Positions 1 through 64,000 of a stretch of 64,000 nucleotides of DNA are shown one piece after another. How positions within the stretch are numbered: the first letter of the stretch is position 1; every line of letters begins with the position of its first letter. Source of the DNA: Candidatus Moraniibacteriota bacterium (GTDB taxonomy: Bacteria; Patescibacteriota; Minisyncoccia; Moranbacterales; UBA11712); contig JAQVJV010000001.1 in the NCBI GenBank assembly GCA_028695025.1, positions 21,201 through 85,200 on the forward strand. Reading direction: 5' to 3'. Made by a program: the position numbers and the translations under genes. Below the pieces are notes generated by a model that was given only the letters and a program-made list of their open reading frames with translations, was not told the DNA's origin and ran no database searches.

Positions 1-6
1 ATAATT

Positions 7-1362
7 TTGGCGGCCGTCATTGCCTACTGGCTGCGTTTCACTCCGGGAATAATCGAAATTAAACCGGTCTTATTTGAATTTCCTTTCGACAGTTATCTCA
101 AGATCGTATTTTCGTTAGCGCCCCTTTTTCTTCTCATATTCTCGCTTGAAGGGCTTTATTCCCTCAAAACCACCCGCGTCTTTTGGAGGGAATTTTTCCA
201 GATCGCCTTTTCGATTTCAGTGGGAATAACCATCATTATCATCGCCATATTCCTCCAACGGGAATGGTTTTCTTCCCGATTCATCCTTCTTTCTGCTTGG
301 GGATTGGCAATCATCCTGGTGAGCTTGAGCCGCTATGGCGTGAATCTTCTTCAAAAAATACTTCTGGTATACAAAAGTATCGGCATCCATCGCCTTGTCG
401 CTGTCGGAAAAGGAAACTATTGCAAAACAGTTTGCCAAAAATACAGGCAAAATCCCAGCTATGGCTATAGAATTGTCTCCCAAGAACTGGAAATAAACAT
501 CGAAAAATTGCGCCAAATCAGAGCTACGAAAGGAATCGATGAAATTCTTATCTGTGATCCGGATATTTCCATGAAAAACCTGCGCGAAGTGAGCGACTTT
601 TGCCATCGCAACCGGATCGAATTCAAATTTGTTCCGGCCATTTTGCAGTCGATCAGCAGCAATTTTGAAGTCCGCACCCTTTTTGACGAACCGGTGATTG
701 CCATCAAAAATACACCGCTCGACGGATGGGGAAAGATCATCAAGAGAATTTTTGACATTTTCGGATCAACAATCGGGATCATCCTTACTTCGCCCATCAT
801 GCTCCTCACCGCTATCGCCATCCGGCTGGAATCGCGCGGACCGATCATTTTCAGGAATGAACGCGTCGGCCATCATGGAAAATTCAACGTGCTCAAATTC
901 CGCTATATGAAACTGGAATATTGCACCGGAACCCAAAATCCAGAACAAAAAAAAGCGCTTGAACTGGAACAACAATTAATTGAAACCCAAAGCGTCCGTA
1001 AAGGGCCACTCTATAAAATCAAAAACGACCCGAGAAAAACCCGGGTGGGCCGGATCATCGAGGCTCTTTCCATTGACGAACTGCCCCAACTCTTCAATGT
1101 TTTTCGGGGGGATATGAGTTTGGTCGGGCCGCGTCCTCACCAGCCGCGCGAGGTGGAAAAATACGAGCTTTGGCAAAAACGGACGCTTTCCATCAAGCCT
1201 GGCGTAACGGGACTCGCCCAAATTTCCGGACGCTCGGATTTGAGTTTTTCGGACGAAGCCCGCCTTGATATTTTCTATATCGAAAACTGGACTTTCTGGC
1301 TTGATATCGAAATTATTTTCAAGACTTTTTTTGTTTTGCTTAAAAAAAGAAAAAATCTCTAA
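7..1362 (+). CDS. Polyprenyl-phosphate sugar phosphotransferase (bacterial sugar transferase, WbaP/PglC-like). The 5' end likely runs off the window start.
   Basis: The C-terminal domain carries the classic Bac_transf motifs (DELPQLFNVFRGDMSLVGPRP ... PGVTGLAQISGRSDLSFSDEARLDIFYIENWTFWLDIEI). N-terminal TM segments are present. The ORF is open to position 7. Confidence 0.85.
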   Translation: MAAVIAYWLRFTPGIIEIKPVLFEFPFDSYLKIVFSLAPLFLLIFSLEGLYSLKTTRVFWREFFQIAFSISVGITIIIIAIFLQREWFSSRFILLSAWGLAIILVSLSRYGVNLLQKILLVYKSIGIHRLVAVGKGNYCKTVCQKYRQNPSYGYRIVSQELEINIEKLRQIRATKGIDEILICDPDISMKNLREVSDFCHRNRIEFKFVPAILQSISSNFEVRTLFDEPVIAIKNTPLDGWGKIIKRIFDIFGSTIGIILTSPIMLLTAIAIRLESRGPIIFRNERVGHHGKFNVLKFRYMKLEYCTGTQNPEQKKALELEQQLIETQSVRKGPLYKIKNDPRKTRVGRIIEALSIDELPQLFNVFRGDMSLVGPRPHQPREVEKYELWQKRTLSIKPGVTGLAQISGRSDLSFSDEARLDIFYIENWTFWLDIEIIFKTFFVLLKKRKNL

Positions 1363-1380
1363 AAATTTTCTTGAAAAATT

Positions 1381-1989
1381 ATGTCCTATTTTTCCTCTCC
1401 TGAATTCCTCCAGCATCTTCCTTTTTGGGGCTATCCGCTGATGCTTTTCGCCATGACTATTGAGGGGCCGTTCGCCACAATGACCGCCGCGTTCCTCTCT
1501 TCGCAGGGCTATTTCAACGTCGGCATTGTTTTTGTCTTGAGCGTGGCCGGGGACGTCATCGGAGACATCATCCTTTTTTACATCGGACATTTCGGCGGCC
1601 CGCATATCATCAAAAAAACCCAGCATTTCCTCAAGATGAAAGACTCCGTCGTTGAAAAGCTGAAAGACCGGTTCCACCAGAACAGCGGCCGGCTGATTTT
1701 CTACGTCAAATCGACCACCGGATTGAGCTATATCACTTTCACGTTGGCTGGAGCCTTGCGGATGAAAATTTCCAAATTCCTCAAATTTTCCGTCCTTGGC
1801 GGGCTGGTTTGGAGCTCGCTCTTGGTTTTTCTCGGCTATTTTTTCGGCTATGCCGCCGCCCGGATCAGCGAGTACATCAAATACGCCGGAATCGCCATCT
1901 TTGTTGCCGCGGTGATCACCCTCACTATCATCGGCCTCATCAAAAAACACGAATCGGCGGAGATTCTGGAGGATGAGAGCAAAGATTGA
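1381..1989 (+). CDS. DedA/VTT-family integral membrane protein
   Basis: About 200 aa and polytopic, with DedA-like motifs (FLSSQGYFNV..., GDVIGDIILFYIGHFGG). Confidence 0.65.
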   Translation: MSYFSSPEFLQHLPFWGYPLMLFAMTIEGPFATMTAAFLSSQGYFNVGIVFVLSVAGDVIGDIILFYIGHFGGPHIIKKTQHFLKMKDSVVEKLKDRFHQNSGRLIFYVKSTTGLSYITFTLAGALRMKISKFLKFSVLGGLVWSSLLVFLGYFFGYAAARISEYIKYAGIAIFVAAVITLTIIGLIKKHESAEILEDESKD

Positions 1990-2072
1990 CAAAGTTGGAA
2001 TCTTTATTTAGGCTTATTTGAATTCTTTTAAAATTGAATAAATAAAAATTTCGCAAAAGGGAGGAAGGGAAT

Positions 2073-3056
2073 ATGGATTGGTTATTAGCTAGGATTTTGC
2101 TAATGTCCGACGCCCACTGGATGGTTGTCCCACCAGAAAAACAAGAAGGTCAGGCTATCCGAGGAATTGATCGGCTCATTGAAGGGAAAATCCGGAAATG
2201 GAAAAAACTAAACAAACAAAATTTTCGCCTAGCCCTCAACAATGCTAAGCAAAACGGTCCATTTAATGAATTTATTTTTCTCGGAGATCTCGTCGAGTGC
2301 GTTCACAATGAAAAAGGGATGGTAACTTTGACGGATCTTGAGGAAATTTCAATCCTAAAAAAATTCGTGATAAACGCTCTGGGACTGCGCTTTTCTGGAG
2401 ATGATCATTACATTCCCGGAGATCACGAACTTGGATATGTGCTTCCTTTGAGTCTTGATCCGGATGGAGGCATGACGGGGGAAAGTATCACAAATTTCCA
2501 AAATATCCTTGGCCCAATGTTCGATGCCTGGAATATTGGAAATTTTATTTTTATTACAATTTCGTCTTCACTTTTCACACAATTTGAATGGCGAAATGAC
2601 GTCGAGATCGCTGAATTACGTCAAAAACAGGTAAAATTTCTCGTTGAAAAACTTTCCAAACTTCCGCCTGAAAAAAAAGTTTTTCTTTTCCTTCATGATC
2701 CAGATGCCATTGAGCATATCAATGCTCTTCCCGGCGCCAGCAGAATTACTCAAATTTTCTGCGGCCATCTTCATTCGGAAAATACTGTAAACAGCTATCG
2801 GCGTCTTGGGAAAATGGCAAATAGCTTTTGGGGCCGTTTATTGCTTCGTTTTGTTGGATTGATTTTCAACCGCCTGCAACGAGTGAATAAAGTTATCAAT
2901 TGGGCAAAGGGAAACCCGTATCGACTGGAGCTATTCAAAAAATACAATCTTCAAGTGGTTCCTGCTCCCAATGGCATGCTCGGCAAAGGATCTGGTTTTC
3001 TTATTTTGGAATTATATGCTGATGGAAATTATGAAATAAAAAAATTCGAATCATAG
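2073..3056 (+). CDS. Calcineurin-like metallophosphoesterase
   Basis: Ordered phosphoesterase motifs are present: DAHW (DxH), GDLVE (GDxx), GDHELG (GNHE-like), CGHLHSE (GHxH). Confidence 0.6.
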   Translation: MDWLLARILLMSDAHWMVVPPEKQEGQAIRGIDRLIEGKIRKWKKLNKQNFRLALNNAKQNGPFNEFIFLGDLVECVHNEKGMVTLTDLEEISILKKFVINALGLRFSGDDHYIPGDHELGYVLPLSLDPDGGMTGESITNFQNILGPMFDAWNIGNFIFITISSSLFTQFEWRNDVEIAELRQKQVKFLVEKLSKLPPEKKVFLFLHDPDAIEHINALPGASRITQIFCGHLHSENTVNSYRRLGKMANSFWGRLLLRFVGLIFNRLQRVNKVINWAKGNPYRLELFKKYNLQVVPAPNGMLGKGSGFLILELYADGNYEIKKFES

Positions 3057-3064
3057 GGGGGAAT

Positions 3065-3247
3065 ATGATTTTAAGTATATTTATTGCTATTTTCATAGTT
3101 TCCTTGTTTTCCTGGGGAAACTACTATTCCGAAAGAATGTCTTTTGCACATGAGTGGGATGTTATTTCATTCGCATGCGCAACAACCGCCTCTGCTTTTC
3201 TTACGTCCTTAGTAATATCGGGAATGGTTTACATATGCAAAGGCTAA
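3065..3247 (+). CDS. Small hypothetical membrane protein (60 aa)
   Basis: A G-rich RBS (tagGGGGGaatATG) sits upstream. The protein has one hydrophobic helix, and a hairpin plus T-run follows downstream. Confidence 0.3.
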   Translation: MILSIFIAIFIVSLFSWGNYYSERMSFAHEWDVISFACATTASAFLTSLVISGMVYICKG

Positions 3248-3265
3248 AATATCAATCGACCTTCT

Positions 3266-3301
3266 GCAAAGGCTCGTCCAACAGCGATGGGCCTTTTTTT
3301 A
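3266..3301 (+). terminator. Putative intrinsic terminator
   Basis: An aaggc...gcctt stem is followed by an 8-9 T run (gggcctttttttatt). Confidence 0.4.
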
Positions 3302-3336
3302 TTGCAAAAAACGCAAAAAAGGACTAGAATTTATCT

Positions 3337-4446
3337 ATGAAAATAGCCCTTGTCCACGATTATCTCGTCCAATACGGCGGAGCGGAGCGGGTGCTTGAAT
3401 GCTTCACCGAAATTTGGCCGTATGCGCCGATTTATACCCTCATATACGACGAGGAAAAAACCCACGGAATCTTCAAAGGAAAGCGCATCCACACCTCATT
3501 CCTCCAAAATTTTCCCTATTCCCATAAAAACCACCGCATTTTCCCGCCGCTCATGCCGCCGGCCATCGAACAGTTCGACCTTTCGCAATATGACATCGTC
3601 CTTTCCGACTCGTCGAGCTATGCCAAGGGAATCATCACGCCTCCCAATACGCTTCACGTCTGCTACTGCCACACGCCGATGAGATACGCCTGGGACGACT
3701 GCCAGAAGTATATCGAGGAATTCGGCTTTCCGCGGATCGTGAAAAAATTCATCCCTTTCCTTATGAACTATATCCGCGTTTGGGACCGGGTGAGCGCCGA
3801 CCGCGTCGATGAATATATCGCCAACTCCCGCTTCGTGGCCGGCCGGATCAAAAAATACTACAAAAGAGATTCCATTGTCATAAACCCGCCGGTTGACATC
3901 AACCATTTCAAAATTGATTCCAAGCAAGGAGGCTATTTCCTGATGGTCGGCCGCCTCATGACCTATAAGCGCTTTGACATCGTGATTGAAGCCTTCAATA
4001 AGCTGAAATGGCCGCTCAAAATCATCGGGCGGGGACCGGACGAAAAAAGGTTGCGGGCGCTCGCCGGACCGACCATTGAATTCACCGGGCGCTTGAGTGA
4101 TGAAGAATTGGCTAAAACATATTCCCGGGCAAGAGCCTTCATTTTTCCGCAAGAAGAAGATTTCGGGATCGTTGCGATCGAAGCGATGGCCGCCGGTGTT
4201 CCGATCATCGCTTTTCAAGGAGGGGACATCATTGAACACGTCCGGGAAAATCAAGAGGGGATATTTTTCAATCAACAAAATTCGGATGTTCTGATTGAGG
4301 CTCTTAGAAAATTCGAATCGCTTGATTTCAATCGGCAGGCGATTCGAGAAAGAGCGTTGCCGTTTGACCGGGAAATATTCAAGAAGAAAATCGAGGACTA
4401 TATTGATAACGCTCTCAAAAATCATCTTGAGATAATTAATCCCTAA
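3337..4446 (+). CDS. Glycosyltransferase family 4 (GT-B, group 1)
   Basis: The N-terminus (MKIALVHDYLVQYGGAERV) is typical of GT4. The C-terminal domain has the EX7E-like region (FPQEEDFGIVAIEAMAAGVPIIAF). Confidence 0.8.
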   Translation: MKIALVHDYLVQYGGAERVLECFTEIWPYAPIYTLIYDEEKTHGIFKGKRIHTSFLQNFPYSHKNHRIFPPLMPPAIEQFDLSQYDIVLSDSSSYAKGIITPPNTLHVCYCHTPMRYAWDDCQKYIEEFGFPRIVKKFIPFLMNYIRVWDRVSADRVDEYIANSRFVAGRIKKYYKRDSIVINPPVDINHFKIDSKQGGYFLMVGRLMTYKRFDIVIEAFNKLKWPLKIIGRGPDEKRLRALAGPTIEFTGRLSDEELAKTYSRARAFIFPQEEDFGIVAIEAMAAGVPIIAFQGGDIIEHVRENQEGIFFNQQNSDVLIEALRKFESLDFNRQAIRERALPFDREIFKKKIEDYIDNALKNHLEIINP

Positions 4447-4463
4447 GAGTTTGCTCAAAAGCC

Positions 4464-5072
4464 ATGGAACTCAAAGAATATTACAAGATCCTCAAAAGAA
4501 ATTTCAGCGTGGCGGTTTATACTATGATTGTTTTCGTCGTTGCCGCTTATGTTTGGTCGGTGCAAGCTTCTCAAACCTATTCCGCCTCGCTCGTGCTTGA
4601 TATCACCCGCTCCGAAACCCAAAACACGGCCGACTATCGCTATGACCAGTTCTACCGCCTTCAGGCCGACGACAAATTTGCCGAAACCGTGGTGGAATGG
4701 CTCAAAACCCCCGGTGTCGCCAAGGAAATATTCGATAAGGCCGGCATAAGCGCCGACCAAAAAACCATGCGCCAATTGGAAAAAAGCTTTCAAGCCGAAA
4801 AAGTTTCTTCGAACCTGATCCGCGTCCAGTATTCGGCCCAAACCGACGACGAAGCGGGAAAAATCGCTCCCGCCGTCCAATCGATCCTTTCCGGAAAGAC
4901 CGAAGGCCTCAATGCCGGCACCAAGGATCCAAACTGGTTCCAGGTCAGTATGGGCAATTTGATTGTCCTCAAAAATACCCAGAACCTGTGGCTGAATCTG
5001 GGACTGGCCGCCTTCGCCGGACTGTTTGTGGGAATTCTGCTTGCTTTCGGGAAGCACTATGTTTCGGAATAA
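4464..5072 (+). CDS. Wzz-like polysaccharide chain-length determinant / co-polymerase (short form)
   Basis: It has an N-terminal TM helix after a conserved Wzz N-terminal pattern (YKILKRNFSVAVYTMIVFVVAAYVWS...YSASLVL), a periplasmic segment, and a C-terminal TM helix (LGLAAFAGLFVGILLAF). Confidence 0.5.
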   Translation: MELKEYYKILKRNFSVAVYTMIVFVVAAYVWSVQASQTYSASLVLDITRSETQNTADYRYDQFYRLQADDKFAETVVEWLKTPGVAKEIFDKAGISADQKTMRQLEKSFQAEKVSSNLIRVQYSAQTDDEAGKIAPAVQSILSGKTEGLNAGTKDPNWFQVSMGNLIVLKNTQNLWLNLGLAAFAGLFVGILLAFGKHYVSE

Positions 5073-5124
5073 TTAATCGATAACTCCCTCGCCTTGAAAA
5101 GGAGAGGGCTGGGGCGAGGTTATT

Positions 5125-6249
5125 ATGATCATCGGTTTTGACGCCAGATGCTTGGAGGAGCCGAATATTTCCGGAGTGGGGGAATACGCTTTGGAGATTT
5201 TGAAAAACCTTCTTGAGATCGACCGGGAAAATACCTATGTTGTTTTTTCAAACTCATATCGAAAAATCGCCGGGCAAAATTTCGGCTGGCTTGAAAGATA
5301 TCCCCAAGTGAAACTGAAAAGATTTTCCTTTCCGAACAAAATCCTCAATTTTCTTTTTTGGTATTTTTCCTGGCCGAAAATCGACCGGATGATCGGGAAA
5401 GTCGACGTATTCTTCGCCCCGAACATCAACTTTCTTTCTGTCGGCCGCAACTGTCCGCTTGTCGCCACCTTCCACGATCTTTCTTTCGAGCGTTATCCCG
5501 CATATTTTGATTTTTTCACGCAACTCTGGCACCATATTTTCGTGAGACCCCGAAAAATCGCGCAATCCGCCCAAAGAATCATCGCTGTTTCCAAATCGAC
5601 AAAGCAAGACCTCGAAGAAATATACGGCATCGCGCCACAAAAAATTGCCGTCATTCCGCATGGAATCAGTCCGGATTTTCACCCGATCGAAAAAGGAAGC
5701 AAAAACTTGGAAGAAATCCAAAAAAAATACGGTTTGCCGGAAAAATTCGTTTTTTTTCTAGGAAATATCGAGAAAAGAAAGAATATCGGATCAATAATAA
5801 AAGCATCCGGCCAATTATCCAAAAAATTTCCTGGGTACAAATTGGTTCTCGCGGGAAACATCGCTCCCGAATTTCAAAAATGCCAAAAAAATAAGGATAT
5901 TATTTTTTGCGGATACATCGACCGGAAAGACCGTCCGTATGTCTATAACCTCGCGGCTCTTTTTGTCTATCCCTCTTTTTTCGAGGGTTTTGGATTTCCA
6001 GCCATTGAGGCGATGGCTTGCGGAACGCCGGTCGTCACTTCGCACAATTCGTCTCTCCCGGAAGTGGCCGGAAATGCGGCAATTTTGATCGACCCGAACC
6101 GGCCCGACACGCTTTTCCAGGCTATTGAATCCATCCTCACCGACAGAAACTTGAGCGACAAGCTTGTCGAGAGGGGATTCGAGCAAATCCAAAAATTCAG
6201 CTGGGAAAAATGCGCCCGGAAAACTTTGGAAATAATAAAAACCTCATGA
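5125..6249 (+). CDS. Glycosyltransferase family 4
   Basis: It has the MIIGFDAR N-terminus and the C-terminal motif YPSFFEGFGFPAIEAMACGTPVVTS. Confidence 0.8.
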   Translation: MIIGFDARCLEEPNISGVGEYALEILKNLLEIDRENTYVVFSNSYRKIAGQNFGWLERYPQVKLKRFSFPNKILNFLFWYFSWPKIDRMIGKVDVFFAPNINFLSVGRNCPLVATFHDLSFERYPAYFDFFTQLWHHIFVRPRKIAQSAQRIIAVSKSTKQDLEEIYGIAPQKIAVIPHGISPDFHPIEKGSKNLEEIQKKYGLPEKFVFFLGNIEKRKNIGSIIKASGQLSKKFPGYKLVLAGNIAPEFQKCQKNKDIIFCGYIDRKDRPYVYNLAALFVYPSFFEGFGFPAIEAMACGTPVVTSHNSSLPEVAGNAAILIDPNRPDTLFQAIESILTDRNLSDKLVERGFEQIQKFSWEKCARKTLEIIKTS

Positions 6250-7370
6250 GAATCGGCATTGACGCCCGCTTTTTTGGCTCAATCGGAAAGGGCCTGGGGC
6301 GATACACGCAAAAATTGATCGAAAACCTTGAAAATATTGACCGCGAAAATCACTATTTTATTTTTTTGCGCCGTGAAAATTGGGATGAATATCAGCCAAA
6401 AAGCAAACATTTCACGAAAGTTTTGGCCGATATCCCCTGGTATGGCCTTCGGGAACAGCTCCAGATGCCGAAAATACTCGAAAAATGCGGCTTGGACTTG
6501 GTCCATTTCCCGCATTTCAATGTTCCGGTGCGCTATCGGGGGAAATTTGTCGTGACAATCCACGACCTTATCCTGTTCCGTTATCCTACCCGGCGCGCTT
6601 CCACCCTTTCAGGGCCGGCTTATTTTTTCAAAAAACAGGCCTATCACTGGGTGATCAATCGCGCCATCTGGAAATCGGAAAAAATTATTGCCGTTTCCGA
6701 ATATACAAAAAAAGATATTCTGAAGCACTTCAAGGTGCCGCCGGAAAAAATAGCCGTCACCTATGAGGGCGTTGACACTTTTGAAAACCCGTCCCTGGAA
6801 AAACCGGGATCAGTCCTCCAAAAGTATGGTATAATGAAGCCGTATATCCTGTATGTGGGGAACGCTTATCCGCATAAAAATCTTGACCGGTTGATTTTGG
6901 TGTTTCGGGAACTGTCAAAAAAACACCCCGATCTCCATTTGGTGCTGGCTGGACGCGAGGATTATTTCTATCGCCGGTTGAAAAAATTCGCGAAAGAAAA
7001 GAAAACTGATCGGATAATTTTCCCAGGCCATATTGATGAGATAGACCTGCCGGTCGCATATCGCGAGGCCAGGCTCTATGTTTTTCCATCGCTTTATGAA
7101 GGATTCGGCCTGCCGCCGCTTGAAGCAATGGTCCGGAACGTTCCGGTTGTTTCCTCGAATGCCTCATGTCTTCCGGAAATTTTGGAAAATTCAGCCTATT
7201 TTTTTGACCCGCGCGGCGTTTCAGAAACCGCGGAAACCATCGATAGAGCGCTCACTGATAATCTTCTTCGAAGAAAATTGATCGAATCCGGAAAAGAACA
7301 GGTGAAAAAGTATAGCTGGCAAAAAATGGCGAGAGAAACACTCAAAATATACAAAAACTGCGCGCGATAA
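6246..7370 (+). CDS. Glycosyltransferase family 4
   Basis: The typical GT4 start MRIGIDARFFG sits at an ATGA overlap with the upstream gene, and the domain has FPSLYEGFGLPPLEAM. The longer ORF starting at 6210 is rejected. Confidence 0.8.
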   Translation: MRIGIDARFFGSIGKGLGRYTQKLIENLENIDRENHYFIFLRRENWDEYQPKSKHFTKVLADIPWYGLREQLQMPKILEKCGLDLVHFPHFNVPVRYRGKFVVTIHDLILFRYPTRRASTLSGPAYFFKKQAYHWVINRAIWKSEKIIAVSEYTKKDILKHFKVPPEKIAVTYEGVDTFENPSLEKPGSVLQKYGIMKPYILYVGNAYPHKNLDRLILVFRELSKKHPDLHLVLAGREDYFYRRLKKFAKEKKTDRIIFPGHIDEIDLPVAYREARLYVFPSLYEGFGLPPLEAMVRNVPVVSSNASCLPEILENSAYFFDPRGVSETAETIDRALTDNLLRRKLIESGKEQVKKYSWQKMARETLKIYKNCAR

Positions 7371-10261
7371 TGCCCATAAAACGAAAAAACATCCTGCCCC
7401 AGATGTTCGACGTAAAACCCGTAAACAAAAAGGGTGTTTTGGATTTGGAAAGGATCAAAAAAGGAAACAGGGTGATTATCATTCGAAAAGAAAAGCCAAT
7501 CCAAAGGATGGCGCCAAAGATCAAGCCTATCCGGAAACCAGAAACGGCAAAAACCAGCTTGAATTTCATCCGGCCATACCAATGCCCCGCAATTTTGCCC
7601 AGACCAAAGCCGATCCAGACAGAAAAAATTCGCATCCAGCCGGCCATAAACACGGAAAAGGCAGAAACAAGGCCCCAAAGCGCTCCCAAAACTTTCACGG
7701 ATGACCGGATTATTTATCACTCCAAGCCTTTCATTTCTGAAGAAGTTCGATTGAGGATCGAAAGAGATTCACTGGAAAAAGAAAATCACCTATTTAAAGC
7801 CGAAAAACATCCGCGAGGAATTGAACATCATCAAGCTTCAAAGCCTTTCGTTTCCGACGATGTCCAATTGAAGATTGAAGAAAGTTCGATAGGAATGGAA
7901 AAAGTTTCCGATTTCGAGGCTCGTCCGGAAAAAGTGAGCCGTTTTTTCGAGCCCTCTTTTGAAAATTATTCCCCGATGTTTTCCCGGGAGGAAATAATCG
8001 AAACACTCCCCGAGATAAAACCGGAAAAACCAAAAACGGAAAAGAAGGAGCTATTCAAAGCCTTTTTTGAGAAAAAAACAGAAAAATTGAGGGAAGAATC
8101 AGAGATAAGAAAGAAAAAGGCCCAAACCAAACCAAAAAAACCCTTCTTCTCCAGGCTGTTTGAAGAGAAAAAACGCAAGAAAAAAATCTCTCGAAAATCC
8201 AGCCTGAATTCTGGTTTTTCAAAACTGAACCGGGAACTTGGAAAAGTCTTTTCCCTGGAAACACAAAGGAAGATTGCACCTGTTCCGAAAATGAGTTATG
8301 GGTTTTCCTTTGCAGTGATCCTTCTTGTGATAAGCCTCACTGTGCCGACTCTTTCATATATCCAGCGCGCCCTGAATATGAAAAATTCCATTGAAATTTC
8401 CGGCCAGGAAGCGCTAGGGCAAATCGCCGAAGCCAAAGACAATCTCACCAACAGCCAATTCGAGAAAGCTGCAGTTGATTTTTCCGAGTCTTATGAGATT
8501 CTTTCCGAAGCCGACAAAAATATCCGGGATATCGGCGGGGGATTCAGCGATGTTTTGCGGTTTGTTCCGGGAATATCACGCCTTGCGAGCGCCCAGCATA
8601 TCGTTTCCGCCGGAGAACATTTTTCCCTTGCCGGAAAATCTTTGTCAGAATCGGCCAAGTCTCTCAATTCGCTTGGGAACCCGCTCGCAGACGATGCTCG
8701 AAATCAGCCCTCGCTCACCGACCTCTTTTTGAATCTTCGCGACGGAGTCGAGAAAGCAAGCAATGACCTTTCCCAAGGAACAGAAGATATAAACAAAGTG
8801 AATATCGACGACTTGCCGGCCGATATGCGCGGAAAATTCACCGACCTGAAATCAAAGCTCCCGCTTGTGAATGCCAGCCTCAAGAATTTTTTGGATTATT
8901 CCCGGATCTTTCTCGATGTTCTCGGATACAACGGCCCGCGGAAGTATCTGTTTCTTTTTGAAAACAACCAGGAAATGCGCGCCACTGGCGGATTCATCGG
9001 AAGCTACGGCATTTTGGACATTTCCAACGGCCGCGTGAAGAAACTCTTCGTGGATGACATATATAATCCCGACGGCCAGCTCAAAGCGCGGGTGATCCCG
9101 CCGCTTCCGATCCAAAAAATGAGCGCCGTCTGGACGATGCACGATGCCAACTGGTTTCCCGATTTTCCCACTTCCGCCGAAAAAGTTTCCTGGTTTTATG
9201 AAAAAACGGGCGGACCGACCGTGGACGGGGTGATCGCCATCACGCCGGAGCTTCTTGAGGATCTTCTCAAAATCACCGGGCCGATCGAAATGGATGAATA
9301 CGGAAAAACCATTGACGCAAATAATTTCATAAAAGAAACCCAGCAGGAAGTTGAAGTGGATTATGACAAGAAGCTGAACCAGCCGAAAAAATTCGTGGCC
9401 GACCTCACTCCCAAGATCTTGGACAAAGTGATGAGCGAAAAAGGAATCACGCAGCTTCTTTCCACTCTTCAGGCTTTCAGTTCCGCCCTTGAGCAGAAAC
9501 ATTTGCTTCTTTATTCCCGAAATTATAATATCCAGAAACTTATTTCCGGCCAAAAATGGTCGGGCGAAATTTTGAACACCGACAAGGATTATTTGAGCGT
9601 TATCAACACGAACATCAATGGGTACAAAACAGACGGAATCGTTGACGAAACTATCGACCATCAAAGTGAAATCCAGGATGACGGAACTGTCGTGGACACG
9701 GTGGCTGTTACCCGGAAACACAATGGCGGAAATGAAAAATATGACTGGTGGAACAAGGTGAATGGGGATTGGATGCGGATCTATGTCCCGGAAGGAGCGA
9801 AACTTCTCGAAGTTTCCGGCCAAACGCGCGAAACCAACCAGCCGGCGCTTGATTATGACACCCTCGGCTTCAAAAAAGATCCCCAAGTCCAAGCCAACGA
9901 AGACTCGGCCGAAATCGACGAAGAGTCCGGAACCAGGATATATAAGGAAAACAACAAAACCGTTTTTGCCAACTGGGTTTATGTGAGTCCCGGCGAGTCG
10001 GTGACAATCAGCTACAAATACGTCCTGCCGTTCAAGTTGGGTTTTGATCCGCTTCACCATCCGGCTGATTCCTTTTCCGTGCTATATCAAAAACAATCGG
10101 GAAGCGTCGGGAGCGAGCTCCATGCCGAAGTCAAGCTTCCGGACAATATGCATTCTATCTGGCGCTGGCCGGACGGGTTGAAACAGGACGGAAATTCGTA
10201 TAAGATGGAGGGTGTTTTGGATACGGACAAATTCGTGGGACTGGCGGTGGAGAAACAATGA
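7370..10261 (+). CDS. DUF4012-family membrane protein with a long Lys-rich N-terminal extension
   Basis: The C-terminal 600 aa or so contain the DUF4012 signature region (FENNQEMRATGGFIGSYGILDISNG). A single TM helix lies at about aa 310-330. The N-terminal 300 aa or so are low-complexity K/P/E-rich with internal repeats. The start overlaps the upstream stop (taATG). Confidence 0.6.
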   Translation: MPIKRKNILPQMFDVKPVNKKGVLDLERIKKGNRVIIIRKEKPIQRMAPKIKPIRKPETAKTSLNFIRPYQCPAILPRPKPIQTEKIRIQPAINTEKAETRPQSAPKTFTDDRIIYHSKPFISEEVRLRIERDSLEKENHLFKAEKHPRGIEHHQASKPFVSDDVQLKIEESSIGMEKVSDFEARPEKVSRFFEPSFENYSPMFSREEIIETLPEIKPEKPKTEKKELFKAFFEKKTEKLREESEIRKKKAQTKPKKPFFSRLFEEKKRKKKISRKSSLNSGFSKLNRELGKVFSLETQRKIAPVPKMSYGFSFAVILLVISLTVPTLSYIQRALNMKNSIEISGQEALGQIAEAKDNLTNSQFEKAAVDFSESYEILSEADKNIRDIGGGFSDVLRFVPGISRLASAQHIVSAGEHFSLAGKSLSESAKSLNSLGNPLADDARNQPSLTDLFLNLRDGVEKASNDLSQGTEDINKVNIDDLPADMRGKFTDLKSKLPLVNASLKNFLDYSRIFLDVLGYNGPRKYLFLFENNQEMRATGGFIGSYGILDISNGRVKKLFVDDIYNPDGQLKARVIPPLPIQKMSAVWTMHDANWFPDFPTSAEKVSWFYEKTGGPTVDGVIAITPELLEDLLKITGPIEMDEYGKTIDANNFIKETQQEVEVDYDKKLNQPKKFVADLTPKILDKVMSEKGITQLLSTLQAFSSALEQKHLLLYSRNYNIQKLISGQKWSGEILNTDKDYLSVINTNINGYKTDGIVDETIDHQSEIQDDGTVVDTVAVTRKHNGGNEKYDWWNKVNGDWMRIYVPEGAKLLEVSGQTRETNQPALDYDTLGFKKDPQVQANEDSAEIDEESGTRIYKENNKTVFANWVYVSPGESVTISYKYVLPFKLGFDPLHHPADSFSVLYQKQSGSVGSELHAEVKLPDNMHSIWRWPDGLKQDGNSYKMEGVLDTDKFVGLAVEKQ
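7721..7888 (+). repeat. Two copies of a ~17-aa peptide repeat (SKPF[IV]S[ED][ED]V[RQ]L[RK]IE...) encoded within the DUF4012 N-terminal extension
   Basis: HSKPFISEEVRLRIERDS and ASKPFVSDDVQLKIEESS lie about 38 aa apart in the translation. Confidence 0.5.
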
Positions 10262-10275
10262 CCATTTGAACCATC

Positions 10276-11910
10276 ATGATTAAATCCTTAACTCAAAAAC
10301 TGAAAAACGGTTCTCCTTCTTCATCCGTCGCTTCGGCGGCGTTTGTGATTGCCGCAGCCGGGGTTTTGAGCCGGGTGCTGGGGCTTCTCCGCGACCGGAT
10401 CCTGGCCTCGCATTTCGGAGCGGGGGACGCGCTCGATGTTTACTACGCCGCGTTCCGCATTCCGGATTTGATATATAACCTTCTTGTCCTGGGAGCCTTG
10501 AGCGCCGCCTTCATTCCCGTTTTCACCGGACTCATTGCCCACGAAAAAGATGAAGAGGCTTGGCAATTCGTAAATGTTTTTCTCACGACAGCACTGCTCA
10601 TCCTCATGCTCCTCGCCGGAATTTTTGCGTTTTTTGCCCCGCAACTGATGCCCCTCATTACTCCGGGCTTTCATCCGGGAAAAATGCATGCGGTGGTCGA
10701 TCTCACCCGGATCATGTTTTTGAGCCCGATATTCTTGGGCATAAGCGGAATTTTCGGCGGGATTCTCAATTCTTTCAAGCGCTTTTTGGTATATTCACTC
10801 GCACCGGTGATGTATAATCTCGGCATCATCTTCGGCGCCCTCTATCTCGTGAGGCCGTTCGGGATCGCGGGGCTTGCCTGGGGAGTGGTGATCGGCGCGT
10901 TTCTCCATATGCTTGTCCAATATCCGAACGTTAAAATGGTCGGCCTCAAATATTTTCCACGGCTCGACTGGAAAGACCGAAACCTCCGGAAAGTTATGCG
11001 CCTCATGGTGCCGCGGACCTTGGGCCTTGCCGTAACGCAGATCAACCTGCTCGTCATCACGGTGATTGCTTCCACCCTTGCCGCCGGAAGCCTGGCTGTT
11101 TTCAATTTCGCCAATAATCTCCAGAGTTTTCCGCTTGGAATTTTTGCCATCCCTTTTGCCCTCGCTGTTTTTCCGGTGCTGTCCCACCATGCCGCAAAAG
11201 ACGAGCGGGACGTGTTCATCTATAATTTTTCCAAAACTTTCCGCCAGATCCTTTTTTTCGTCATTCCGGCGAGCATCCTCATCCTCGTCTTGCGGGCCCA
11301 AATTGTCCGCATCGTGCTGGGATCAGGAAAATTCAACTGGACTGACACCATCCTCACTTTCCAAGCCCTCGGGATTTTCGTCGTGAGCCTTTTCGCGCAA
11401 AGTATCATTCCGCTTCTTGCCCGCGCCTTTTTCGCCCTTCACAACACGCGCATCCCTTTTTTTGCCGGCCTTGCCGCAGAAGCGGTCAACCTTGCCGCCG
11501 CGCTCACCCTTGCAAGGCCCTACGGCATCCTGGGTCTTGTTTGGGCCTTCTCGCTAGCGAACATCCTTGAAATGTTTCTTCTCATTTTCATTCTTCGGAA
11601 TAAGCTCGGAAATCTTGACGATCGGAAAATCGTTTCCGTCACTTTGCGGATCGCTTTTTCAGCTATTGTTGCCGGGCTCATTGCCCAGATCGTGAAATAT
11701 CTTGTCAATCCTTTGCTTGATCTTGACACCTTCATCGGAGTTTTTGCCCAAATGGCTTCGGCCGGATTGTCAGGAGCCGGCGCGTATTGCCTCCTTGTCT
11801 GGTATTTCAACCTTGAAGAATTCCGCTATCTCAAGAGATTTTTCAACATCCGCATCTTCCGCCTCCGCGCCCCGCTCGAAGAAGACCCGACGGAAGCAAG
11901 CGGGATTTAG
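10276..11910 (+). CDS. murJ: Lipid II flippase MurJ (MviN)
   Basis: It has the MurJ N-terminal signature (LSRVLGLLRDRILASHFGAGDALDVYYAAFRIPDLIYNL) and about 14 TM segments. Confidence 0.85.
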   Translation: MIKSLTQKLKNGSPSSSVASAAFVIAAAGVLSRVLGLLRDRILASHFGAGDALDVYYAAFRIPDLIYNLLVLGALSAAFIPVFTGLIAHEKDEEAWQFVNVFLTTALLILMLLAGIFAFFAPQLMPLITPGFHPGKMHAVVDLTRIMFLSPIFLGISGIFGGILNSFKRFLVYSLAPVMYNLGIIFGALYLVRPFGIAGLAWGVVIGAFLHMLVQYPNVKMVGLKYFPRLDWKDRNLRKVMRLMVPRTLGLAVTQINLLVITVIASTLAAGSLAVFNFANNLQSFPLGIFAIPFALAVFPVLSHHAAKDERDVFIYNFSKTFRQILFFVIPASILILVLRAQIVRIVLGSGKFNWTDTILTFQALGIFVVSLFAQSIIPLLARAFFALHNTRIPFFAGLAAEAVNLAAALTLARPYGILGLVWAFSLANILEMFLLIFILRNKLGNLDDRKIVSVTLRIAFSAIVAGLIAQIVKYLVNPLLDLDTFIGVFAQMASAGLSGAGAYCLLVWYFNLEEFRYLKRFFNIRIFRLRAPLEEDPTEASGI

Positions 11911-11924
11911 TATAAAAAAATTCG

Positions 11925-11949
11925 CCTTTTACTTAAAAAGGTTTTTTTT
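11925..11949 (+). terminator. Putative intrinsic terminator after murJ
   Basis: A cctttt/aaaagg stem is followed by a T8 run. Confidence 0.35.
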
Positions 11950-11951
11950 AT

Positions 11952-11979
11952 TTGCAAAAAGCTGAAAATGGGGTAGATT
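11952..11979 (+). promoter_or_regulatory. Sigma70-like promoter for lepA (TTGCAA-16-TAGATT), implying a leaderless transcript
   Basis: TTGCAA at 11952-11957 and TAGATT at 11974-11979. The lepA ATG at 11987 is 8 nt downstream of the -10. There is no SD. Confidence 0.4.
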
Positions 11980-11986
11980 ATAGGGT

Positions 11987-13855
11987 ATGGATAATCAACA
12001 AAACATCCGGAATTTTTGCATAATCGCCCATATAGATCATGGGAAGTCGACGCTTGCCGACCGGATGCTTGAACTCACCCAAACCGTCGAACAGCGCAAG
12101 ATGAAGGAGCAACTGCTCGACACGATGGATCTCGAGCGGGAAAGGGGAATCACGATCAAGTTGCAGCCGGTGAGGATGCAATATAAAGTTCAAAGTAGAG
12201 ACAGTGATGATTCGCAATATTTAAATAGTAAAATGAGCGAAGCGAACACCAACACTTTTCACTTTTCACTTTTCACTTTAAACTTAATTGATACTCCCGG
12301 CCATGTTGATTTCGGCTATGAAGTTTCCCGATCCCTCGCCGCCGTTGAAGGCGCGGTTTTGCTTGTGGATGCGACCAAAGGCGTGCAAGCCCAAACCGTG
12401 GCCAACCTCTATCAAGCCATCGAGCAGGGATTGGAAATCATTCCCGTGGTGAACAAAATCGACCTTCCGAACGCCGAAGTGGAAAAAACCAAAAGCGAAA
12501 TCATCCACCTTTTGGGCTGCCGGGAGGATGAAATTTTGGAAGCAAGCGGAAAAACCGGCGAGGGGGTGGAAAATATCCTGGACGCAATCGTTGAAAAAGT
12601 GCCGGCGCCGTCAGGAGAACTTCAAAAACCTCTTCGCGCCCTCATTTTTGATTCGAAATATGATACCTACAAAGGCGTTTTGGCTTACGTGCGGATCATT
12701 GACGGTGAAGTGAAAGCCGAGCACAAAATCACGGCCATGGCCACCAAACAGGATAGTTCAGTGATCGAAGTGGGCCATTTCACGCCGGAACTCGTCAAAT
12801 CGGGCAAGTTATTGGCTGGGGATATCGGCTATATCGCGACCGGCTTCAAATCGGTGAGCGATTGTCGGGTTGGGGACACGATCACTCTCACAAACGCCAT
12901 CGAAAAAACCGAACGGCTTCCGGGATACAGGGAAATAAAACCCGTTGTCTATGCCAGTTTCTATCCCAAAGAAGGGGATGATTACAACTTCATGCGCGAC
13001 GCCTTGGGAAAACTCAAGCTGAACGACGCCGCATTTGATTTCGAGCCGGAAAGCAACCAGGCGCTTGGCCGCGGGTTCCGCTCGGGGTTCTTGGGGCTTC
13101 TTCATATGGAGATTATCCAGGAAAGGCTCAAGCGCGAATTTGAAATCGATCCGGTGATCACCACGCCGAGCGTAGTTTATGAAGTTCAGGTCAAAGGCCA
13201 GAAGTCAAAGGTCAAAGTTTTCTCACCGCTCGAAATGCCCGACCCGTCCGTGACTGAAAGCATCGAAGAGCCTTATGTCAAACTGGATATTATTTCCCCG
13301 GCGCAATACCTCGGAAATATCATGGATCTCATGAACAATACCCGTGCGGAGTATAAAAATACGGAATATATCGACAGCGAACGGCTGATTCTTTCTTTCA
13401 ATGCTCCACTCACCGATGTCATCATCGACCTGCATGACAAATTGAAAAGCGTTTCGAGCGGATACGCTTCGATGAACTATGAAATCACCGGATACCGTCC
13501 CAACAAGCTGGTGAAGCTTGATATTCTCGTGGCCAATGACCGCGTGGACGCTTTTTCCCGGATTGTGCCGGAAGACCGGGCTTTCTCCGAAGGAAAAGCC
13601 ACCGTGGAAAAATTGAAGGACGTGATTCCGCGCCAAAACTTCCAAGTCGCCCTCCAGGCCGCTGTCGGAGGAAAAATTCTTGCCCGCGAAACCGTGAGGG
13701 CCTTCCGAAAAGATGTGACAGCCAAACTATACGGCGGCGATGTCACCCGCAAAAGAAAATTGCTTGAAAAACAGAAAAAGGGGAAGAAAAAGATGACCCA
13801 AGTCGGCCGGGTGGAAATTCCCAGCACCGCTTTTTTGGCCGTTTTGCGGAAATAG
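11987..13855 (+). CDS. lepA: Elongation factor 4 (LepA), with a ~25-aa lineage-specific insertion in the G domain
   Basis: G1 motif (IIAHIDHGKSTLADR), G3 motif (DTPGHVDF), and the LepA-specific C-terminal domain. The insertion lies between the conserved YKV and LNLIDTPGH segments. Confidence 0.9.
   Translation: MDNQQNIRNFCIIAHIDHGKSTLADRMLELTQTVEQRKMKEQLLDTMDLERERGITIKLQPVRMQYKVQSRDSDDSQYLNSKMSEANTNTFHFSLFTLNLIDTPGHVDFGYEVSRSLAAVEGAVLLVDATKGVQAQTVANLYQAIEQGLEIIPVVNKIDLPNAEVEKTKSEIIHLLGCREDEILEASGKTGEGVENILDAIVEKVPAPSGELQKPLRALIFDSKYDTYKGVLAYVRIIDGEVKAEHKITAMATKQDSSVIEVGHFTPELVKSGKLLAGDIGYIATGFKSVSDCRVGDTITLTNAIEKTERLPGYREIKPVVYASFYPKEGDDYNFMRDALGKLKLNDAAFDFEPESNQALGRGFRSGFLGLLHMEIIQERLKREFEIDPVITTPSVVYEVQVKGQKSKVKVFSPLEMPDPSVTESIEEPYVKLDIISPAQYLGNIMDLMNNTRAEYKNTEYIDSERLILSFNAPLTDVIIDLHDKLKSVSSGYASMNYEITGYRPNKLVKLDILVANDRVDAFSRIVPEDRAFSEGKATVEKLKDVIPRQNFQVALQAAVGGKILARETVRAFRKDVTAKLYGGDVTRKRKLLEKQKKGKKKMTQVGRVEIPSTAFLAVLRK
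12253..12280 (+). repeat. Heptanucleotide tandem repeat (cactttt)x3 plus cacttta inside the lepA CDS
   Basis: Direct read of cacttttcacttttcacttttcacttta. It encodes the FHFSLFT part of the LepA insertion. Confidence 0.7.
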
Positions 13856-13871
13856 GGTATAATATCTACAA

Positions 13872-13979
13872 ATGAAGCATAGACATAAGAAAAAAATCCG
13901 GATCATCTGGCTCATCATCACCATTATCGCCGTTCTCTCGATGGTGGCTTTCACGATCGCCCCCATGATGAGTTTCTAA
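13872..13979 (+). CDS. Small hydrophobic peptide (35 aa); speculative
   Basis: ATG...TAA ORF MKHRHKKKIRIIWLIITIIAVLSMVAFTIAPMMSF: a basic N-terminus followed by one TM helix, lying in the lepA-ftsB spacer. Confidence 0.2.
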   Translation: MKHRHKKKIRIIWLIITIIAVLSMVAFTIAPMMSF

Positions 13980-14000
13980 AAATTTGGAAAGCATCGGCCT

Positions 14001-14429
14001 GTGAAAAATAAATCGGAAGAAAAAACAAACACCGCTGCCAAAATTTTTTCCGGAATATTCTTTCTGGCCGGTTTCGTCATCCTTGCTTTGATTGGCGTAT
14101 CTTTAGGAAAAAAAATCTATCGCAAAAATCAAACCCAAAAGGAAATCGAAAAACTTCAGGCTCAAATCCAAGAACTGAAGCAGGATAACGATAACATGGA
14201 CGGGCTTATCAGCTATCTCTCTTCGACTGACTTCCAAGAGAAAGAGGCTCGCGAGAAATTAAGCCTGCAAAAAAACGACGAAAAAATGATCGTTCTGCAA
14301 AAAGATGCCGTCCAGCCGGAAAAATCCGAATCAGATTCAGATCAGAATAAAAATCAATTGGCCACTGAACCAAATAACACTCCCAACTGGCAAAAATGGC
14401 TGAATTTCTTTTTTGAAAATAAGAGCTAA
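14001..14429 (+). CDS. FtsB/DivIC-like septum formation initiator (GTG start)
   Basis: An N-terminal TM helix is followed by a coiled coil (EIEKLQAQIQELKQDNDNMDGLISYLSS..EKEAREKL), which is the characteristic FtsB/DivIC architecture. Confidence 0.5.
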   Translation: MKNKSEEKTNTAAKIFSGIFFLAGFVILALIGVSLGKKIYRKNQTQKEIEKLQAQIQELKQDNDNMDGLISYLSSTDFQEKEAREKLSLQKNDEKMIVLQKDAVQPEKSESDSDQNKNQLATEPNNTPNWQKWLNFFFENKS

Positions 14430-14432
14430 AAC

Positions 14433-15491
14433 ATGACCGACCGCAAAAAACACAAAAAAAAGCAAGCGGTGAAAATTTGGCTGATTGCCGGAGCCTCGGC
14501 ATTGGCCATTTTTGCCGTTCTTGCTTCCGTGATCCTTGGCGTTTATGAGTTCAACTGGAGCAACCGTTTTTTTGTCTCCGCCACAAAAAACATCCCTTTT
14601 CCGGCGCTATATATCCGCGGAGCCGGTTTCGTTTCGGTGAATGAAGTGAAATCCGACCTCCAGTCCGTGAAAAAATTCTATGAATCCCAGGACTTCGCAA
14701 AACTCGGCATGCGGATTGATTTCAACACCGACCAGGGCCAAAAACGGCTCAAAGTGAAAGAAAAAGAAATAATCAGCAAGCTGGTTGAAAACAAGGTGGT
14801 GGAAGCCCTGGCCGAGAAACAGGGAATTGCAATCAGCAACAGCGATGTAAACGCGGAATTGGAAAAAAATATCGCCCAATTCGGAAACAAGGACAACTTG
14901 ATGAGCGACCTTGCGCGATTATACGGCTGGACAATCGACGATTTTTCCGAAAAAGTGGTGAAGCCGGAAATGTACGCGGCGAAACTTTCTGAAAATTACG
15001 CCGGAAGCCTTGATACCGGCGCCGAGCAGGAAAAGGCGCAGGATTTATACAAGCAGGCAACAGCCAAAAACGCCGACTTTGCAACTATCGCCAAAGAAAA
15101 TTCCGACGGACAAAGCGGGGAAGACGGCGGCGATTTGGGATGGTCGACCCAAGATCAATTGATCGGGCCGGTGGGAGAGAAAGCGTTTTCCATGAAAGTC
15201 GGGGAAATCAGCGATCCGGTGGAGAGCGAGCTTGGTTTCCATATCTTGAAACTTACGGAGAAGAAAACCGACAACGGCGTGGAGATTGTCCATTTGAGCC
15301 AAATTTTTGTGAAAAAGCCGACTTTTTCCGACTGGCTTTCCGGCCAGATGAAAAACTATCCGGTGACGGTCTTTGTGAAAGAATATCAATGGAATTCCGG
15401 GGACGCCAAAATCGGATTCCGCGATTCGGAAATGCAAAAATTTGAAAAAAATCTCCCGGCCAACTCGGAAGGGGATCCATCGGTGTTTTAG
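14433..15491 (+). CDS. Parvulin-type peptidyl-prolyl cis-trans isomerase (PrsA/SurA-like), membrane-anchored
   Basis: An N-terminal TM helix is followed by a PpiC-type domain (GGDLGWSTQDQLIGPVGEKAFSMKVGEISDPVESELGFHILKLTEKK). Confidence 0.7.
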   Translation: MTDRKKHKKKQAVKIWLIAGASALAIFAVLASVILGVYEFNWSNRFFVSATKNIPFPALYIRGAGFVSVNEVKSDLQSVKKFYESQDFAKLGMRIDFNTDQGQKRLKVKEKEIISKLVENKVVEALAEKQGIAISNSDVNAELEKNIAQFGNKDNLMSDLARLYGWTIDDFSEKVVKPEMYAAKLSENYAGSLDTGAEQEKAQDLYKQATAKNADFATIAKENSDGQSGEDGGDLGWSTQDQLIGPVGEKAFSMKVGEISDPVESELGFHILKLTEKKTDNGVEIVHLSQIFVKKPTFSDWLSGQMKNYPVTVFVKEYQWNSGDAKIGFRDSEMQKFEKNLPANSEGDPSVF

Positions 15492-15513
15492 GAGTTTAAA
15501 ATACGTTGAAACC

Positions 15514-15543
15514 AAAAACTTCGCATTCTTGCGAAGTTTTTTT
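15514..15543. terminator. Bidirectional hairpin terminator between the PPIase gene (+) and tRNA-Thr (-)
   Basis: aaaaacttcgca-ttct-tgcgaagttttt forms a perfect 12-bp stem flanked by A and T runs. Confidence 0.6.
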
Positions 15544-15618
15544 GGAGCCGATGGCCGGGATCGAACCGGCGACCTACGCGTTACGAGTGCGTCGCTCTGC
15601 CAACTGAGCTACATCGGC
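15543..15618 (-). tRNA. tRNA-Thr (anticodon CGT), with encoded CCA
   Basis: The reverse complement folds as a cloverleaf: GCCGATG acceptor, TAGCTCAGTTGGCAGAGC D-arm, anticodon loop CTCGTAA, T-arm GCCGGTTCGATCCCGGC, and 3' CATCGGC-T-CCA. Confidence 0.8.
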
Positions 15619-15626
15619 GTGATTTT

Positions 15627-15700
15627 TGGAGCGGGATACGAGAATCGAACTCGCGTTTCTTGCTTGGGAAGCAAATGTACTGCCACTGTACTAATCCCGC
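15627..15700 (-). tRNA. tRNA-Gly (anticodon CCC), with encoded CCA
   Basis: The reverse complement has a GCGGGAT acceptor, anticodon stem-loop TTTGC-TTCCCAA-GCAAG, T-arm GCGAGTTCGATTCTCGT, and ATCCCGC-T-CCA. Confidence 0.8.
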
Positions 15701-15712
15701 AATTACTGCCAA

Positions 15713-15741
15713 ATACTAGCAAATTTTTCCGCTTCTGGCAA
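15713..15741 (-). promoter_or_regulatory. Putative sigma70-like promoter for the tRNA-Gly/tRNA-Thr pair (TTGCCA-17-TAGTAT on the minus strand)
   Basis: On the minus strand, TTGCCA (plus coordinates 15736-15741) and TAGTAT (15713-15718) are separated by a 17-nt spacer. The tRNA-Gly 5' end lies about 13 nt downstream. Confidence 0.3.
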
Positions 15742-15755
15742 CTGAAATTGTTTTG

Positions 15756-15764
15756 TGCTATAAT
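15756..15764 (+). promoter_or_regulatory. Extended -10 element (TGcTATAAT) directly upstream of prfB
   Basis: TGCTATAAT at 15756-15764 ends 8 nt before the prfB ATG at 15773. This implies a leaderless or near-leaderless transcript. Confidence 0.4.
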
Positions 15765-15772
15765 TTTTCCGT

Positions 15773-16868
15773 ATGCAGGAACTTCTGGAAAAACTGAAAG
15801 AGCTTCGCCAGCGAGTCGCTTCCGTAAGCGACTGTCTTTGACTTCCCAAAAAAGAAAAAGCGCATTGAAGAGCTGGAAAAAGAATCGAACACGGAAAATT
15901 TTTGGCAAAATCCCGACGAAGCGCAAAAAGTGATGCAAGAATTGGAAGGCCTGCGCGAAGACATCAAGACTTTGGGTGAAATGGAAACAAGCCTGGACGA
16001 TCTTTCGGAAATGGCAAATCTTGCCGCGGACGATTCCGAAATAAAAAAAGAAATCGAAAAACAGATCGGTTCGATCGGAAAAAATCTTGAAAAGATCGAG
16101 TTCGAAACCCTTTTCCGGGGAGAATACGACCGGAGCAACGCGATCCTTTCGATCCACAGCGGAACCGGGGGGGTGGACGCGCAGGATTGGGCGGAGATGC
16201 TCCTTCGGATGTATCTGCGGTTCGCCGAAAGAAAAAATTGGAAAGCCAAAGTCCTTTCCGAATCTCGCGGCCAGGAAGCCGGAATCAAAAGCGCAACGCT
16301 TGAAATTTCCGGAAAGATGGCCTACGGATATCTCAAAACGGAAGCCGGACTCCATCGCCTCGTGAGGCTCTCGCCCTTCAACGCCAAAAATCTCCGCCAG
16401 ACCTCATTTGCTTCAGTTGAAGTTTTGCCGGAAATTGATAAGATAGAATCAGTGGAAATCAATCCGGCCGACCTCAAGATTGATACCTTTCGTGCTTCAG
16501 GAGCCGGTGGTCAGCACGTGAACAAGACCGACAGCGCAGTGCGCATCACCCATTTGCCGACCAACCTTGTCGCCAGTTCTCAGAACGAGCGCAGCCAGCT
16601 CCAAAACAAAGAACAGGCCCTGAAAATTCTCACCGCAAAAATCCACCAGAGATATTTGGCCGAAAAAGAAGAACAAGAAAAAAAGCTGAAAGGCGAACAT
16701 GTTGAAGTTCAGTGGGGAAGCCAAATCCGGTCATATGTCCTTCATCCGTACAAGCTCGTGAAAGACCACCGCACAAAATTCGAATCCAAAAATCCGGAAG
16801 AAGTGCTGGACGGGAATATCGAAGGATTCATAGAAACATACCTCACCGGTCAAAATTCGCAAAAATAA
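15773..16868 (+). CDS. prfB: Peptide chain release factor 2, with a programmed +1 ribosomal frameshift at CTT-TGA-C (15836-15842)
   Basis: Frame 0 (MQELLEKLKELRQRVASVSDCL) ends at the in-frame TGA at 15839-15841 in the canonical CTT TGA C context. The +1 frame continues as DFPKKKKRIEELEKE...QELEG into the 15930..16868 ORF. That ORF carries the RF2 GGQ motif (SGAGGQHVNKTDSAVRITHLPT). Confidence 0.9.
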
Positions 16869-16880
16869 AAACACATACGC

Positions 16881-17567
16881 ATGATAGAATTTCGAAACGT
16901 CAAAAAAATATATTCCGCCGGCATAAACACCATTGCTCTTGATGATGTCAATTTTGTCATCGAAAAAGAGGAATTTGTTTCATTGGTCGGCCATAGCGGA
17001 GCCGGAAAATCAACGCTCCTCAAGCTTCTTTATGCGGAAGAAAAACCGACCTCGGGACAGATTTTTTTCAACGGCGAGGACATCACTCAACTCACCCCAA
17101 AGGAACTTCCTTTGCACCGCCGCCGGATCGGAACAATTTTTCAGGACTTCAAATTGCTTCCCCGAAAAACCCTTTTTGAAAATGTGGCTTTTGCCCTCGA
17201 AGTATCCGACCACTCTGACGCGGAAATTCAGGAGCTGGTTCCGCAAATTCTCGAGATCGTCGGCCTCGCGCACAAGATGGAATGCTATCCTCGGGAAATT
17301 TCCGGAGGAGAACAGCAGCGCGTGGCTATCGCTCGCGCCTTGGTCCACCGGCCGCCGCTCATCATCGCCGATGAGCCGACAGGGAACCTTGATCCGATCA
17401 GCAGCTGGGGAATCATCCAGCTTCTGCTCAAAATCAACAAGCTCGGAACAACGATTTTGCTCGCCACGCACAACAAAGACATCGTCAACCGCGTCAAACG
17501 CCGCGTCATCACCCTTGACCAGGGAAAAATCATTCGGGACCATAGCAAGGGAAGGTACGCGATATAA
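16881..17567 (+). CDS. ftsE: Cell division ATP-binding protein FtsE (ABC ATPase)
   Basis: Walker A (GHSGAGKST), ABC signature ([15 protein letters not shown]), and Walker B ([12 protein letters not shown]) are present. The gene sits in the conserved position upstream of ftsX. Confidence 0.85.
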
Positions 17568-17571
17568 TATT

Positions 17572-18483
17572 ATGTTACTAATCACCCTCAAGCGCACATT
17601 TCTTTCCGGATTCCAGCATTTCAAAAGAAACGGCTGGCTGAGTTTTGCCGTCACAAGCATCCTCTCACTCACCCTCCTCATCATCAGCACCCTGATCGTC
17701 CTTTCTCTCGCCGCCAACTTGGTGATCCGAAACGTCCAGGACAAGGTGGATATCAGCGTATATTTCAAAAGCGACACACCCGAGTCGAAAATTCTTGACT
17801 TCCGCTCGACTGTCCTTCAATACAAAGAAGTGAAGTCGTCCGAATATGTCTCCAAGAACCAGGCCTTCGACGATTTCAAGGAAAAAAATGCGGACAATCC
17901 CGTCATCCTGCAATCGCTCGACGCCATCGGCGACAACCCGTTGAACGCCTCGGTGAATATCAAAGCCATCACTCCGGACAAATACGACATCATTGCCACC
18001 GCCATCCAAAATTCCGCCTTCAAAGACGACATCATCCGCATCAACTACGCCAAAAACAAGCTTGTCATCGAACGGTTGAACAATATCCTTTCCATGACCC
18101 GCCGGGTGGGAATCACCTTGGCCGCGTTGTTCTCGCTCATCGCGATCCTCATCACTTTCAACGCCGTCCGCATCACCATATACGCCCATCGCCAGGAAAT
18201 CGAAATTATGCGGCTCGTCGGCGCATCCGACCGCTATATCCGCCTGCCTTTCATTTTCGAGGGAATCACCTACGGCGCGATTTCGGCCATATTCGTCATG
18301 TTTCTTCTTTTCCCGCTCATCCGCTTTGCCGTCCCGCATATCACCGGCGCGGTTTCCGTGAAGGACGTGCAATCCGATTTCATCCACTATTTCTGGCTGA
18401 TTTTCCTGGTCCAGCTTTTGGTCGGCGTAGGCTTGGGAATTGTGAGTAGTTTGATCGCCATCCGGAGATATTTGAAAATCTAA
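17572..18483 (+). CDS. ftsX: Cell division permease-like protein FtsX
   Basis: It starts MLLITLKRTFLSGFQHFKRNGWLS and has the FtsX topology: an N-terminal TM helix, a periplasmic domain, and three C-terminal TM helices. The ORF-track entry 16933..18483 is an artefactual upstream extension overlapping ftsE. Confidence 0.8.
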   Translation: MLLITLKRTFLSGFQHFKRNGWLSFAVTSILSLTLLIISTLIVLSLAANLVIRNVQDKVDISVYFKSDTPESKILDFRSTVLQYKEVKSSEYVSKNQAFDDFKEKNADNPVILQSLDAIGDNPLNASVNIKAITPDKYDIIATAIQNSAFKDDIIRINYAKNKLVIERLNNILSMTRRVGITLAALFSLIAILITFNAVRITIYAHRQEIEIMRLVGASDRYIRLPFIFEGITYGAISAIFVMFLLFPLIRFAVPHITGAVSVKDVQSDFIHYFWLIFLVQLLVGVGLGIVSSLIAIRRYLKI

Positions 18484-18486
18484 AAA

Positions 18487-18524
18487 TTTCCCCCATCATA
18501 AAGGGAAGCTAAGGGAAGATTTTG
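18487..18524. repeat. GC-rich palindromic repeat element, copy A (intergenic)
   Basis: tttcccccatcataaagggaagctaagggaagatttt is about 85% identical to the element at 30322-30361 inside a CDS. Confidence 0.45.
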
Positions 18525-18548
18525 AAAAGCCGGCAATCGGCTTTTTTG
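18524..18548 (+). terminator. Intrinsic terminator after ftsX
   Basis: aaaagccg-gcaat-cggctttttt: a GC stem followed by a T6 run. Confidence 0.6.
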
Positions 18549-18590
18549 CTTGATATTTTTGGAAAAATAATATAGAATTCATCGTGTTAT

Positions 18591-18661
18591 TGGGGTGTAG
18601 CCAAGCGGTAAGGCAATGGGTTCTGGTCCCATGATCCTAGGTTCGAATCCTAGCACCCCAG
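18591..18661 (+). tRNA. tRNA-Gln (anticodon CTG), without encoded CCA
   Basis: TGGGGTG acceptor (U1-A72 as in bacterial tRNA-Gln), anticodon stem-loop ATGGG-TTCTGGT-CCCAT, T-arm CTAGGTTCGAATCCTAG, and 3' CACCCCA-G. Confidence 0.8.
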
Positions 18662-19372
18662 ATGATAAAATTATTCAAAAATTATCCAGAAATAATTGCA
18701 GTTATGTCCGATAGAAAAGATGGTTCTATGCGGCTTTTTGTCGATGGCGTTTTGGATAAAAAATATGAGACAAACCGAACAAGTTTTTTTAAGGAAATCG
18801 GGATTGATTATAATAATGTTATCAGTGCCCACCTTGAGCATAAAACGGGCATAAAAAATATCAGGAATAATAAGAAAAAAATTATTCCCAAAACCGATGC
18901 CCTTGTTTCCAAGGAAAAGAATATATTTCTTTCCGTTACTTCAGCCGACTGCATTCCAATTTTATTCTATGAGCCAACAGTTAAGATAGTTGGAATCGCT
19001 CATGCTGGCTGGAGAGGCATTGTTAAAAAAATAGCCAATAAAACAATTGAAAAAATTATTGATCTTGGCGGAGATCCAAAAAATATTCGGGTGGCAATGG
19101 GCCCCGGGATAAACAAATGTCATTTCGACATCGGAAATCGTATCAGTAAACAATTCCTTCCATATTCAAAGCTGATCGACAAGAGAGGAGATAAATATTT
19201 CGTCGAATTAAAAGAAATAATCAATGAACAATTAATTGAATCCGGAATAGACAAAAGGAATATTGAAAATACGAGAGAATGTACATTTTGCAAATCAAAA
19301 AAATATTTTTCTTATCGAAAGGAAAAAGATCCAAATGTTGGACTAATGATTAGCTTAATTGGTATCAGATAG
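18662..19372 (+). CDS. YfiH/PgeF (DUF152, Cu-oxidase_4 / laccase-domain) family protein
   Basis: It has the family-specific HAGWRG motif (IVGIAHAGWRGIVKK), a conserved region (SADCIPILFYEP), and the N-terminal region IIAVMSDRKDGSM. The ORF begins 1 nt after the tRNA-Gln 3' end. This segment is markedly AT-rich. Confidence 0.65.
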   Translation: MIKLFKNYPEIIAVMSDRKDGSMRLFVDGVLDKKYETNRTSFFKEIGIDYNNVISAHLEHKTGIKNIRNNKKKIIPKTDALVSKEKNIFLSVTSADCIPILFYEPTVKIVGIAHAGWRGIVKKIANKTIEKIIDLGGDPKNIRVAMGPGINKCHFDIGNRISKQFLPYSKLIDKRGDKYFVELKEIINEQLIESGIDKRNIENTRECTFCKSKKYFSYRKEKDPNVGLMISLIGIR

Positions 19373-19457
19373 GATAATTTAGGAAATATGTTCGAACATC
19401 GTCCCACAATCGCAGCGGTGAAAATAATTTTGATAGCTAATTCCTACAAATAAAACA

Positions 19458-19646
19458 ATGGATATAAGTGCTCCGTTTTCAATATTATTAGGATTACTGG
19501 CTGTTGTTTTTATAATTATAGGCATAAGAGAAGTGATTATGTGGTATTGGAAAATAAACAGAATCGTAAAACTCCTGGAAAATATTGAAGAGAATACATC
19601 TAAACTTCTCCGAAAAAATAAGGATAAAAATTCTGATATTGAATAG
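19458..19646 (+). CDS. Small membrane protein (62 aa), hypothetical
   Basis: A single TM helix (FSILLGLLAVVFIIIGI) is followed by a charged tail. It is co-oriented with its neighbours in an AT-rich segment. Confidence 0.3.
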   Translation: MDISAPFSILLGLLAVVFIIIGIREVIMWYWKINRIVKLLENIEENTSKLLRKNKDKNSDIE

Positions 19647-19664
19647 ATCTTACCAAAATAATTT

Positions 19665-20057
19665 TTGAATAAACACATGAACAACCTCCCCGCGTTTTTT
19701 GCCGCTAATCCCTGGGTACTTGCCCTTATCGCGCTTTGGACCATCCCCTGGAAGGGCGTGGCGCTTTGGAAAGCGGCGAGAAACGAGCATACCGGCTGGT
19801 TTGTGGCCATCCTCATCCTCAACACTCTCGGAATCCTGGAGATAATCTACATTTTCTTTTTCTCCCGAAAGAGAGGAGCTATGGCAAATGTTCCATCCAG
19901 CGCGCCGATGAACATGCCGACAAATATTCCCGCCACTCCGCCAGCTGAAGCCCCAGTCGAAAAACCGATGGAAATGAAAAACCCCGAAGAAAGCGCGAAT
20001 ATTGAGGGAATAGCCGCGCCAACCGAAAAAATTGACGAGCCGCCGATTTCGCGCTAG
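19665..20057 (+). CDS. Small membrane protein, DUF5652-like (hypothetical)
   Basis: It has two TM helices with the PWKGVALWKAARN...WFVAILILNTLGILEIIYIFFF pattern I associate with DUF5652, then a Pro/Ala/Glu-rich tail. Confidence 0.35.
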   Translation: MNKHMNNLPAFFAANPWVLALIALWTIPWKGVALWKAARNEHTGWFVAILILNTLGILEIIYIFFFSRKRGAMANVPSSAPMNMPTNIPATPPAEAPVEKPMEMKNPEESANIEGIAAPTEKIDEPPISR

Positions 20058-20109
20058 AATTTATTTCCGGAGAGATGTTTTGATAATCATTTAACTAAAA
20101 TCCAAAAAT

Positions 20110-20382
20110 ATGTCCGAAACAAATATCCAGCCTCTTGGCGAAAATGTCCTCATCGAGCCTGTGAAGCAGGATACCAAAACCGCTTCCGGGATTGTTCTTC
20201 CCGACACAAGCGAAGAAAAACCGCAAGAGGGAACCGTGATTGCCGTCGGCGACAGCGACAAAATCAAGGTGAAGGCCGGCCAGAAAGTGATCTATTCCAA
20301 ATATTCCGGAAACGACATCAAAGTCGGGGACAAGGAGTATCTCCTGGTGAAAAGCGAGGATATCCTGGCGGTGGTGAAGTAA
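20110..20382 (+). CDS. groES: Co-chaperonin GroES
   Basis: 90 aa with the characteristic NIQPLGENVLIEPVKQDTKTASGIVLPDT...GTVIAVG...DIKVGDKEYLL pattern. No groEL follows it; the next gene is convergent. Confidence 0.9.
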   Translation: MSETNIQPLGENVLIEPVKQDTKTASGIVLPDTSEEKPQEGTVIAVGDSDKIKVKAGQKVIYSKYSGNDIKVGDKEYLLVKSEDILAVVK

Positions 20383-20441
20383 ATATATATTAATATATAT
20401 AAATGAAAAAGCAGGACATAATCCTGTTTTTTCATATTTCA

Positions 20442-21257
20442 CTATTCCGTTTTTCCACCTGCCGTTTTCCAATCAGCGAATGTCCCGTCAAGTTGGTATA
20501 TGTTGAAAAAATTGAGATCGAACAATTTCACCGCCGCCTGGAAAGAATCGACCGCGTCCGCGCCATAAACAACCACTTTCTGGACTGACGGAATTTTTTC
20601 TTTCTCGCTTTCAAGGTCGGAAAGGGGAATGTTTATCGCTCCGGCGATATGGCTGGCTTGGAACTTGCTTGCGCTTCGCACATCCACGAATTGCAAGGAA
20701 TCAGCCTCATTTTGTGCGTCCGCGAGGCTCATTTTTTTCACTTTCGCGTCATCCGTTTCCGCTTTTCCGGAAGAAACAAGGGGATAGCCATTCTCCATCC
20801 AATCGGCGATTCCGCCGCGGAGATATTGCGTATTCACAAAGCCTTCGGCCACCACCGCATTCGTTGCCTTTGCAAGTATTGCTAAATTGTCTCCCTGATT
20901 TATTAAAAATATATTTGACGTTTTTTCCGCGCCCAGCTCTTCAAAAAACTTGCGGTTCAGCCCGTCAGCGGAAACATTCACCGCGGTCGCGATATGCCCT
21001 TGATCAAAATCATCCGCGGGACTGATATCGATCAAAAAAACTTTTTTCTTGTCCTGGATCATTTGGAAAACATCATCCGCCATGACGGAAGGCGCTTTGA
21101 GAATTTCCGCGTTGTCGGACTGGCCTTTGCTTTCGCCGCCAAAAACCTTGTCTTTCCACCGCAAAACCGCCGGCTTGAGAAAATAGGCGGCGATGACCGC
21201 AACAATCAGCAAAAAGCCGATGAAAAACACTTTTGACTGGTCTTTTTCTTTTGTCAT
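20442..21257 (-). CDS. Membrane-anchored tandem rhodanese-like domain protein (predicted catalytically inactive)
   Basis: An N-terminal TM helix is followed by two rhodanese-fold domains (FLIDISPADDFDQGHIATAVNV... and QFVDVRSASKFQASHIAGAINIP...). The whole protein contains no cysteine, so the active-site Cys is absent from both domains. Confidence 0.65.
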   Translation of the reverse strand: MTKEKDQSKVFFIGFLLIVAVIAAYFLKPAVLRWKDKVFGGESKGQSDNAEILKAPSVMADDVFQMIQDKKKVFLIDISPADDFDQGHIATAVNVSADGLNRKFFEELGAEKTSNIFLINQGDNLAILAKATNAVVAEGFVNTQYLRGGIADWMENGYPLVSSGKAETDDAKVKKMSLADAQNEADSLQFVDVRSASKFQASHIAGAINIPLSDLESEKEKIPSVQKVVVYGADAVDSFQAAVKLFDLNFFNIYQLDGTFADWKTAGGKTE

Positions 21258-21260
21258 TTT

Positions 21261-22217
21261 TTACGCTAATATTTTTCCGATGAAATCCGGACGGCCTTTC
21301 AGAAAATCATCCGCCATCATTTCTTTTTTTCCTTCGAGTTGGATTTTTTTGAGGATTATCAAGCCATTTTCAGCCTGAACGGCAATTTTTTCCCTGTATT
21401 TAATCACCTCGCCGACAGTTTGAGCGGCATTCGTTCCCGGAATTATATTGATTTCAACCAATTTCATCCTTTTTGTGTTATTCTTATCGGGAAAAAAAGT
21501 GAATATTCCCGGCCAGGGCTGGAAAGCGCGCCACTTGTTGTATATTTTTTCCGCCGGCTCGCTCCAATCGATTTTTCCGTCTTCGCGACGGATGATTTGG
21601 CAGTAGGAAGCTTTGGCGCCATCTTGCGGCACGGCGCTGATTCCGCCGGCGACCCATTTTTCAATTGCCGGTCCGACCATAGCCGCGCCCATTTCAGCCA
21701 ACCGTTCCATCAACTGATCGGCTGTTTCATCGGATCTTATTTTCATCTTTTCCTGCGCCAGGATATCCCCCTCGTCCATTTTTTCGTCCATAAGGATCAG
21801 CGTGACTCCCGTTTCTTTTTCACTAGCGAGGATTGCCGCCGGAACCGGAGTGGGGCCGCGAAATTTGGGAAGAAGGGACGGATGGACATTGATCGCGCCG
21901 AATTTCGGAATTTCGAGGAGGCCTTTCGGCAATATTTTTCCATAGGCCGCGACCACAAACAGGCCGGGATCCAGCTTTTTTAATTCATCAACGACTTTTT
22001 CATCTTTCAAATTTTCCGGCTGAAAAATTTTTATTCTGTTTTCAAGGGCCGTTTTTTTGGCCGGAGAATATTCGATTTCTTGTTTTCTCCCGATTTTTTT
22101 GTCGGGCTGCGCCACAACCGCGACGACATCAAAATTGTTTTCAATCAGCGAACCGAGCACTGTCGCGCCGATCTCCGGCGTGCCGAAAAAAATGATTTTC
22201 GTGTTTTTATTTTTCAT
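21261..22217 (-). CDS. fmt: Methionyl-tRNA formyltransferase
   Basis: IIFFGTPEIGATVLGSLIENNFDVVAVVAQPDKKIGRKQ, the SLLPKFRG motif (HPSLLPKFRGPTPV), and the C-terminal Fmt domain. It overlaps def by 11 nt. Confidence 0.9.
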   Translation of the reverse strand: MKNKNTKIIFFGTPEIGATVLGSLIENNFDVVAVVAQPDKKIGRKQEIEYSPAKKTALENRIKIFQPENLKDEKVVDELKKLDPGLFVVAAYGKILPKGLLEIPKFGAINVHPSLLPKFRGPTPVPAAILASEKETGVTLILMDEKMDEGDILAQEKMKIRSDETADQLMERLAEMGAAMVGPAIEKWVAGGISAVPQDGAKASYCQIIRREDGKIDWSEPAEKIYNKWRAFQPWPGIFTFFPDKNNTKRMKLVEINIIPGTNAAQTVGEVIKYREKIAVQAENGLIILKKIQLEGKKEMMADDFLKGRPDFIGKILA

Positions 22218-22677
22218 TTCCTTTCATTGCCCGGTCGATCACCAAAATCCCGTCGAGGTGGTCGATTTCATGCTGAAGGACCCGGGCCAAAAAGCCGTCC
22301 GCTTTGATTTTCTGTTTTTCCCCCTCAAGGTTCAGCGTTTGCACTTTCACTTTGATCGGGCGTTCAACTTGAAAAAATTGGTTGGGAAAACTCAAGCATC
22401 CTTCTTCAAAAATATCTTTTTTTCGGGAATATGATTTTATTTCCGGATTGATAAGCACAAAAACCTCGCCTTCGACCGCCACTGTGCAGAGACGGAGATC
22501 CGACCCGACTTGCGGCGCGGCAAGGCCCACCCCTTTTTCCTCTTCCATGGCTTTCACCATATCCAAAACAAGCCGCTTGAATTTCGGATTTTTTATTTCT
22601 TCCTTCCTGACTTTTCGCGTTTTGCGGCGCAAAAAATCGTCCGGATATTTGACTATTTTCAACTTCTTGTTCTTCAT
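22207..22677 (-). CDS. def: Peptide deformylase
   Basis: GVGLAAPQVG, EGCLSFP and QHEIDHLDG motifs are present. The start is set at MKNKKLKIV (22675-22677); the ORF-track N-terminal extension to 22785 is rejected. Confidence 0.85.
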   Translation of the reverse strand: MKNKKLKIVKYPDDFLRRKTRKVRKEEIKNPKFKRLVLDMVKAMEEEKGVGLAAPQVGSDLRLCTVAVEGEVFVLINPEIKSYSRKKDIFEEGCLSFPNQFFQVERPIKVKVQTLNLEGEKQKIKADGFLARVLQHEIDHLDGILVIDRAMKGNEK

Positions 22678-22682
22678 ATTTT

Positions 22683-24614
22683 TCAAAAAAGCGTCACCGG
22701 ATCGACATCCACGCTCCAGCCTTTCCGCAATCCGCCCAAAACGGACCGGATGGGCAAATCGCGGATATTTTTTCCCGGATCGCATTTCAAAAGCAAATTT
22801 TTCTGGAAAAAACCTCTTTTTTGCCCGGAAAAAGGCTCATACGGAGCAAAAACGTCAACCTTATTATTACTAGTTGCCATCAATAAGTCAAATGTTTTTT
22901 TCATTTCCTTTTCGATATTTTTCTTTGATTTGTCCCGAAAAGCAACTTTCACCAACCTCGAAAAAGGGGGGAAGCCGTATCTCTTGCGGATAGCCAGCTC
23001 GTTTTTGTAGTATTTTTCTTTTTCATTTTTTTCAAAGTATTCAAGCGTCCGGCTTTTTTCGAAAAAAGACTGGAGAAAAACCGTACCTTTCCCGCCAAGA
23101 ATACTCTCCATCCGGGAAAGCCGCGCAAGGGAGAGGCTCCGCGATTCAAACTCGATTCCGTCCGCGAAATCCCGGCCGGAAATTGAAGCGGCAAGAGCCG
23201 TATTTTCCGAAAACAGCCCCTTCAAGACCGACTGCGTGCCAACCAGGATATCAACTTTTCCAACCGCGAAATTTTCCAGTATCTTCCTTGTTTTGGCAAC
23301 GCTTCGGAGAGTGTCCGCGTCCAAGCGAACCGTGCCGGCGCAGGAGAACAGTTTTTTTATTTTTCGCTCCACGGTTTGTGTTCCGATGCCGCGATGGGAA
23401 AACTGCAAACCGCCGCAAGCCGGACAGGCCGTGAAAAGGTCGGCTTTATACGCGCAATGGAGACATCGATATTGCCCCTCGGCCTCCGAAAAAACAAGGG
23501 CTCGGTTGCATTTCGGACACTTGAGAACTTTTTTGCAGTTTTCACAAATGGAACGGGTGGAAAAACCTCTCCGGTTCACGAAAACGACCGCCTGTTTTTT
23601 TTCTTTGATGGTTTTTGCCAATTGGCTGAAAAGTTCCGGAGAAATCGGAAAGTCCGGATTTTTCTTTTTTCCCCCGAGACTCACAATTTCGATTTTGGGC
23701 CGCCTGATTTCGGCCGTTTCCGGCTTGATATGTTCCAGATCTTTTCCCGCGCGGACGCGGATTTCCGCCGAAGGCCAGCCGCTCTCAAAAACAATCTTCG
23801 CTCCGGACAGGTCGGAAAGCGTTTCAGCGCACCAGACCGCCGAATAGCGCGGCATTGCCTCACTCTGCTTGAAAGACGGATCCTGCTCTTCCAAAACAAT
23901 GACGGTTCCAAGATTTTCAAAAGGCAGGAATACGCCCATTTTTGTCGCAATGATTATTTTTGTTTCGCCGGAATGGATTTTTTGCCAATATTCGCCGTAT
24001 TTTTTCTTGGTGATCTTTCCGTGGATCAAGGCTATTTCTTCGCCAAAACAATCTTTCCATTTTTGAAAAAGACTTTCGGCGAAAAACACTTCGGGAACAA
24101 GAATGAGGATTTGTTTTCCCCCGGAAAGGCATTTCAAAATCAAGGCCTTATTCACATCTTCCGCGTCCTGCGTCGGCGCTTCCAATAAAAATTTCTGTTT
24201 TTTGTTCGAGATTATTTTTTGGGCTATGCTGTTTTTTGTTTGAAGTATCTTTATTTTGCGATTATTGTTCGCTGTTCGCTGTTCACTGTTCGCTGTTTTT
24301 GCTGCCATCAGCTTTAAAACCGAACCCAAAGGAGCAAAATACCGCTCGGCAATTTTCCGGGCCAGTTCGATTTGATACGGCTTTATGGCGCCGGATTCAA
24401 CCACGCTTCTTATTTTTTTCAGTTTGAAATTTTTTGGAAATTCACCCGATTGCCTTGTTTCAATGACCACCCCCTCAATTTCCCGAAAATAGAAAGGGAT
24501 CTTCACAAGCGTCCCCGCCGGAAGTTCTTTTCCATGCCAATATGAAAAAACCTGTGTCCGAAGCACCGGCAGGGGAACAAGAGGAGCAACTTGGATGATA
24601 TGTTTTGATTTCAT
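22683..24614 (-). CDS. priA: Primosomal protein N' (PriA) homolog with degenerate ATPase motifs
   Basis: It has a 3'-DNA-binding-like N-terminus and the PriA Cys-rich zinc region (CENCKKVLKCPKCNRALVF...CLHCAYKADLFTACPACGG). Helicase domain conservation includes LSGGKQILILVPEV. At the Walker A position it reads EAPTQDAEDV instead of GxxGSGKT. At the Walker B position it reads VLEEQD instead of DE(E)H. Confidence 0.75.
   Translation of the reverse strand: MKSKHIIQVAPLVPLPVLRTQVFSYWHGKELPAGTLVKIPFYFREIEGVVIETRQSGEFPKNFKLKKIRSVVESGAIKPYQIELARKIAERYFAPLGSVLKLMAAKTANSEQRTANNNRKIKILQTKNSIAQKIISNKKQKFLLEAPTQDAEDVNKALILKCLSGGKQILILVPEVFFAESLFQKWKDCFGEEIALIHGKITKKKYGEYWQKIHSGETKIIIATKMGVFLPFENLGTVIVLEEQDPSFKQSEAMPRYSAVWCAETLSDLSGAKIVFESGWPSAEIRVRAGKDLEHIKPETAEIRRPKIEIVSLGGKKKNPDFPISPELFSQLAKTIKEKKQAVVFVNRRGFSTRSICENCKKVLKCPKCNRALVFSEAEGQYRCLHCAYKADLFTACPACGGLQFSHRGIGTQTVERKIKKLFSCAGTVRLDADTLRSVAKTRKILENFAVGKVDILVGTQSVLKGLFSENTALAASISGRDFADGIEFESRSLSLARLSRMESILGGKGTVFLQSFFEKSRTLEYFEKNEKEKYYKNELAIRKRYGFPPFSRLVKVAFRDKSKKNIEKEMKKTFDLLMATSNNKVDVFAPYEPFSGQKRGFFQKNLLLKCDPGKNIRDLPIRSVLGGLRKGWSVDVDPVTLF
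24266..24300 (-). repeat. Heptanucleotide tandem repeat (tgttcgc x4, one variant) inside the priA CDS
   Basis: Direct read: tgttcgctgttcgctgttcactgttcgctgttttt. On the coding strand, (gcgaaca)n encodes ...TANSEQRTANN... Confidence 0.7.
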
Positions 24615-24642
24615 TGGGAATTTAGAATTGTAAATTCAAAAT

Positions 24643-25440
24643 TCACTTTATATTCATATTCGCCGCGAGGTAGCCGACCCCGAACGGAGCTTCGTAGGTG
24701 AATGGGCGGATATCCCAGCGCAGGTTGGCAATCGCGCTCAACATGATGATCATCGGCCGCAATCCGCATTCCCCGGCTTCTTCCAGAAAATCGTTTTCGA
24801 TATCCACCAACCCTTTGAGATCTTTTTTCCGCACCATTTCCACGATTTTTTTGTCAAAAAGGCGGCCTTGCGGGCTGTATCCGGCCGGAGAACCGGGTGA
24901 AACGCGATGCGACAAATCACTGCTCGCCGCAATCGCCGTCACGCTGGATGATTCTTGCAAAACTTTTCCTAATATTCTTCCGAAGTGATAGTGATATTCG
25001 AGCGGAAGCATGGAAACCGAAATATGGATCAATTTCTGGTTATGCGCCGATTTTTTTTCGCCAATCAGATAATGCAAAGGAACCAGCGCCCCGCGATCCA
25101 GCTCCATTTCGCGGACAAAACCGACAGGAATGCCAAACGGCCGAGACTCCGAAGCGATCAAATCCGCCAGCTCCCGATTGTTTTCCAGCGCGAAGCGGCG
25201 TTCGTCCCCGAAAGACTGCAAACCTCCCCGCAATGTAGGCGAGTAGTTGATGATAAACTTGTCATACTGCACCGGGCCGTGCGGAGAGACGATGACCAGC
25301 GTGTCAGCCTTCACCGACTGGAACCTTTCACCGATCTGCTTCATCGTATTGGCCGTTTTTTTCACCAGATTGTAGTTGCCTTTCCCAATGGAAGAAATAA
25401 TCACCGTCGGATGGGGAGTAATGGCCGCGAATCGGATCAT
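24643..25440 (-). CDS. Class III extradiol dioxygenase-like (LigB / AmmeMemoRadiSam system protein B-like) family protein
   Basis: It has an SPHGP motif (LVIVSPHGPVQYD), and its size and secondary-structure pattern fit the LigB/Memo-like fold. The family assignment is moderate, and the specific function is unknown. Confidence 0.4.
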   Translation of the reverse strand: MIRFAAITPHPTVIISSIGKGNYNLVKKTANTMKQIGERFQSVKADTLVIVSPHGPVQYDKFIINYSPTLRGGLQSFGDERRFALENNRELADLIASESRPFGIPVGFVREMELDRGALVPLHYLIGEKKSAHNQKLIHISVSMLPLEYHYHFGRILGKVLQESSSVTAIAASSDLSHRVSPGSPAGYSPQGRLFDKKIVEMVRKKDLKGLVDIENDFLEEAGECGLRPMIIMLSAIANLRWDIRPFTYEAPFGVGYLAANMNIK

Positions 25441-25505
25441 GGATTGATTTTATCACTTTAATCTGATAGGATTTTATCATAATTAACCACTTTTTAAAAA
25501 TAAAT

Positions 25506-26801
25506 ATGAAAGAGCGTGAAAAGGTTTATTCCCACATAAAAAAAGGGGATTCGGAAATTTATCGGGCCGTCTCCGGAGAAATCGACCGCCAGCAGGAAGG
25601 CCTTGAGATGATCCCTTCCGAATCATACGCTTCCCGCGCCGTTCTTGAGGCCATCGGATCCGTTTTTGAAAACAAATATTCGGAAGGTTATCCGAAAAAG
25701 AGATACTACGGCGGCCAGAAATACACGGACATCGTCGAGCAAATCGCCATCAAACGCGCCAAAAAGCTTTTCCGCTTCGAACATGCCAACGTCCAGCCCT
25801 ATTCCGGGTCTCCGGCCAATTTCGCCGCTCTCAACGCGGTTTGCGCGCCGGGAGACACAATCATGGGGATGGATTTGCGTTTCGGCGGCCACCTCACGCA
25901 CGGCTGGAAAGTGAGCGTCACGGGAAAATATTTCAATTCGGCCCAGTACACGACCGACAAAAACGGATTCCTTGATTTTAACGAGATTGAAAAATTGGCA
26001 AAAAAACACAAGCCGAAAGTCATCATCTGCGGATACACGGCCTATCCCCGGACAATCGACTTCGCAAAATTCGCTGAAATCGCCCGGGGCGTTGGGGCGT
26101 ATTTGCTGGCGGACATCGCTCACATCGCGGGGCTTGTCGCCGCCGGAGAGCATCCGAGTCCCGCCGGGTTCGCCGATATCGTCACCACCACTACGCACAA
26201 GACTCTCCGCGGGCCGCGGGCCGGAATGATCCTTTGCAACGGCAATCCGTCCGATCCGCTGAAACCGATCAAAAATCCGACCAAAAAAGATTTGCCGACC
26301 CTCATCGACCGGTCTATTTTCCCGGGAATGCAGGGAGGGCCGCATATCCATACAATCGCCGGGGTGGCTGTCGCCCTCAAAGAAGCCTCGACCAAAGAAT
26401 TCAAAGCCTATGCCAAACAAGTCGTGAAAAATGCCAAAAAACTCGCTGATATTTTTAATAATAGAGGTCTGCGTCTTTCCACCGGCGGAACCGACAACCA
26501 TTTGATTTTGATGGATGTCACGCCGTTTGGGATCACCGGGAAAGAGGCGGAAGAGCGTCTTGAGCAAATTGCGATTTCGCTCAACAAAAATGCCATTCCG
26601 CATGACCCCAACCCGCCATACAATCCCAGCGGGATCCGGCTCGGCACCCCTTGCGTCACCATCCGCGGGATGAAGGAACCGGAAATGGATATTTTGGGAA
26701 ACGCCATCGCCGACACGCTCGAAGACAAGAAAAACATCCGAAAAGCAAAACTGGCCGTGAAGGAACTTTGCGCAAAGTTCCCCTTATATAAAGGATTATA
26801 A
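25506..26801 (+). CDS. glyA: Serine hydroxymethyltransferase
   Basis: PLP-lysine region TTTHKTLRGPRAGMI, GGHLTHG, and global SHMT conservation. Confidence 0.9.
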   Translation: MKEREKVYSHIKKGDSEIYRAVSGEIDRQQEGLEMIPSESYASRAVLEAIGSVFENKYSEGYPKKRYYGGQKYTDIVEQIAIKRAKKLFRFEHANVQPYSGSPANFAALNAVCAPGDTIMGMDLRFGGHLTHGWKVSVTGKYFNSAQYTTDKNGFLDFNEIEKLAKKHKPKVIICGYTAYPRTIDFAKFAEIARGVGAYLLADIAHIAGLVAAGEHPSPAGFADIVTTTTHKTLRGPRAGMILCNGNPSDPLKPIKNPTKKDLPTLIDRSIFPGMQGGPHIHTIAGVAVALKEASTKEFKAYAKQVVKNAKKLADIFNNRGLRLSTGGTDNHLILMDVTPFGITGKEAEERLEQIAISLNKNAIPHDPNPPYNPSGIRLGTPCVTIRGMKEPEMDILGNAIADTLEDKKNIRKAKLAVKELCAKFPLYKGL

Positions 26802-26806
26802 TACTT

Positions 26807-27100
26807 ATGAAAAAATTTCAAAAATATTGTGCGGAAGTGGTCAAAAAAATTGACAGAAAATACAAAATAAAACGAGATCCGCAACTTTCTATCGCACAAC
26901 TATTAGAGGAACTCGGCGAGCTTGCAAAAGAAATCAATAGGAAAAAATTACGCGGAAAAAAAGCAGGTCGGATCGAGCTAAAAAACGAATTTGCGGATGT
27001 TTTTTTGCAACTGGCAATTCTCGCAGATATTCATAGTATTGATATCGAGAGCTCGGTTAAAAAGAAAATAGAAGAATTAAAAGAAAGAAATTATTTTTAG
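26807..27100 (+). CDS. MazG-like nucleotide pyrophosphohydrolase domain protein (small, all-alpha)
   Basis: About 97 aa with the EELGELAKE...ELKNEFADVFLQLAILADI pattern of MazG/YpjD-type NTP-PPases. Confidence 0.45.
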   Translation: MKKFQKYCAEVVKKIDRKYKIKRDPQLSIAQLLEELGELAKEINRKKLRGKKAGRIELKNEFADVFLQLAILADIHSIDIESSVKKKIEELKERNYF

Positions 27101-27214
27101 TTTGTCATCCCGCACTTGCCTGCCCGCCTTTGTAAAAACACAAGATATTGCGTCTTTACAAAAAAATTTTCTGGATCCCGGCTCGGAAGCCGGGATGACA
27201 TAGTCATGTAATAC
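27101..27214 (+). promoter_or_regulatory. Structured leader upstream of folD with nested and alternative inverted repeats
   Basis: Outer inverted repeat gtcatcccg (27104-12) / cgggatgac (27191-99). Inner hairpin atcccggc-tcggaa-gccgggat (27175-96), which shares its 3' arm with the outer repeat. A third inverted repeat, tttgtaaa/tttacaaa (27128-27163), is also present. Confidence 0.35.
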
Positions 27215-28045
27215 ATGAAAATTCTTGACGGAAATAAGCTTTCCGAAAAATATATAAAAATTATCCGCCAAAAGACGGCGAAAATGAAACGCCGTCCGGT
27301 TTTGGCGATGGTTCTGGTCGGCGATGATCCGGCTTCGAAAATCTATGTAAGACGAAAAGGTGTTTTGTGCGAGCAAGCCGGAATTGATTCAAAGACGATC
27401 ATTCTGCCGGAAAACACTTCACAGAAAAAATTATTGGGCGCCATTGATAAGCTCAACAAAGACAAAAATATCACGGCGATCATGGTCCAGCTTCCGCTAC
27501 CAAGCCATATTGACAAGAAAAAAATCATCGAAAGCGTCGACCCAAAAAAAGACGCGGATTGCCTGCATCCGGAGAACCTTGGAAAATTCATCCAAGAGGG
27601 AGAGGGTTATTCAATCGTCGCTCCGGCCACGCCCCTTGGAATCATCAAAATGCTTGAAGAATGCAAAATTCCCATTGCCGGAAAAAAAGCCGTGGTCATC
27701 GGCCGCTCGAACATCGTCGGAAAACCGATGGCCCAATTTTTGTTGAGCCGCGACGCAACCGTCACTGTTTGCCACCGCCTCACTAAAAACCTCGCAAAAA
27801 TCACGCGCGAAGCGGATATTTTGGTCGCGGCGGTCGGAAAAAAAAACCTCGTCAAAGCTCCGATGATAAAAAAAGGCGCGGTGGTGATCGATGTCGGCAT
27901 GAACCGGGACGGAAAAAAACTTCTTGGCGATGTCGATTTTGAAAACGTCAGCAAAAAAGCGTCGTACATCACCCCCGTCCCCGGCGGAGTAGGCCCGATG
28001 ACAATCGCAATGCTACTGTGGAATACTCTCGAACTTGCCAAATAA
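27215..28045 (+). CDS. folD: Bifunctional methylenetetrahydrofolate dehydrogenase/cyclohydrolase
   Basis: PASKIYVRRKGVLCEQAGI, MVQLPLP, and VIGRSNIVGKPMAQFLL are classic FolD motifs. Confidence 0.9.
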   Translation: MKILDGNKLSEKYIKIIRQKTAKMKRRPVLAMVLVGDDPASKIYVRRKGVLCEQAGIDSKTIILPENTSQKKLLGAIDKLNKDKNITAIMVQLPLPSHIDKKKIIESVDPKKDADCLHPENLGKFIQEGEGYSIVAPATPLGIIKMLEECKIPIAGKKAVVIGRSNIVGKPMAQFLLSRDATVTVCHRLTKNLAKITREADILVAAVGKKNLVKAPMIKKGAVVIDVGMNRDGKKLLGDVDFENVSKKASYITPVPGGVGPMTIAMLLWNTLELAK

Positions 28046-28046
28046 C

Positions 28047-28071
28047 ACCCGAACATTCAATGTTCGGGTGA
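28047..28071. terminator. Perfect palindromic hairpin between convergent folD and the flippase gene (bidirectional terminator candidate)
   Basis: cacccgaacatt-ca-aatgttcgggtg forms a 12-bp perfect stem. No strong T-run follows on the plus strand; the minus side has TTATTTGG. Confidence 0.5.
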
Positions 28072-28076
28072 ATAAA

Positions 28077-29582
28077 TTACTTCCCGTCCACAAATTCCGC
28101 GTCTTCGATTTCTTCGCCTTTCTTTTTCTTGCGGGAGAGGAGTTCTTTCACAAGAAGCAAGTCCTTCGCGCTAATTTCACGGAAGATATAAAGGACAAAA
28201 AGATAAATCGCGAAAAGAATCACCGACCAGATAAGAAAATAATAATTCGTCTTTGGAAATAAGAAAGTCCCAGCAATCATCACGGCTGAAGCGGTGAGAA
28301 TTTTCAAAAAACTTTTCACGGAAAAAAGATAGCCGAATTCGCGATAGGTATAAACAAGCGCGAAAACCATCACCGCAAAAGACACGATCATCGTCCCGGC
28401 GGCGCCTCCGACGATGCCATATTGCTTGATAAGGAAGTAGGTAATGAACGTGTTCAGAAAAAGCCCAAAAATCGCCGCGTTCATCGGAATTTTCACTTTT
28501 CCGGCGCCGTTCAAGATGAACGTAAGGACATAGAAAACCGTTTGGAATCCCTCGGCAAAAACGTATAGCGTCATCACTGGCGCAGCCAAGGCATATTTCG
28601 AAGAATAGAAAATATTGATGATCGGCAGAGAAAAATAGGCCATCAAAAGGCAGGTCGGCACAAGAAACATCGTGAGGAACCGGAGCGAATGACTCACGAT
28701 TTTTTTCGTTTCCGCGCTGTTGTTTTCCGAAGTCGTTTTCGAAACCGAAGGGAGAAGAATGATTGTAAGCGCGTAAAAAAGGTTGTAGGGAATGGCTCCA
28801 ACGGTATAAGCGGCGTTGTATAACCCTGTTTGGACATCCGAATGGAGAATCCCTTTCACGAGATAGAGATCAATCGTGTTCAGCAGTTGATAGGCAATGA
28901 GAAATATCGTCACCGGCCAGGCAAAAACGGCAAGCTTCCGCCACTCAAAATTGCCGATGGCTTTCAGTTTTTTGTACGGATCAAGGGAATAGGCCTCAAT
29001 AAAAATAGAAAGGGGGGCGATGATATATCCAAGAATCGCCCCTTCGAGCGCGTATCCGCGGGATTTGAGAAAAAGCGCAAGGCCAATGATGAAAACCAGC
29101 CGCCAAATACCCCGGCTTGTTTTCAGGAATGCCTGGATTTTGAACTTGTGGATCCCGGTGTAGTAGTAAAAATAGAAAGAGGCAAGAGCAAAAGCGGGAA
29201 TGACAAGCGTTGATAATCTGAATAGATTGGTAAGGCTCGGATCCCCAAGAACGCGTGCAAGCAATGGCGCAAGGAGGAAGAATGCCACCGTCACTGTGCC
29301 GACAATCACAGCTTGGATTTTTGCGGTTTGTTTCTTGATAACCGGAATCAAATTCGGCTTGCTTTCAAAAATCTCGCTCAAATATTTCGACATTGCCGTC
29401 GGCACGCTCTGCCCGATAAGAACGATTGTCATTGTTGTGAGGGTGACAATGATCCCGAACCGGCCATAGTCCGCGGGACCCAAAACCCGCCCCATGACGG
29501 CATGGATGATATAGCCCGAAAGATTATATAAAATCTCCGAAAGCGCGACCCACAAAAATGATTTGGCGAGGAAAGTGGACAT
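28077..29582 (-). CDS. Polysaccharide biosynthesis protein / Wzx-like flippase (MOP superfamily)
   Basis: About 500 aa with 12-14 TM segments. The N-terminal pattern (LSGYIIHAVMGRVLGPADYGRFGIIVTLTTM) is typical of Wzx/PST-family exporters. Confidence 0.65.
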   Translation of the reverse strand: MSTFLAKSFLWVALSEILYNLSGYIIHAVMGRVLGPADYGRFGIIVTLTTMTIVLIGQSVPTAMSKYLSEIFESKPNLIPVIKKQTAKIQAVIVGTVTVAFFLLAPLLARVLGDPSLTNLFRLSTLVIPAFALASFYFYYYTGIHKFKIQAFLKTSRGIWRLVFIIGLALFLKSRGYALEGAILGYIIAPLSIFIEAYSLDPYKKLKAIGNFEWRKLAVFAWPVTIFLIAYQLLNTIDLYLVKGILHSDVQTGLYNAAYTVGAIPYNLFYALTIILLPSVSKTTSENNSAETKKIVSHSLRFLTMFLVPTCLLMAYFSLPIINIFYSSKYALAAPVMTLYVFAEGFQTVFYVLTFILNGAGKVKIPMNAAIFGLFLNTFITYFLIKQYGIVGGAAGTMIVSFAVMVFALVYTYREFGYLFSVKSFLKILTASAVMIAGTFLFPKTNYYFLIWSVILFAIYLFVLYIFREISAKDLLLVKELLSRKKKKGEEIEDAEFVDGK

Positions 29583-29584
29583 TG

Positions 29585-29860
29585 TTAGTGCAATAATTGC
29601 TTGAACCCAATGAGATCTCCTTCGCGGTTGTATTGGACAATTGCGCTGATATTGAGATGGTTTACAAGTTTTTCAAAGGTTAATCCGAATTCTTTCAATT
29701 GACCCGAAGAAAGTTCGACACCCATATAATCGTTCAATTTGTTGTTTTCATCCTTGAGATCAATATTGATACCGCCCTCATGGTTTCTCGTTACGCTTAC
29801 AATCCGACCTTTAAACTCAAGCGGTTCTTCACGCAAATTTGGAATCTCTAGGTTTTTCAT
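29585..29860 (-). CDS. Hypothetical protein (91 aa)
   Basis: The ORF has a sensible composition and sits tightly between the flippase and kinase genes. No motif was recognised. Confidence 0.3.
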   Translation of the reverse strand: MKNLEIPNLREEPLEFKGRIVSVTRNHEGGINIDLKDENNKLNDYMGVELSSGQLKEFGLTFEKLVNHLNISAIVQYNREGDLIGFKQLLH

Positions 29861-29871
29861 AGATATTTTAG

Positions 29872-30534
29872 TTAGATTGATTTTTTTATTTCTTCAAATA
29901 TTTTCTCTTTTGCGTTATCCCCGCCTAAAACGATCATATTCCAGCCACTTACTTTCGACTCATATATTTTCTCCTTTGCCGCGAGATACTCTAATCCCTG
30001 GTCCGGTTTTCGCTCGCGAGTCATGATTTTTTCGGGAGAGACTTTCACAAAAAAAGCTTGGTCGGGCTTGGGGATGAATCTTTCAGCAAACAATTCACTT
30101 GGAAACTTAGTTTCCAAGTAGCTTATATTCACCACACTGTCATAGAAATACCGGTCGCTCACGATATAATCGACGTCTTTCTTTTTCATTATGCGCTTAA
30201 ATCGAAAAATATCGATCAATAATGCAATTTTTCTCAATTGGATCTCAATCCAATTGGCTTTTATGACGCTTTTTTCAAAATCCCTCTCCATCTCTCCCTT
30301 TATAAAGGGGAGAGCGGCTGGTTTCCCCCTTTCATAAAGGGAGGCTAAGGGGGATTTTTTTCGCTTATTTAAGATTTTATTCCCAATCGAAAATTCCACT
30401 GCATGGAAATACCAAAAACTCTTCCCTTGCGATTCAAGGTATTTTTTCAGCAACTCAACTTGGGTTGATTTCCCCGAACCGTCGAGACCGGAGATGGTGA
30501 TTAGTTTTGGGTATTGACAAATTATTTTATTCAC
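29872..30534 (-). CDS. P-loop nucleoside/nucleotide kinase, thymidylate-kinase-like, carrying an in-frame palindromic-repeat insertion (GTG start)
   Basis: P-loop ISGLDGSGKSTQ (Tmk-type GxDGxGKST) and a DRY motif (VSDRYFYDS) are present. About 35 extra residues (KKSPLASLYERGKPAALPFIKGEMERDFEKSV) between the P-loop and DRY are encoded by the repeat at 30292-30361. Confidence 0.45.
   Translation of the reverse strand: MNKIICQYPKLITISGLDGSGKSTQVELLKKYLESQGKSFWYFHAVEFSIGNKILNKRKKSPLASLYERGKPAALPFIKGEMERDFEKSVIKANWIEIQLRKIALLIDIFRFKRIMKKKDVDYIVSDRYFYDSVVNISYLETKFPSELFAERFIPKPDQAFFVKVSPEKIMTRERKPDQGLEYLAAKEKIYESKVSGWNMIVLGGDNAKEKIFEEIKKSI
30292..30361. repeat. GC-rich palindromic repeat element, copy B (tandem half-copy plus full copy) inside a CDS
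   Basis: ctccccctttataaaggggagag (hairpin) ...tttccccctttcataaagggaggctaagggggattttttt. About 85% identical to 18487-18524. GC-rich against a lower-GC gene background. Confidence 0.5.
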
Positions 30535-30542
30535 AGTATTAT
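30514..30542 (+). promoter_or_regulatory. Consensus sigma70 promoter (TTGACA-17-TATTAT) driving a small plus-strand transcription unit
   Basis: TTGACA at 30514-19, a 17-nt spacer, and TATTAT at 30537-42. It overlaps the GTG start of the minus-strand kinase gene. Confidence 0.5.
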
Positions 30543-30579
30543 TATTTGAAAATCAAATACAAAAACAGGGGGCATCAAC

Positions 30580-30786
30580 ATGAGCAAATATTCCGTGTTT
30601 CCAGTCAAATGTATACGTTCTCCAGGTCATTCCCCTCTAATTCAGAGTGGGAATGAGACGGGGGAAATTATCGCAGTATTATGCCCATTTTCAAATAAGG
30701 TACAAGGGCAATTCTGCGAGAAATTAGCCTCCCGTGATAAAAGCCAAACGAGATGTTTATTTTTAAGAACTGATTGGCACAGCTAA
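30580..30786 (+). CDS. Small Cys-containing protein (68 aa) with its own promoter, SD and terminator; function unknown
   Basis: SD aGGGGG sits 7 nt upstream of the ATG. A consensus promoter lies about 40 nt upstream and an intrinsic terminator about 20 nt downstream. The protein has 4 Cys (C11, C35, C46, C59). Confidence 0.45.
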   Translation: MSKYSVFPVKCIRSPGHSPLIQSGNETGEIIAVLCPFSNKVQGQFCEKLASRDKSQTRCLFLRTDWHS

Positions 30787-30798
30787 TTCTCACTCCTA

Positions 30799-30838
30799 CC
30801 GCTGGTGACCTAAACAGGCACCAGCGGTGTTTTATTTC
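30799..30838 (+). terminator. Intrinsic terminator for the small plus-strand unit
   Basis: ccgctggtg-acctaaacagg-caccagcgg followed by tgttttatttc. Confidence 0.55.
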
Positions 30839-30872
30839 AAAATACAATATACAAAATACCAGATACTCAATC

Positions 30873-32387
30873 TCAATACATAATCACCGCCACCGGTGTC
30901 ATTTTTGCCACCACATGTCCAATACCATTCGCTTCAACTCCTGCGATGACTTTTTCAATATCCTTATATCTCGCCGAATCCTGATTGACAACAATTCGCG
31001 ACTTTGCGTTATAAAGCCGCACGCCTTTTTCGCTCATCTTGGCAAATAATTCGTCCTTATTTTCAACTGGCTTCTCGTTCGCGTTCACGCCTTTCCCGGT
31101 ACCGTGGGGAGCCGAGAAAAAACCGTCTTCGTTTTTGTCCGTTCCGACGCAAAGATAGGCATCCGTGGACATGGAAGAGGGGATGAACGCCGGTTCACCG
31201 GTTTTTTTGTATACGGAATGATCAGTCATCTTTTCCGGGCCATAAGCCCGCGAGGTATTGCTCCGATGGATCCAAACATCCCGGCCAAAATGATTTTCTC
31301 TCGAAATGGAAATATGCGGCATATCATAGATCAAATCCAATTCCGGATCACGGCCAAAAAGCCTTTTGATCGTCTCCGAGATATTATGCGAAATCACCGC
31401 CCGGTTGGCTGTCCCGAAGTTCGATGCGGCGGCGCGAGCCTGCATATAAAGCTCTCCGTCCGGGCCGTCTCCTTCGTACTTGAGAAGCGATTCGTCGCCC
31501 TCCATATGTTTTTTGATTTTTTCCTGCATTCTTTGATAAACGTCTTTTTTTTGCGAGCTGAATGTCAATTTTCCGAGATTCACCATGAAAGATTGGGATA
31601 AATGCTCGCGCTTTTTGGCTGTGTGGGTATACATCGTATATTGCCCCAAAATTCCGGAACCGGTATGGATCAGGAAAAGATATTGGCCTCTTTTGAGGCC
31701 GAAAATTTCCGCCATTTCCGGATCCACAAGATCCGTAACTTTCACGAGATCGAGAAAATGATTTCCGGCCGCGCCAAGAATCCCCAAACGGAATTTGGCA
31801 AAAAAGAGATAAAGTTTCGGAATGACATCGAAAATATCCTGCCGCGTCATCTCCTGCGGGAAGAAATTACCGCCGTTTTGGGTGTTTTCCAGTTCATGTC
31901 TGGTCTTGATTCCAAGATAGTCGATGATGGCTTGCGTTCCTTTTCGGCAGATATCCACTACAACATTGAAGGGCACTTTTGTCCCGACAAATTTTTTCGT
32001 CGGGACAACTTCCACAAGCTCGTTGAAAAGTTTGTTTATGTCATTCGGTGAAAAATTTTCTTCCGTGAGGTTGGTCTTGAGGAGCCGCATGCCGCAGTTT
32101 GGGTCGGAATCATTGACTTGAGGAAGGATATATTTCTCGGAAACTATCGTTGTCCCGGAAGCGTTTTTTCGGCCCGGTTTTGAAGTGACATCGGGCATCG
32201 CCGCCAAATGGCGAAAGAGCGTGTCGGGATTCGAGGCCACATCTTCGAGTTTGGCATAGGAATCGTCTTTGGGGAGCAGTTCGCCGCTCATGAAAAAAAT
32301 CGCCGGAACTTTCATTTTGTCCGTCTGGAATTTATATTTATGCTCGGATATTGGTTCAATATTGTTCATATTATTTTTATTGATCAC
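30873..32387 (-). CDS. rtcB: RtcB-family RNA ligase (divergent)
   Basis: The N-terminal region aligns with RtcB (KVPAIFFMSGELL...LAAMPDV...DPNCGMRLLKT corresponds to the ...AVMPDVH...GVDIGCGM region). The C-terminal PHGTGKG corresponds to the RtcB PHGAGR histidine-nucleophile motif. Confidence 0.6.
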   Translation of the reverse strand: MINKNNMNNIEPISEHKYKFQTDKMKVPAIFFMSGELLPKDDSYAKLEDVASNPDTLFRHLAAMPDVTSKPGRKNASGTTIVSEKYILPQVNDSDPNCGMRLLKTNLTEENFSPNDINKLFNELVEVVPTKKFVGTKVPFNVVVDICRKGTQAIIDYLGIKTRHELENTQNGGNFFPQEMTRQDIFDVIPKLYLFFAKFRLGILGAAGNHFLDLVKVTDLVDPEMAEIFGLKRGQYLFLIHTGSGILGQYTMYTHTAKKREHLSQSFMVNLGKLTFSSQKKDVYQRMQEKIKKHMEGDESLLKYEGDGPDGELYMQARAAASNFGTANRAVISHNISETIKRLFGRDPELDLIYDMPHISISRENHFGRDVWIHRSNTSRAYGPEKMTDHSVYKKTGEPAFIPSSMSTDAYLCVGTDKNEDGFFSAPHGTGKGVNANEKPVENKDELFAKMSEKGVRLYNAKSRIVVNQDSARYKDIEKVIAGVEANGIGHVVAKMTPVAVIMY

Positions 32388-32390
32388 TGA

Positions 32391-33560
32391 TCACTGTTCT
32401 TTGTTCAATGAAGCATAAACGTCCTCATACTCCTTCACCACTTTCATTATATCAAAATTTTCCCGAACAAACTGCATGCCTTTTTGACCAAGCTCGCGCC
32501 GCGCTTCAGGGTTGTTGCAAAGGTATAGTATTTTTTCCTTGAGCGCTTCACGGTCGCCGGGTTCAATCAGGATGCTGTTTTCGTCGTTGAGAAAATACTG
32601 CAATCTCTCCAAATTGCTCGCGATCACCGGTTTTTCGCAAGCCATTGCCTCAATGACGGCAAGCGGGATATCGAATTTTCCAGCCATCGTCCGTGCCGGA
32701 AAAATGGAAATGTCGGCGAGATTATATATGTCCTGCATTTCGTAGCTCCCATCATCCATGAACGCCACCCGGTCAAGACATCCGGCGTTTTCCAGTCTTT
32801 GAGCCGCTTCTCGCTTCTTTTCAGCGTCTTTTTGATTCTTTACCCGAACAGCAAGATGAAGTTTGAGATTTTTATTAGCAGAAACAAGATCAACAAACGT
32901 CTCCACCACGTCATCCATATCCCCAAGCCGCACATATTCACCCGTATAGTTGATCACAAAATCATTTTCAGTGGTGTTATATTTTTTCATCAATTCCGCA
33001 TTTTTTGGAGCAGGGGAGTATTTTTCAATATCAATCCCGGGATAAATTCTTTTTATATTCTCGAAACCCATTTTTTCCAGTTTTTCTTTCGCGTAATCGG
33101 AATAGGTAACAATATGATCCGCATGGATTATTTCTTTTATTTTTTCGCTTGCATACAAATCATCCCGCAACGTTGCCAGCGTTTGGATCGTTTTGATGTT
33201 TTTATTTCGCAAACATAGCTTCAAGGCAAAAACATTCAATTTTGTCGGGGTGAAAAATGAATGCAAGATATCATAATCTTTTCCGCCTTTCAAAAAAAAT
33301 TCTTTCAGGAGAAAAATATAAGCCCGAATTTTTTGCGGCCAATTCCATTTCGGAGAAGTATATATGTCATGACAAATAACATTACTTTGGGGACTTAGTC
33401 CCCAATTGGGGGCTAAGTCCCCTTTTTCCACACACGTCAACAGATGAATCTCAAAACCGCCCGCGTGTTTGGCAAGAGTATAAGCGAAATTTTTCGATCC
33501 TTCGTCCCAAGGCGGACAAATCGGGCGGGTGAGTAATAGTATCTTCTTTTTATCGGTCAT
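32391..33560 (-). CDS. Glycosyltransferase family 4
   Basis: The C-terminal GT4 domain has FPARTMAGKFDIPLAVIEAMACEKPVIASN. The N-terminal domain contains the palindromic insert noted separately. Confidence 0.75.
   Translation of the reverse strand: MTDKKKILLLTRPICPPWDEGSKNFAYTLAKHAGGFEIHLLTCVEKGDLAPNWGLSPQSNVICHDIYTSPKWNWPQKIRAYIFLLKEFFLKGGKDYDILHSFFTPTKLNVFALKLCLRNKNIKTIQTLATLRDDLYASEKIKEIIHADHIVTYSDYAKEKLEKMGFENIKRIYPGIDIEKYSPAPKNAELMKKYNTTENDFVINYTGEYVRLGDMDDVVETFVDLVSANKNLKLHLAVRVKNQKDAEKKREAAQRLENAGCLDRVAFMDDGSYEMQDIYNLADISIFPARTMAGKFDIPLAVIEAMACEKPVIASNLERLQYFLNDENSILIEPGDREALKEKILYLCNNPEARRELGQKGMQFVRENFDIMKVVKEYEDVYASLNKEQ
33389..33422. repeat. Tandem palindromic 15-mers (ggggacttagtcccc / gggggctaagtcccc) inside the GT4 CDS
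   Basis: Direct read. The first 15-mer is a perfect palindrome. Both are GC-rich. The ggctaag core is shared with the 18487 and 30322 repeat family. They encode ...EKGDLAPNWGLSPQS... Confidence 0.45.
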
Positions 33561-33572
33561 TGGTTGGGATTT

Positions 33573-33941
33573 TTATTTCAAATCCTTATATATCTTGTAA
33601 TTTTCATCATTATATTTCACCTCAATCATCACCCGCGTTCCTGAAATTTTCTCGCCCGGAAGAACCGGCGAGATTTTTTGTCGGGCTCCGGCCTTCACGT
33701 CAATTTCCCCTTCGGCCAATTTCTCGTCATTGGAAAAAATCCGGTAGCCGTATTTCGCGTCAATTCCTTCATGGTTTTCAATGGCAAAATCAAGGGAATC
33801 ATCTCGCGGATTTTCAAAATAGGCCGCGCTCCAGATTTTTTTGTAGTCGTAGTCGTGGTTCTTCGCCTCAATCACAAAAAGTGTCGAAAAGCTGACTATA
33901 AGCAAAATTGTAGTGGAAATAATGATGATTTTTGATGACAT
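33573..33941 (-). CDS. Small exported/membrane-anchored hypothetical protein
   Basis: An N-terminal hydrophobic segment (IIIISTTILLIVSFSTLFVI) is followed by a hydrophilic beta-rich domain. Confidence 0.35.
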   Translation of the reverse strand: MSSKIIIISTTILLIVSFSTLFVIEAKNHDYDYKKIWSAAYFENPRDDSLDFAIENHEGIDAKYGYRIFSNDEKLAEGEIDVKAGARQKISPVLPGEKISGTRVMIEVKYNDENYKIYKDLK

Positions 33942-33950
33942 GGATTGTTT

Positions 33951-35810
33951 TTAATCTCTTTTAAAAATCGCGATATAGTCCGACGCGTATACCTGCGAAA
34001 AATCCGGATATTTCTGGAAACTGGTTCCCTCGGACTGCGCGTTGACGACGACATAATTCACTCCCGTCTCGGAAAAACAAGCCTTCGCCGCTTCAGTTTC
34101 CGGAGTGGAAATCATATCCCTTGTGCAAGTCTCGCGGGGCTTGGTCGGATCGATATAGCGCGACAAGTTTCCGCGCGAGAGGGGATACTTATAATCTTTC
34201 ATGAAAAAAAGCTTGTACCACGAATCGGCATAGATATTCACGTGATCTTTGAGAATGACATCCTGGTTGGGATCGGTCGTCGCGGCAAGATACTCGCCCG
34301 AATGAAAAGTTTCCATCGCTTGCTGGAACATATTTTTCGACTTGAAAACATCAGCGCTGTCAGAAAGCCCGTTCGTGATCACAAAAAAGAGAATCGTGAA
34401 AAGAAAAACCGTTGCGAAAAACCGGGAGGCGCTCGCGCGGAAAGATTCGAAATATTTCACCATTCCGAAAGAAGCAAGGAACACAAGAGGAAGATATAGA
34501 TAATTTCCCACCCGGTCGCTGGGAATATTCACAAAAAGCCATCCCGGCTTCCAAGCCATGAGGAAAACGATCGCGAGCCACCCCAAAGCCACGGAATATT
34601 TGATTTTTTTAGGATTGATTTCAAAAAGGATCAGTAAGAAACCAAGAACACCCAGAATGAGAAGGGCGCTCCCGACACTGCCGTCGATTTGAGAAAGGGC
34701 CAGGCCGACGCGCGTGGCTTTGCTCGGTTCGCCCGTCGCTTGCCCAACTGCCGCGGTGTTGAAATATGACGGAGTGAAGATTAAGAAAAAATAGGCTGCA
34801 AAAAGAAGAATTATTGCAATCGGAAAGGGATTGAAATAAATCCTTATCCATTCGACAATAGTTTGGAAAATATTTTTGAAATTGAGAGCGAGGTGAAGAA
34901 TCGTAATTGCTGCTACTGAAAAAATCAAAACGAAAGTGCTCAAATGATGGGTATATAGCAATCCTCCGAAAGAAAAAAGAAACAGACCGGCAAAAAGGCT
35001 GTTTTTTTCTGAAAATGCACGGTAGAAAAAATAGATCGACACCGGAATCAGCATGTCTCCGATCACATTTCCAATCACGCCGCCGCTCACGTAGCGCCCC
35101 TGCGGCGGATTGATGGCATAAAGCGCGCCCGCCACGAAAAAGGAAACCGCGGCCATGTTCGGATTGCGGAAAATCCGTCCGACCAGGATCGCCATCGTGA
35201 AAATCCCGAATATGTTGAAAAAAAGAAGGAGGATGGCCGGCATCGACGTCATCACGCCCACGCCGCTCACCAGGTTGGCCGCCGCGAAAATCATATGCTC
35301 TCCGATGATGAAATCCGGCATGCCGTAATCAGGCAAATGTCCGGTGTTGATGATGGTTTGCACCCAATACATATGATGGCCGAGATCGGTCGCCGAAGGA
35401 ATGATCGTGTCGGAGAGATAAGCCACCCGGATGAAAACGGCGAGGAACAGGGAAAGCAGGATAAAAACTGTTTGCCAAGCGGAGAAATCAAAGATTTTTT
35501 CCGGGTCGCCCTTATCTTTTTCCGTTTTTTTCTTTTTCTCGAAACGCCAATGGAAAACCGCGAAACAAACGGCAGAGAAAAGGAGCACCGAAAAAATCAG
35601 GATCGGGCCTTTGATCAAAATATTCATCCGGTTCAAAAGAAGCACGATCAGATCCACAATAATCAAACTGAACGGCACGCTCAAAACCGCCCTCTCCAAA
35701 AAAGCCATTTTTTTGTTTTTCCAGCCAAAAATCGCCGCCTGGAAAAACATCCCGGGAAGAACCAGGAGAAAAGGAATGTTGAGAATGAGTTTTAGGAGTG
35801 AAATATACAT
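33951..35810 (-). CDS. Large polytopic membrane protein, putative glycan polymerase or GT-C-like glycosyltransferase (family uncertain)
   Basis: 619 aa with at least 12 TM helices and a C-terminal soluble domain of about 150 aa. It is embedded among GT genes. Confidence 0.4.
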   Translation of the reverse strand: MYISLLKLILNIPFLLVLPGMFFQAAIFGWKNKKMAFLERAVLSVPFSLIIVDLIVLLLNRMNILIKGPILIFSVLLFSAVCFAVFHWRFEKKKKTEKDKGDPEKIFDFSAWQTVFILLSLFLAVFIRVAYLSDTIIPSATDLGHHMYWVQTIINTGHLPDYGMPDFIIGEHMIFAAANLVSGVGVMTSMPAILLLFFNIFGIFTMAILVGRIFRNPNMAAVSFFVAGALYAINPPQGRYVSGGVIGNVIGDMLIPVSIYFFYRAFSEKNSLFAGLFLFSFGGLLYTHHLSTFVLIFSVAAITILHLALNFKNIFQTIVEWIRIYFNPFPIAIILLFAAYFFLIFTPSYFNTAAVGQATGEPSKATRVGLALSQIDGSVGSALLILGVLGFLLILFEINPKKIKYSVALGWLAIVFLMAWKPGWLFVNIPSDRVGNYLYLPLVFLASFGMVKYFESFRASASRFFATVFLFTILFFVITNGLSDSADVFKSKNMFQQAMETFHSGEYLAATTDPNQDVILKDHVNIYADSWYKLFFMKDYKYPLSRGNLSRYIDPTKPRETCTRDMISTPETEAAKACFSETGVNYVVVNAQSEGTSFQKYPDFSQVYASDYIAIFKRD

Positions 35811-35825
35811 AGATTAATTTCAAAA

Positions 35826-36932
35826 CTACGCTATCTGCATGGCTTCCAAATATTCTTTCGCGATTTTTTCCCAGCTGAAATGTTCAATTGTGTACTCGGC
35901 CGCTTTTTGGCCAAATTCTTTTCGAAATTCATCTTCGGAAAGCAACTTTTTGATTTTTTCTGTCCAAACTTCAGCGTTTCCGGGTTCCGCCAAAAATCCG
36001 TTTTGGCCGTCCATGATCGCGTCTTTGAGGCCTTCCAAATCAGACGCGACCATCACCCGGCCGCAAACCGCCGCTTCGATGGCGTTGATCCCAAAACCCT
36101 CCATTGACCCCGGAATTTTGACATTGGGGGAAATCATGAGATCAGCCGCGCCAAGCAAAACTCTTTTTTCGTCTTCCGGAATGAAGGGAATTAGCCAAAC
36201 CCGGTTTTTCAGATTTTTTTCTGAAACTATTTTTTCGCAAACCGAAAAGTCGTCTTTGTCTCCCGCCGTGTTTTTCCCAACTCGCGCTCCGGCTGCCACT
36301 ATTATAACATCTTCGCCGAGTTGCGGCATTACATTTTCCAAAAACCAGCTCGTTCCTTTGTGGGGGACAAACCGGGCCAAACGGAAAATGATTTTTTTGT
36401 TCGAAACATCAGTCTTGAGAACTTTCGAAATTTCTTCGCGGGCGTGCGTTTCGCAAAATTCTTCCGGGTTTATGCCATTGGGGATGAATTTGCACAAATC
36501 CCGACCAATCCCGATTTTGACAGCTTCTTCAATCGTTGCGTTTCCCACCATGATGAGCCGGTCCATTTTTTTGAGCGACGGGATATTAACCGCTTTGTAT
36601 ACGGACGGCAAAAATCCTTTTTTTCGCGCGAACGTGATATCAAGGCCGTGGACCACGCAGAAAAATTTCTTTTTCGGATGGAAAATTTTCGCAACCGCCC
36701 CCAGCGGAGCCAAAACCCCGTTTCCCAAGAGACAAGCGTCGAATTTCCGCATCAAAAAAAGCATCTTGAGGAATGTGACCGGCAAGAATATAGGCAGAAA
36801 TTTTTTGCCTTTTCCGTTGGCAATGACTTTCACTTCCGCGATATTTTTCAAGCTTTCGGACAGGTTGTAGTTCTGGCTTTCCACTCCGCCCCAAATCGGC
36901 GGATAAGAATGGGATACGAAAAGAATTTTCAC
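35826..36932 (-). CDS. Glycosyltransferase family 4
   Basis: MKILFVSHSYPPIWGGVE at the N-terminus and C-terminal GSMEGFGINAIEAAVCGRVMVASD. Confidence 0.8.
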   Translation of the reverse strand: MKILFVSHSYPPIWGGVESQNYNLSESLKNIAEVKVIANGKGKKFLPIFLPVTFLKMLFLMRKFDACLLGNGVLAPLGAVAKIFHPKKKFFCVVHGLDITFARKKGFLPSVYKAVNIPSLKKMDRLIMVGNATIEEAVKIGIGRDLCKFIPNGINPEEFCETHAREEISKVLKTDVSNKKIIFRLARFVPHKGTSWFLENVMPQLGEDVIIVAAGARVGKNTAGDKDDFSVCEKIVSEKNLKNRVWLIPFIPEDEKRVLLGAADLMISPNVKIPGSMEGFGINAIEAAVCGRVMVASDLEGLKDAIMDGQNGFLAEPGNAEVWTEKIKKLLSEDEFRKEFGQKAAEYTIEHFSWEKIAKEYLEAMQIA

Positions 36933-37891
36933 GATTGTGTTTTTTTATCGTATTTTTCTTTTTTCAGAAAATACATCTGCTCTTCAGTGAGTTTGCGGTT
37001 GGAGCGGATCATGTCGGCAATGAGCGCGAAAATGAGCAGTTGGATGCCGATGAGAAGTAAGATTCCCGCAAAAGAAAGCCAAGTCCGGAAAGGGGAGACC
37101 TTGAAATGGGAAAAATAATATCCGAGAAAAGCGATTCCGATCGCGCCCGAAGCGGTGATGAGTACCAGCCCCGGAATTCCGAAAAAAACCATAGGCCGGG
37201 CATCGCGCACCGTGCGGATGATGATGATGAATGACTGATAGACAAACTTGGAAATACTTTTCACAACCCTTGATTGGCGGTCTTCGAAATAAGTCACCTC
37301 CACCGGAATCCATTTGACCGTCAGATTTTTGGAGATGGCATCGATGATAGTTTCTTGGGTATAGGTGAAGCGGTAGGCCAGATTGAGCCGGAGCATCGTT
37401 TCGCGCGACAAAGCCCGAAACCCGCAAGTGAGATCGTCGATCGGATAGCGCAAAAATTTTCCGATCACTCTGGCTGCCAGACGATTGAGAAAACTTTTGA
37501 TCCAGGGCATATTTTTGGCTGATTTCACGCCAAAACGGGAAGCCACCGCCATATCCGCCTTTCCGGAAACGATCTGCTCCGTGAACTTGGGGATGTCCGA
37601 CGCCGGAAATTGGCCGTCAGCATCGATATTCACCATGATGTCGGCTCCGTTTTCGAGCGCCGAGTTGATAGCCGTCCGGAAAGCCGCTCCGATGCCCATG
37701 TTTCGCGGATGGCTCACGATGATGTCGGCTCCGGCTTCGCGGGAAACTTCCGCTGTCCGGTCGGTCGAGCCGTCGTTGATTACCTGCACCTTCACTTCGT
37801 CGATCCCCTTGATATCGCGCGGAATTTTTTTGATGACGTTTCCAATGGCTTTTTCTTCATTCAAAGCCGGAATATTGACGATTAGACGCAT
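36929..37891 (-). CDS. Glycosyltransferase family 2 (Dpm1/GtrB-like polyprenol-phosphate sugar synthase type) with a C-terminal TM anchor
   Basis: IVNIPALNEEKAIGNVIKKIP, VINDGSTDRT and the DADGQ motif (DxD-like) are present, with two TM helices at the C-terminus. It overlaps the downstream GT4 by 4 nt. Confidence 0.8.
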   Translation of the reverse strand: MRLIVNIPALNEEKAIGNVIKKIPRDIKGIDEVKVQVINDGSTDRTAEVSREAGADIIVSHPRNMGIGAAFRTAINSALENGADIMVNIDADGQFPASDIPKFTEQIVSGKADMAVASRFGVKSAKNMPWIKSFLNRLAARVIGKFLRYPIDDLTCGFRALSRETMLRLNLAYRFTYTQETIIDAISKNLTVKWIPVEVTYFEDRQSRVVKSISKFVYQSFIIIIRTVRDARPMVFFGIPGLVLITASGAIGIAFLGYYFSHFKVSPFRTWLSFAGILLLIGIQLLIFALIADMIRSNRKLTEEQMYFLKKEKYDKKTQS

Positions 37892-38047
37892 AATAAAAAA
37901 ATCAAAATTTAAAAATAAAAATGCAAAATTACAATATAAAATGCAGAATTATCCGGTTATTTTCCTGGCATAAGCATAGCATATCATTTGGGATAAATCC
38001 AGTTTTTTCGAATTGCCATTTTATCCCATCCGTTGTAGTATAAAGAC

Positions 38048-39205
38048 ATGAAAATAGGCATAAACGCGTCATTCTTGCAAAAACCGGATACGGGAATAGG
38101 CCAGGTAACGATCAATTTTATCAATGAATTGATAAAATTGCCCGAGTTCAAAATTCAAAATTCAAAATTCAAAATTAAGGAAGTTGATTTTTTCTTGTAT
38201 TTAGAGGCCGATATAAATTTCAAACTTCCCAAGAACTTTCACAAGCGCGTTTTTTTGCCGCCCTGGAAAAGGGATGATCTCATTCGAAAAATCTGGTGGG
38301 AAAAGTGCCAGCTTCCGAAAATGGCCGCAAAAGACGGGTGCGAGACTTTCATTTCGCCCTATCAATGTCCTACGATTTTGCCGGCCGGCATGACGCACAA
38401 GATGCTCGTGCACGACATGATTCCGGAAATTTTCCCGGAATATCTCGACAACTGGCGAAAAAAAATATACTACTCGCTCACCAAAAGGGCCGTACAAAAA
38501 GCCGACACGATCCTCACGGTGTCTGAATGGTCAAAAAAGGACGTCCACAAATATCTGAAAATTCCGGAGAAAAAAATCCGCGTGGCTTATCCAAGCGTCG
38601 GCGCCGAGTTTTTCGAAAAAGGAGACCTCGAAAAAGACAACAAGATTTTGGACAAATACGGCGTTTTTGGCCGTTATATTTTTTATATCGGCGGTTTTGA
38701 TGTCCGGAAAAATATTCCACAGCTCATCGAGGCCTACGCCGAAATGCGGAAACGATATGATATCAATGACGTGAATCTGGTTCTTGCCGGCGAGGACAAG
38801 TCGAGATACAGCCGTCTCTTCACCGATCTCAACGCTGAAATCGAAAAACACGGCCTTGGCGGAAAAGTGAAGATCGCCGGGTTCGTGAAGCAAAAAGACT
38901 TGCCGGCGCTATACCGCAATGCGGAATTCTATATCCTGCCGTCGCTCTACGAAGGTTTCGGGCTTATGGCGCTTGAAGCGTTTGCCTCCGGCACTCCGGC
39001 GCTTCTTGCCAAAAATTCCTCGCTTTTGGAGGTTGGGGGAGGCGCCGCGCTTTTTTTCAACCCGCATGACAGCGAAGAAATGTCCCGCGTCATGGGAAAA
39101 GTTTTGCGAAACGGGAAGCTCCGCCACCACCTCGCAGAAAAAGGCAAATCCCGCGCGAAAAAATTCAGCTGGAAAAATTTTGTGGAGAAAATTTTGGAAG
39201 AATAA
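38048..39205 (+). CDS. Glycosyltransferase family 4
   Basis: MKIGINASFL at the N-terminus and C-terminal LPSLYEGFGLMALEAFASGTPALLAKNSSLLEV. Confidence 0.8.
   Translation: MKIGINASFLQKPDTGIGQVTINFINELIKLPEFKIQNSKFKIKEVDFFLYLEADINFKLPKNFHKRVFLPPWKRDDLIRKIWWEKCQLPKMAAKDGCETFISPYQCPTILPAGMTHKMLVHDMIPEIFPEYLDNWRKKIYYSLTKRAVQKADTILTVSEWSKKDVHKYLKIPEKKIRVAYPSVGAEFFEKGDLEKDNKILDKYGVFGRYIFYIGGFDVRKNIPQLIEAYAEMRKRYDINDVNLVLAGEDKSRYSRLFTDLNAEIEKHGLGGKVKIAGFVKQKDLPALYRNAEFYILPSLYEGFGLMALEAFASGTPALLAKNSSLLEVGGGAALFFNPHDSEEMSRVMGKVLRNGKLRHHLAEKGKSRAKKFSWKNFVEKILEE
38147..38174 (+). repeat. Perfect heptanucleotide tandem repeat (ttcaaaa)x4 inside the GT4 CDS
   Basis: Direct read: ttcaaaattcaaaattcaaaattcaaaa. 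It encodes ...EFKIQNSKFKI... Confidence 0.7.
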
Positions 39206-39221
39206 TTTATTAAAAAATTAT

Positions 39222-39548
39222 ATGGAACTTAAACAAATCATCGATCGCGCTGCTGAAATAAAAGAAAAATATCACGAGCTTGAGCGAAAAAAATACGGGA
39301 AAACTTGGACCAATGCCCAAATCATGGAAGGTTTTGTGGTTGATATTGGCGATCTCATGAAAATCATCATGGCAAAAGACAACCTTCGGGAAATGGAAAA
39401 TATTGAAGAGAAACTGGAACATGAGCTTGCCGATTGTCTTTATAGTATTTGTGTTTTATCGCATAAGTATAACGTAGACCTCGAAAAAGCGTTTTTGAAA
39501 ACAATGGATTATCAAGAGAAACAAATAGCTGACGGAAAAGAGGAATAA
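39222..39548 (+). CDS. MazG-like nucleotide pyrophosphohydrolase domain protein (second small paralog-type)
   Basis: 108 aa with EGFVVDIGDLMKII...EEKLEHELADCLYSICVLS, a MazG/YpjD-like all-alpha pattern. The ORF-track entry 38919..39548 is an upstream artefact overlapping the GT4 gene. Confidence 0.45.
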   Translation: MELKQIIDRAAEIKEKYHELERKKYGKTWTNAQIMEGFVVDIGDLMKIIMAKDNLREMENIEEKLEHELADCLYSICVLSHKYNVDLEKAFLKTMDYQEKQIADGKEE

Positions 39549-39558
39549 AAAGAAAGAT

Positions 39559-41187
39559 ATGCAAGAGTTATTCGAAAATCTGAAAAATATTTTCAAAAAA
39601 GACATCTCCATCCTTTGGATTTTTTCGGCGGTGCTGGGATTGGCGCTGGTGGCGCTCGACCTCAGAAACAAACTGCCTCTTAGGGCAGGGGATTTTGCTT
39701 TTATTTCTATTCTGATTCTTTGCGTGGCAATGTATCGCCCGCGCTGGGTTTTTTATATCTTCATCTCGCTCGTTCCGCTCGAAAACATCATTCTCGCTTC
39801 AGGCTATCTCCCTCTCCAACTTCGGCCTTATCAATTTGTCGGAGCGGTCCTGGCGATCGCCATTTCCATCCTTTGGGCGGCAAGACACTTGAATTTCAAA
39901 CTTTTGAAACCCGCTTGGCTTGATTGGCTGGTTTTTTCGCTTGTCCCCTTGAGTTTTTTGCCGCTGATCACAGCTCAAGCCAAGAGCGCGATTATCAAAA
40001 ATAATTTAATATTATTTTCTTTCGTAGTCCTTTATTTTTTGGTCCGGAATTTCGTGAGGACGAAAAGACACTTGCTTGAAACCGTTTTTTTCACGCTGGC
40101 TGGCAATTTGGTCGTTCTGGCATATGGATTCGGCCAAGTTTTCGCCGACAAATTCGGCCGCAATTCGTTCGAGGTTTTTTTCGGCCGGCCCAACGCCGCT
40201 TTCACCGAACCGGACTGGCTGGGAATATACTTATGTTTTATGCTGGCTATTTTGCTCAGTATCCTATATTTCCTTTGCCATCCTGCGCATAGTCGAAAAT
40301 TTTTAGAAAAAATTACAAATGTCGTGGCCTATGTCCTTGTTTTTCTTGATCTCACCCTTCTCATCCTCACTCTTTCCCGATCGGCTTGGGTGGGAGCGGC
40401 CGGATTGATATTTTTCTTTTTGATTTTCAGTTTGTATGAAAAAAAGAATTCTGGTCCGGTTTTCACGCCAAAAAAATTCGCCAAAAATTTTGCGGCTATG
40501 GTAGCAATAATTGTGCTATCCCTCGCCGCCGTCCATTTTGGCCGGCTTTCCAAGTTTGATATTTTCGACCGGGCCCGTTCCACCGCCACAAGCGAACAAA
40601 AAATCACAATCGCCTGCGACAATGACGAAAACATTCCCGAATATATTACCGATACTTCTGAATTATCAAGCTATAATTGCCTTCACATCAATCTCGAAGA
40701 CATCAAAAGCTTCCAGTCCCGAGGGAAATACGTTACAGAAATTTTTCGGAAAGACCCGAATGTGGCCACCCGGAGCGAAATATATCAAAAAAGTTTTGAG
40801 ATTCTCAAAAAAAATCCTCTTTTCGGCATTGGATTCGGGACTATTTCGCAGACACTCGGCACAGATTCACGCGGATCCGGCCTCAACGAGAGCAATATTT
40901 TCCTTCAGGTCTGGGCGGGGACGGGGGTTTTAGGTCTCACGTTTTTCACGGTTTTGCTTGCTTACCTTGCGATTTTCAGCCTGCGCCGCCTCTCTCCCGC
41001 ATGCCCCCTCAACCATTTCATCGGATGCCCGGTAGCAAGAGGCGAGTTCGAACAATTTCTCAATGTCTTTCTTTTTCTTGGACTCGTCGGTTTGATCTTG
41101 CCCAATCTCTTCAACGCGGGACTTTTCATGGGAATTTGGTGGATCGGATTGGGAATCTTGACGAGTGTTTCAAAGATCCAAAACTAA
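39559..41187 (+). CDS. O-antigen ligase / polymerase (Wzy_C) family membrane protein
   Basis: It has about 12 TM helices. The diagnostic Wzy_C motif is TLSRSAWVGAAGLIFFFL. A large periplasmic loop lies between the late TM helices. Confidence 0.6.
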   Translation: MQELFENLKNIFKKDISILWIFSAVLGLALVALDLRNKLPLRAGDFAFISILILCVAMYRPRWVFYIFISLVPLENIILASGYLPLQLRPYQFVGAVLAIAISILWAARHLNFKLLKPAWLDWLVFSLVPLSFLPLITAQAKSAIIKNNLILFSFVVLYFLVRNFVRTKRHLLETVFFTLAGNLVVLAYGFGQVFADKFGRNSFEVFFGRPNAAFTEPDWLGIYLCFMLAILLSILYFLCHPAHSRKFLEKITNVVAYVLVFLDLTLLILTLSRSAWVGAAGLIFFFLIFSLYEKKNSGPVFTPKKFAKNFAAMVAIIVLSLAAVHFGRLSKFDIFDRARSTATSEQKITIACDNDENIPEYITDTSELSSYNCLHINLEDIKSFQSRGKYVTEIFRKDPNVATRSEIYQKSFEILKKNPLFGIGFGTISQTLGTDSRGSGLNESNIFLQVWAGTGVLGLTFFTVLLAYLAIFSLRRLSPACPLNHFIGCPVARGEFEQFLNVFLFLGLVGLILPNLFNAGLFMGIWWIGLGILTSVSKIQN

Positions 41188-41286
41188 ACTTCTCAAAAAT
41201 TGACTTTTTCCTTTATATCTGCGATAAAAACACAAAGGAGAAATTGAGATCCTTAAAAATTTCAAAAGAAAGGCAGGTGATTTTGA

Positions 41287-41802
41287 GTGAATTGGAAAAA
41301 TCAAAAAGGCCCCAGAAAACCTTGGGCAAAACCGATTTTCGGCAATCCGGACAGCATAAAAAATAATCAAGCCCCAAGCCCAGGATCGCCAGGATGGAAA
41401 GAATTCATCCTGCGGAAACAGAAATCGACAGATCCTAAATTAGGAAAAATACACAAGGAAAGAAAGATCGACAGCAAAAAAATCATGGAAAATATTTCTG
41501 CCGAATGCAATGAGAAGAAAGATATGATGGATGAAATAGGTGATGATCGAGTATTGGCAATTGTTAATTGTTCGACATTCAGAAATTATCTGGCCAATCA
41601 AAATGGAAAAATGGAAATAATCCATCGTGATTTGGTTGAAACTCTTCTCTGTTTAACTTCCCAAGAAATCGATCTTCTATATAAATATTATCCGCAAAAT
41701 ATGCAGATGAAAGATATTGCCGCTTTAATGAACTTGACTTCGGTTGAAGCGCGCAACTTGAGAAAAATAATCATCGGCAAAATTATCAATCAGCTACAAT
41801 AA
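41287..41802 (+). CDS. Hypothetical protein with a sigma-70 region-4-like HTH at the C-terminus (start uncertain)
   Basis: The C-terminal segment LLCLTSQEIDLLYKYYPQNMQMKDIAALMNLTSVEARNLRKIIIGKIINQL resembles ECF sigma region 4 / LuxR-type HTH. Confidence 0.3.
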   Translation: MNWKNQKGPRKPWAKPIFGNPDSIKNNQAPSPGSPGWKEFILRKQKSTDPKLGKIHKERKIDSKKIMENISAECNEKKDMMDEIGDDRVLAIVNCSTFRNYLANQNGKMEIIHRDLVETLLCLTSQEIDLLYKYYPQNMQMKDIAALMNLTSVEARNLRKIIIGKIINQLQ

Positions 41803-41835
41803 AGCCTTGGCGCCGGAGGAACCAAGGCTTTTTCA
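41801..41835 (+). terminator. Intrinsic terminator
   Basis: aaagccttgg-cgccggaggaa-ccaaggcttttt. Confidence 0.6.
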
Positions 41836-41871
41836 TTTGCCCGAAGCCTTTTTTTATGCTTAAATTAAGCC

Positions 41872-43002
41872 ATGAAAATTGCTATTGATATTCGGCTGAT
41901 TGGAAAAAAAAGAACCGGCGACGAGGTGGTGTTTTTCAATTTGGTGAAAAATCTGGCAAAAATCGACCATGCCAACGAATATTTCCTCTTCACCGACCGC
42001 GACCTCCAAAAAGATCCGGATCTGGCCGCCGAAATCGCCAAACTGGAGCTTGGCCGGAATTTCCGCGTGGTTTTCATCAACACTCCCAACCGTTTTTGGT
42101 GGAACCTGTGGGCCTTGCCGAGATACCTCCAAAAAAATCCGGTGGACGTTTTTCATACGCAGTACATTGCACCGTTTTGGTTGCCACGAAAGATAAAGTT
42201 GGTTCTCACAATCCATGACATTTCTTTCAATTTTTTCCCGCAATTCATCAAATCGTCCGATTTATTTTTTCTGAAAAATCTTATCCCAAGAAGCATCCGG
42301 CGCGCAGACAAAATAATTACCGTCTCCGAAAGCGAGAAGCAGAATATTATTGATTATTATAAAATTCCCGAAAAAAAAGTTAAATTTACTTATAACGGCG
42401 TTGATTTTGAAAGATTTAACCGAAAAATATCGGAAGAGGAAAAAGAAAATGTCAGAAAAAAATACAGTTTGCCCCAAAAATTCTTGCTTTATATAGGCAC
42501 GATGCAACCCAGAAAAAACCTTCCTGTCGCAATTGAAGCCACAAAAGACATAGCTATAAAATTGGTCATTCCCGGAAATAGAAATGCCCATAATTTTGAC
42601 AAAAAAATCGATGAAGTCATTGGTATCAACAATCTACAGGAAAAAATAATTTTCCCCGGTTGGATCGAGGAAGAAGACAAACCAGCAATAATCCAAATGG
42701 CAAAATGTTTTGTTTTTCCCTCTCTTTATGAAGGTTTTGGCATTCCGGGAATTGAAGCTATGGCTTCAGGCACGCCGGTCGTAGCTTCAAACATTCCTGT
42801 TTTCCGCGAAATTTTTCAAGATGCGGCCCTTCTCTCGAATCCGCAAAATAGCGAAGAATTTTCCCAAAATATCAAAAAAGTTCTCGGGAATATTGAACTT
42901 AGAAATAAAATGATTGAAAAAGGGGGGGAAACCGCGCAGAATTTCACTTGGCAGAAAAATGCGGAGAAAACCAAGAAAATTTATGAAGAATTGGCAAAAT
43001 AA
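41872..43002 (+). CDS. Glycosyltransferase family 4
   Basis: MKIAIDIRLIGKKRTG at the N-terminus and C-terminal FPSLYEGFGIPGIEAMASGTPVVASNIPVFREI. Confidence 0.8.
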   Translation: MKIAIDIRLIGKKRTGDEVVFFNLVKNLAKIDHANEYFLFTDRDLQKDPDLAAEIAKLELGRNFRVVFINTPNRFWWNLWALPRYLQKNPVDVFHTQYIAPFWLPRKIKLVLTIHDISFNFFPQFIKSSDLFFLKNLIPRSIRRADKIITVSESEKQNIIDYYKIPEKKVKFTYNGVDFERFNRKISEEEKENVRKKYSLPQKFLLYIGTMQPRKNLPVAIEATKDIAIKLVIPGNRNAHNFDKKIDEVIGINNLQEKIIFPGWIEEEDKPAIIQMAKCFVFPSLYEGFGIPGIEAMASGTPVVASNIPVFREIFQDAALLSNPQNSEEFSQNIKKVLGNIELRNKMIEKGGETAQNFTWQKNAEKTKKIYEELAK

Positions 43003-43011
43003 GCAAAATTA

Positions 43012-44064
43012 TTGCAAACGGTTAAGAACCAGTTTATAATCCAATTTATGGCTTTTTTCTCAAAAAAATTCAGGTGGTTAAAAATATTTCTGGTCATTCT
43101 TTTCCTTCTTTTGGCCGGTGCGGGATGGGCGATGTATAAAACCGGAACCACTTTGAGCAAAATTTCCACCAAGGATGACCTTTTTTCCGGATTATGGAAA
43201 GCTATTCCCGGAGTCGGTTCGGATGAGGAGCTTCAAGGAAAAAACGAGGGACAGATCAATGTGCTTCTCCTTGGCATGCGCGGGGAGAATATGGAAGGCG
43301 GCGGCCTTTTGGCCGACAGCATCATCGTGGCCGCCATCAGGCCCGAAGAAAAACGGGTAGCGCTCATTTCCATCCCCCGCGACCTCTATGTCCAAGATCC
43401 GGGCACGACCAGCCAAAGCAAAATAAACGCCGTGAACGCTATCTATGAAGAAAAAGGGGAGGGAAAGGGCATGGAAATGATGAAACAGGTGGTGGGGGAA
43501 GTAACCGGCCTTCCGATCCACTACGCCGCCACGATCGATTTCAAAGGATTTAAAGAAATCGTGGACACGGCGGGCGGAGTGGATGCCTATCTCGATGAAT
43601 CCTTTTCAGAGCCCACCCAATTCGAAGGCGAGGAAGCCGCCAATTTTTCTTTGCCGGCCGGGAAAAACCATCTCGACGGGCAAAAAGCGCTTTTTTTCGT
43701 CCGGGCCCGCTATGCTTCCTCCGATTTTGAAAGGGCCAAGCGCCAACAGCAAGTCCTTCTCGCCCTCAAAGACAAAATGTTGAGCCTTGGCACCCTTTCC
43801 GATTTCGGAAAACTGAACAACATCTTGAACATCCTTGGCGACGATGTTCGGCTCGACATGGATATCAACGAAATCAAGAAATTTTATGAACTCGCGAGCG
43901 GCATGACTGACCCGAAAATCACGCAAAAAGTGTTCGACACTTCGGAAGGCGGGTACCTTTACGCTTCCAAAGCCGACACGCCCGAAGGAAAAACCTACAT
44001 TCTCTTGCCTTCCGGCGGCAATTATGACAAAATACAGGAAGCTTGCCGAAATATTTTTGAATAA
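43012..44064 (+). CDS. LytR-CpsA-Psr (LCP) family glycopolymer transferase
   Basis: An N-terminal TM helix is followed by the LCP domain (INVLLLGMRGENMEGGGLLADSIIVAAIRPEEKRVALISIPRDLYV). Confidence 0.75.
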   Translation: MQTVKNQFIIQFMAFFSKKFRWLKIFLVILFLLLAGAGWAMYKTGTTLSKISTKDDLFSGLWKAIPGVGSDEELQGKNEGQINVLLLGMRGENMEGGGLLADSIIVAAIRPEEKRVALISIPRDLYVQDPGTTSQSKINAVNAIYEEKGEGKGMEMMKQVVGEVTGLPIHYAATIDFKGFKEIVDTAGGVDAYLDESFSEPTQFEGEEAANFSLPAGKNHLDGQKALFFVRARYASSDFERAKRQQQVLLALKDKMLSLGTLSDFGKLNNILNILGDDVRLDMDINEIKKFYELASGMTDPKITQKVFDTSEGGYLYASKADTPEGKTYILLPSGGNYDKIQEACRNIFE

Positions 44065-44241
44065 AACTTGGCAAGAGCCTGCCCAGAATCTCCGTATTCT
44101 GCTGCAAATTCCAAAAATCGGCTGCAAATTTTTCAAAACTCGTCGAAATATCAACCGATATTCCTCCTCATTTTTCAAAATTTTCGCTCGATTTCTGGAA
44201 TTTTCGCGACGAAAGAGAGATTCTAGACAGGCTCTAAGTAA

Positions 44242-45075
44242 ATGAAGACCGAAACCCAAAAGCCGGAACTCTCCATCATCATCACGAGCTACAAAAACCC
44301 GGCAGTGCTTCGGCTTTGCCTTGAATCGCTCAAGAAGAACGTCCTTTGCGAAAATTACGATATTTTGGTCGTAGATAGCGCCACCGAAGAAGCCACCGAA
44401 ATAATGATGCGGGAAAATTTTCCGGAAATAGCTTTCTTTCCCCATTCAAAAAACCTGGGATTTGCCCGGCTGGCCAATGAAGGCCTCGAGAAATCAACCG
44501 GGGATTATATCCTGATCCTCAACGCCGATATTGTCATTGAAAAAAAATCCGTCGATCTCCTGATGGAGTTTCTCAAAAAAAATCCGGATGTCGGCTTGGT
44601 CGGCCCCAAACTTCTCAACTTTGACGGCAGTATCCAACCGTCCCGTTTCCGATTTTATACGCCCCTTGTGATTCTCTATCGCCGAACTCCGATAGGTAAA
44701 TTAAAATTTGCCCAAAAGAAGATACAGCGGTTTTTATATGAGGATAAAGACTTGGAAAAGCCTTTTGAAGCCGACTGGCTGATGGGTTCGGCTCTCATGG
44801 CAACCCGCAGATCTCTTGAAAAGATCGGGCTGATGGAAGAAAATTTCGGGTTCATGTATTTCGAAGATGTGGACTGGTGCCGCCGTTTCTGGGAAAGCGG
44901 GTTGAAAGTTGTGTATTATCCTCTGGTTCAAATGTACCACTATCACGGAAAAGGCTCCGCCAGCGCAGGAGTGGTCAAATCCGTGCTTTTCAACAAGTAT
45001 ACCCGCGAACATTTGAAAAGCGGCCTGAAATATTTTTGGAAATATCTGGGAAAACCAAATCCCCATAAGGAATAG
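44242..45075 (+). CDS. Glycosyltransferase family 2
   Basis: LSIIITSYKNPAVLRLCLESL, VVDSATEE (DxD-type) and GDYILILNADIV are present. Confidence 0.75.
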   Translation: MKTETQKPELSIIITSYKNPAVLRLCLESLKKNVLCENYDILVVDSATEEATEIMMRENFPEIAFFPHSKNLGFARLANEGLEKSTGDYILILNADIVIEKKSVDLLMEFLKKNPDVGLVGPKLLNFDGSIQPSRFRFYTPLVILYRRTPIGKLKFAQKKIQRFLYEDKDLEKPFEADWLMGSALMATRRSLEKIGLMEENFGFMYFEDVDWCRRFWESGLKVVYYPLVQMYHYHGKGSASAGVVKSVLFNKYTREHLKSGLKYFWKYLGKPNPHKE

Positions 45076-45081
45076 AATTTT

Positions 45082-46374
45082 ATGGATATTGAAAATATCG
45101 AAAACGTAAATCAAAACACGCCTCATATGCCGCCGAAGCCGAAGAAAAACCGGAATTATTTCAAATTTTTCGGCCTTGTTGTCGTTGTCTCTATCAGCTT
45201 TTTCGCCGGGACGCTATACAACAAACATGTCTCCGCCGATTCGGCCTCGGGAACAGCTTCCATTGAGGATATATTGGCCAAAACCCACGACAAATCCCAG
45301 CCGGAAAATGTCGATTTCACCCTTTTTTGGGAAGCCTGGAACCTTCTCAATGAAAAATATGTTGATACTTCCAAATTGGATCAGCAAAAAATGATCTACG
45401 GCGCGATTTCCGGAATGGTGAAATCATTGGGAGATCCTTTTTCCAGTTTCATGGATCCGGAAGAAAGCCAGCAATTCTCCCAAGATTTAGAAGGAACCTT
45501 TGACGGGATCGGAGTGGAAATTGGCATGAAAAATGACGTTCTGACCGTCATTTCGCCTCTTGAAGGTTCGCCCGCCGAAAAAGCCGGCCTCCAAGCCGGG
45601 GACAAAATTTTGAAAATAGGCGACAAGCTCACGACCGACCTTTCCATCGACGACGCCGTAAGCCTCATCCGCGGCCCGAAAGGGACCGAGATTGCTTTGA
45701 TGGTTCTCCACGAAAAAAGCAACGATCCGGTGGAAGTGAAGATAGTCCGAGATCAGATAAACGTAAAAAGCGTCACATTGGAATGGAAGGACGGAAAAAT
45801 TGCCGTCGTCAAAATATCCAAATTCGGCGATGATACTATTTCCGGAATGAATCAGGCGGCCAGCCAAGCGGTATCCCAGGGCGCTAAAGGAGTCATTTTG
45901 GACCTTCGCAACAATCCCGGCGGATATCTTGAAGCGGCCGTTGAAGTTTCTTCCAAATTCATTCCCGAAGGCGAAGTGGTTGTTTCTGAAGAAGAACGCG
46001 GGGGTGAAAAACAAGAATACAAGGCTCGCGGGGGAGACATCCTGGGAAACATTCCGGTGGTAGTCCTCGTAAACGGCGGAAGCGCCAGCGCTTCTGAAAT
46101 CACCGCCGGCGCCCTGCGGGATGATCTTGGCGCCCAGCTCATTGGTACAAAAACATTCGGAAAAGGTTCGGTCCAAGAGCTTGAAAAAATGACCGGGGGA
46201 TCAAATTTGCGGGTTACAATCGCCCGCTGGATGACCCCGAACGGGGATTATATCATGGAAAAGGGGATTGATCCGACCATCGAGGTTGATTTGACGGCGG
46301 ATGACTATAACAACAACAAAGATCCCCAAATGGACAAGGCGCTTCAGGAAATCAAAGCGAAAATCGGGCAATAG
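45082..46374 (+). CDS. Carboxyl-terminal processing protease (S41 family) with a PDZ domain
   Basis: An N-terminal TM helix, a PDZ domain (GSPAEKAGLQAGDKILKIGD), the S41 catalytic region (VVVLVNGGSASASEITAGAL...TFGKGSVQ), and the DLRNNPGG motif. Confidence 0.8.
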   Translation: MDIENIENVNQNTPHMPPKPKKNRNYFKFFGLVVVVSISFFAGTLYNKHVSADSASGTASIEDILAKTHDKSQPENVDFTLFWEAWNLLNEKYVDTSKLDQQKMIYGAISGMVKSLGDPFSSFMDPEESQQFSQDLEGTFDGIGVEIGMKNDVLTVISPLEGSPAEKAGLQAGDKILKIGDKLTTDLSIDDAVSLIRGPKGTEIALMVLHEKSNDPVEVKIVRDQINVKSVTLEWKDGKIAVVKISKFGDDTISGMNQAASQAVSQGAKGVILDLRNNPGGYLEAAVEVSSKFIPEGEVVVSEEERGGEKQEYKARGGDILGNIPVVVLVNGGSASASEITAGALRDDLGAQLIGTKTFGKGSVQELEKMTGGSNLRVTIARWMTPNGDYIMEKGIDPTIEVDLTADDYNNNKDPQMDKALQEIKAKIGQ

Positions 46375-46416
46375 GGATTCATCCCCTTGCCAATTTTCAT
46401 CAAATTTGTGAGGGGA

Positions 46417-46445
46417 TTTACAAATAAACTTGGGGGATTTATAAT
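46417..46445 (+). promoter_or_regulatory. Consensus sigma70 promoter (TTTACA-17-TATAAT) for rplI, implying a leaderless mRNA
   Basis: TTTACA at 46417-22 and TATAAT at 46440-45. The predicted TSS at about 46452-53 coincides with the A of the MKVILL start codon. Confidence 0.5.
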
Positions 46446-46452
46446 GAAGAAT

Positions 46453-46899
46453 ATGAAAGTAATCTTGCTAAAAGAAGTGGCAAAATTGGGCCGGGAGGGA
46501 GATATCGTGGAAGTAGCCGACGGCTACGCGCGTAATTTTTTGTTTCCGCAAAATCTGGCCAAAACAGCAACTGATCAAAATTTGAAAGAAGCTGAAGCCC
46601 AGAAAGAAAAGAAGAAGAAAAGTGATCAGGCGGAACTTGGAGAAACCCAGAAACTGGCGGAACAGCTTGAAGGCCGCGAATTGTTCGTCAAAGTGAAGGA
46701 AAAGGACGGAAAACTTTTCGGGTCTGTCAATGAAAAAACAATCTCGAAAACTTTTGCCAGTGAAGGATTGGAAATTTCCCCGGAAAGCATCGAACTCCCG
46801 GAACCTATCAAAGAAGTGGGAGACTATGATGTCAAAATCAATTTGCCGCACGGCCTGGAAGCAAACATAAAAGTCATCCTGGTTTCCGAAGAGGCATAG
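46453..46899 (+). CDS. rplI: 50S ribosomal protein L9
   Basis: [36 protein letters not shown] matches the canonical L9 N-terminus. The start is chosen at the second ATG, consistent with the promoter position. Confidence 0.85.
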
Positions 46900-46931
46900 G
46901 AATATTTTTGAAACTTGATAATCTTGAAAAT

Positions 46932-46963
46932 AGGGGTGAATCTTTCTCACCCCTATTTTCTTT
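46932..46963 (+). terminator. Intrinsic terminator after rplI
   Basis: aggggtga-atctttc-tcacccct followed by attttcttt. Confidence 0.6.
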
Positions 46964-46973
46964 AAAAATAAAT

Positions 46974-48599
46974 ATGCGTCCAAAGTACATTTTTGTCGTC
47001 GGGGGAGTAATGAGCGGCGTGGGAAAAGGAATCGCCACCGCCTCCATCGGAAAAATCCTGCAGTCGAAAGGATTTCGAGTTTCAGCGATGAAAATCGACC
47101 CTTATCTCAACGTCGACGCCGGAACGATGAATCCGACCGAGCACGGCGAAGTTTTTGTGATGGACAGCGGGATGGAAACCGACCAGGATATGGGAAACTA
47201 CGAGCGCTTCATGGATATCACCCTCCCGAGCGAAAATTATATGACCAACGGCCTGGTCTATAAGACCATCATCGACCGGGAGCGGGCGATGGGATACGGC
47301 GGCCGTTGCGTGGACGTGGTGCCGGATGTGCCGAAGGAAATCATCCGCCGCATTGAAAAGGCCCGGAAAAAAGCCAAAGCCGAAATCATGCTTGTGGAAA
47401 TTGGCGGAACACTGGGAGAATATCAGGGCTTGTTGTTTCTCGAAGCCGGCCGGATGATGCGCCTTGCCAACAAGGGAGATGTTCTTTTCGTCCTTGTGAG
47501 TTATCTTCCCGTCCCCTCAACCGTCGGTGAAATGAAAACCAAACCGACCCAGTACGCCGTCCGCTCGCTGAACGCCGCCGGAATCCAGCCGGACATCATC
47601 ATCGCGAGAAGCGCCGTAGCTCTCGACAAAAAGCGCAAGGAAAAAATCGCCGAACATTGCAATCTGCGCGAAGAGGACGTGATCAACGCGCCGGATATTG
47701 ATTCGGTTTATGAGGCGCCCGTCAATTTTGAAAAAGACAATTTGAGCGGAATTTTGCTCGGGAAACTCGGCCTCAAGCCCAAAAAGAAAGACCTGGTGGA
47801 ATGGAAAAAAATGGTCGAGAAAATGAAAGCCGCCAAAAAGCCGGTGAAAATCGGGATTGTCGGAAAATATTTCGGAACCGGTGATTTTGTCTTGTCGGAT
47901 GCCTATATATCCGTCATCGAAGCCGTGAAACATGCCTGCTATGCCAGCGGAAGAAAGCCGGAAATCGGCTGGCTCAATTCCGAAGAATATGAAAAAAATC
48001 CAAAGAAAGTTCAGGAACTCAAAAATTTTGACGGGATCTTGGTTCCGGGCGGATTCGGAGAGCGGGGAGTGGAAGGAAAAATCAAGGCCATCGAGTTTTG
48101 CCGCGAGAACAGGATTCCCTATTTCGGGCTTTGCTACGGCATGCAACTTCTCGTCATTGAATTCGCGCGCCACGTTCTTGGCCTCAAAGACGCAAACACA
48201 ACCGAAATCAACCGCAACACCAAGCATCCGGTGATCGACATCATGCCCGAACAGAAAAAGAACCTCGAAGACAAGAACTATGGAGCCACGATGCGATTGG
48301 GGGCCTACGCGGCAAAAATTAAAAAAGGCACCATTGCTTTTGGCGCCTATAAAACCGTGGATATTTCCGAACGACACCGCCACCGCTGGGAAGTGAATCC
48401 GGAATATATTGATAAGCTCGAAAAAGCCGGACTTGTTTTTTCAGCAACCTCGCCTGAAGGACGCCTCATGGAAATCGCCGAGCTTCCGCGCGCGAAAAGC
48501 CCGTTTCATCTTGGCACTCAGTTCCATCCCGAATTCAAATCCTCACCCCTGCACCCGCATCCGTTGTTCTTGGAGTTCATCAAAAGCGCGATGAAGTAA
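46974..48599 (+). CDS. pyrG: CTP synthase
   Basis: MRPKYIFVVGGVMSGVGKGIATASIG at the N-terminus. The glutamine amidotransferase domain has GLCYGMQ (Cys nucleophile) and the HRHRWE motif. Confidence 0.9.
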   Translation: MRPKYIFVVGGVMSGVGKGIATASIGKILQSKGFRVSAMKIDPYLNVDAGTMNPTEHGEVFVMDSGMETDQDMGNYERFMDITLPSENYMTNGLVYKTIIDRERAMGYGGRCVDVVPDVPKEIIRRIEKARKKAKAEIMLVEIGGTLGEYQGLLFLEAGRMMRLANKGDVLFVLVSYLPVPSTVGEMKTKPTQYAVRSLNAAGIQPDIIIARSAVALDKKRKEKIAEHCNLREEDVINAPDIDSVYEAPVNFEKDNLSGILLGKLGLKPKKKDLVEWKKMVEKMKAAKKPVKIGIVGKYFGTGDFVLSDAYISVIEAVKHACYASGRKPEIGWLNSEEYEKNPKKVQELKNFDGILVPGGFGERGVEGKIKAIEFCRENRIPYFGLCYGMQLLVIEFARHVLGLKDANTTEINRNTKHPVIDIMPEQKKNLEDKNYGATMRLGAYAAKIKKGTIAFGAYKTVDISERHRHRWEVNPEYIDKLEKAGLVFSATSPEGRLMEIAELPRAKSPFHLGTQFHPEFKSSPLHPHPLFLEFIKSAMK

Positions 48600-48630
48600 A
48601 AGGCTTTCGGTTGAACGAAAGCCTAGAAAA
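48598..48630. terminator. Hairpin between convergent pyrG and a minus-strand hypothetical gene
   Basis: aggctttcg-gttgaa-cgaaagcct. Confidence 0.4.
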
Positions 48631-48648
48631 ATTTGTTAAGTAATTCAC

Positions 48649-48993
48649 TTATTTATTGCTGACGCGACCCCATTCCTCAGCGTTTTCTTTAGGAAATTCA
48701 CCACTCAGTTCCTTCATCAGGGACCTATAATCCCTGACTAATTGCTCGAGTTGCCGAAGTATAACCCTCTCGCTAAGATTTTTAATATCATCAATTTGCC
48801 TTCTTCCTATTTCTTCCTGTGTGATACAAGAATCCGAGTGTTCATTAAGTTTCTCAATAGATTCGTAATCTAGGTTTATGAACAAAGCAAACATACCAGA
48901 TTGCATCTTAGCGCTTAATTCAGCTAAAGATGCCGACAAGCGAGCGTATTCTGATAAAATAAATTTTTTCGAAAGTACTCTTTTTGGCTTCAC
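48649..48993 (-). CDS. Hypothetical protein (114 aa) in an AT-rich segment
   Basis: A clean ORF downstream of rpmA. Predicted helical. No motif recognised. Confidence 0.3.
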   Translation of the reverse strand: MKPKRVLSKKFILSEYARLSASLAELSAKMQSGMFALFINLDYESIEKLNEHSDSCITQEEIGRRQIDDIKNLSERVILRQLEQLVRDYRSLMKELSGEFPKENAEEWGRVSNK

Positions 48994-49025
48994 GTTTTGT
49001 CCCCCTGCAAGATATTTAAAAATAT

Positions 49026-49298
49026 TTACTCTACGCTCACAAACTTTGCTTTTTCAAGCTGGCCTGTGAACTTCCTGATTTTTTTTGCCGAAAACTTCAC
49101 AGAACCGTCCGCCACGGCAAAAAGAGTATCATCGCCGCCCTTTTCAACGTTTTTCCCCGGACGGAATTTCGTTCCGCGCTGACGAACGAGGATATTTCCG
49201 GTTTTCACGCGTTGTCCGCCGAATTTTTTGACTCCCAGCCGTTTCGATTGCGAATCGCGGCCAAGTTCTGTGGAGCCACCGGCTTTTCTATGGGCCAT
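49026..49298 (-). CDS. rpmA: 50S ribosomal protein L27
   Basis: [29 protein letters not shown]...[15 protein letters not shown] is the canonical L27. No rplU is adjacent. Confidence 0.9.
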
Positions 49299-49386
49299 AA
49301 AGTTATCTAAAAGCTAAAAATGAAAATCAAAAAGCTTTTAAAGAGTTAATTTAATTACTATAAAATAATAGCTAATTCGCCCCAAA

Positions 49387-49845
49387 ATGTCAACCGACCC
49401 GGAAAAGCCAAAAAATAAAATTGTCGAATTTTGGCTTAAATATGAACAAAAAATCCTTGTTATTTTTGGAATCATCCTCATCGCCGCCATTTCCTATGAA
49501 GCCGGCTTTCTTGAGGGCCGAAAAAATCAGGAAGAGCCGGTGGTGATCAACCAAATTGCTTCTGATAATTCTGAAAACGAAAATATTCAAAAAGAAAACT
49601 CGATTCCAGCGGATGACAATAACCCCAAAACAGGCCAGACAAATAGCCAGACAACCGGATCACCGGCCGGCCAAACCACCGAAAAACAGGATTGCGCTTT
49701 CGTCGCGAGCAAAACTTCCGACAAATATCACCTTCCGACCTGCGCATGGGCGAAAAAGATAAAACCGGAAAACCGGATCTGTTTTTCCTCGAAAGAAGAG
49801 GCCGAGAGCAAAGGATATAAGCCGGCCAAATGTTGCATTAAATAA
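49387..49845 (+). CDS. Membrane-anchored protein with a C-terminal Ada-like zinc-binding domain
   Basis: A TM helix, a low-complexity linker, then YHLPTCAWAKKIKPENRICFSSKEEAESKGYKPAKCC. This resembles the Ada N-terminal metal-binding motif (Y..PSCP...P.ENV.F..S.EEA..AGFRPCKRC). Confidence 0.4.
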   Translation: MSTDPEKPKNKIVEFWLKYEQKILVIFGIILIAAISYEAGFLEGRKNQEEPVVINQIASDNSENENIQKENSIPADDNNPKTGQTNSQTTGSPAGQTTEKQDCAFVASKTSDKYHLPTCAWAKKIKPENRICFSSKEEAESKGYKPAKCCIK

Positions 49846-49965
49846 CTTTATGAAATACAAAAAAAAAACGGATTACGAAAAATAATGGCTTGTATGTTTG
49901 CCTTTGATGCACTATACTATTTTTTGGGTTTCGTATTTCGCTAATTTCACATTTCGTAAAACTAT

Positions 49966-50652
49966 ATGAAGCAAAAACTCATCGTCATTTCGCTCGGCGG
50001 GTCTCTAATTTTCCCATCCGAAGGTATTGACTGGAAATTCCTGAAAAAATTCAAAGAACTGGTTTTGGGTCTTTTGAAAAACAACTATCGCCTCATCATT
50101 GTCTCCGGCGGAGGGACAGTGGCCAGAAAATACCAGGAAGCCGTTATGAAAATCGGCATCCTTGACAATGAAGACCGCGATTGGATCGGGATCCATTCCA
50201 CCCGCCTCAATGCCCATCTTCTGCGCACCATATTCCGGAAGTACGCCCACCCGCGCATCAACAAAAATCCCCATGAACGCTTCGATTTCCGCGAGAAAAT
50301 CTTGATCGGCTCCGGCTGGCGGCCGGGATTTTCCACCGACCTCGACGCGGTTCTTCTCGCAAAGGAATACGGCGCCAAAACCGTGATAAATCTTTCCAAT
50401 ATCGACTACGTGTACACCAAAGACCCGCGCAAATTCAAAGACGCGAAAAAAATAAAAGAAATCGCTTGGCCGGACTTTCGGAAAATAGTAGGCGACCGCT
50501 GGGATCCGGGGTTGAACGCGCCTTTCGACCCAGTCGCTTCAAAAATCGCCCAGGAATCAAAAATGGAAGTAGTGATTCTCAACGGAAAAAAACTCAAAAA
50601 CTTTGAAAATTTCCTCGCTGGAAAAAAATTCCACGGGACAACAATACGGTAA
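49966..50652 (+). CDS. pyrH: Uridylate kinase (amino-acid-kinase family, short/archaeal-like type)
   Basis: KLIVISLGGSLIFP, the IIVSGGGTVAR motif, and an overall size of 228 aa. Confidence 0.65.
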   Translation: MKQKLIVISLGGSLIFPSEGIDWKFLKKFKELVLGLLKNNYRLIIVSGGGTVARKYQEAVMKIGILDNEDRDWIGIHSTRLNAHLLRTIFRKYAHPRINKNPHERFDFREKILIGSGWRPGFSTDLDAVLLAKEYGAKTVINLSNIDYVYTKDPRKFKDAKKIKEIAWPDFRKIVGDRWDPGLNAPFDPVASKIAQESKMEVVILNGKKLKNFENFLAGKKFHGTTIR

Positions 50653-50654
50653 GA

Positions 50655-51143
50655 TCACAATTCCATCTTATCCCTGGTCAGGATATGCTCTTTTTCCTTG
50701 ATTTTTCTTCGCTTTATCAAAATGTAGAGAAGGCCGAAATAAACTGCGGCTGCTGCCGAAACGGCAATAACGACATAGCCGACAAGCAGGGGAACAGCCG
50801 TTTGACTCAAAACATTCCAAGTGAAAATATATTGCCAGCCCAAAGCCGCCGTCCGGTGAAAATCATGCGAGAGGGCTTGCGGATTGACGCGGAACAACAG
50901 CCCGCCAATGGCCGCCGCCAACGGAAGTGCCACTACTGTCGTCCACATATTCACCGAAAGGACGCCGGCGAGCGCCGCCAGGCGATTAAGCCGCAAAATG
51001 TAGGCGAAAATTAAGGTAGTCAGCACGCCTTCGCCAGGCGTGACGCCCATGAAAATCCCCAGTGCCGCGCCGCCGGCCACTTTGTGGGGCGTATCGTCGA
51101 TGAGAAAAAACTGTTTGATATGATCGCGTATCCTCTTTTTCAT
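50655..51143 (-). CDS. DUF2062-like small membrane protein
   Basis: KVAGGAALGIFMGVTPGEGVLTTLIFAYIL followed by 3 TM helices, a pattern I associate with DUF2062. It overlaps the upstream nuclease gene by 4 nt. Confidence 0.4.
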   Translation of the reverse strand: MKKRIRDHIKQFFLIDDTPHKVAGGAALGIFMGVTPGEGVLTTLIFAYILRLNRLAALAGVLSVNMWTTVVALPLAAAIGGLLFRVNPQALSHDFHRTAALGWQYIFTWNVLSQTAVPLLVGYVVIAVSAAAAVYFGLLYILIKRRKIKEKEHILTRDKMEL

Positions 51144-52258
51144 CCTTTTTTCACGACAAAACTTTTGCTCTCGCGGTCAACGGTTTTGGCCTTTTCCGCC
51201 TCTCTTCGCGCATCCGGAGGCAAAACGCCGAGGATATTTTTGAGCGCGATGCCGTCCACCTTCAGCACCGCTTCCCACTTGTCGAGCGGCTCAAGGATCG
51301 AGCGCAATTTTTCCGAATCATATTTATAACTCTTCCGGATCGAGCGTAAAACCCGGCCCGCGTCCGAAAACACCTGGTCGACTTCTTCTGTGTCCATATA
51401 TTTCCCAAGAGCCTCCTGCAGTTCGCCAATTCGGTCCGCTTTCGATTTGAGCTCGTCTTTGAGGGCGATATATTCGTCGATAACTTTTCCTATGTCGATA
51501 TTTTCTTCCTGCTCTTTTTTGAACTTATGCTTCCACATCGGGCAAATTTTCTGGTATCCGCACCAGTCACAAAGTCCGGAAAGGGCCGGTTCGAACTTTG
51601 ATTTCCCGATTTGGCCGATCAGGTCAAGCACGAATTCCTCGCTTTCCTTCACCTGGCCCAAAGTTCTTGTCGAGCTCAATTTCACGCCGTGCTTGAGATA
51701 GTAGAGCGAGACTTTGATGTTTTCGATATTTTTGGCTTCTTCGGGATAGCGTTTGAGAAATCCAGCGAGATAAATCGAGAGCTGGAGATCATTGTCCACC
51801 TTTTCCTGGCTCGGAAGTTTGCGGGTGGTTTTGTAGTCGATGATTTCAAACCCGTTTTCAGTCCGGTCGATCCGGTCAATGATTCCGGTGAGGATATGCT
51901 TTTCTTCCGATCCTATTTCAAGCTGGAAACGCGACTCGAGATCGACGATGTTCGTTTTCGCAATGTCGTTTTTTTTATAATAATCCTGAAGCATCGCCAC
52001 GCCTTGCGAAAAGGCGGCACGCTCTTCCGTTTCGTCGGAAAAAACCTCCGCGTTCCAATTTTTGGAAAAAAAATCAAGCGCCTGCTCCAAGGCGGGGGAG
52101 AGTATCCCCGGGGTATGCACCAGTTTCAAGGTATTATGAAGAAGCGTCCCGAAAACCTGCTCCTTGGATTTGGGAGTTTTCACGCGGTCGATTTGGGAAT
52201 ATTTGTATTTCAGCGGACAGACAAGAAACGTGTCCAAAGCCGAATAGGATGTGTTCAT
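51140..52258 (-). CDS. PD-(D/E)XK nuclease superfamily protein, Cas4/RecB-like with a 4-Cys cluster, plus a C-terminal coiled-coil extension
   Basis: An N-terminal Cys (FLVCPLKYKY), the motif-II/III arrangement GIIDRIDRTENGFEIIDYKT (D...ExK), and C-terminal CDWCGYQKIC (Cx2Cx5C). No cas genes or CRISPR repeats lie nearby. Confidence 0.6.
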   Translation of the reverse strand: MNTSYSALDTFLVCPLKYKYSQIDRVKTPKSKEQVFGTLLHNTLKLVHTPGILSPALEQALDFFSKNWNAEVFSDETEERAAFSQGVAMLQDYYKKNDIAKTNIVDLESRFQLEIGSEEKHILTGIIDRIDRTENGFEIIDYKTTRKLPSQEKVDNDLQLSIYLAGFLKRYPEEAKNIENIKVSLYYLKHGVKLSSTRTLGQVKESEEFVLDLIGQIGKSKFEPALSGLCDWCGYQKICPMWKHKFKKEQEENIDIGKVIDEYIALKDELKSKADRIGELQEALGKYMDTEEVDQVFSDAGRVLRSIRKSYKYDSEKLRSILEPLDKWEAVLKVDGIALKNILGVLPPDARREAEKAKTVDRESKSFVVKKG

Positions 52259-52571
52259 GGGGATATTTTTTATTACGCCTTATCTCATCTTACTTTTCTT
52301 CGCCCGATTCCGCAAGAGGAAATTGTTTGAAAAATAAGGGAAAATTTGATAGCATAGAAAGAGAATAATCACTTATTTTAAGCAAGATGAAAGAAGAACC
52401 AACCTGCAAAACGGGAATTAAAAAGAATGTAATAAACAAAAAAACATTCGATCGCGAAATGGAATTATGTCATTTACTTTCTAAAGAAAACAAGGGCGGC
52501 TGCGGATGGGGAAAAGCGGGGATTGTGGAGTTATTCCCTTGCTTGTGAAGCTGCATGAGGGAATCCTGTTG

Positions 52572-52623
52572 GAAGATGCAAAAGATATCAAATCAGCAAG
52601 AGATAGATATTTGAAAAAAAATC
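52572..52623 (+). promoter_or_regulatory. Conserved ~50-nt leader, copy 1, immediately upstream of the CYTH gene
   Basis: ggaagatgcaaaagatatcaaatcagcaagagatagatatttgaaaaaaaatc is repeated at 55453-55505 with about 85% identity. Confidence 0.45.
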
Positions 52624-53205
52624 ATGCAAATTGAATACGAAGCCACTTTTGAAAAAATTGACAAGGACGAAATGCGCGAGCGCTTGAAAAACACGGGCGC
52701 GAAATTAGTGCGTCCCGAATTTTTATCCCGTCGAGTGACACTGAATCTCCCCTCCGGACATGAAATCCCAAACGCATGGATAAGAGTCCGGGATAACGGC
52801 CAGAAAATAACCCAGACTTTGAAAATCGTTGCTAATGGCAAAATTGATAATCAGCAAGAGTTGGAAGTCAAGGTTGATGATTTTGAAAAAACAATCGAAT
52901 TCCTCGAAAAAATCGGCTGCCTAAAGAAATCCTATCAGGAAACAAAAAGGGAGAAATGGGAATTGAACGATGTTGAAGTGACAATTGACGAATGGCCGTT
53001 TCTCGAACCTTTTGTGGAGATTGAGGGAAAAAATGAAAATGAAGTTCGAAAAATTTCAGAGAAGCTTGGATTCGACTGGAGGAAGGCCTTGTTCTGCGCC
53101 ATCGGCCATTTATATGAAAGAAAATATAGGATACCCGAAAATAAGTTTAATAATGATTTTACGAAAATAGTTTTCGAAATGGAAAATCCTTTTAAAAATT
53201 TTTAA
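52624..53205 (+). CDS. CYTH-domain protein (triphosphate-tunnel metalloenzyme / class IV adenylyl cyclase-like)
   Basis: 193 aa with an N-terminal acidic EYEATFEK motif region, then ...AWIRVRDNGQKITQTLK...ELEVKVDDFE...KKSYQETKREKWELNDVEVTIDEWPFLEPFVEIEG, following the CYTH beta-barrel pattern (RIR..G...LT.K...E.E...KxR......v.lD...lG.F.EIE). Confidence 0.5.
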   Translation: MQIEYEATFEKIDKDEMRERLKNTGAKLVRPEFLSRRVTLNLPSGHEIPNAWIRVRDNGQKITQTLKIVANGKIDNQQELEVKVDDFEKTIEFLEKIGCLKKSYQETKREKWELNDVEVTIDEWPFLEPFVEIEGKNENEVRKISEKLGFDWRKALFCAIGHLYERKYRIPENKFNNDFTKIVFEMENPFKNF

Positions 53206-53215
53206 AAGTAACAAT

Positions 53216-53851
53216 ATGCCAATCACAAATCCCAAGCGCAAAAAAAGAATAGAAAAATTCATCGACAAGGATCATCGTGTTATGAATGATTATTATGAAC
53301 TGATTGAAAGTGATATATCAGCAAAGAAGCTTGAAAAAGAATTGAAAGAAATGATAGAGGCGGATCCTGATTTTTATGATCCCTATATTGCATTAGCGGA
53401 TTTATATTTTTATAACAATAAGAAAGATGCGGGAGGAAAATTGCTAAAAATCGCTTACGATCGCGCGGTGGATAGAATAGTCGATTCAAGGGGAAACTGG
53501 CCTGAATTAATGGAATGGGGATGGCTGGAAAACCGACATTTGATGCGCGCACTTGAGCAATTCGGGGTTCTATTATGGGAAACCGGAAAAACCAAAGGAG
53601 CGCTGGATATTTTCAGGAAAATTTTGCGCATGAATCCGGGAGATAATCAGGGAATGCGGCATAATATTCTGGCAATAAGACTCGGAATGGGAGTCGAGGA
53701 ATGGCAAAAACCTTTCGAAGCAAAACATAAAGGAGAAGTTGTAGGGATCGACGCGGGAAAAGTAAGTAATTGGTTTGAAAAAAATGCCAAAAATTTTCCA
53801 GACGAATTTGATTGGCTATTTGAAGAATGGAAAAAATTTGATGAACAATGA
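53216..53851 (+). CDS. Hypothetical TPR-like helical repeat protein
   Basis: 211 aa with helical repeat segments (YIALADLYFYNNKKDAGGKLLKIAYDRAVD and ALDIFRKILRMNPGDNQGMRHNILAIRLG). No catalytic motif recognised. Confidence 0.35.
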   Translation: MPITNPKRKKRIEKFIDKDHRVMNDYYELIESDISAKKLEKELKEMIEADPDFYDPYIALADLYFYNNKKDAGGKLLKIAYDRAVDRIVDSRGNWPELMEWGWLENRHLMRALEQFGVLLWETGKTKGALDIFRKILRMNPGDNQGMRHNILAIRLGMGVEEWQKPFEAKHKGEVVGIDAGKVSNWFEKNAKNFPDEFDWLFEEWKKFDEQ

Positions 53852-53889
53852 TGTGCAGTCTTTATATCATCAGATAAACAAAATAACCC

Positions 53890-55422
53890 ATGGACCAGAA
53901 AACCGCGTTTGAAGTTTTGAAATCGGGAGCGAATGTTTTTTTGACCGGGCCGGCGGGGAGCGGGAAGACTTTCCTCTTGAACAAATACATCGATTTTCTT
54001 GAAGAAAACGGGATCGAAACGGCCGTCACCGCCTCCACCGGAATCGCGGCGACGCATATCGGCGGCCTCACCATCCACGCCTGGTCGGGCCTCGGCATCA
54101 AAGACCATCTCTCGAAAAAAGACCTTGAAAAAATCGTCCGCAAAAGCCGGGTCGAGCGGCGCGTATCCTGCGCGGAAGCGCTCGTGATCGATGAAATATC
54201 CATGCTCGACGCGAACCAGCTGGACAATGTCAACCAAATCTGCAAAAGGGTGCGGGATCCGTTCCTGCCGTTCGGAGGGCTCCAAGTCGTCTTGTGCGGA
54301 GATTTTTTCCAGCTTCCTCCGGTGAGCAAGGGAAGCGCGAAAGCCAAATTCGCTTTTTCCGCGCAAGTCTGGCAAGAAGCGGGCATACAGGTTTGCTATC
54401 TCGACGAACAGCACCGGCATCAAGATGACGGCCTTTTGGCGGCGCTCAACGCCATAAGAAGCTCGGAAGTTGATGAAAACGCGAAAGATATAATTTTTTC
54501 GCGCCGGAACATGCCGATTGCAAACGGTGCGGAACCCACCCGGCTTTATACCCACAACGAAGACGTCGACCGGATAAACGGCCTTGAGCTCGGGAAAATC
54601 GATGCAAAAGCGGTTGCGTACAAAATGCACGCTTCGGGAAAAAAACCGCTCGTGCAACTCCTCATGAAAGGGTGTCTCGCGCCGGAAACGCTTGCGCTCA
54701 AAATCGGGGCGCGCGTGATGTTTGTCAAGAACAATTTCGACGAAGGATACATAAACGGGACGATGGGGACGATTGCCGGTTTTGAAAAAGAAAGCAAGAT
54801 GCCGATCGTGAAAACGGACCGGGGAAAATTGATAACAGCAACTCCCGCCCAATGGGAAATCGAAGAAGACGGGGAAATCCTCGCCAAGATCCGCCAAGTT
54901 CCCTTGCGCCTCGCTTGGGCCATCACCGTCCACAAAAGCCAGGGGATGAGCCTGGACGCGGCGGAAATCGACTTGCGGCATTCTTTCGAACCGGGGATGG
55001 GATACGTCGCGCTTTCCCGCGTGAGGACCCTTGACGGCTTGCGGCTTTTGGGGATCAATGATATGTCGTTCGAGATCAACCGGGAAGTTCTCGAAGCGGA
55101 CAAAATTTTCGCCGAAATGTCCAAGGATCTCTCGGAAAAAATCAAGGCTGGCGGACAGTTGGAAAAGAAAAAAATATTCAAGAAAAAAATTTCCCAAAAG
55201 AAACGGGGATCGAAAGGCAAATCAGGGATGGCTGATTTTGTTTCGCGCGCCAGGGAAAAACATCCGAAGGCATATATGCCCTGGACGGAAAAAGAAGACG
55301 AAGATTTGAAATATTTTTTCCAGAAGCAGAAAAGGCCGGAAAATGATCTCGCAATCGTTTTTCAGAGAAAACCCGGCGCCATCCGCGCGCGGCTCAAGAA
55401 ACTGGGACTTGTTGAATTTTGA
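53890..55422 (+). CDS. Pif1-family (RecD-like SF1B) DNA helicase with a basic C-terminal extension
   Basis: Motif I GPAGSGKTFLL, Ia TASTGIAATHIGGLTIHAW, II ALVIDEISML, the Pif1 signature VVLCGDFFQLPPV, motif V AITVHKSQGMSLD, and GYVALSRVR. Confidence 0.8.
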   Translation: MDQKTAFEVLKSGANVFLTGPAGSGKTFLLNKYIDFLEENGIETAVTASTGIAATHIGGLTIHAWSGLGIKDHLSKKDLEKIVRKSRVERRVSCAEALVIDEISMLDANQLDNVNQICKRVRDPFLPFGGLQVVLCGDFFQLPPVSKGSAKAKFAFSAQVWQEAGIQVCYLDEQHRHQDDGLLAALNAIRSSEVDENAKDIIFSRRNMPIANGAEPTRLYTHNEDVDRINGLELGKIDAKAVAYKMHASGKKPLVQLLMKGCLAPETLALKIGARVMFVKNNFDEGYINGTMGTIAGFEKESKMPIVKTDRGKLITATPAQWEIEEDGEILAKIRQVPLRLAWAITVHKSQGMSLDAAEIDLRHSFEPGMGYVALSRVRTLDGLRLLGINDMSFEINREVLEADKIFAEMSKDLSEKIKAGGQLEKKKIFKKKISQKKRGSKGKSGMADFVSRAREKHPKAYMPWTEKEDEDLKYFFQKQKRPENDLAIVFQRKPGAIRARLKKLGLVEF

Positions 55423-55452
55423 GGTTTGGCCTTGAGAAAAATAAATCACTCC

Positions 55453-55505
55453 GGGAGATGAGAAAGATATCAAATCAGCAAGAGATAAATATTTGGAATA
55501 AAACC
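55453..55505 (+). promoter_or_regulatory. Conserved ~50-nt leader, copy 2
   Basis: gggagatgagaaagatatcaaatcagcaagagataaatatttggaataaaacc is the second copy of the 52572-52623 leader. Confidence 0.45.
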
Positions 55506-55559
55506 ATGCGAAAAATAGTTTTCGAGATGGAAAATCCTCTTGAATCCTTAGATTCTTAA
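55506..55559 (+). pseudogene. Internally deleted remnant of the CYTH gene (17 codons: start region fused to the C-terminal end)
   Basis: atgcgaaaaatagttttcgagatggaaaatcctc... (MRKIVFEMENPLESLDS*) joins the CYTH start context to the last 13 codons or so of the full copy (...TKIVFEMENPFKNF* at 53163-53205). About 540 bp of the gene are missing. Confidence 0.55.
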
Positions 55560-55575
55560 ACCTTAAAATAATCCC

Positions 55576-56757
55576 ATGGAGCAAATGCCCCAACCAAAGC
55601 CGCTTACAGAAACAGTAATAGTCAGTTCTGCCGACACTCAAGAAAAATATAAACGTGACTGGAAATACAAAGACTATTCTTTCGAAAAATGGGAGAAAAA
55701 CGGCTTCTTAACCACAAAAGAAGGGCTTCCATCCAAACTTGACCGCGAATGTTATGAATTAGTGAGAACGCCGGAATTTAAAAACTGGTTCGGGGATTGG
55801 GAAGAGAAAGGTGAAAACGCCAGCAAAATGATTGATCCGCAAACCGGCGAGCCTCAAGTTTTTTATCGCGGTGACAAGTCATTATACAAAGAAGGTTTCC
55901 TAGTAAAACCAGAAGAAGAGCGCACAATTGGAAAATACGATAAGAGCTATGTAAGCCAACTCTCCAAAGCGCAATCTCGTAATCAAGGTGTTTTTTTCAC
56001 GGATAATGAAAAGGTGGCGCTTGAGTATGGGACTGATATAAAAGCTGTTAGTTTGGGAAAATACAACCTCCATCCCGAAAAAGATCACCCAAAAACTTTT
56101 TTGAAAATACGCAATTGGCTGGAATCTTTTGCCAACAAAGATCCGGATTTCTGGAAAAAAGTATTGGATTATACCGTGAATCCAATGGGTCCCGGCGTTA
56201 GTGACGAAACTTATAAAAGAAACCTTCTTGCTTATTTCCAAAGACATAACTTTTCCAAGCAAGACTCCGAAAGCCTCTGGCAAGAAGTCCATACGAAAAG
56301 AAGACTTACTAATCCGGGATATTATATCGATCTCTTCGTCCACAATGGTGCTTTTGAAAACTTGATTAGGGGTTTTAGTTCTCAATCATTCAAAGCGCCA
56401 GACGCGCCTTTTGGCAGTCCATGGTTTATTAAATTTGGGAGCAAGAACACACCTGAATGGAGCAAGCAATTCAAACAGCTCGCTTTAGAATATTTTTCTG
56501 AACCGCTTGCTTTGAGCACGGTCTTTATTCGATCGAAAAAACCAAAAAAAATGCGATACGTAAATGTTGACGGAGGTTTTGAAATATATAAGGCGCGAAT
56601 AGAAGGCCATGACGCTTTCATACACGAAAAGGGCGTGGGGAAGCATACAAAAGGTGTTCCAGATAAAGCTGATGAAATAATCGTCTACGAAACCGAAAAT
56701 ATATGGACTGTGAGAAAGAAGCCGCTGGCTGAAGAAATTATGCGAGCCAAAAAATAA
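55576..56757 (+). CDS. Hypothetical protein (393 aa), unknown function
   Basis: A clean ORF in an AT-rich block. Trp-rich segments (KNWFGDWEE, SPWFIKFG), a VFYRGD segment and a late YETEN segment. No domain assignment I can support. Confidence 0.35.
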   Translation: MEQMPQPKPLTETVIVSSADTQEKYKRDWKYKDYSFEKWEKNGFLTTKEGLPSKLDRECYELVRTPEFKNWFGDWEEKGENASKMIDPQTGEPQVFYRGDKSLYKEGFLVKPEEERTIGKYDKSYVSQLSKAQSRNQGVFFTDNEKVALEYGTDIKAVSLGKYNLHPEKDHPKTFLKIRNWLESFANKDPDFWKKVLDYTVNPMGPGVSDETYKRNLLAYFQRHNFSKQDSESLWQEVHTKRRLTNPGYYIDLFVHNGAFENLIRGFSSQSFKAPDAPFGSPWFIKFGSKNTPEWSKQFKQLALEYFSEPLALSTVFIRSKKPKKMRYVNVDGGFEIYKARIEGHDAFIHEKGVGKHTKGVPDKADEIIVYETENIWTVRKKPLAEEIMRAKK

Positions 56758-56775
56758 TTTTTTCACTTTCTTTCC

Positions 56776-56804
56776 TTGCAAGTTTTCGCGGCAGGGGATA
56801 GTAT
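56776..56804 (+). promoter_or_regulatory. Sigma70-like promoter (TTGCAA-17-TAGTAT) for iscS, implying a leaderless mRNA
   Basis: TTGCAA at 56776-81 and TAGTAT at 56799-804. The iscS ATG at 56814 is 10 nt after the -10. There is no SD. Confidence 0.45.
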
Positions 56805-56813
56805 TAATGTCAT

Positions 56814-58010
56814 ATGGCCAAAAAGAGAATTTATCTTGATTACGCTTCTACGACGCCCGTCGATCCCCGGGTTTTTTCGGCTATAAAGCCCTATTTTTCC
56901 GTGAAATTCGGAAATCCGTCTTCGATCCACTCTTTCGGCCGGGAAGCGGGCGAGGCAGTGGAAAAAGCGCGCCATCAAGCGGCCGATTTTTTCGGTTGCG
57001 ACCAAAGCGAAATCATTTTTACTTCCGGCGCGTCGGAAAGCAACAACCTCGCCGTGAAGGGGACAACGATCGCCAGGATATCCCACTCAAGCCAGGGGAA
57101 AACGAAGCCGCATATCATCACCACCCAATTTGAACACTCCTGCGTCCTTGCCTCCTGCAAGAAACTGGAACAGCAAGGAATGGCCGAGGTGACCTATCTT
57201 CCCGTCGGAAAAGACGGGGTGGTGAAGATTCTTGATGTGAAAAAATCAATCAAAAAAAATACGGCGTTGGTTTCTGTTATGTACGCCAACAACGAGATCG
57301 GGACAATCCAGCCGATCCGGGAAATCGGAAAAATAATCAAGAAAGAAAATTCGGAGCGCGGAGAAAAAATCATCTTCCATACGGACGCCGTCCAAGCCGT
57401 GAACTATCTCGATTGCAAGATTGACAACCTCGGGGTTGACCTGCTCACCGCTTCGGCTCATAAGATATACGGGCCGAAAGGCGTCGGACTGCTCGCCGTT
57501 CGCAAAAATACTCCGATGAAAAGGATCCAAGACGGCGGGGGACAGGAATTCGGAATGCGCGCCGGAACGCTCAATGTCGCCGGAATCGTCGGGTTCGGCG
57601 AGGCTCTCGAAATTGCCGAGAAAGAACGGCCGCGCAACTTCAAAATCGTTGAAAAATTGAAAGGCCATATGGTCGGGCGTATCTTGGAAGAAATCCAAGG
57701 AGTGAAACTCAACGGATCGAAAACAAAGAGGCTTCCCGGAATCGCCAACTTCACCGTCCGCGACGTGGAAGGCGAAGGGCTTCTTCTCGGACTTGACCTC
57801 GAAGGCATCGCCGTATCCACCGGAAGCGCTTGCTCGGCTGCCGACCTTCGCCCGTCTCACGTCCTCGCCGCGATCGGACTATCTGAAGAAGAAAGCCATG
57901 GTAGCCTGCGGGTGAGCCTCGGGAAATACACGACCAAGCAGGAAGCGGATATTTTTGTCGACACGCTCAAAAAAGTGGTTGATAGATTAAGAATGATAGC
58001 AGGAAAATAA
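56814..58010 (+). CDS. iscS: Cysteine desulfurase (IscS/NifS type)
   Basis: IYLDYASTTPVDPRV, the PLP-Lys region (SAHKIYGPKGVG), and the active-site loop (SLGKYTT / GSACSA). Confidence 0.85.
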   Translation: MAKKRIYLDYASTTPVDPRVFSAIKPYFSVKFGNPSSIHSFGREAGEAVEKARHQAADFFGCDQSEIIFTSGASESNNLAVKGTTIARISHSSQGKTKPHIITTQFEHSCVLASCKKLEQQGMAEVTYLPVGKDGVVKILDVKKSIKKNTALVSVMYANNEIGTIQPIREIGKIIKKENSERGEKIIFHTDAVQAVNYLDCKIDNLGVDLLTASAHKIYGPKGVGLLAVRKNTPMKRIQDGGGQEFGMRAGTLNVAGIVGFGEALEIAEKERPRNFKIVEKLKGHMVGRILEEIQGVKLNGSKTKRLPGIANFTVRDVEGEGLLLGLDLEGIAVSTGSACSAADLRPSHVLAAIGLSEEESHGSLRVSLGKYTTKQEADIFVDTLKKVVDRLRMIAGK

Positions 58011-58103
58011 AAGGACTCGCGAATGAAAAAACGAATTGAGAGCGAATGAGAACGAAAATAATTCGTTAAAATTCGTTTTAATTAGTTTTTAATTCGTGAG
58101 TAT

Positions 58104-58565
58104 ATGTATTCAAAAAAAGTCCTCCAATATTTTTTGAAACCGAAAAACCAGGGCCGGATGAAAAATCCGGACGGGGTTGGCATTGTCGGAAACCCGACTT
58201 GCGGAGACATCATGACTGTCTATATTAAAGTAAATAAATCGAAAGACCGCGAGACAATATCCGACATCAAGTTTGAAACGCTTGGATGCGCCGCCGCGAT
58301 CGCCACTTCGTCGATGGTGACAGAAATCGCAAAAGGAAAAACTTTGGACGAAGCTTTCAAAATCACGCGCCAGGATGTGGCTGATGAGCTTGAAGGACTT
58401 CCTCCGCTCAAGATGCATTGTTCGAACCTGGCGGAAGGCGCCCTCAAACGGGCAATAGATGATTATAAATCAAAAGCGAAAAAGAGCGGTTCCGGCCAAA
58501 CGGAGAAAGCGCAAAAAGCAAAGCCGAAGAAGAAAACAGCCGCAAAGAAAAAATCAAAAAAATAA
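58104..58565 (+). CDS. iscU: Fe-S cluster scaffold IscU/NifU-like with a Lys-rich C-terminal tail
   Basis: NPTCGDIMTV, ETLGCAAAIATSSM and LKMHCSNLAEGAL motifs (three conserved Cys), plus a roughly 35-aa K/A-rich tail. Confidence 0.85.
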   Translation: MYSKKVLQYFLKPKNQGRMKNPDGVGIVGNPTCGDIMTVYIKVNKSKDRETISDIKFETLGCAAAIATSSMVTEIAKGKTLDEAFKITRQDVADELEGLPPLKMHCSNLAEGALKRAIDDYKSKAKKSGSGQTEKAQKAKPKKKTAAKKKSKK

Positions 58566-58590
58566 TTTTCCTGTATATGGCCTTATAGAA

Positions 58591-58629
58591 AAAACCTCCG
58601 CCCGAGGAGAAGAGAGTGGAGGTTTTTTT
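58591..58629 (+). terminator. Intrinsic terminator after iscU
   Basis: aaaacctcc...ggaggttttttta. Confidence 0.55.
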
Positions 58630-58759
58630 ATTGGAAAAATATTTTTTATTTTTTTTTCTTGTTTTATTTTTTCCCCAATTTTTCAGAGGGAAGCGGGGTT
58701 TTGAGAAATATATAACGTCGCACAATGTAGGTTATGCGACTTATTATATGTTATTTCTT

Positions 58760-59348
58760 TCAAAACTCTTTTATAACATCCAAACCTACATTTTTTAATG
58801 CCTTATAAAGTTTGTTTAATGGAAGGCCAACGACTGCATAAAAATCTCCGTGAATTTCCTCTATAAGAACTGCTGCAAGATTTTGTAATCCATACCCTCC
58901 TGCTTTGTCAAAAGGTTCCCCAGTTTCAATATAATCATTGATCTCCTGATTATTTAATTTTTTAAACTTTACCTTTGCTCTACTAATTCCATTAATGACC
59001 TTTCCACTTCTAGTATCGATCACCGCAAAACCAGAAATAGCCTCGTGTTCTTTTCCTGAATAATTTTTTATCATTTTCTCTGCCTCCTTCTTGCCCTTGG
59101 GTTTCCCTAACGGCTTTCCTTCATACACAATGATTGAATCAGCTCCAATTATAATTGCGTCTTTATAATGCCTTGCCACATCCTGAGTTTTTTTTTAGAG
59201 CTAAATACTTAACCAGTTTATATGGGTTCTTATATTTACTCATATCTTCCTCGTATTGACTTTCCCTTATTTGAAATCTTAAACCGATTTGCTCTAATAA
59301 GTTTTTTCGCCTCGATGATTTTGAGGCTAAAACTATTTTTCTTTTCAT
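58760..59348 (-). pseudogene. maf: Maf-like nucleoside triphosphate pyrophosphatase gene split by a +1 frameshift in an A9 (T9 on plus) homopolymer
   Basis: The N-terminal ORF (59163..59348: KIVLASKSSRRKNLLEQIGL...) and the C-terminal ORF (58760..59179: ...IIIGADSIIVYEGKPLGKPK...GYGLQ) are both Maf-like. Removing one A from the A9 run at 59187-59195 restores ...LKKTQDVARHYKDAIIIGADS... Confidence 0.75.
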
Positions 59349-59357
59349 AATATTTTT

Positions 59358-60698
59358 CTAATGATAAACAATCATCTGATCAATCGTCGTTCCGCTTCCG
59401 TAGAGGGCACCGACATACGCGCGGGTCGAGTCGAGATATATGTTTGATCCCCAATAAGGATCGTGCACCACATATTCTCCTTTTTTGTCCTTTCCGTGGA
59501 TCACCACATAGTGCCCCGCTCCCCTTTTGGTCGACTTCACAAAAACAATCACCGGATTATCATCTTTCAATTCATCGTCTATCACGTCCCAATCAACGTT
59601 TCCGTGATAAGTCGTGGAAGACAGCTTCACTCCCTTCCAGGCATTCGGCCAGACGATCAGGTCATGATAGAAAATCGGCTGGTCGGCGAGCGTCCCGGGA
59701 TCGATATTCACCCCGTGATATTTGAGCACCATTGAAAGAGCCGTCACCGCGCAACCATAGCTCTTCATGAGCGTGTTGGAATATCCAATCGTCTGATTAG
59801 CCCAGCGCTTGTCTTTTTGGGAAAAGTACCAACTGGCTGAAGCGAGTCCAGAAGCCGGCTTTTTGATGTTGGCTTCGACTTCCGCAAGAGCGTCACTCCT
59901 CTCCGAACTCAACTCTTCAATGTCGCCCAAGAGTTCCTGCTTCTCCTGCTCCACCCGTTCAAGGAGATCTTGGTATTTTTGCTCCTGTCCTTGCGTGTCA
60001 ACCAGGAGTTGCCTTCTCGAAGATTTCTCCGAATCAAGCGAAAGCTTTTTTTGGGTGGCATCCCCCCGCTGTTTTTTTTGTTCGTCGTTTTTGAACTCCA
60101 AATCTTTTTTCGCCTGTGCCAGGCTGTCCTGGGCGTCCTTGATTGAATTCAGCATTTCATCGACTCTGGAGCCGGTTTGGGAAATATATTCCGTCTGGTT
60201 CATGAAGTCGGAAAAACTGGAGTTTTTGAGAAGCATTTCCGTGAGCGTGTCCTGATCATTTTCATAGAAAGACTGCAAAAGCTGGCCGAGGATTACTTTT
60301 TGTCCGTCAATTTCTTTTTGCTTTTCCCGAATTTGGGAACTCAAGCCGTCAATGTCCTGCTGGTTTGCGTCGATGTTCTTTTGGATTTCATTGATACTGC
60401 TTTCAAGCGATGATATTTGGGTTTCCATCAACTGGATCTGGTTCTGAAGCGCGCCTTCTTTGTTTTGGTTGACTTTGATCATTTGGCGATAGCTTGCCGC
60501 CTTTTGTTCCAATTCGTCTATTTGCTCCTGCTTCTCTTCAATTTCTTCTTGGTTGGTATCATCAGCCAGGACTTTGCTTTCTATAAAAAATACAAAAATA
60601 AAAATAAAAAACAAGTACAAAAACCCTGCCGCGTAACGACTCCAGATTTTCGGCTGCAGACTTTCGACTTTTGACTTTTTATATTTGTATTTGCTCAT
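59358..60698 (-). CDS. Membrane-anchored coiled-coil protein with a C-terminal C39-like (papain-fold) cysteine peptidase domain
   Basis: An N-terminal TM helix, about 250 aa of coiled coil (heptad-rich Q/E/K), and a C-terminal domain with the Cys motif (MKSYGCAVTALSMVLKYHG) and His-rich segments (HYVVIHGKD, VVHDPYWG). Confidence 0.5.
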   Translation of the reverse strand: MSKYKYKKSKVESLQPKIWSRYAAGFLYLFFIFIFVFFIESKVLADDTNQEEIEEKQEQIDELEQKAASYRQMIKVNQNKEGALQNQIQLMETQISSLESSINEIQKNIDANQQDIDGLSSQIREKQKEIDGQKVILGQLLQSFYENDQDTLTEMLLKNSSFSDFMNQTEYISQTGSRVDEMLNSIKDAQDSLAQAKKDLEFKNDEQKKQRGDATQKKLSLDSEKSSRRQLLVDTQGQEQKYQDLLERVEQEKQELLGDIEELSSERSDALAEVEANIKKPASGLASASWYFSQKDKRWANQTIGYSNTLMKSYGCAVTALSMVLKYHGVNIDPGTLADQPIFYHDLIVWPNAWKGVKLSSTTYHGNVDWDVIDDELKDDNPVIVFVKSTKRGAGHYVVIHGKDKKGEYVVHDPYWGSNIYLDSTRAYVGALYGSGTTIDQMIVYH

Positions 60699-60703
60699 AT
60701 TGG

Positions 60704-62182
60704 CTAATTTTTCAGGGAAGCGATGGCTTGTTCGATTCTTTCCATGCTTTCATTTTTCCCAACCACCCACGCCACTTCCCAAGGCGAAGGACTTTTTTTC
60801 TCTCCGGTGAGTGCCACCCGGAGCGGCCACAGGAGCGCTCCCCTGTCTTTTGGATCAGCTGAAGCCATCAACTTGTTTTTTATATCTTCCAACTCCCAAT
60901 TCTCTTCGCTTATAGCATCCAATATTTCCCGAGACTTATTCAGAGATTTTTCGAGATCTTCACTGCCCATACTTTTCCATTTCAAGAGATCAGCATCTGG
61001 TTTCGGAGTATCAAAATAAAATTGAGTTCCTTCAGCGATATCCGACAATTTCTTCATCCGTTCTTTTTCGACTTGGATAATTTTTTTGAGATGTTCGTCC
61101 GACAAGCTATTATTGTATTTTTTAAGATACGGACGGCAGAGTTTTGCGAGTTCGCCATCATCTTTTTGGCGGATATAATACCCATTCATCCAATCCAATT
61201 TTTCCTGGTCGAATATCGCGCCGGCTTTGTTGAGTTTTTCAAGATCAAAGGCCGCTGACATCTCGTCGAGCGAAAAAATTTCCTGCTCCGTTTTCGGATT
61301 CCAGCCAAGAAGAGCGATGAAATTCACGACTGCTTCCGGAAGATAGCCCTTTTTTTTGAAATCTTCGACGCTCACGTCTCCGTCTCTTTTTGACAGTTTT
61401 TTCCTGGTATTCTTGTTGAGGATGACGCAAAGATGCGCGTACTGCGGCGGTTTCCATCCGAATGCTTCAAAAAGCAAAATATGTTTCGGCGTGCTCGGAA
61501 GCCACTCCTCTCCTCTGAAAACCAGGGTTGTCTCCATGAAATGATCATCGACCACGTGCGCCAAATGATAAGTCGGAAATCCGTCAGATTTAAGAAGAAC
61601 AAAATCGTCAAGATTCTTATTGGAAAAAAAGATTTTTCCGCGGACCGCGTCTTCAAAACTTATCTCCCCTGTTTCCGGAACATCGAAGCGGATCACGTAT
61701 TTCTCGCCGGCTTTGATTTTTTGTTCGGCTTCTTCGCGCGAGTAGGTTTTGAGGCAAAGCTTGTCGTAGGCCGGCGCCAGCTTGGCTTTCTCTTGTACCG
61801 CCCGCAGGCTGTCCAATCTTTCCGGCGTGCAGAAACAATAATAGGCCTTGCCTTTTTTCACCAATTCATGCGCGTATTTTTGGTACAGCTCAAGCCGCTC
61901 GGATTGCATATAGGGGCCGAATTCGCCTTTTTGCCTTATGCTCCCTTTTTCGTCAAGGACAATCCCCTCTCCATTTTCCACGCCGGCCCATTCAAGCGAT
62001 TCGACCAATTTTTCCACCGCGTCCGCCACCAGCCTCTTTTGGTCAGTATCTTCAACGCGAAGAAAATAATCTCCCCCGGTTTTTTTGGCATAGAGAAAAT
62101 TATAGAGAGCCGTTCGCAGGCTTCCGATATGCAAGTATCCGGTTGGGCTGGGCGCAAAACGCACCCGTGGTTTTTCAGCCAT
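60704..62182 (-). CDS. gltX: Glutamyl-tRNA synthetase
   Basis: HIGS motif (RFAPSPTGYLHIGSLRTALYN), KMSKS-type KLSKR, and a class I GluRS-type catalytic domain. Confidence 0.9.
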   Translation of the reverse strand: MAEKPRVRFAPSPTGYLHIGSLRTALYNFLYAKKTGGDYFLRVEDTDQKRLVADAVEKLVESLEWAGVENGEGIVLDEKGSIRQKGEFGPYMQSERLELYQKYAHELVKKGKAYYCFCTPERLDSLRAVQEKAKLAPAYDKLCLKTYSREEAEQKIKAGEKYVIRFDVPETGEISFEDAVRGKIFFSNKNLDDFVLLKSDGFPTYHLAHVVDDHFMETTLVFRGEEWLPSTPKHILLFEAFGWKPPQYAHLCVILNKNTRKKLSKRDGDVSVEDFKKKGYLPEAVVNFIALLGWNPKTEQEIFSLDEMSAAFDLEKLNKAGAIFDQEKLDWMNGYYIRQKDDGELAKLCRPYLKKYNNSLSDEHLKKIIQVEKERMKKLSDIAEGTQFYFDTPKPDADLLKWKSMGSEDLEKSLNKSREILDAISEENWELEDIKNKLMASADPKDRGALLWPLRVALTGEKKSPSPWEVAWVVGKNESMERIEQAIASLKN

Positions 62183-62195
62183 ATGCGTAAAAAAT

Positions 62196-62912
62196 TTAAT
62201 CGTTCATAAGAGCTGTTATCGGAAAAATAATGACGGCGTTCGCGATCCGGTGGATCCTTTTCGGCTCTTGGACTAACCGCCAAAGCCACTCAAATCCCAG
62301 TGAGCGCCAAACTTGTGGTGCCCGGCGAATTTTTCCGGTCAGAAAATCAAACGTTCCCCCGACGCCCACGAATATTTTTGCCTTTGGAAATTTCTCCCGA
62401 TTTTCGGCAATGAATTTTTCCTGATCAGGCGCTCCAAAATTCACGAGAACTATTTCAGCTTTTTTAATTATACCATTTTCGAAGAAGTTTTGGCCAGTGT
62501 CGAAATATATTGATCTTGCGGGAATATTTGGATACTTCTTTTCAAGGCTTTTTTCAATTTCTTCCGGCGAACTTAAGCTGTTTCGGGAAACTATGGCCAA
62601 TATCTGATATTTTTTTTGGCTGGCCAATCCTAGCAAAAAATCAACCAGGTCAGCCCCGGCCCAGCGATTTTTGATTCTTTTTTCCTTGAAAAAACTCACT
62701 AATTTCAAGCCAAAACCGTCACAGATATTGAGATCCGCTTGATTAAGAATTTTTTTATAACCCGCATTTTGGTGAGCTTTAAGGAGAATTTCCGGATTGA
62801 GCGTGGCGGCAAAAATCGAGCCTTCTCCACTTTCAAGCATTTCTGCCAATCTTTCTTCCAGATCTTCAATCGCGTAATCGTCAATTCTGATGCCGAGGAT
62901 ATCCATAGTCAT
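62196..62912 (-). CDS. WecB/TagA/CpsF-family glycosyltransferase (GT26)
   Basis: TLNPEILLKAH...NICDGFGL and a C-terminal FEWLWRL motif are typical of the WecG/TagA family. Confidence 0.7.
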   Translation of the reverse strand: MTMDILGIRIDDYAIEDLEERLAEMLESGEGSIFAATLNPEILLKAHQNAGYKKILNQADLNICDGFGLKLVSFFKEKRIKNRWAGADLVDFLLGLASQKKYQILAIVSRNSLSSPEEIEKSLEKKYPNIPARSIYFDTGQNFFENGIIKKAEIVLVNFGAPDQEKFIAENREKFPKAKIFVGVGGTFDFLTGKIRRAPQVWRSLGFEWLWRLVQEPKRIHRIANAVIIFPITALMND

Positions 62913-62913
62913 T

Positions 62914-63984
62914 TCACTCTATGTCCGCTTGATATATGGCCGGCGCGTCCGATTTCCCGTCAGCGTGGATTTCCGAACCGTCGGCGGCATAAACTCCGAA
63001 AGTGATCTTATTGTCGCCCGGATTGATATTGGTGAGATCTATTTCGATGTTTTTTTTCTGTTTTATGGAAGTTATATACTGGCTGAAAACCTCCCGCCCA
63101 TTAAAAAGAACTTTGATTCCCATCGGTTTTGGAAGTTTCAAATTGAAACTGAAACGGCCGTCCATCAATCCTCCGGCCATATTGACCAGATTGAGCTCGG
63201 CTCCGCTTTCGGCATAGCGCTTCGCCCCACCCTTGGCCGTACTCTTTCCCACCCAATGATCTTTGGACGGAAACGCCAAAAACATATGGCTCGGCATTTT
63301 GGAGCGGTCGACCTGGCAGGCGTAGAGGTATTCGTCTTCGTAGGTATCCGAGCATTCGATGACGCTTGAGATATACGCCTTCATCGGATAAATCATATCC
63401 CGATCGCCCTCTTCCGGGTTGCCTTTGAGAGCTTGCTTGTCAAGGATTATATATCGGACATCGTAATATTTCAAAATTTCATTGGCAATGTCATAATAAG
63501 AGCTTTTCATGATATCTGAATTATTCCTGTCTTCTTCATCCGGAACATCATAGAGCAAATCACGGATAATCGGGGTATTTTCTTGGAAGAGATAGGCTTC
63601 TTTATTTACACGGGCAAAATCGTAGCTGTTGAGGGTGTTTTTCCGATGGATGCTTTTCCAAACCAGATCCCGCGAAGCAAAACTGTAGCTTGTGCTTCCC
63701 GGAACTTCGATCACACTATATTTTTCCTTATCCTGCCCCAATTTTTCGTAAAAAGAAGAATGAAGAAGCGAGTTCGTCTCAAGCGGAACAGCCAAAAATT
63801 CAACGGCGACAACAAAAGTGATCATTGGATAAAATATAACTCTAAATTTATTTTTACGAGAATTATCCGGGTTATCTCCCTCCCCTGCATTATCACTGCC
63901 TTTTTTATTTTTAGTTTTTAGATTTGATATTTTAGATTCCGCGTAGGCCATACCCCAAGCCGCAAGCACGGAAAAGCCAAGCAT
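62914..63984 (-). CDS. Hypothetical protein, probably the C-terminal part of a larger membrane protein continuing beyond the window end
   Basis: The ORF is open to the window edge. A hydrophobic segment lies near the listed start and a large soluble domain follows. No motif recognised. Confidence 0.3.
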   Translation of the reverse strand: MLGFSVLAAWGMAYAESKISNLKTKNKKGSDNAGEGDNPDNSRKNKFRVIFYPMITFVVAVEFLAVPLETNSLLHSSFYEKLGQDKEKYSVIEVPGSTSYSFASRDLVWKSIHRKNTLNSYDFARVNKEAYLFQENTPIIRDLLYDVPDEEDRNNSDIMKSSYYDIANEILKYYDVRYIILDKQALKGNPEEGDRDMIYPMKAYISSVIECSDTYEDEYLYACQVDRSKMPSHMFLAFPSKDHWVGKSTAKGGAKRYAESGAELNLVNMAGGLMDGRFSFNLKLPKPMGIKVLFNGREVFSQYITSIKQKKNIEIDLTNINPGDNKITFGVYAADGSEIHADGKSDAPAIYQADIE

Positions 63985-64000
63985 CGACCAGACAAAAAAC

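Follow-up and report, generated by a model that had tools for sequence, protein, structure and literature searches.

Heptanucleotide arrays and their host genes

The stretch of Candidatus Moraniibacteriota (Moranbacteria, CPR) DNA analysed here (the window, 64,000 nucleotides in length) contains heptanucleotide tandem arrays at 12253, 24266, 38147, 60583, 60659 and 63902, all of which are located within ORFs. The genes and repeats are as follows.

11987..13855, + strand: lepA (elongation factor 4), 622 aa, intact; assigned from the ORF list, translation and homologue matches
12188..12277, + strand: β-hairpin insertion in the LepA G domain, between QPVRMQYK and LNLIDTPGH, residues about 68-97
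12253-12279, + strand: (CACTTTT)×3.9 in lepA, 100% match
13188..13217, + strand: degenerate period-7 array AGGTCAA/AGGCCAG/AAGTCAA/AGGTCAA in lepA; TRF, 4.3 copies, 73% match
22683..24614, − strand: priA (primosomal protein N'), 643 aa, intact; assigned from the ORF list and translation, with homologues named primosomal protein N'
24266-24297, − strand: (TGTTCGC)×4.6, on the coding strand (GCGAACA)×4.6, in priA, 92% match, one mismatch (third unit TGTTCAC)
38048..39205, + strand: GT4-type glycosyltransferase, 385 aa, intact; assigned from homologue names, Pfam and AlphaFold
38147-38176, + strand: (TTCAAAA)×4.3 in the GT4 gene, perfect
60583..60679, − strand: (AAAAGTC)×3 and (TTTTTAT)×4.1 at the N-terminus of ORF 59358-60698 (TRF)
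63902..63925, − strand: TTTTTAG×3.6 (as read on the + strand), encoding KISNLKTKNKK near the N-terminus of ORF 62914-63984

The first-pass annotation had reported the arrays in lepA, priA and the GT4 gene, and we found all three to be present in intact host genes; the priA array does start at 24266, as given there, and ends at 24297, its end having been placed 3 nt too far, at 24300. Because a unit of 7 nt does not make up whole codons, all three frames are translated in each array and the encoded peptide has a period of seven residues, namely HFSLFTF in lepA, ANSEQRT in priA and FKIQNSK in the GT4 gene. The statement that any change in copy number would shift the frame does not hold, as a change of three units (21 nt) preserves it. 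By inspection, the units do not match the X XXY YYZ pattern of a 'slippery heptamer', and a programmed −1 frameshift was rejected. In ORF 59358-60698, (AAAAGTC)×3 encodes KKSKVES and (TTTTTAT)×4.1 encodes FFIFIFVFF, the latter likely to be a transmembrane helix.

The window LepA is a 100% match to a Candidatus Moranbacteria elongation factor 4, its homologues are named elongation factor 4/LepA, and it matches the LepA of PDB entry 2YWE with E = 2.7e-203. Compared with this Aquifex LepA, the G-domain insertion is 22 aa long (27 aa compared with the minimal CPR loop), and the hairpin loop has 53 aa in the window protein compared with 26-30 aa in most CPR LepA proteins. The array encodes residues 89-98 (NTFHFSLFTL), the C-terminal portion of the insertion, and its final codons provide the beginning of strand β3, in agreement with the earlier proposal that the repeat forms part of a G-domain insertion of ~25 aa. 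In the AlphaFold model, pLDDT is below 50 at residues 71-92, which are flanked by strands at 62-68 and 94-102. In the reverse complement of the unit, AAAAGTG, one frame in three has a TGA, and the array is therefore codable in a single orientation. The degenerate array further downstream in lepA encodes QVKGQKSKVKV, shows no gap relative to the PDB LepA at this position and is possibly a decayed array. We also asked whether GCGAAGCGAACA, which lies just 5' of the lepA array, is linked to the priA unit GCGAACA; as this heptamer occurs at chance level in the window (five further occurrences), the link was rejected.

Alignment of PDB PriA to the window PriA covers residues 11-100 (the 3'BD domain) and 153-640 (the helicase core), and the array, encoding TANSEQRTAN, lies in the variable K/R-rich linker that joins the two. 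The aligned stretch containing this linker is 50 aa long, the same as in most orthologues, so that the array adds no net length, and the suggestion that it is an insertion is not borne out. Over 16409-25928 the window is matched at 100% identity by the Logan assembly of SRR22315504, the copy number of the priA array included. Homologues of the GT4 protein are named family 1 glycosyltransferase, with Pfam domains PF13439 and PF00534, that is, a GT4-type fold, and the AlphaFold model has a mean pLDDT of 93.9. The GT4 array encodes FKIQNSKFKI within a loop that is longer by 10 aa and that runs from helix 16-30 to strand 47-52 in the N-terminal domain.

Orthologous arrays in LepA and GT4

In clustering at 90%, each of the three window proteins stands alone. 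At the GT4 site, loci L083 and L084 both contain a perfect (AATTTCC)×4.3 array at the same position, occupying the same 30 nt as (TTCAAAA)×4.3 in the window, and L002 and L085 also have arrays at the orthologous site. The GT4 proteins of L083 and L084 are 78% identical and 27% of their conserved codons differ, with the array itself identical (P about 0.006); P0242, a GT4 protein with 72% identity, has the same insert peptide. A gap-pattern scan of metagenome contigs for other GT4 copy numbers returned just one unrelated marine sequence, in five identical copies. The arrays of L002, L085 and L087 have GC-rich hairpins (core CCTGCC..GGCAGG) nested in them, and there are intergenic copies too; the GC-rich hairpin GGCAGGCAGG was rejected as a feature of the window, where there are two one-mismatch matches compared with 1.8 expected.

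In the domain-II loop of LepA, (AATTTCA)×4.7 is identical in L001 and L094, between which merely 49% of the conserved codons match (P about 1e-4). The L086 array at this site is (AATCTCA)×4.7: the same position of each of the five copies has changed from T to C, synonymously in three of them, and L095 has a mixed array; the loop is 20 aa long with or without an array. The G-domain hairpin of LepA varies as well, the insert in L007 being exactly +21 nt, equal to three AAATTTC units, and the relatives L086, L094 and L095 carrying a palindromic in-frame element there. Copies of this palindrome were sought elsewhere in the examined loci, and only LepA loops carry them.

The reading frame is intact across every array in the window and in the orthologous LepA and GT4 genes, and no out-of-frame (OFF) allele was found among them, most of the loci having been retrieved by way of intact proteins. 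The comparison with orthologues that had been recommended gave LepA and GT4 arrays recurring across genomes with turnover of their units. Orthologous arrays persist across species and their units change together, by concerted evolution. Such behaviour implies that slipped-strand misalignment, or else conversion within arrays, has acted over evolutionary time, because where units are homogenised by repeated slippage or conversion a base change is shared by all of them.

Period-7 excess in the window and across lineages

Perfect period-7 repeats of at least two copies number 16 in the window, compared with about 5-7 in Markov simulations of order 1, 3 and 5, whereas there is no excess at period 8 (three repeats, about two simulated) or at periods 9-12 (none). 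The simulations lead us to expect no run of the length of the observed arrays, which supports the first impression that three arrays are beyond chance. In a census of strong TRF arrays (score at least 40, at least three copies), in which several loci had been chosen because their proteins showed inserts, period 7 was the period of 13 of the 17 arrays from 307 kb of Moranbacteria loci, of 9 of the 25 from 404 kb of other CPR loci and of none of the 19 from 530 kb of non-CPR loci, and counts of perfect runs were consistent with these figures. When only the unbiased GTDB loci were taken, there were 12 such arrays in 559 kb of CPR DNA and none in 530 kb of non-CPR DNA, the non-CPR controls being richer in GC (56% compared with 39-43%). 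Period-7 arrays are a lineage trait of Moranbacteria and, less strongly, of other CPR bacteria. The CPR density of about 21 per Mb gives about 1.4 arrays expected per 64 kb, and the window has four at the same TRF threshold (P of four or more = 0.05; P of three or more = 0.16); with period-7 arrays so general, there is nothing special about the three genes first singled out.

Coding and non-coding arrays alike are strikingly uniform in length (27-33 nt), and copy numbers cluster at 3.6-5.6, the lower end of this range being cut off by the detection thresholds and the sample being small. Non-coding DNA and many unrelated sites carry similar arrays too. A given strand is free of stops in just 31-42% of AT-rich heptamers; six of the eight stop-free coding units that were checked have TGA on the opposite strand, and in the LepA array of a Doudnabacteria member (unit GGAATTA) the sole copy in which TAG would be in frame has CAG in its place.

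Origin of the arrays and comparison with known systems

We think it probable that the three repeats are heptanucleotide microsatellites, local cases of a period-7-specific process at work across Moranbacteria and other CPR bacteria. The earlier suspicion that a shared process lies behind the three is borne out. Misaligned repair or slipped-strand misalignment would be the likeliest means by which a local 7-nt seed is multiplied into an array of about four or five units (27-33 nt), and the ribosome would then pass through three frames in successive units, giving a peptide with a period of seven residues. Selection would retain those arrays that are in frame, have no stops on the coding strand and lie at protein sites tolerant of change, such as the G-domain β-hairpin of LepA, the inter-domain linker of PriA and the helix-strand loop in the N-terminal domain of GT4. 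An array once established would stay at its site across species, its units being homogenised by slippage or intra-array conversion. On this reading, the arrays are mutationally active DNA from which the loops of otherwise conserved proteins evolve, rather than programmed on/off switches.

It is unlikely that the arrays derive instead from a common insertion process, that is, from ~30-nt blocks or from the footprints or landing sites of small mobile elements such as the nested GC-rich hairpins, a situation that would be akin to the selfish in-frame repeats of Rickettsia. The uniform array length would fit such a process, as would the recurrence of AAATTTC and AAAATTC-type units across sites and genomes, the hairpins within and outside the arrays of L002, L085 and L087, and the palindromic element that the closest relatives carry in their LepA hairpin. 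However, recurrent units consisting of an A/T run plus C are expected anyway, because of AT bias and the stop-free filter; the window arrays have unrelated units, with neither hairpin nor terminal repeats, and shuffled sequence folds as well as the window lepA insert does (z = -1.7). In addition, GCGAACA adjoining the lepA array is at chance frequency, the mixed array of L095 resembles in-situ turnover, and the arrays of priA and LepA domain II add no length.

Classical slippage, the most likely driver of the microsatellite process that we favour, accounts poorly for the step in which a single seed first turns into an array. Neither does it account for the preference for period 7 or the clustering at ~4 units, non-coding DNA included, or for the overwriting of ~30 nt at constant length in the PriA linker and the LepA domain-II loop. 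A CPR 'reiterative patch' process, possibly templated, in which ~30 nt are overwritten by four or five copies of a seed and then kept identical, is a speculation that is unlikely to be correct; the process may often be length-neutral and its seed may be the local 7-nt sequence. If true, it would account for the length-neutral arrays of PriA and LepA domain II, for the apparent mode near four units, whether or not the DNA is coding, and for the four-unit heptamers of Xanthomonas and cyanobacteria independently of G-quadruplex formation.

A unit that is not divisible by three, repeated within three ORFs, is what would be expected of contingency loci. A coding heptanucleotide switch is proven in neuO (PMC13001214), glycosyltransferases are a typical phase-variable class, and the concerted evolution shows past slippage; we nevertheless regard it as very unlikely that lepA, priA and the glycosyltransferase gene are adaptive switches operated by gain and loss of 7-nt units. 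The window arrays have 3.9-4.6 units, compared with 3-53 (most commonly 20) in neuO, which is ON only at copy numbers divisible by three and is OFF in 66% of alleles (PMC13001214), whereas the arrays of the window and of the orthologues are all in frame. lepA and priA are housekeeping genes, GT4 alone fitting the usual class, and long tracts in surface or host-interaction genes are not what we see. Comparable arrays occur at unrelated sites and in non-coding DNA, and the priA copy number is unchanged in the independent Logan assembly. Slippage-type turnover is the part of the original slippage or phase-variation proposal that the concerted evolution upholds, and adaptive switching the part to which nothing here points, in view of the ~4 units, the two housekeeping genes and the intact frames.

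The arrays are better conserved than nearby synonymous sites (P about 1e-4 and 0.006) and lie at domain boundaries or in loops, and regulatory roles have been proposed for the TAACTGA and GGGNATC heptamer repeats (PMC4679880, PMC4692102). It is nonetheless highly improbable that their perfection is selected at the DNA or RNA level, as a protein-binding site, structural DNA or a translational pause. Many orthologues have no array, and the units vary by site and switch among orthologues, so that there is no single recognition sequence; moreover, no unit-wide change in a homogenised array is silent in all frames, and slow change is therefore expected without DNA-level selection. Chance or an assembly artefact, for which nothing speaks except the short length of each array, is scarcely credible, such runs being absent from Markov simulations, the Logan assembly being identical across the priA array and orthologous arrays being present in independent MAGs (NCBI, ENA, JGI).

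Read as microsatellites, the period-7 arrays are a source of fast loop diversification in highly conserved CPR proteins, and the orthologous arrays in the slow-evolving LepA and GT4 provide natural clocks of array birth, homogenisation and decay. They also carry a warning for annotation: where CPR proteins show odd peptides of the kind KFQISNF, FKIQNSK or NFQFPIS, what has been translated is a microsatellite.

In the AT-rich Plasmodium falciparum, conserved proteins contain low-complexity insertions that are mostly codon-based (period 3). Like the arrays described here, these inserts are slippage-derived, hydrophilic and fast-evolving, and lie in loops of conserved proteins, but their period is three, as opposed to seven, read in three frames, in the present case. 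The Rickettsia palindromic elements that Ogata and colleagues are said to have described in 2000 are reportedly mobile palindromes of 100-150 bp belonging to one sequence family. They resemble our arrays as short repeats tolerated in frame at surface positions of conserved proteins, whereas the window has 27-32-nt tandem repeats with unrelated units and no palindrome; neither a hairpin element nor a single dispersed family was found among the three window units.

The neuO gene of E. coli K1 (CUS-3 prophage) is phase variable through an AAGACTC repeat in its 5' coding region (PMC13001214). It shares with our arrays a coding 7-nt unit read in three frames, a peptide repeat of seven residues, slippage as the driver and a frame that is preserved only at every third copy number. 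In neuO, however, OFF alleles are frequent, switching is measurable and the repeat is at the 5' end, whereas here there are ~4 units in internal loops, ON alleles alone are seen and two of the three host genes are housekeeping genes.

The over-representation of heptamers has been known in cyanobacteria since 1990 and in bacteria since 2007. We know of no established mechanism for this bacterial excess of heptamer tandem repeats, and a literature search of incomplete coverage gave nothing relevant on heptamers or microsatellites in CPR/Patescibacteria. Heptameric SSRs are over-represented in many bacteria, according to Mrazek et al. 2007 as cited in Rehm et al. 2015 (PMC4692102), with GGGNATC repeats in Xanthomonas and Nostoc, where four units are preferred (PMC4692102), and TAACTGA repeats in Beggiatoaceae (PMC4679880). 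Like these SSRs, including the cyanobacterial STRR, the arrays of the window consist of tandem 7-nt units in modest numbers, with about four perhaps favoured, and belong to a lineage-wide excess specific to period 7 over the neighbouring periods, the feature by which the class is recognised. The known heptamers are mostly intergenic and scarcer than expected on the coding strand, and in each genome a single unit predominates (G-rich and G-quadruplex-linked, or TAACTGA), whereas those found here have diverse AT-rich or mixed units and lie mostly within genes, highly conserved ones included. As these units are not G-rich, any preference for ~4 of them is not attributable here to G-quadruplexes. 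Longer-unit repeats have been described mainly in large genomes, whereas the present host is a small-genome CPR bacterium, and the arrays extend the heptamer-repeat phenomenon to such organisms.

Heptamer arrays and their host genes

Repeat detection in the window placed the three arrays, tandem runs of about four 7-nt units, in lepA, priA and a GT4-type glycosyltransferase gene (GT4), where the first-pass annotation had reported them, and all three host ORFs are intact.

Heptamer arrays and host ORFs in the window
12253-12279: CACTTTT x3.9, perfect, in lepA
11987-13855, + strand: lepA ORF; homologues named elongation factor 4/LepA
24266-24297: TGTTCGC x4.6, one unit mismatched, in priA; coding-strand unit GCGAACA
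22683-24614, - strand: priA ORF; homologues named primosomal protein N'
38147-38176: TTCAAAA x4.3, perfect, 30 nt, in GT4
38048-39205, + strand: GT4 ORF; homologues are family 1 glycosyltransferases with GT4-type Pfam domains
13188-13217, 60583-60611, 60659-60679, 63902-63925: further, weaker period-7 arrays in coding sequence

The 100% matches of the three ORFs come from a contig of 116 kb that belongs to a MAG of Candidatus Moranbacteria (CPR/Patescibacteria). The translation of each array runs through all three frames, giving NTFHFSLFTL in lepA, TANSEQRTAN in priA and FKIQNSKFKI in GT4. The weaker array in lepA (AGGTCAA/AGGCCAG/AAGTCAA/AGGTCAA, translated as QVKGQKSKVKV) leaves the protein at the length seen in solved LepA structures and is possibly the product of decay. 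Among the others, (AAAAGTC)x3 and (TTTTTAT)x4 (60583-60679) lie at the N-terminus of the ORF at 59358-60698 (-), the latter giving FFIFIFVFF, a likely transmembrane helix, and the (CTAAAAA)-like x3.6 array at 63902-63925 gives KISNLKTKNKK near the N-terminus of the ORF at 62914-63984 (-).

The lepA array does belong to a G-domain insertion, as had been proposed, and this measures 22 aa against Aquifex LepA 2YWE; the array forms the C-terminal part of this insertion, which interrupts the G-domain beta-hairpin between QPVRMxY and LNLIDTPGH. The hairpin segment is 53 aa in the window, against a minimal 26-30 aa in most CPR LepA, and its loop is hypervariable across Moranbacteria (0 to ~53 extra residues). 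AlphaFold models residues 71-92, which separate strands 62-68 and 94-102, with pLDDT <50, and SLFT, from the last array codons, is predicted to form the start of strand beta3. The hairpin insert of one comparison locus (L007) is exactly +21 nt, that is, three AAATTTC units, the smallest in-frame expansion. A 752-aa LepA homologue (P0032) carries in the hairpin a ~160-aa insertion with a PF13366 (PDDEXK_3) domain, an entire domain nested within a G-domain loop.

The priA array lies in the K/R-rich linker from the 3'BD domain to the helicase core, a stretch for which solved PriA structures give no alignment; CPR PriA is short (~643 aa), with residues 101-152 unaligned to those structures. The aligned stretch holding the array is 50 aa, equal to most orthologues, and therefore the array took the place of existing sequence and added no length. 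The GT4 array belongs to a +10-aa loop from helix 16-30 to strand 47-52 of the N-terminal domain.

Comparison of the lepA neighbourhood (window 11987-25928; loci L001, L086, L094 and L095, and L088 from the window's own genome) showed DUF4012, MurJ, lepA, DivIC, rotamase, RF-1 and FtsE/FtsX families recurring in Moranbacteria contigs, the run extending to GroES, rhodanese, Fmt, Def and PriA on L088 and L086.

Period 7 against chance and across lineages

With random sequence as the reference, the earlier statement that such recurrence is unlikely to be chance is borne out: the window has 16 perfect period-7 repeats (at least 2 copies) compared with about 5-7 in Markov simulations of order 1, 3 and 5, which gave no expectation of runs as long as those observed. 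No comparable excess was present in the window at periods 8-12 (period 8, 3 against ~2 simulated; periods 9-12, none).

For a census, TRF was run on LepA loci from GTDB species genomes and on orthologue contigs (score at least 40, at least 3 copies). Period 7 accounted for 13/17 strong arrays in Moranbacteria loci (307 kb), 9/25 in other CPR loci (404 kb) and 0/19 in non-CPR loci (530 kb), part of the census loci having been picked for protein inserts; loci picked regardless of arrays gave 12 period-7 arrays in 559 kb of CPR sequence against 0 in 530 kb of non-CPR sequence. Period-7 arrays are thus a lineage trait and not peculiar to lepA, priA and GT4. From the CPR background ~1.4 arrays are expected per 64 kb, and the window has 4 at the census threshold (P(≥4) = 0.05; P(≥3) = 0.16).

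As an outside baseline, 2.9 million viral contigs held exact (AAATTTC)x4 in 5 stretches and (TTCAAAA)x4 in 27. The IMG/VR contigs retrieved for (TTCAAAA)x4 (L104, L105, L107, L118 and L127) often carried several more heptamer arrays built from different units, with as many as 5 in 6.8 kb, and represent either some viruses with the same repeat signature or misclassified cellular DNA.

Persistence and concerted change of orthologous arrays

Sequence comparison indicates persistence and concerted evolution of orthologous arrays at the GT4 site and in the LepA domain-II loop (VGDTxT...LPGY). At the GT4 site, two loci from other Moranbacteria (L083 and L084) have a perfect (AATTTCC)x4.3, the same in site and length as the (TTCAAAA)x4.3 of the window; their arrays show no difference, while their proteins are 78% identical and 27% of conserved codons differ (P ~0.006). 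In the window and close relatives the domain-II loop measures 20 aa whether an array is present or absent; the window has none there. The (AATTTCA)x4.7 arrays of L001 and L094 in this loop are identical, although the two loci match in only 49% of conserved codons (P ~1e-4). L086 has (AATCTCA)x4.7, with a T to C change at the same unit position in 5/5 copies, three of the five being synonymous and two residues altered; L095 has a mixed array whose peptide is nearly that of L086.

Independent point mutation could not give rise to such a pattern, and homogenisation is therefore needed, whether through repeated slipped-strand misalignment or through intra-array conversion. We reason that a unit-wide change hits all three codon positions, so that few such changes are fully silent; this can account for a slow turnover of units, with no selection at the DNA level required.

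On any one strand, a mere 31-42% of AT-rich heptamers have three frames free of stops, and these stop-free units are mostly an A-run, a T-run and C; this filter, together with AT bias, can explain the recurrence of AAATTTC/AAAATTC-type units across sites and genomes. The opposite strand carries TGA for 6/8 stop-free coding units examined, and therefore such units can be coding only in the orientation observed. One copy of the GGAATTA array in a Doudnabacteria LepA has CAG at the point where an in-frame TAG would fall.

The best-supported account is one in which a period-7-specific microsatellite process would be general in the lineage, its arrays would be translated in three frames, selection would favour in-frame, stop-free arrays within tolerant loops and linkers, and the arrays would persist long-term with concerted evolution. 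Whether the DNA is coding or non-coding, array size clusters at ~4-4.7 units (27-33 nt). In the priA linker, LepA domain II and lepA 13188-13217, ~30 nt were overwritten without length change. Such arrays could have arisen by slippage with a later compensating deletion, if length is under selection, or perhaps by a conversion-like or templated patch process.

GC-rich hairpins of 21-64 nt with a CCTGCC..GGCAGG core lie inside arrays in GT4, where each interrupts a related array at the site of the window's own (L002 ~10150-10215; L085 ~870-900), and in LepA (L087 ~300-340), and occur also in L011, L015 and L016. Those within arrays are translated in frame (e.g. LAYRQAG, LPRWQAG), and further CPR loci have the hairpin between genes as well; possibly the hairpin is a small REP- or MITE-like element favouring arrays or permissive loops. 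A GC-rich intergenic CTTGCCTGCCCGCC (window 27107-27128) resembles the L002 hairpin end and occurs about as often as chance predicts. The closest LepA relatives of the window have in the G-domain hairpin an in-frame palindromic element, AAAGTCCGGCTTT - 30 nt - AAAGCCGGACTTT (L086 10203-10270; L094 and L095 10218-10275; DNA fold z-score -4.0), not found outside this hairpin among the comparison loci. The 3' arm of this element (..GGACTTTT) is apparently what the window's CACTTTT array grew out of.

Phase variation and known repeat systems

The first-pass annotation had also suggested a slipped-strand or phase-variation-like mechanism. Slippage is supported as an evolutionary mechanism by the concerted orthologous arrays, but a role as adaptive phase-variation switches is not supported: the nearest functional analogue, the coding heptanucleotide repeat of the E. 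coli K1 gene neuO, has 3-53 units and is OFF in 66% of alleles (PMC13001214), whereas the present tracts have only ~4 units and all those seen in the window and orthologues (loci mostly found via intact proteins) are in frame, two of the host genes (lepA and priA) are housekeeping, comparable arrays are present in non-coding DNA, and the priA array is identical in an independent Logan assembly of SRR22315504.

The searchable literature, incomplete in coverage, yielded no report of heptamer arrays in CPR. Their in-frame tolerance recalls the Rickettsia palindromic elements, repeats that are likewise tolerated in frame, although no palindrome is formed by the arrays of the window. Among known classes, the arrays come nearest to the heptameric SSRs over-represented in bacteria, namely the GGGNATC, STRR and TAACTGA repeats (PMC4692102, PMC4679880), the over-representation being credited to Mrazek 2007 as summarised in PMC4692102. 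The CPR case differs in having arrays that lie mainly in coding sequence, a diversity of units, and a host from a CPR lineage with small genomes. Moreover, the preference for about four units in Xanthomonas and Nostoc has been attributed to G-quadruplexes (PMC4692102), whereas the CPR units are not G-rich.

What the first reader, a model, noticed from the sequence alone, without database searches (positions are those of the whole stretch)
30292..30361. GC-rich palindromic repeat element inserted in-frame in a P-loop kinase gene, with a second copy intergenic (Rickettsia-palindromic-element-like behaviour)
The segment tttccccctttcataaagggaggctaagggggattttttt is preceded by a related hairpin, ctccccctttataaaggggagag. 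It is about 85% identical to tttcccccatcataaagggaagctaagggaagatttt at 18487-18524, which is intergenic after ftsX.

Within the kinase gene it encodes about 35 extra residues (…SPLASLYERGKPAALPFIKGEMERDFEKSV…) between the P-loop and the DRY motif, without breaking the frame. It has strong hairpin potential and a GC content well above the surrounding gene. Mobile palindromic elements that insert into coding sequences in-frame are known in Rickettsia (RPEs). Seeing the same behaviour here would be notable.
Basis: seen in the sequence. Interest (0 to 1): 0.6.

Follow-up and report, generated by a model that had tools for sequence, protein, structure and literature searches.

The report
In-frame palindromic repeat in CPR kinase
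An 84-base hairpin-forming repeat sits in frame inside a thymidylate-kinase-like gene of a Candidatus Moranbacteria genome, where it encodes a floppy 28-residue surface loop; it belongs to a dispersed repeat family, so Rickettsia-style "selfish DNA inside genes" also occurs in this ultra-small bacterial lineage.

Summary
Window 30278-30361 (minus strand) is an 84-nt element. It has two inverted REP-like hairpin units closed by AAATCCCCC/GGGGGATTT ends. It lies in frame in a Tmk-fold kinase gene (29872-30534) and encodes residues 59-86. AlphaFold2 predicts this stretch as a disordered loop on an otherwise confident core.

One unit recurs 4 nt after the ftsX stop codon (18488-18523; alignment score 26 versus 13.5±1.1 in shuffles). 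Most orthologues (187-200 aa) lack the insert.

- Three other metagenomic lineages carry the element at the same site, and one sister lineage keeps only half of it.
- Two orthologues carry it at a second loop, and one has copies at the 3' end.
- One related genome has a full intergenic copy.

A wider superfamily is common in metagenomes. It is mostly intergenic but sometimes in frame in unrelated genes.

Unexpectedly, several unrelated palindrome families occupy the same two kinase loops in different lineages. Neighbouring genes (GT4 here; RtcB in a relative) carry similar in-frame palindromes.

It works like RPEs or intragenic REP dimers, but it is not a member of either family. No mobilising enzyme was found. 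I found no description of this in CPR bacteria. Verdict: new member of a known kind, moderately interesting.

The parts
30278..30361 (-). Full 84-nt 'type A' palindromic element, in frame in the kinase gene. It encodes KKSPLASLYERGKPAALPFIKGEMERDF (residues 59-86).
   Evidence: The nhmmer profile of six copies gives 86.2 bits over model positions 1-84. It aligns without gaps to copies in L012, L013, L015, L017 and L141. RNA fold is -39.2 kcal/mol, z = -3.95.
30322..30361 (-). 5' REP-like unit in gene orientation: AAAAAAATCCCCC-TTAGC-CTCCCTTT-ATG-AAAGGGGG-AAA.
   Evidence: Sequence read. It is the unit that matches the solo copy at 18488-18523.
30278..30314 (-). 3' REP-like unit, roughly the reverse complement of the 5' unit: CTCTCCCCTTT-ATA-AAGGGAGAG-ATG-GAGAGGGATTT.
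   Evidence: the repeat finder I4: arms 30294-30313 and 30324-30343 are 85% complementary. About 96% of cells are paired in either the two-hairpin or the long-hairpin fold across 7 copies.
29872..30534 (-). Host gene: a Tmk-fold P-loop kinase of 220 aa with a GTG start, in an RtcB / GT4 / polysaccharide-synthesis neighbourhood.
   Evidence: Pfam PF02223 E = 1.4e-11. Foldseek top hits are all dTMP kinases, TM 0.53-0.71. 964 homologues, and the invariant P-loop and DRY residues are present. NCBI annotated only residues 82-220 (P0004).
18488..18523 (-). Solo half copy (one unit, degenerate), 4 nt after the ftsX stop codon. A canonical terminator hairpin and a tRNA gene follow it.
   Evidence: nhmmer model positions 4-39, E = 0.019. 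Smith-Waterman score 26 versus a shuffle maximum of 17. Context.
30097..30119 (.). Perfect 11-bp hairpin ACTTGGAAACTTAGTTTCCAAGT in the second variable loop of the same kinase (encodes YLETKFPS). In other lineages this loop carries type A, type B or GTAGACGTC-type palindromes.
   Evidence: A near-identical hairpin, differing in one loop base, is in L140. Loop-free ('empty') versions are in L162 and L163.
33387..33422 (.). A different palindrome (TTGGGGACTTAGTCCCCAATTGGGGGCTAAGTCCCC), in frame in the GT4 glycosyltransferase gene 32391-33560(-). It encodes GDLAPNWGLSPQ.
   Evidence: Orthologues L012 and L140 lack 8 residues here. L013 and L139 carry other sequences at the same loop; the L013 one is a perfect palindrome.
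28046..28070 (.). Intergenic 12-bp hairpin CACCCGAACATTCAATGTTCGGGTG. It is a singlet of the AACATTCAATGTT hairpin family, which occurs as inverted doublets next to tmk in relatives.
   Evidence: window. (doublets at L012 10656-10703, L015 5839-5883, L140 8492-8540, L013 17691-17735).

Best explanation
The feature is a copy of a small non-autonomous palindromic repeat element.

**Architecture.** It has two REP-like hairpin units in inverted orientation, separated by about 10 nt and closed by the terminal inverted repeats AAATCCCCC/GGGGGATTT. This is a REPIN-like or MITE-like layout.

**History (inferred from comparison).**
- The element entered a surface loop of a Tmk-fold kinase gene in an ancestor of one Moranbacteria subclade.
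- It is 84 nt long and free of stop codons in the host frame, so the gene stayed open.
- The element is presumably translated as a 28-residue disordered loop that the enzyme tolerates.

**Family behaviour.**
- The family also has intergenic copies and solo units, such as the one after ftsX.
- It has entered a second loop of the same gene at least once.
- It decays in place by in-frame loss of one unit.

**Shown versus inferred.**
- Shown: repeat-family membership, lineage-specific presence, loop location (predicted), and hairpin potential.
- Inferred only: the mobilising activity. By analogy it would be a hairpin-recognising HUH/Y1 transposase such as a RAYT acting on single-stranded DNA, or hairpin-targeted recombination. 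No such gene was seen.
For: **Repeat family at several loci.**
- Six tmk copies and one intergenic copy align gap-free over 84 nt, with mean column identity 86% over the 92-nt aligned stretch.
- A solo unit follows ftsX in the window.
- The same element sits at a second tmk loop in L013 and L017. In L017 a unit also supplies the last 5 codons and the stop codon of tmk.

**Lineage-specific presence.**
- Most of 964 homologues are 187-200 aa without it.
- Site-1 carriers cluster in one clade of a neighbour-joining tree.
- Relative L162 has an empty site. L163 retains only the 5' unit after an in-frame 45-nt loss.

**Tolerated insert.**
- The ORF is intact and the catalytic motifs are conserved.
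- In the AlphaFold2 model most 10-residue blocks of the core average pLDDT above 90, while residues 60-90 are below 50 with almost no secondary structure.

**Constraint at the DNA level rather than the peptide level.** Third-codon-position identity is 0.79-0.96 in the element against 0.47-0.60 in the rest of the gene.

**Wider superfamily.**
- More than 120 metagenome contigs carry it, mostly in intergenic or spurious short ORFs.
- Some copies are in frame inside a molybdopterin oxidoreductase, a UDP-GlcNAc 2-epimerase, a glutamate synthase and a beta-helix protein.
- The element is open in 2-5 of its 6 reading frames. Those frames give exactly the peptides seen in the spurious ORFs.
Against: - No transposase or RAYT was found among 20 hypothetical ORFs of the window. 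The rest of the genome could not be searched.
- No target-site duplication could be defined. Empty and filled sites differ by more than a simple insertion.
- Copy number in hand is low: 1.5 copies in 64 kb, and none in five of nine relatives' loci (three of them about 20 kb).
- Site-1 copies look vertically inherited from a single event, so recent mobility is not demonstrated.
- The two site-2 copies share identical junctions. They could reflect one event spread by recombination.
- Covariation in the stems is not significant with only 7 copies.
- Translation of the insert is not demonstrated.
Confidence: 0.78

Rival explanations
1. The hairpin is kept because it does something for the host. 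It could be a structured element in the DNA or mRNA, such as a pause or attenuator, an RNase barrier, or a recombination or supercoiling site. On this view its peptide is a by-product. This is compatible with a mobile origin; it would be a domesticated element.
For: - The element is far better conserved at synonymous positions than the surrounding gene: 0.79-0.96 against 0.47-0.60.
- 9 of 10 orthologous loci have some strong hairpin at loop 1 and 7 of 10 at loop 2, from unrelated sequence families.
- The terminator scan flags the loop-2 hairpin on both strands and a third hairpin in tmk on the plus strand.
Against: - Hairpin-free versions of both loops exist in apparently intact orthologues (L162, L163).
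- The hairpins differ completely in sequence, size (21-132 nt) and family, so no single structure is conserved.
- Similar palindromes also sit in loops of GT4 and RtcB and within PriA and TopA ORFs, which fits opportunistic insertion better than gene-specific regulation.
- No Rfam family matches: best 22.5 bits against a gathering score of 49.5.
Confidence: 0.12
2. The palindromes arose in place, with no transposition. Replication template-switching would have 'perfected' chance inverted repeats in relaxed loop regions (quasi-palindrome correction).
For: - The small perfect hairpins in loop 2 (23 nt) and in GT4 are short enough for this mechanism.
- Perfect-stem hairpins are 8-fold enriched in the window: 13 against 1.6 expected.
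Against: - It cannot explain the same 84-nt sequence at two different loops, at the 3' end of tmk, in an intergenic region of another genome and after ftsX.
- It also cannot explain the GTAGACGTC hairpin appearing at loop 1 in some lineages and at loop 2 in others.
Confidence: 0.05
3. The kinase gene is damaged, as a pseudogene or a split gene. Either translation starts after the insert, as NCBI annotated (M82), or the insert is not translated.
For: - The NCBI record calls only a 139-aa product starting at M82 (P0004).
- Pfam matches to insert-bearing orthologues are marked weak or faint.
Against: - The 220-codon frame is open from a GTG whose N-terminus (MNKI.CQY..LIT.SG) is shared with homologues P0075 and P0036.
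- A product starting at M82 would lack the P-loop.
- Four diverged lineages keep the whole frame open across the element, and all family-invariant residues are present.
- The model folds confidently around the insert.
Confidence: 0.04
4. The similarity is due to chance or to an assembly artefact.
For: The genome-wide scan with the exact 18-mer returned only single hits in unrelated organisms.
Against: - The alignment score is about 11 sd above shuffles.
- The element was recovered from independent assemblies in JGI, ENA and NCBI.
Confidence: 0.01

Closest known systems
Rickettsia palindromic elements (RPEs; Ogata et al. 2000, as summarised in PMC10969869 and PMC3733652)
   Same: - Both are hairpin-forming dispersed repeats inserted in frame into housekeeping genes of a reduced-genome bacterium.
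- Both encode an extra peptide segment compatible with the protein fold.
- Both families also have intergenic copies.
   Different: - The phylum differs: Patescibacteria/CPR rather than Alphaproteobacteria.
- This element is 84 nt against about 150 bp for the RPEs first reported.
- It is built of two REP-like units.
- Sequence relatedness to RPE families was not tested.
- The fraction of copies inside genes is unknown here. The wider superfamily is mostly intergenic.
REP / REPIN elements and intragenic REP dimers (GTAG- and CGTC-tagged REPs; Di Nocera et al. 2013, PMC3733652)
   Same: - The units are 20-40 nt imperfect palindromes.
- Inverted doublets fold into a longer hairpin, and singlets lie just after stop codons.
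- Clusters occur (L119).
- Intragenic dimers encoding 20-30 residues, sometimes twice in one ORF, are reported for Opitutus terrae, Thauera and R. conorii.
   Different: - The type A unit has no conserved GTAG or CGTC tag. The positions before the stem read TTAGC, TCAAT, TTAGT, TTAAT or TTGAT.
- No RAYT gene was seen.
- Copy number in the available sequence is low.
Bacterial MITEs with intragenic in-frame copies (ERIC/RU elements, Correia, QMITE1; PMC2759123, PMC10969869, PMC3184786)
   Same: - Small size, terminal inverted repeats and no coding capacity for a transposase.
- Open reading frames run through the element, allowing in-frame fusions and new C-termini, as in L017.
   Different: - No target-site duplication was identified.
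- No parental insertion sequence with matching ends was identified.
- The internal structure is two hairpins rather than a deleted insertion sequence.
Palindromic coding repeats of Methanocaldococcus jannaschii (recalled from memory: Suyama et al. 2005; not checked here)
   Same: Palindromic repeats with coding potential found inside ORFs.
   Different: Archaeal and unrelated in sequence. This is a lead from memory only.

Membership tests
Rickettsia palindromic elements (RPE) | Dispersed repeat with palindromic (hairpin) structure | tested here: met
   Seven aligned copies at five kinds of locus. RNA fold z = -3.95. About 96% of cells paired.
Rickettsia palindromic elements (RPE) | Inserted in frame in ORFs that stay open and keep conserved residues | tested here: met
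   The 220-codon ORF is open, and orthologues show the same at two sites. Superfamily copies lie in frame in four unrelated Pfam-verified genes.
Rickettsia palindromic elements (RPE) | Insert lies at the protein surface without disturbing the fold | tested here: met
   In the AlphaFold2 model residues 60-90 have pLDDT below 50 and are almost entirely unstructured, while most 10-residue blocks of the core average above 90. This is a prediction only.
Rickettsia palindromic elements (RPE) | Sequence homology to RPE-1 to RPE-10; occurrence in Rickettsia | not tested
   No RPE consensus was compared. The host is Candidatus Moranbacteria by the NCBI name of P0004. I therefore treat this as an analogue, not a member.
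REP / REPIN (RAYT-mobilised) | 20-40 nt imperfect palindrome units; inverted doublets forming a long hairpin; singlets also present | tested here: met
   Two units of about 37 nt with a roughly 10-nt spacer. Singlets at window 18488-18523, L017 1608-1699 and L163 10150-10187.
REP / REPIN (RAYT-mobilised) | Conserved GTAG (or CGTC) tetranucleotide at one end of the unit | tested here: not met
   Alignment A7 shows variable TTAGC/TCAAT/TTAGT/TTAAT/TTGAT before the stem. A different small hairpin in relatives (TGTAGACGTCCGACGTCTACA) does carry GTAG and CGTC.
REP / REPIN (RAYT-mobilised) | Cognate RAYT (Y1 HUH transposase) gene in the genome, flanked by the repeats | tested here: inconclusive
   No Y1_Tnp hit among 20 hypothetical ORFs of the window. 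The other roughly 40 ORFs were judged only by their first 50 residues. The rest of the genome is not available.
REP / REPIN (RAYT-mobilised) | High copy number, predominantly extragenic and near gene 3' ends | tested here: inconclusive
   The superfamily is mostly extragenic. Only 1.5 copies were found in this 64-kb window, and none in five of nine related loci (three of them about 20 kb).
MITE | Terminal inverted repeats, small size, no transposase ORF | tested here: met
   AAATCCCCC ... GGGGGATTT ends pair in 7 of 7 copies. Length is 84 nt.
MITE | Target-site duplication flanking the element | tested here: inconclusive
   Flanks compared. The A-run on the left and T-run on the right are complementary rather than direct repeats. 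The empty site in L162 differs by about 15 nt of unrelated loop sequence.
MITE | Related autonomous insertion sequence with the same ends | not tested
   No insertion sequence was seen in any fetched locus. No dedicated search was possible.

The most novel reading that the evidence does not exclude
In Moranbacteria-type CPR genomes, particular surface loops of conserved genes may act as landing pads. The genes include the Tmk-like kinase, GT4 and RtcB, with single cases seen in PriA and TopA. Several unrelated families of palindromic elements colonise these loops again and again, and one hairpin replaces another at the same nucleotide position. This would imply a hairpin-targeted insertion or recombination mechanism rather than random insertion filtered by selection. 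It would also be a steady source of lineage-specific disordered protein segments in these minimal genomes.
Probability: 0.3. Interest if true: 0.7.

Novelty: new member of a known kind. Interest (0 to 1): 0.52.

Why it matters
**Biology.** Selfish palindromic DNA living inside essential genes is best known from Rickettsia, and a few REP-rich bacteria also show it. This finding shows the same thing in the Candidate Phyla Radiation, whose roughly 1-Mb genomes are usually described as streamlined.

**Practical consequences.**
- The element broke gene calling. NCBI annotated only the C-terminal 139 residues of this kinase.
- It weakens Pfam matches in the orthologues that carry it.
- Across metagenomes the superfamily generates large numbers of spurious 'hypothetical proteins', with peptides such as KSPSIPLFQRGK, KIPLNPPFSKGE and SPFEKGGLRGIF.

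**A comparative system.** The same two loops of one small enzyme carry five or more different palindrome families across lineages. Empty, full and half-deleted states are all sampled. This gives an unusually clean system for asking how such elements choose their sites and how they decay in frame.

Tried and rejected
- **Genome-contig scan with the exact 18-mer.** It gave 11 single hits in unrelated taxa, which is chance level.
- **Peptide-profile searches.** I hoped they would list other host proteins. They returned almost only short spurious ORFs. The word-index search did not even recover the known Tmk carriers, so it is uninformative about long hosts. A first attempt failed because the query was under 40 aa.
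- **Covariation analysis.** Seven copies are too similar. It cannot distinguish the two-hairpin fold from the long-hairpin fold, and it does not reach significance.
- **Rfam.** Only three tRNAs were found, and nothing for the element.
- **Type A-specific pattern in IMG/VR.** No hits.
- **Third hairpin in tmk (30235-30256, inside the conserved ANWIEIQL motif).** It is only partly present in orthologues. The self-complementary codons of N-W...Q-L explain it, so I do not count it as an element.
- **'Every orthologue has a hairpin at both loops'.** I considered this and rejected it after L162 and L163 showed empty loops.
- **DNA for P0036.** It could not be fetched.
- **Literature searches.** Combining CPR/Patescibacteria with palindromic elements, REPIN or RAYT found nothing relevant. 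One search was malformed.

Full report
**1. The observation**

The segment lies on the antisense strand of an intact 220-codon ORF, 29872-30534(-).

- The ORF matches Pfam Thymidylate_kin (E = 1.4e-11).
- Its AlphaFold2 model has dTMP kinases as all its top PDB matches (TM 0.53-0.71).
- NCBI names an identical partial product as coming from a Candidatus Moranbacteria MAG (P0004).

The proposed second copy is real.
- Local alignment of 30322-30361 against the rest of the window picks 18487-18523 with score 26. Shuffles gave 13.5 ± 1.1, maximum 17, and 0 of 200 reached 26.
- An 18-nt degenerate motif occurs exactly twice against 0.06 expected.
- The second copy begins 4 nt after the stop of an FtsX-domain ORF. 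A standard terminator hairpin and a tRNA gene follow it.

**2. Anatomy**

I compared the window with orthologous genes fetched from independent JGI, ENA and NCBI assemblies. The unit of homology is 84 nt, window 30278-30361 on the minus strand:

AAAAAAATCCCCC-TNRNY-(Y)CCCCTTT-loop-AAAGGGGG-AARCCNGNC-CTCYCCCTTT-loop-AAAGGGRGAG-NNNG-GAGRGGGATTT

- It consists of two REP-like hairpin units, the second roughly the reverse complement of the first. A spacer of about 10 nt separates them, and the ends AAATCCCCC/GGGGGATTT pair with each other.
- As RNA it folds at -39.2 kcal/mol (z = -3.95). As DNA, z = -3.2.
- About 96% of cells are paired across seven copies in either the cruciform-like or the long-hairpin fold. 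There is too little variation for covariation to be significant.
- The hairpin loops differ between copies (ATG, TTC, GCG, TCC and ATA, CGA, GAA, CAA), whereas the stems are kept.
- GC is 0.48, against 0.39 for the gene and 0.45 for the window. 'GC-rich' is therefore only relative.

**3. Is it an insertion?**

Yes.

- Of 964 homologues, the typical length is 187-200 aa.
- In a 30-sequence alignment only P0001, P0002 and P0003 share the 28-residue segment at this position. P0007 and P0054 carry shorter related segments.
- In a neighbour-joining tree of the insert-masked alignment these sequences form one clade together with the window. Loop 1 was therefore probably invaded once, long ago.
- The relative nearest the window in that tree (L162, P0033) has an empty, hairpin-free site: AAGAAAAAAAGAAATAGTGGAGTCGAAAAA.
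- L163 (P0054), sister to L012, keeps only the 5' unit. A 45-nt in-frame deletion has removed the other unit. This shows how solo units such as the one after ftsX can arise.

**4. Is it a repeat family with mobility?**

- The same 84 nt sit at a second loop of the kinase, after the motif VVNI.YL, in L013 (P0032) and L017 (P0001). These belong to different clades. Their shared junctions (CAAAGA | element | TTRTT) leave open whether this was one event spread by recombination or two events.
- In L017 a further right-hand unit supplies the last five codons and the stop of tmk, and a left-hand unit follows 37 nt later.
- A full copy (80.9 bits, not used to build the profile) lies in an intergenic region next to topA and dprA on an NCBI contig with the same GC content (L141).
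- Within the window there are only the full copy and the half copy.
- Five of the nine related loci (three of them about 20 kb) have none. Copy number per genome is therefore probably modest.

**5. A wider superfamily**

It also hit 20 IMG/VR contigs.
- Most copies lie in short spurious ORFs. Some are clustered in tandem (L119).
- The element is open in 2-5 of its six frames. Those frames give exactly the peptides seen in thousands of 'hypothetical proteins': KSPSIPLFQRGK, KIPLNPPFSKGE, NPPQSPFFKGG, SPFEKGGLRGIF and FPLxQRGIKGDF.
- Four copies are internal and in frame in Pfam-verified genes: a molybdopterin oxidoreductase, a UDP-GlcNAc 2-epimerase, a glutamate synthase and a beta-helix/T9SS protein.

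**6. Effect on the protein**

- The AlphaFold2 model has mean pLDDT 84. Most 10-residue blocks of the core average above 90.
- Residues 60-90 are below 50 with almost no secondary structure. They lie between helices 50-57 and 95-118.
- All residues invariant in the family, including the P-loop and DRY, are present.
- The most economical reading is a tolerated, disordered surface loop.
- NCBI's pipeline started the gene at M82, just after the element, which would delete the P-loop. This looks like a gene-calling artefact caused by the element.

**7. Selection acts on the DNA**

Between site-1 carriers, third-codon-position identity is 0.79-0.96 inside the element and 0.47-0.60 in the rest of the gene. 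Overall nucleotide identity is 0.79-0.95 against 0.69-0.76. Three explanations remain open: the hairpin sequence itself is constrained, copies are homogenised from other genomic copies, or the copies are younger than the tree suggests. I could not separate these.

**8. The unexpected part**

The two kinase loops are occupied by different palindromes in different lineages.

- Loop 1 carries one of:
  - type A;
  - TGTAGACGTCCGACGTCTACA (L138, L140);
  - a 20-bp perfect GATCCGACCCCTAA hairpin (L013);
  - a weaker hairpin in L139;
  - nothing (L162).
- Loop 2 carries one of:
  - ACTTGGAAACTAAGTTTCCAAGT (window 30097-30119, differing in one loop base; L140; degenerate in L139);
  - the GTAGACGTC-type hairpin (L012, L015);
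  - type A (L013, L017);
  - a roughly 100-nt 'type B' element encoding SCHSERSEAKSRNL...VGMT (L138 and eight other proteins);
  - nothing (L162, L163).

The neighbouring genes behave the same way.
- The window's GT4 gene carries an in-frame palindrome at 33387-33422 that L012 and L140 lack. L013 and L139 carry other sequences at that loop; the L013 one is a perfect palindrome.
- RtcB has a lineage-specific palindromic insert in a relative. Perfect palindromes also lie in frame within the PriA and TopA ORFs of relatives.
- Perfect hairpins with stems of at least 9 bp number 13 in the window against 1.6 in shuffles. In relatives' loci they number 4-17 against 0.3-1.4.

**9. Mechanism**

- Shown: this is a dispersed palindromic repeat. 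It is present or absent in a lineage-specific way, sits in predicted surface loops, keeps the frame, and decays by in-frame unit loss.
- Inferred: it is or was mobilised in trans. The doublet/singlet architecture and the position after stop codons resemble REP/REPIN elements, which RAYT tyrosine transposases move on single-stranded hairpins (PMC3733652).
- Against membership:
  - the type A unit lacks the GTAG/CGTC tag;
  - no transposase was found among 20 hypothetical ORFs of the window;
  - no target duplication could be defined.
- A host function for the hairpin is not excluded (rival 1). The existence of empty loops and the diversity of hairpin families argue against a gene-specific role.

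**10. Comparison and novelty**

- In-frame palindromic inserts are established for Rickettsia RPEs.
- They are also established for REP dimers in Opitutus terrae, Thauera and others, including dimers encoding 20-30 residues and double insertions in one ORF (PMC3733652).
- Intragenic ERIC-type MITEs are a further case (PMC2759123, PMC10969869).
- I found nothing on such elements in CPR/Patescibacteria in the held library, and no Rfam family matches.

I therefore class this as a new member of a known kind. The recurrent occupation of identical loops by several families is the part that could be new biology (probability about 0.3).

**Verdict.** Interest is moderate (0.52).

Noticed in passing
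window 33387-33422 (GT4 gene 32391-33560, minus strand): A second, unrelated palindrome (TTGGGGACTTAGTCCCCAATTGGGGGCTAAGTCCCC) lies in frame in a glycosyltransferase and encodes GDLAPNWGLSPQ. Orthologues L012 and L140 lack 8 residues there. L013 and L139 carry other sequences at the same loop; the L013 one is a perfect palindrome. A similar CCCCAATTGGGG-centred palindrome lies in PriA of L138 (16303-16334).
   Followed up: partly
window 30097-30119: A perfect 11-bp hairpin lies in the second variable loop of the kinase (YLETKFPS). It is identical in L140 apart from one loop base, although the two proteins are only about 67% identical. Relatives have other palindrome families, or nothing, at this loop.
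   Followed up: partly
window 28046-28070; L012 10656-10703; L015 5839-5883 and 1746-1790; L140 8492-8540; L013 17691-17735 and 6201-6245: Another hairpin family (CCTAACATTCAATGTTAGG). In relatives it mostly occurs as inverted doublets that form 45-nt perfect palindromes, often immediately after tmk. The window has a single unit between two convergent genes.
   Followed up: partly
L138 10332-10432 (tmk loop 2); L138 12334-12352; L034 (wecB-like ORF); proteins P0035, P0036, P0043, P0072, P0075, P0101, P0104, P0108, P0113: A roughly 100-nt 'type B' element encodes SCHSERSEAKSRNL...DPST...VGMT. It lies in frame in loop 2 of many kinase orthologues scattered over the tree. A related peptide (MSCHPEHSEGSEILRPYSPQNDK) lies next to a superfamily unit inside a UDP-GlcNAc 2-epimerase ORF.
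   Followed up: partly
window 29872-30534 versus NCBI protein P0004: The public annotation of this gene starts at M82, directly after the element, giving a 139-aa 'hypothetical protein' without the P-loop. The element appears to have misled the gene caller.
   Followed up: yes
L119 6790-7834 and 1461-1830; protein P0225 (439 aa): Superfamily units occur in dense tandem clusters with about 45-nt spacing, reminiscent of BIMEs. They also occur in longer repeats with a period of about 270 nt that are read through as long spurious ORFs.
   Followed up: no
L142-L161 (IMG/VR contigs): The 5'-unit pattern of the superfamily occurs in 20 contigs classed as viral. The type A-specific pattern occurs in none.
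   Followed up: no
window 46926-46960: A 14-bp perfect hairpin (GAAAATAGGGGTGA-7 nt-TCACCCCTATTTTC) lies between a short ORF and what looks like the true start (MRPKYIFVVGG...) of a CTP-synthase-like ORF. It could be a terminator or another repeat element.
   Followed up: no
window 52571-52630 / 55453-55512 and 53164-53196 / 55512-55544: Two direct repeats, 87-91% identical and about 2.3-2.9 kb apart, flank the region of a CYTH-domain ORF and two ORFs without Pfam matches. This may be a local duplication.
   Followed up: no
L012 10404-10422, L015 5583-5605, L138 10139-10159, L140 8054-8078: The small hairpin (T)GTAGACGTC-C/G-GACGTCTAC(A) carries both the GTAG and CGTC tetranucleotides that define the two REP superfamilies. 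It appears at kinase loop 1 in some lineages and at loop 2 in others.
   Followed up: partly

Follow-up and report, generated by a model that had tools for sequence, protein, structure and literature searches.

The products encoded in the region studied here have known relatives. CYTH/triphosphate tunnel metalloenzymes, which include the class IV adenylate cyclase CyaB and SaTTM (Saci_0718, PDB 7ns8), have an N-terminal E-x-E motif and conserved Arg, Lys and Glu residues. Cas4/AddB-type Fe-S nucleases combine a PD-(D/E)XK core, an N-terminal Cys and a C-terminal cluster of the form C..C.....C, and Pif1/RecD2-type SF1B helicases join a PIF1 core to a 2B domain. ART-PolyVal domains (Pfam PF18760; Tox-ART-HYD2 clade) are parts of giant phage or conjugative-element proteins. 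Their published active-site pattern is H-Y-D (Iyer et al. 2017, PMC5512222). At the DNA level, the closest counterparts are gene-duplication remnants, the pseudogene relics of small bacterial genomes.

We analyzed a 64,000-nucleotide stretch of a Candidatus Moranbacteria genome (hereafter the window), in which genes of these types lie close together. The first-pass annotation had read them as a possible defence association organized around a duplicated leader. Our analysis does not support that reading: the repeated sequence is the 3' end of a conserved gene's coding region, and the second copy has decayed among unrelated genes, which argues for ordinary genome reshuffling rather than a new defence system. 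The locus is likely to be a mosaic specific to this lineage, made up of genes with unrelated functions, and not a coordinated system.

Gene content and composition of the block

The genes lie at the positions first annotated, and profile searches identified the domains PDDEXK_1, CYTH, PIF1 and, weakly, TPR. The gene at 51140-52258 on the reverse strand encodes a standalone PD-(D/E)XK nuclease of the AddB/Cas4 superfamily (372 aa; Pfam PDDEXK_1, E=1.8e-33; phrog_69 exonuclease, E=1.7e-27). It shares with Cas4/AddB-type enzymes the core, the N-terminal Cys and the C-terminal cluster (CDWCGYQKIC), and it matches the Cas4 and AddB profiles weakly. Its description as Cas4-like holds at the superfamily level but not for Cas4 proper, as it scores 33 bits against TIGR00372 (cas4), which has a cut-off of 65. 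Unlike Cas4, it extends at the C-terminus by a further coiled region of ~130 aa, and its large family consists of standalone proteins of ~380 aa, with 5180 cluster representatives at E<=1e-3, most of them 370-400 aa long; neither cas genes nor a CRISPR array were found in the 64 kb. Judging from its family, the protein most likely processes DNA ends.

The remaining genes lie on the forward strand. The CYTH gene (52624-53205, 193 aa, intact) exceeds the Pfam CYTH cut-off (42.9 bits against 23.2; E=5.9e-11), and the closest solved relative of its product is SaTTM 7ns8 (E=8e-6). The protein has the E-x-E motif as well as the conserved Arg, Lys and Glu. In contrast to CyaB, the protein scores 44.8 bits against the NCBIfam cyaB equivalog, under the cut-off of 57.95, and in contrast to known CYTH enzymes its gene is paired with a 77-aa Cys-rich gene. 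Family membership suggests that it most likely hydrolyses a nucleotide or polyphosphate triphosphate. The next gene (53216-53851) encodes a small TPR protein of 211 aa, with weak TPR matches below the Pfam cut-offs and 145 homologs of ~200-220 aa. The Pif1/RecD2-type helicase (53890-55422, 510 aa; Pfam PIF1 2e-36, Pif1_2B 28 bits) has the usual PIF1 core and 2B domain and is otherwise unremarkable, except for a C-terminal extension of ~70 aa weakly similar to phage D5-like regulator regions; by family, it most likely unwinds DNA in the 5'-3' direction during replication or repair.

The last gene (55576-56757) encodes a 393-aa protein with an ADP-ribosyltransferase (ART) fold related to phage ART-PolyVal domains, although its score against Pfam ART-PolyVal (16.7 bits) is under the gathering score of 31.2. 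In place of the H-Y-D pattern it has R98/F140/E372, that is, R and F where the family has H and Y. It also differs in being a standalone cellular protein, not part of a giant protein of a phage or conjugative element, and in having its ART core split by a helical insert of ~200 aa. Its fold makes an NAD+-using enzyme the most likely assignment, and the gene is probably transcribed from its own leaderless-type promoter.

The block had been described as AT-rich. Its GC content (0.431) is below that of the window (0.454), but it is not uniformly low: among genes of the window, the TPR gene lies at the 7th GC percentile, the CYTH gene at the 10th, the 393-aa gene at the 19th, the nuclease gene at the 71st and the Pif1 gene at the 95th. 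No Rfam families, tRNA or CRISPR array were found in or near the block; likewise, no integrase was found nearby, and mobility genes are absent. PADLOC gave no match for the CYTH protein, the 393-aa protein or the 77-aa protein (smallCys), and only generic nuclease and helicase matches for the remaining proteins.

The repeated segment is coding sequence

Two parts of one segment occur twice in the window. Part A (52571-52630, forward strand) matches 55453-55512 at 52 of 60 positions (87%; blastn against the window, E=7e-16), and part C (53164-53196, forward strand), which consists of CYTH C-terminal codons, matches 55512-55544 at 30 of 33 positions (91%; E=1e-7). The similarity originally noted between the copies is thus significant on alignment; no further repeat match in the window had an E-value below 0.03. 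The copies differ at 11 of 93 nt (~12% divergence). They are direct repeats in the same orientation, 2882 bp apart, and flank exactly the CYTH body, the TPR gene and the Pif1 gene.

Part A, previously taken for a leader, is not leader RNA. It is the 3' coding end of the conserved 77-aa gene smallCys (52387-52634, forward strand), a frameshifted gene missed in the first pass; part A comprises its last 20 codons and overlaps the CYTH ATG at 52624. Its coding nature follows from the fused upstream ORF, whose translation matches 41 proteins of ~77 aa (up to 73% identity over 94% of the length), and from the alignment of the "leader" with their C-termini, which have the pattern ..LLED..I..AR.KYLK*. 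DNA alignment places a 1-nt deletion (missing T) after 52515, in the codon of the invariant Cys44, and shows that the ancestral stop changed from TAA to AAA, adding five codons. Upstream of the gene lies a promoter-like site with an extended TG (TTGAAA-17-TAGCAT, 52327-52355, forward strand), which is a consensus match only. The identical frameshift is present in the Logan contig L001; it could be a read error, and the two assemblies sharing it may stem from the same reads.

The second copy (55453-55544, forward strand) is a relic of a second smallCys-CYTH pair. In the smallCys frame, its part A encodes ..GDEKDIKSARDKYLE*, with the stop (55499-55501) at the family's normal position. As first annotated, it carries a 17-codon remnant: the mini-ORF at 55506-55559 encodes MRKIVFEMENPLESLDS and links the start of CYTH to its C-terminal codons, and the deletion between them is 534 nt (178 codons) long, in frame and within an A-rich stretch. 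The content of the relic amounts to 93 nt, with 16 terminal smallCys codons and the CYTH mini-ORF. Copy 1 has diverged from the homologs in its stop position and at sites where they have E and K; the relic keeps the ancestral state at all of these. The nucleotide string ATCAAATCAGCAAGAGATA is common to both copies and absent from the homologs; the two copies are therefore each other's closest relatives, and the proposal that duplication or recombination produced two copies of one segment stands. The idea that the same leader heads two alternative modules does not, since the second copy is a decayed smallCys-CYTH remnant and not a cassette header.

Like other gene-duplication remnants, the relic is a paralog reduced to short pieces (60 + 33 nt, 87-91% identical to the functional copy), likewise with a deletion in an A-rich stretch. 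It differs from them in that both ends of a two-gene unit were kept, with the in-frame deletion leaving a 17-codon ORF, and in that smallCys is also lost, by frameshift, from the surviving "functional" copy. The persistence of a relic diverged by ~12% in a streamlined genome could mean that it is retained for a reason.

It is extremely unlikely that the repeat or the frameshifts are assembly or sequencing artefacts. The source is a metagenome-assembled genome, and two genes within 7 kb are frameshifted, smallCys and maf, the latter at an A9 run. However, the smallCys indel lies outside any long homopolymer, and the independently assembled Logan contig shows the identical arrangement together with the same smallCys frameshift. 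Moreover, the copies are diverged and embedded in unique sequence, so they are not a collapsed or chimeric repeat.

Gene neighbourhoods in related genomes

The Pif1 helicase is widespread in Patescibacteria. It has 304 relatives among GTDB species representatives, of which 80 were kept; these share 47-60% identity with it and come almost entirely from Patescibacteria. None of these 80 loci contained a CYTH, TPR, smallCys or 393-aa homolog within 10 kb. No recurrent Pif1 neighbour was found either: the immediate neighbours in 77 loci represent 211 Pfam families, each present in at most four loci. PDDEXK_1 nucleases account for 3 of 142 Pif1 neighbours, and in L011 such a nuclease gene lies directly upstream; helicase and nuclease may have a loose affinity. 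The Pif1, TPR and 393-aa genes were also absent from all 80 smallCys loci. The order smallCys then CYTH recurs in other Patescibacteria (L087-L090 and 9 of 72 metagenome loci), and CYTH is the upstream neighbour of smallCys in six more loci of the metagenome survey. More generally, smallCys relatives typically adjoin nucleotide phosphohydrolase genes, with neighbours enriched in HD, CYTH, Ham1, MazG, NUDIX and HAD hydrolases. The CYTH of the window is 60-72% identical to those after smallCys in L087-L094, L106 and L129 and keeps all invariant residues. Homologs of the 393-aa gene are sporadic and lie in unrelated housekeeping contexts with no fixed partner.

These surveys largely refute the reading of the block as a defence or conflict island, in which a common leader would head CYTH-TPR-Pif1 and the 393-aa gene as two alternative effector modules and the CYTH enzyme, helicase and nuclease would cooperate. 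The locus does include a nuclease and a helicase, the CYTH, TPR and 393-aa genes rank low in GC among the genes of the window, the sporadically distributed 393-aa protein has the ART fold of a phage- and mobile-element-associated family, and the TPR-iscS slot differs between relatives. Nevertheless, the reading is very improbable: the CYTH/TPR/Pif1/393-aa combination is absent from the 80 + 80 surveyed loci, the "leader" codes for protein, and the second copy, a remnant left by deletion, heads no intact module. In addition, the TPR gene is syntenic with iscS in one relative, the GC of the Pif1 gene is like that of housekeeping genes, and both the PADLOC results and the lack of a nearby integrase, tRNA or CRISPR array speak against it.

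Synteny around iscS differs between related genomes. The shared backbone iscS-iscU (56814-58565, forward strand) is followed in the window by maf, C39-like, gltX and WecG genes on the opposite strand; iscS is 76-77% and iscU 77-88% identical in L093, L094, L106 and L171, with unchanged gene order. L171, the one relative that carries both, has the TPR (73% identical) and iscS genes in conserved order, namely TPR, a 218-aa gene, iscS, NUDIX and iscU, then C39-gltX-...-WecG. TPR is thus local backbone in L171, where the 218-aa gene takes the place that Pif1, the relic and the 393-aa gene occupy in the window. The TPR homolog of L174 is in a different setting. In the sister genomes L106, L093 and L094, the order is WecG-...-smallCys-CYTH-gltX-C39-NUDIX-iscU-iscS, placing the smallCys-CYTH pair between WecG and gltX at a distance of ~8 kb, whereas WecG and gltX abut in the window. 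The first-pass annotation had called the locus variable and accessory. Part of the block does look accessory, given the variable TPR-iscS slot and the phage/mobile-element-type family of the sporadic 393-aa gene; alternative effector cassettes were not borne out.

From these comparisons, we infer the following tentative course of events. smallCys and the CYTH triphosphate-tunnel enzyme form a recurrent gene pair, which would have been relocated and duplicated in this lineage. The copy upstream of TPR would have kept CYTH intact while smallCys acquired a frameshift and lost its stop, and the copy between Pif1 and the 393-aa gene would have shrunk through deletions to 93 nt. We found no genome sufficiently close to display an intermediate state, the best relatives being 60% (Pif1), 56% (393-aa protein) and 73% (smallCys) identical.

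Alternatively, the direct repeats could be scars of a single insertion, in which circular or linear DNA with TPR-Pif1 and a smallCys-CYTH fragment entered a resident pair by homologous (Campbell-type) recombination, leaving them around a 2.9-kb insert. Their orientation and position fit, and one crossover in the shared segment would give the observed order. However, TPR is unlikely as cargo because it is resident beside iscS in L171, the incoming copy would need the 534-nt deletion beforehand, and mobility genes are absent. Such an event, if real, would be old, since the copies differ at 11 of 93 nt. Overall, we consider a single insertion quite unlikely.

The start region of the 393-aa gene

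Decay of a duplicated smallCys-CYTH pair, our preferred origin for the relic, is compatible with its later exaptation, which we consider rather unlikely. The CYTH tail might supply the -35 (TTGAAT, 55540-55545) of a putative leaderless-type promoter of the 393-aa gene, or the 17-codon mini-ORF or a 33-codon ORF from 55458 might act as an upstream ORF affecting its expression. A promoter-like TTGAAT-18-TAAAAT (55540-55569, forward strand; consensus match only) ends 6 nt before the 393-aa ATG, and a comparable -35/-10-beside-ATG geometry occurs at other gene starts of the window. TTGAAT corresponds to ancestral Leu-Asn codons of the CYTH tail, kept in the relic and lost in copy 1, and the relic persists despite its divergence. 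On the other hand, promoter-like sites in the region are no commoner than in shuffled sequence (9 against 7.0 +/- 2.8 expected), such a role would require no more than the final few bases of the relic, and 393-aa homologs have no such relic upstream.

The Pif1 and 393-aa genes had also been credited with a shared start motif. Their contexts are similar, but the exact reading did not hold: Pif1 has AAAATAACCCATGGA and the 393-aa gene AAAATAATCCCATGGA, which differ by a 1-nt indel. The window contains the string CCCATGGA twice, with 2.4 occurrences expected by chance, and several of its unrelated genes are also preceded by an A-rich stretch and then (A/T)TCC(C)ATG.

Gene order and a repeated coding segment

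The ORF list and profile searches place pyrH (49966-50652, forward strand) ahead of a DUF2062 gene (50655-51143, reverse) and a PD-(D/E)XK nuclease gene (51140-52258, reverse), followed on the forward strand by genes for a CYTH protein (52624-53205), a TPR protein (53216-53851), a Pif1 helicase (53890-55422) and a 393-aa protein (55576-56757), the last two separated by a 153-nt spacer. Two short overlapping forward ORFs (52387-52548 and 52506-52634) precede CYTH in the ORF list. iscS and then iscU lie 3' of the 393-aa gene, and beyond iscU the genes for maf, a C39-like peptidase, gltX and a WecG-type glycosyltransferase are on the reverse strand. An exact-protein look-up returned one other contig only, the independently assembled Logan contig L001, in which the 7.7-kb arrangement is the same; no closer relative with an intermediate arrangement, from which the events could be ordered, was found.

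The first-pass annotation had proposed a leader shared by two alternative cassettes, the second copy being fused to a 17-codon remnant of CYTH. The repeat itself is borne out. Positions 52571-52630 and 55453-55512 share 52 of 60 nucleotides, and 53164-53196 and 55512-55544 share 30 of 33; against the whole window the blastn E-values are 7e-16 and 1e-7, so the similarity of the two copies is significant, and no other match below 0.03 was found there. Copy 2 corresponds to copy 1 after an in-frame loss of 534 nt (178 codons), which leaves an ORF of 17 codons (ATG-CGA-AAA-ATA..., 55506-55559).

The nature of the segment is different from what had been proposed. When one base is restored, the pair of short ORFs preceding CYTH fuses into an 82-aa product that matches 41 proteins of approximately 77 aa, with up to 73% identity over 94% of the query, across the frameshift. 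Because the fused ORF matches this family, hereafter smallCys, the supposed leader represents the last 20 smallCys codons (..EDAKDIKSARDRYLKKNHAN*), in frame with the rest of a conserved protein and overlapping the CYTH ATG. A DNA alignment with four homologs revealed that, after position 52515, the window lacks a T in the invariant codon for Cys44, and that the family stop (TTGAAATAA) has become TTGAAAAAA, so that the frame runs five codons into CYTH. Read in the smallCys frame, copy 2 ends ..GDEKDIKSARDKYLE*, with the stop at the normal position of the family. The relic also retains the E and K states of the closest homolog (in the related contig L091), which are A and R in copy 1. ATCAAATCAGCAAGAGATA is common to both copies and present in no homolog. 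The two are paralogs born within this lineage, each diverged since.

A leader or 5'-UTR regulatory RNA, such as a riboswitch or attenuator, would be non-coding, upstream and conserved as RNA, whereas the repeat here is a coding C-terminal end; the coding frame, together with the lack of any Rfam match in 50500-57500 at E≤1, rules this reading out. Most of what the annotation observed stands, but its interpretation, alternative cassettes headed by a common leader in a CYTH-helicase-nuclease defence locus, is not supported. The main value of the analysis lies in this correction: the apparent shared leader before alternative cassettes is an overlapping coding sequence and a decayed paralog.

Two minor features accompany this map. 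An antisense ORF of 516 aa (53647-55197, reverse) spans the GC-rich Pif1 gene and is almost certainly spurious. The maf gene (58760-59348, reverse) consists of two ORFs, a 61-aa N-terminal one (59163-59348) and a 139-aa one (58760-59179) covering Maf profile positions 63-191, whose frames join at an A9 run near 59194-59202. Possible causes of the split are an error in sequencing, decay to a pseudogene, and a frameshift in poly(A) that slippage rescues.

The smallCys family and its CYTH partner

The smallCys family has five invariant cysteines (C7, C28, C39, C44 and C47) and a near-invariant H57, with no Pfam, NCBIfam or PHROG match and no fold match. smallCys is followed by CYTH in four related loci (L087-L090), whose CYTH proteins are 60-72% identical to that of the window, and in 9 of the 72 metagenome loci with enough downstream sequence; in six further metagenome loci CYTH is the upstream neighbour. 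Among the 116 same-strand immediate neighbours of smallCys, the most frequent Pfam families were HD (16), CYTH (13) and Ham1 (6), followed by NUDIX and His_Phos_1 (4 each) and MazG and HAD (3 each). These families comprise hydrolases of nucleotides and phosphates rather than defence genes, and smallCys-CYTH is a recurrent pair in a housekeeping-type setting.

The window CYTH protein (193 aa) is full length and carries every residue that is invariant in its close relatives. It scores 42.9 bits against the CYTH domain PF01928 (gathering score 23.2), and in its N-terminal acidic ExE motif E4, Y5 and E6 are invariant in our alignment. Among solved structures, its closest relative is SaTTM, a triphosphate tunnel metalloenzyme from archaea; with 44.8 bits, the protein falls below the equivalog cut-off of 57.95 for the class IV adenylate cyclase CyaB (TIGR00318).

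One possible reading is that smallCys works specifically with "house-cleaning" nucleotide phosphohydrolases (CYTH, HD, Ham1, MazG and NUDIX) throughout Patescibacteria, as a metal- or redox-dependent partner. The family, which could be new, is a modest lead: an uncharacterised small cysteine-rich family near nucleotide phosphohydrolases in poorly characterised organisms.

Helicase, nuclease and a reshuffled backbone

The association of CYTH, a helicase and a Cas4-like nuclease had been taken as a candidate defence-type locus. A multi-gene defence system is a set of genes that co-occur repeatedly in unrelated genomes, but the CYTH, TPR, Pif1 and 393-aa genes showed no co-occurrence across 80 Pif1 and 80 smallCys loci. 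The helicase belongs to a widespread family, with 126.1 bits for the Pif1 core PF05970 (gathering score 25.9) and 28 bits for the 2B domain PF21530 (23.9). GTDB species representatives contain 304 relatives, of which the best 80 are 47-60% identical and come nearly all from Patescibacteria of many classes. Around these best 80 of 304, tblastn detected no homologs of CYTH, TPR, smallCys or the 393-aa protein, and a PD-(D/E)XK gene lay directly upstream of Pif1 in one locus only (L011). The 142 immediate neighbours of Pif1 in 77 of these loci matched 211 Pfam families, none in more than four loci, and PDDEXK_1 was found three times.

The description of the nuclease as Cas4-like applies to its superfamily and no further. 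It scores 116.9 bits against the PD-(D/E)XK superfamily PF12705 (gathering score 22), and at E≤1e-3 its family has 5180 cluster representatives, most of them standalone and 370-400 aa long. A CRISPR-associated Cas4 was rejected, as the score against TIGR00372 is 33 bits (cut-off 65), no CRISPR array occurs in the 64 kb, and the neighbours are DUF2062, pyrH and smallCys rather than cas genes. PADLOC-DB v2 gave zero matches for CYTH, the 393-aa protein and smallCys, and for the other proteins only generic Cas4, RecD-like and PDC helicase matches and, for the TPR protein, one weak stray match. Mobile-element markers were also lacking: no tRNA gene occurs near the block, the nearest being at 18.6 kb. 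Both Pif1 and the nuclease are common and keep no fixed neighbours, their neighbourhood with CYTH is a one-off juxtaposition, and a false defence-system candidate is removed.

Nor is the block uniformly AT-rich, as had been stated. Among the 58 window genes, low GC content applies to TPR (7th percentile), CYTH (10th) and the 393-aa gene (19th), and not to the nuclease (71st) or Pif1 (95th). TPR, the lowest in GC, keeps a conserved order with iscS in the related contig L171.

Comparison with related contigs revealed what has moved. In L106, L093 and L094 (iscU 77-88% and iscS 76-77% identical to the window), the order is 791aa-WecG-163aa-smallCys-CYTH-gltX-C39-NUDIX, with iscU and iscS convergent. 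In L171 (TPR 73%, iscS 77%), it is NYN-ResIII-TPR-218aa-iscS-NUDIX-iscU, with C39, gltX, a 241-aa gene and WecG convergent; there, TPR belongs to the local backbone. In the window, gltX abuts WecG, and the smallCys-CYTH pair is gone from its usual place between them; it lies on the other side of the isc genes, its orientation relative to iscSU reversed. Between TPR and iscS, L171 has a 218-aa gene, and the window has Pif1, the relic and the 393-aa gene. This 218-aa gene is the conserved partner of TPR, 72% identical to its version in another relative, L174; it is absent from the whole window, as are the ResIII, NYN and APH neighbours of TPR.

The region is best read as a lineage-specific mosaic. 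The smallCys-CYTH pair would have been relocated and duplicated in this lineage, one copy decaying to 93 nt and the smallCys of the other becoming frameshifted, with the copies placed around the resident TPR gene and a common Pif1 helicase, beside a sporadic ART-fold gene.

Several details of the surrounding order were also recorded. At 3769-5083 in L171 and 6328-7596 in L174, the TPR gene is followed by that for a protein of approximately 200-218 aa with no confident Pfam match. The order iscS-iscU, C39-like peptidase-gltX and WecG-type glycosyltransferase is kept in all four related contigs (L093, L094, L106 and L171), and the window counterpart of the C39-gltX-WecG stretch is 59358-62918 (reverse). 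The gltX-WecG slot holds smallCys-CYTH, the 241-aa gene or nothing, and the iscU-C39 slot holds NUDIX or maf.

The 393-aa ART-fold gene and its start

The 393-aa gene is the single accessory-looking gene of the block. Its protein is identical to a hypothetical protein from a Candidatus Moranbacteria MAG and has 14 full-length homologs, all from Patescibacteria-type metagenome bins, and distant homologs (P0002 and P0016-P0026) carry the ART-PolyVal domain PF18760, against which the protein itself scores 16.7 bits (gathering score 31.2). A profile of a giant phage protein (phrog_30335, 3.5e-12) is matched by residues 45-104, and relatives of residues ~40-230, and of no other part, are encoded on at least 389 phage contigs. 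The protein resembles solved ART domains in structure, which supports membership of the ADP-ribosyltransferase fold, the core of which is split here by a helical insert of approximately 200 aa. The active site of ART-PolyVal consists of H (strand 1), Y (strand 2) and D (strand 5) (PMC5512222). In contrast, the aligned motifs have R98 and F140 in place of H and Y in all Patescibacteria members, and the D corresponds to E372 in the 393-aa protein and to E, D or A across the family.

Homologs of the 393-aa gene have no constant partner, their neighbours differing between L082, L083-85 and L086 and being unrelated housekeeping genes; a toxin-antitoxin reading (an ART toxin with its antitoxin) or an operon reading is thus without support. 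A remnant of the ~130-aa N-terminal extension of longer homologs was also sought upstream, and discarded: the tblastn alignment passes stop codons with negligible identity. The protein may be a domesticated derivative of ART-PolyVal that is specific to Patescibacteria and whose active site has changed to R/F/E. This clade of cellular proteins, whose ART fold is of the phage type and whose catalytic residues are altered, could be new and is a modest lead, worth keeping alongside the smallCys family.

The start contexts of Pif1 and the 393-aa gene, reported as shared and unusual, are similar and not identical, being a 1-nt indel apart. As a block-specific signal they were dismissed, since the exact 16-mer is found a single time, CCCATGGA is about as frequent as expected by chance, and an A-rich box and then (A/T)TCC(C)ATG stand at the starts of several unrelated window genes. 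Many window starts have a -35/-10 pair ending approximately 6 nt before the ATG and no Shine-Dalgarno sequence, suggesting that leaderless-type initiation is common in this genome, itself a modest lead. Examples with a TTGCxx -35 element and a -10 box at this distance are the gene starts at 3337, 11987, 38048, 41872 and 55576.

At 55540-55569, a promoter-like site (TTGAAT-18-TAAAAT) takes its -35 element from the CYTH tail of the relic, and expression of the 393-aa gene may be driven by a promoter exapted in this way. The site is all that points to a present function of the relic, and it does so weakly, given that promoter-like sites show no excess over shuffled sequence. This novel reading, with smallCys a metal- or redox-dependent partner of hydrolases and the 393-aa protein a domesticated ART-PolyVal derivative under a relic-derived promoter, we consider improbable.

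In L083 (2607-5233), the gene for the closest long homolog (585 aa) of the 393-aa protein shares 8 nt with a 249-aa gene upstream, which has a weak nucleotidyltransferase match, and a 60-aa ORF lies 3' of the homolog gene; these genes may form a small operon in that genome only.
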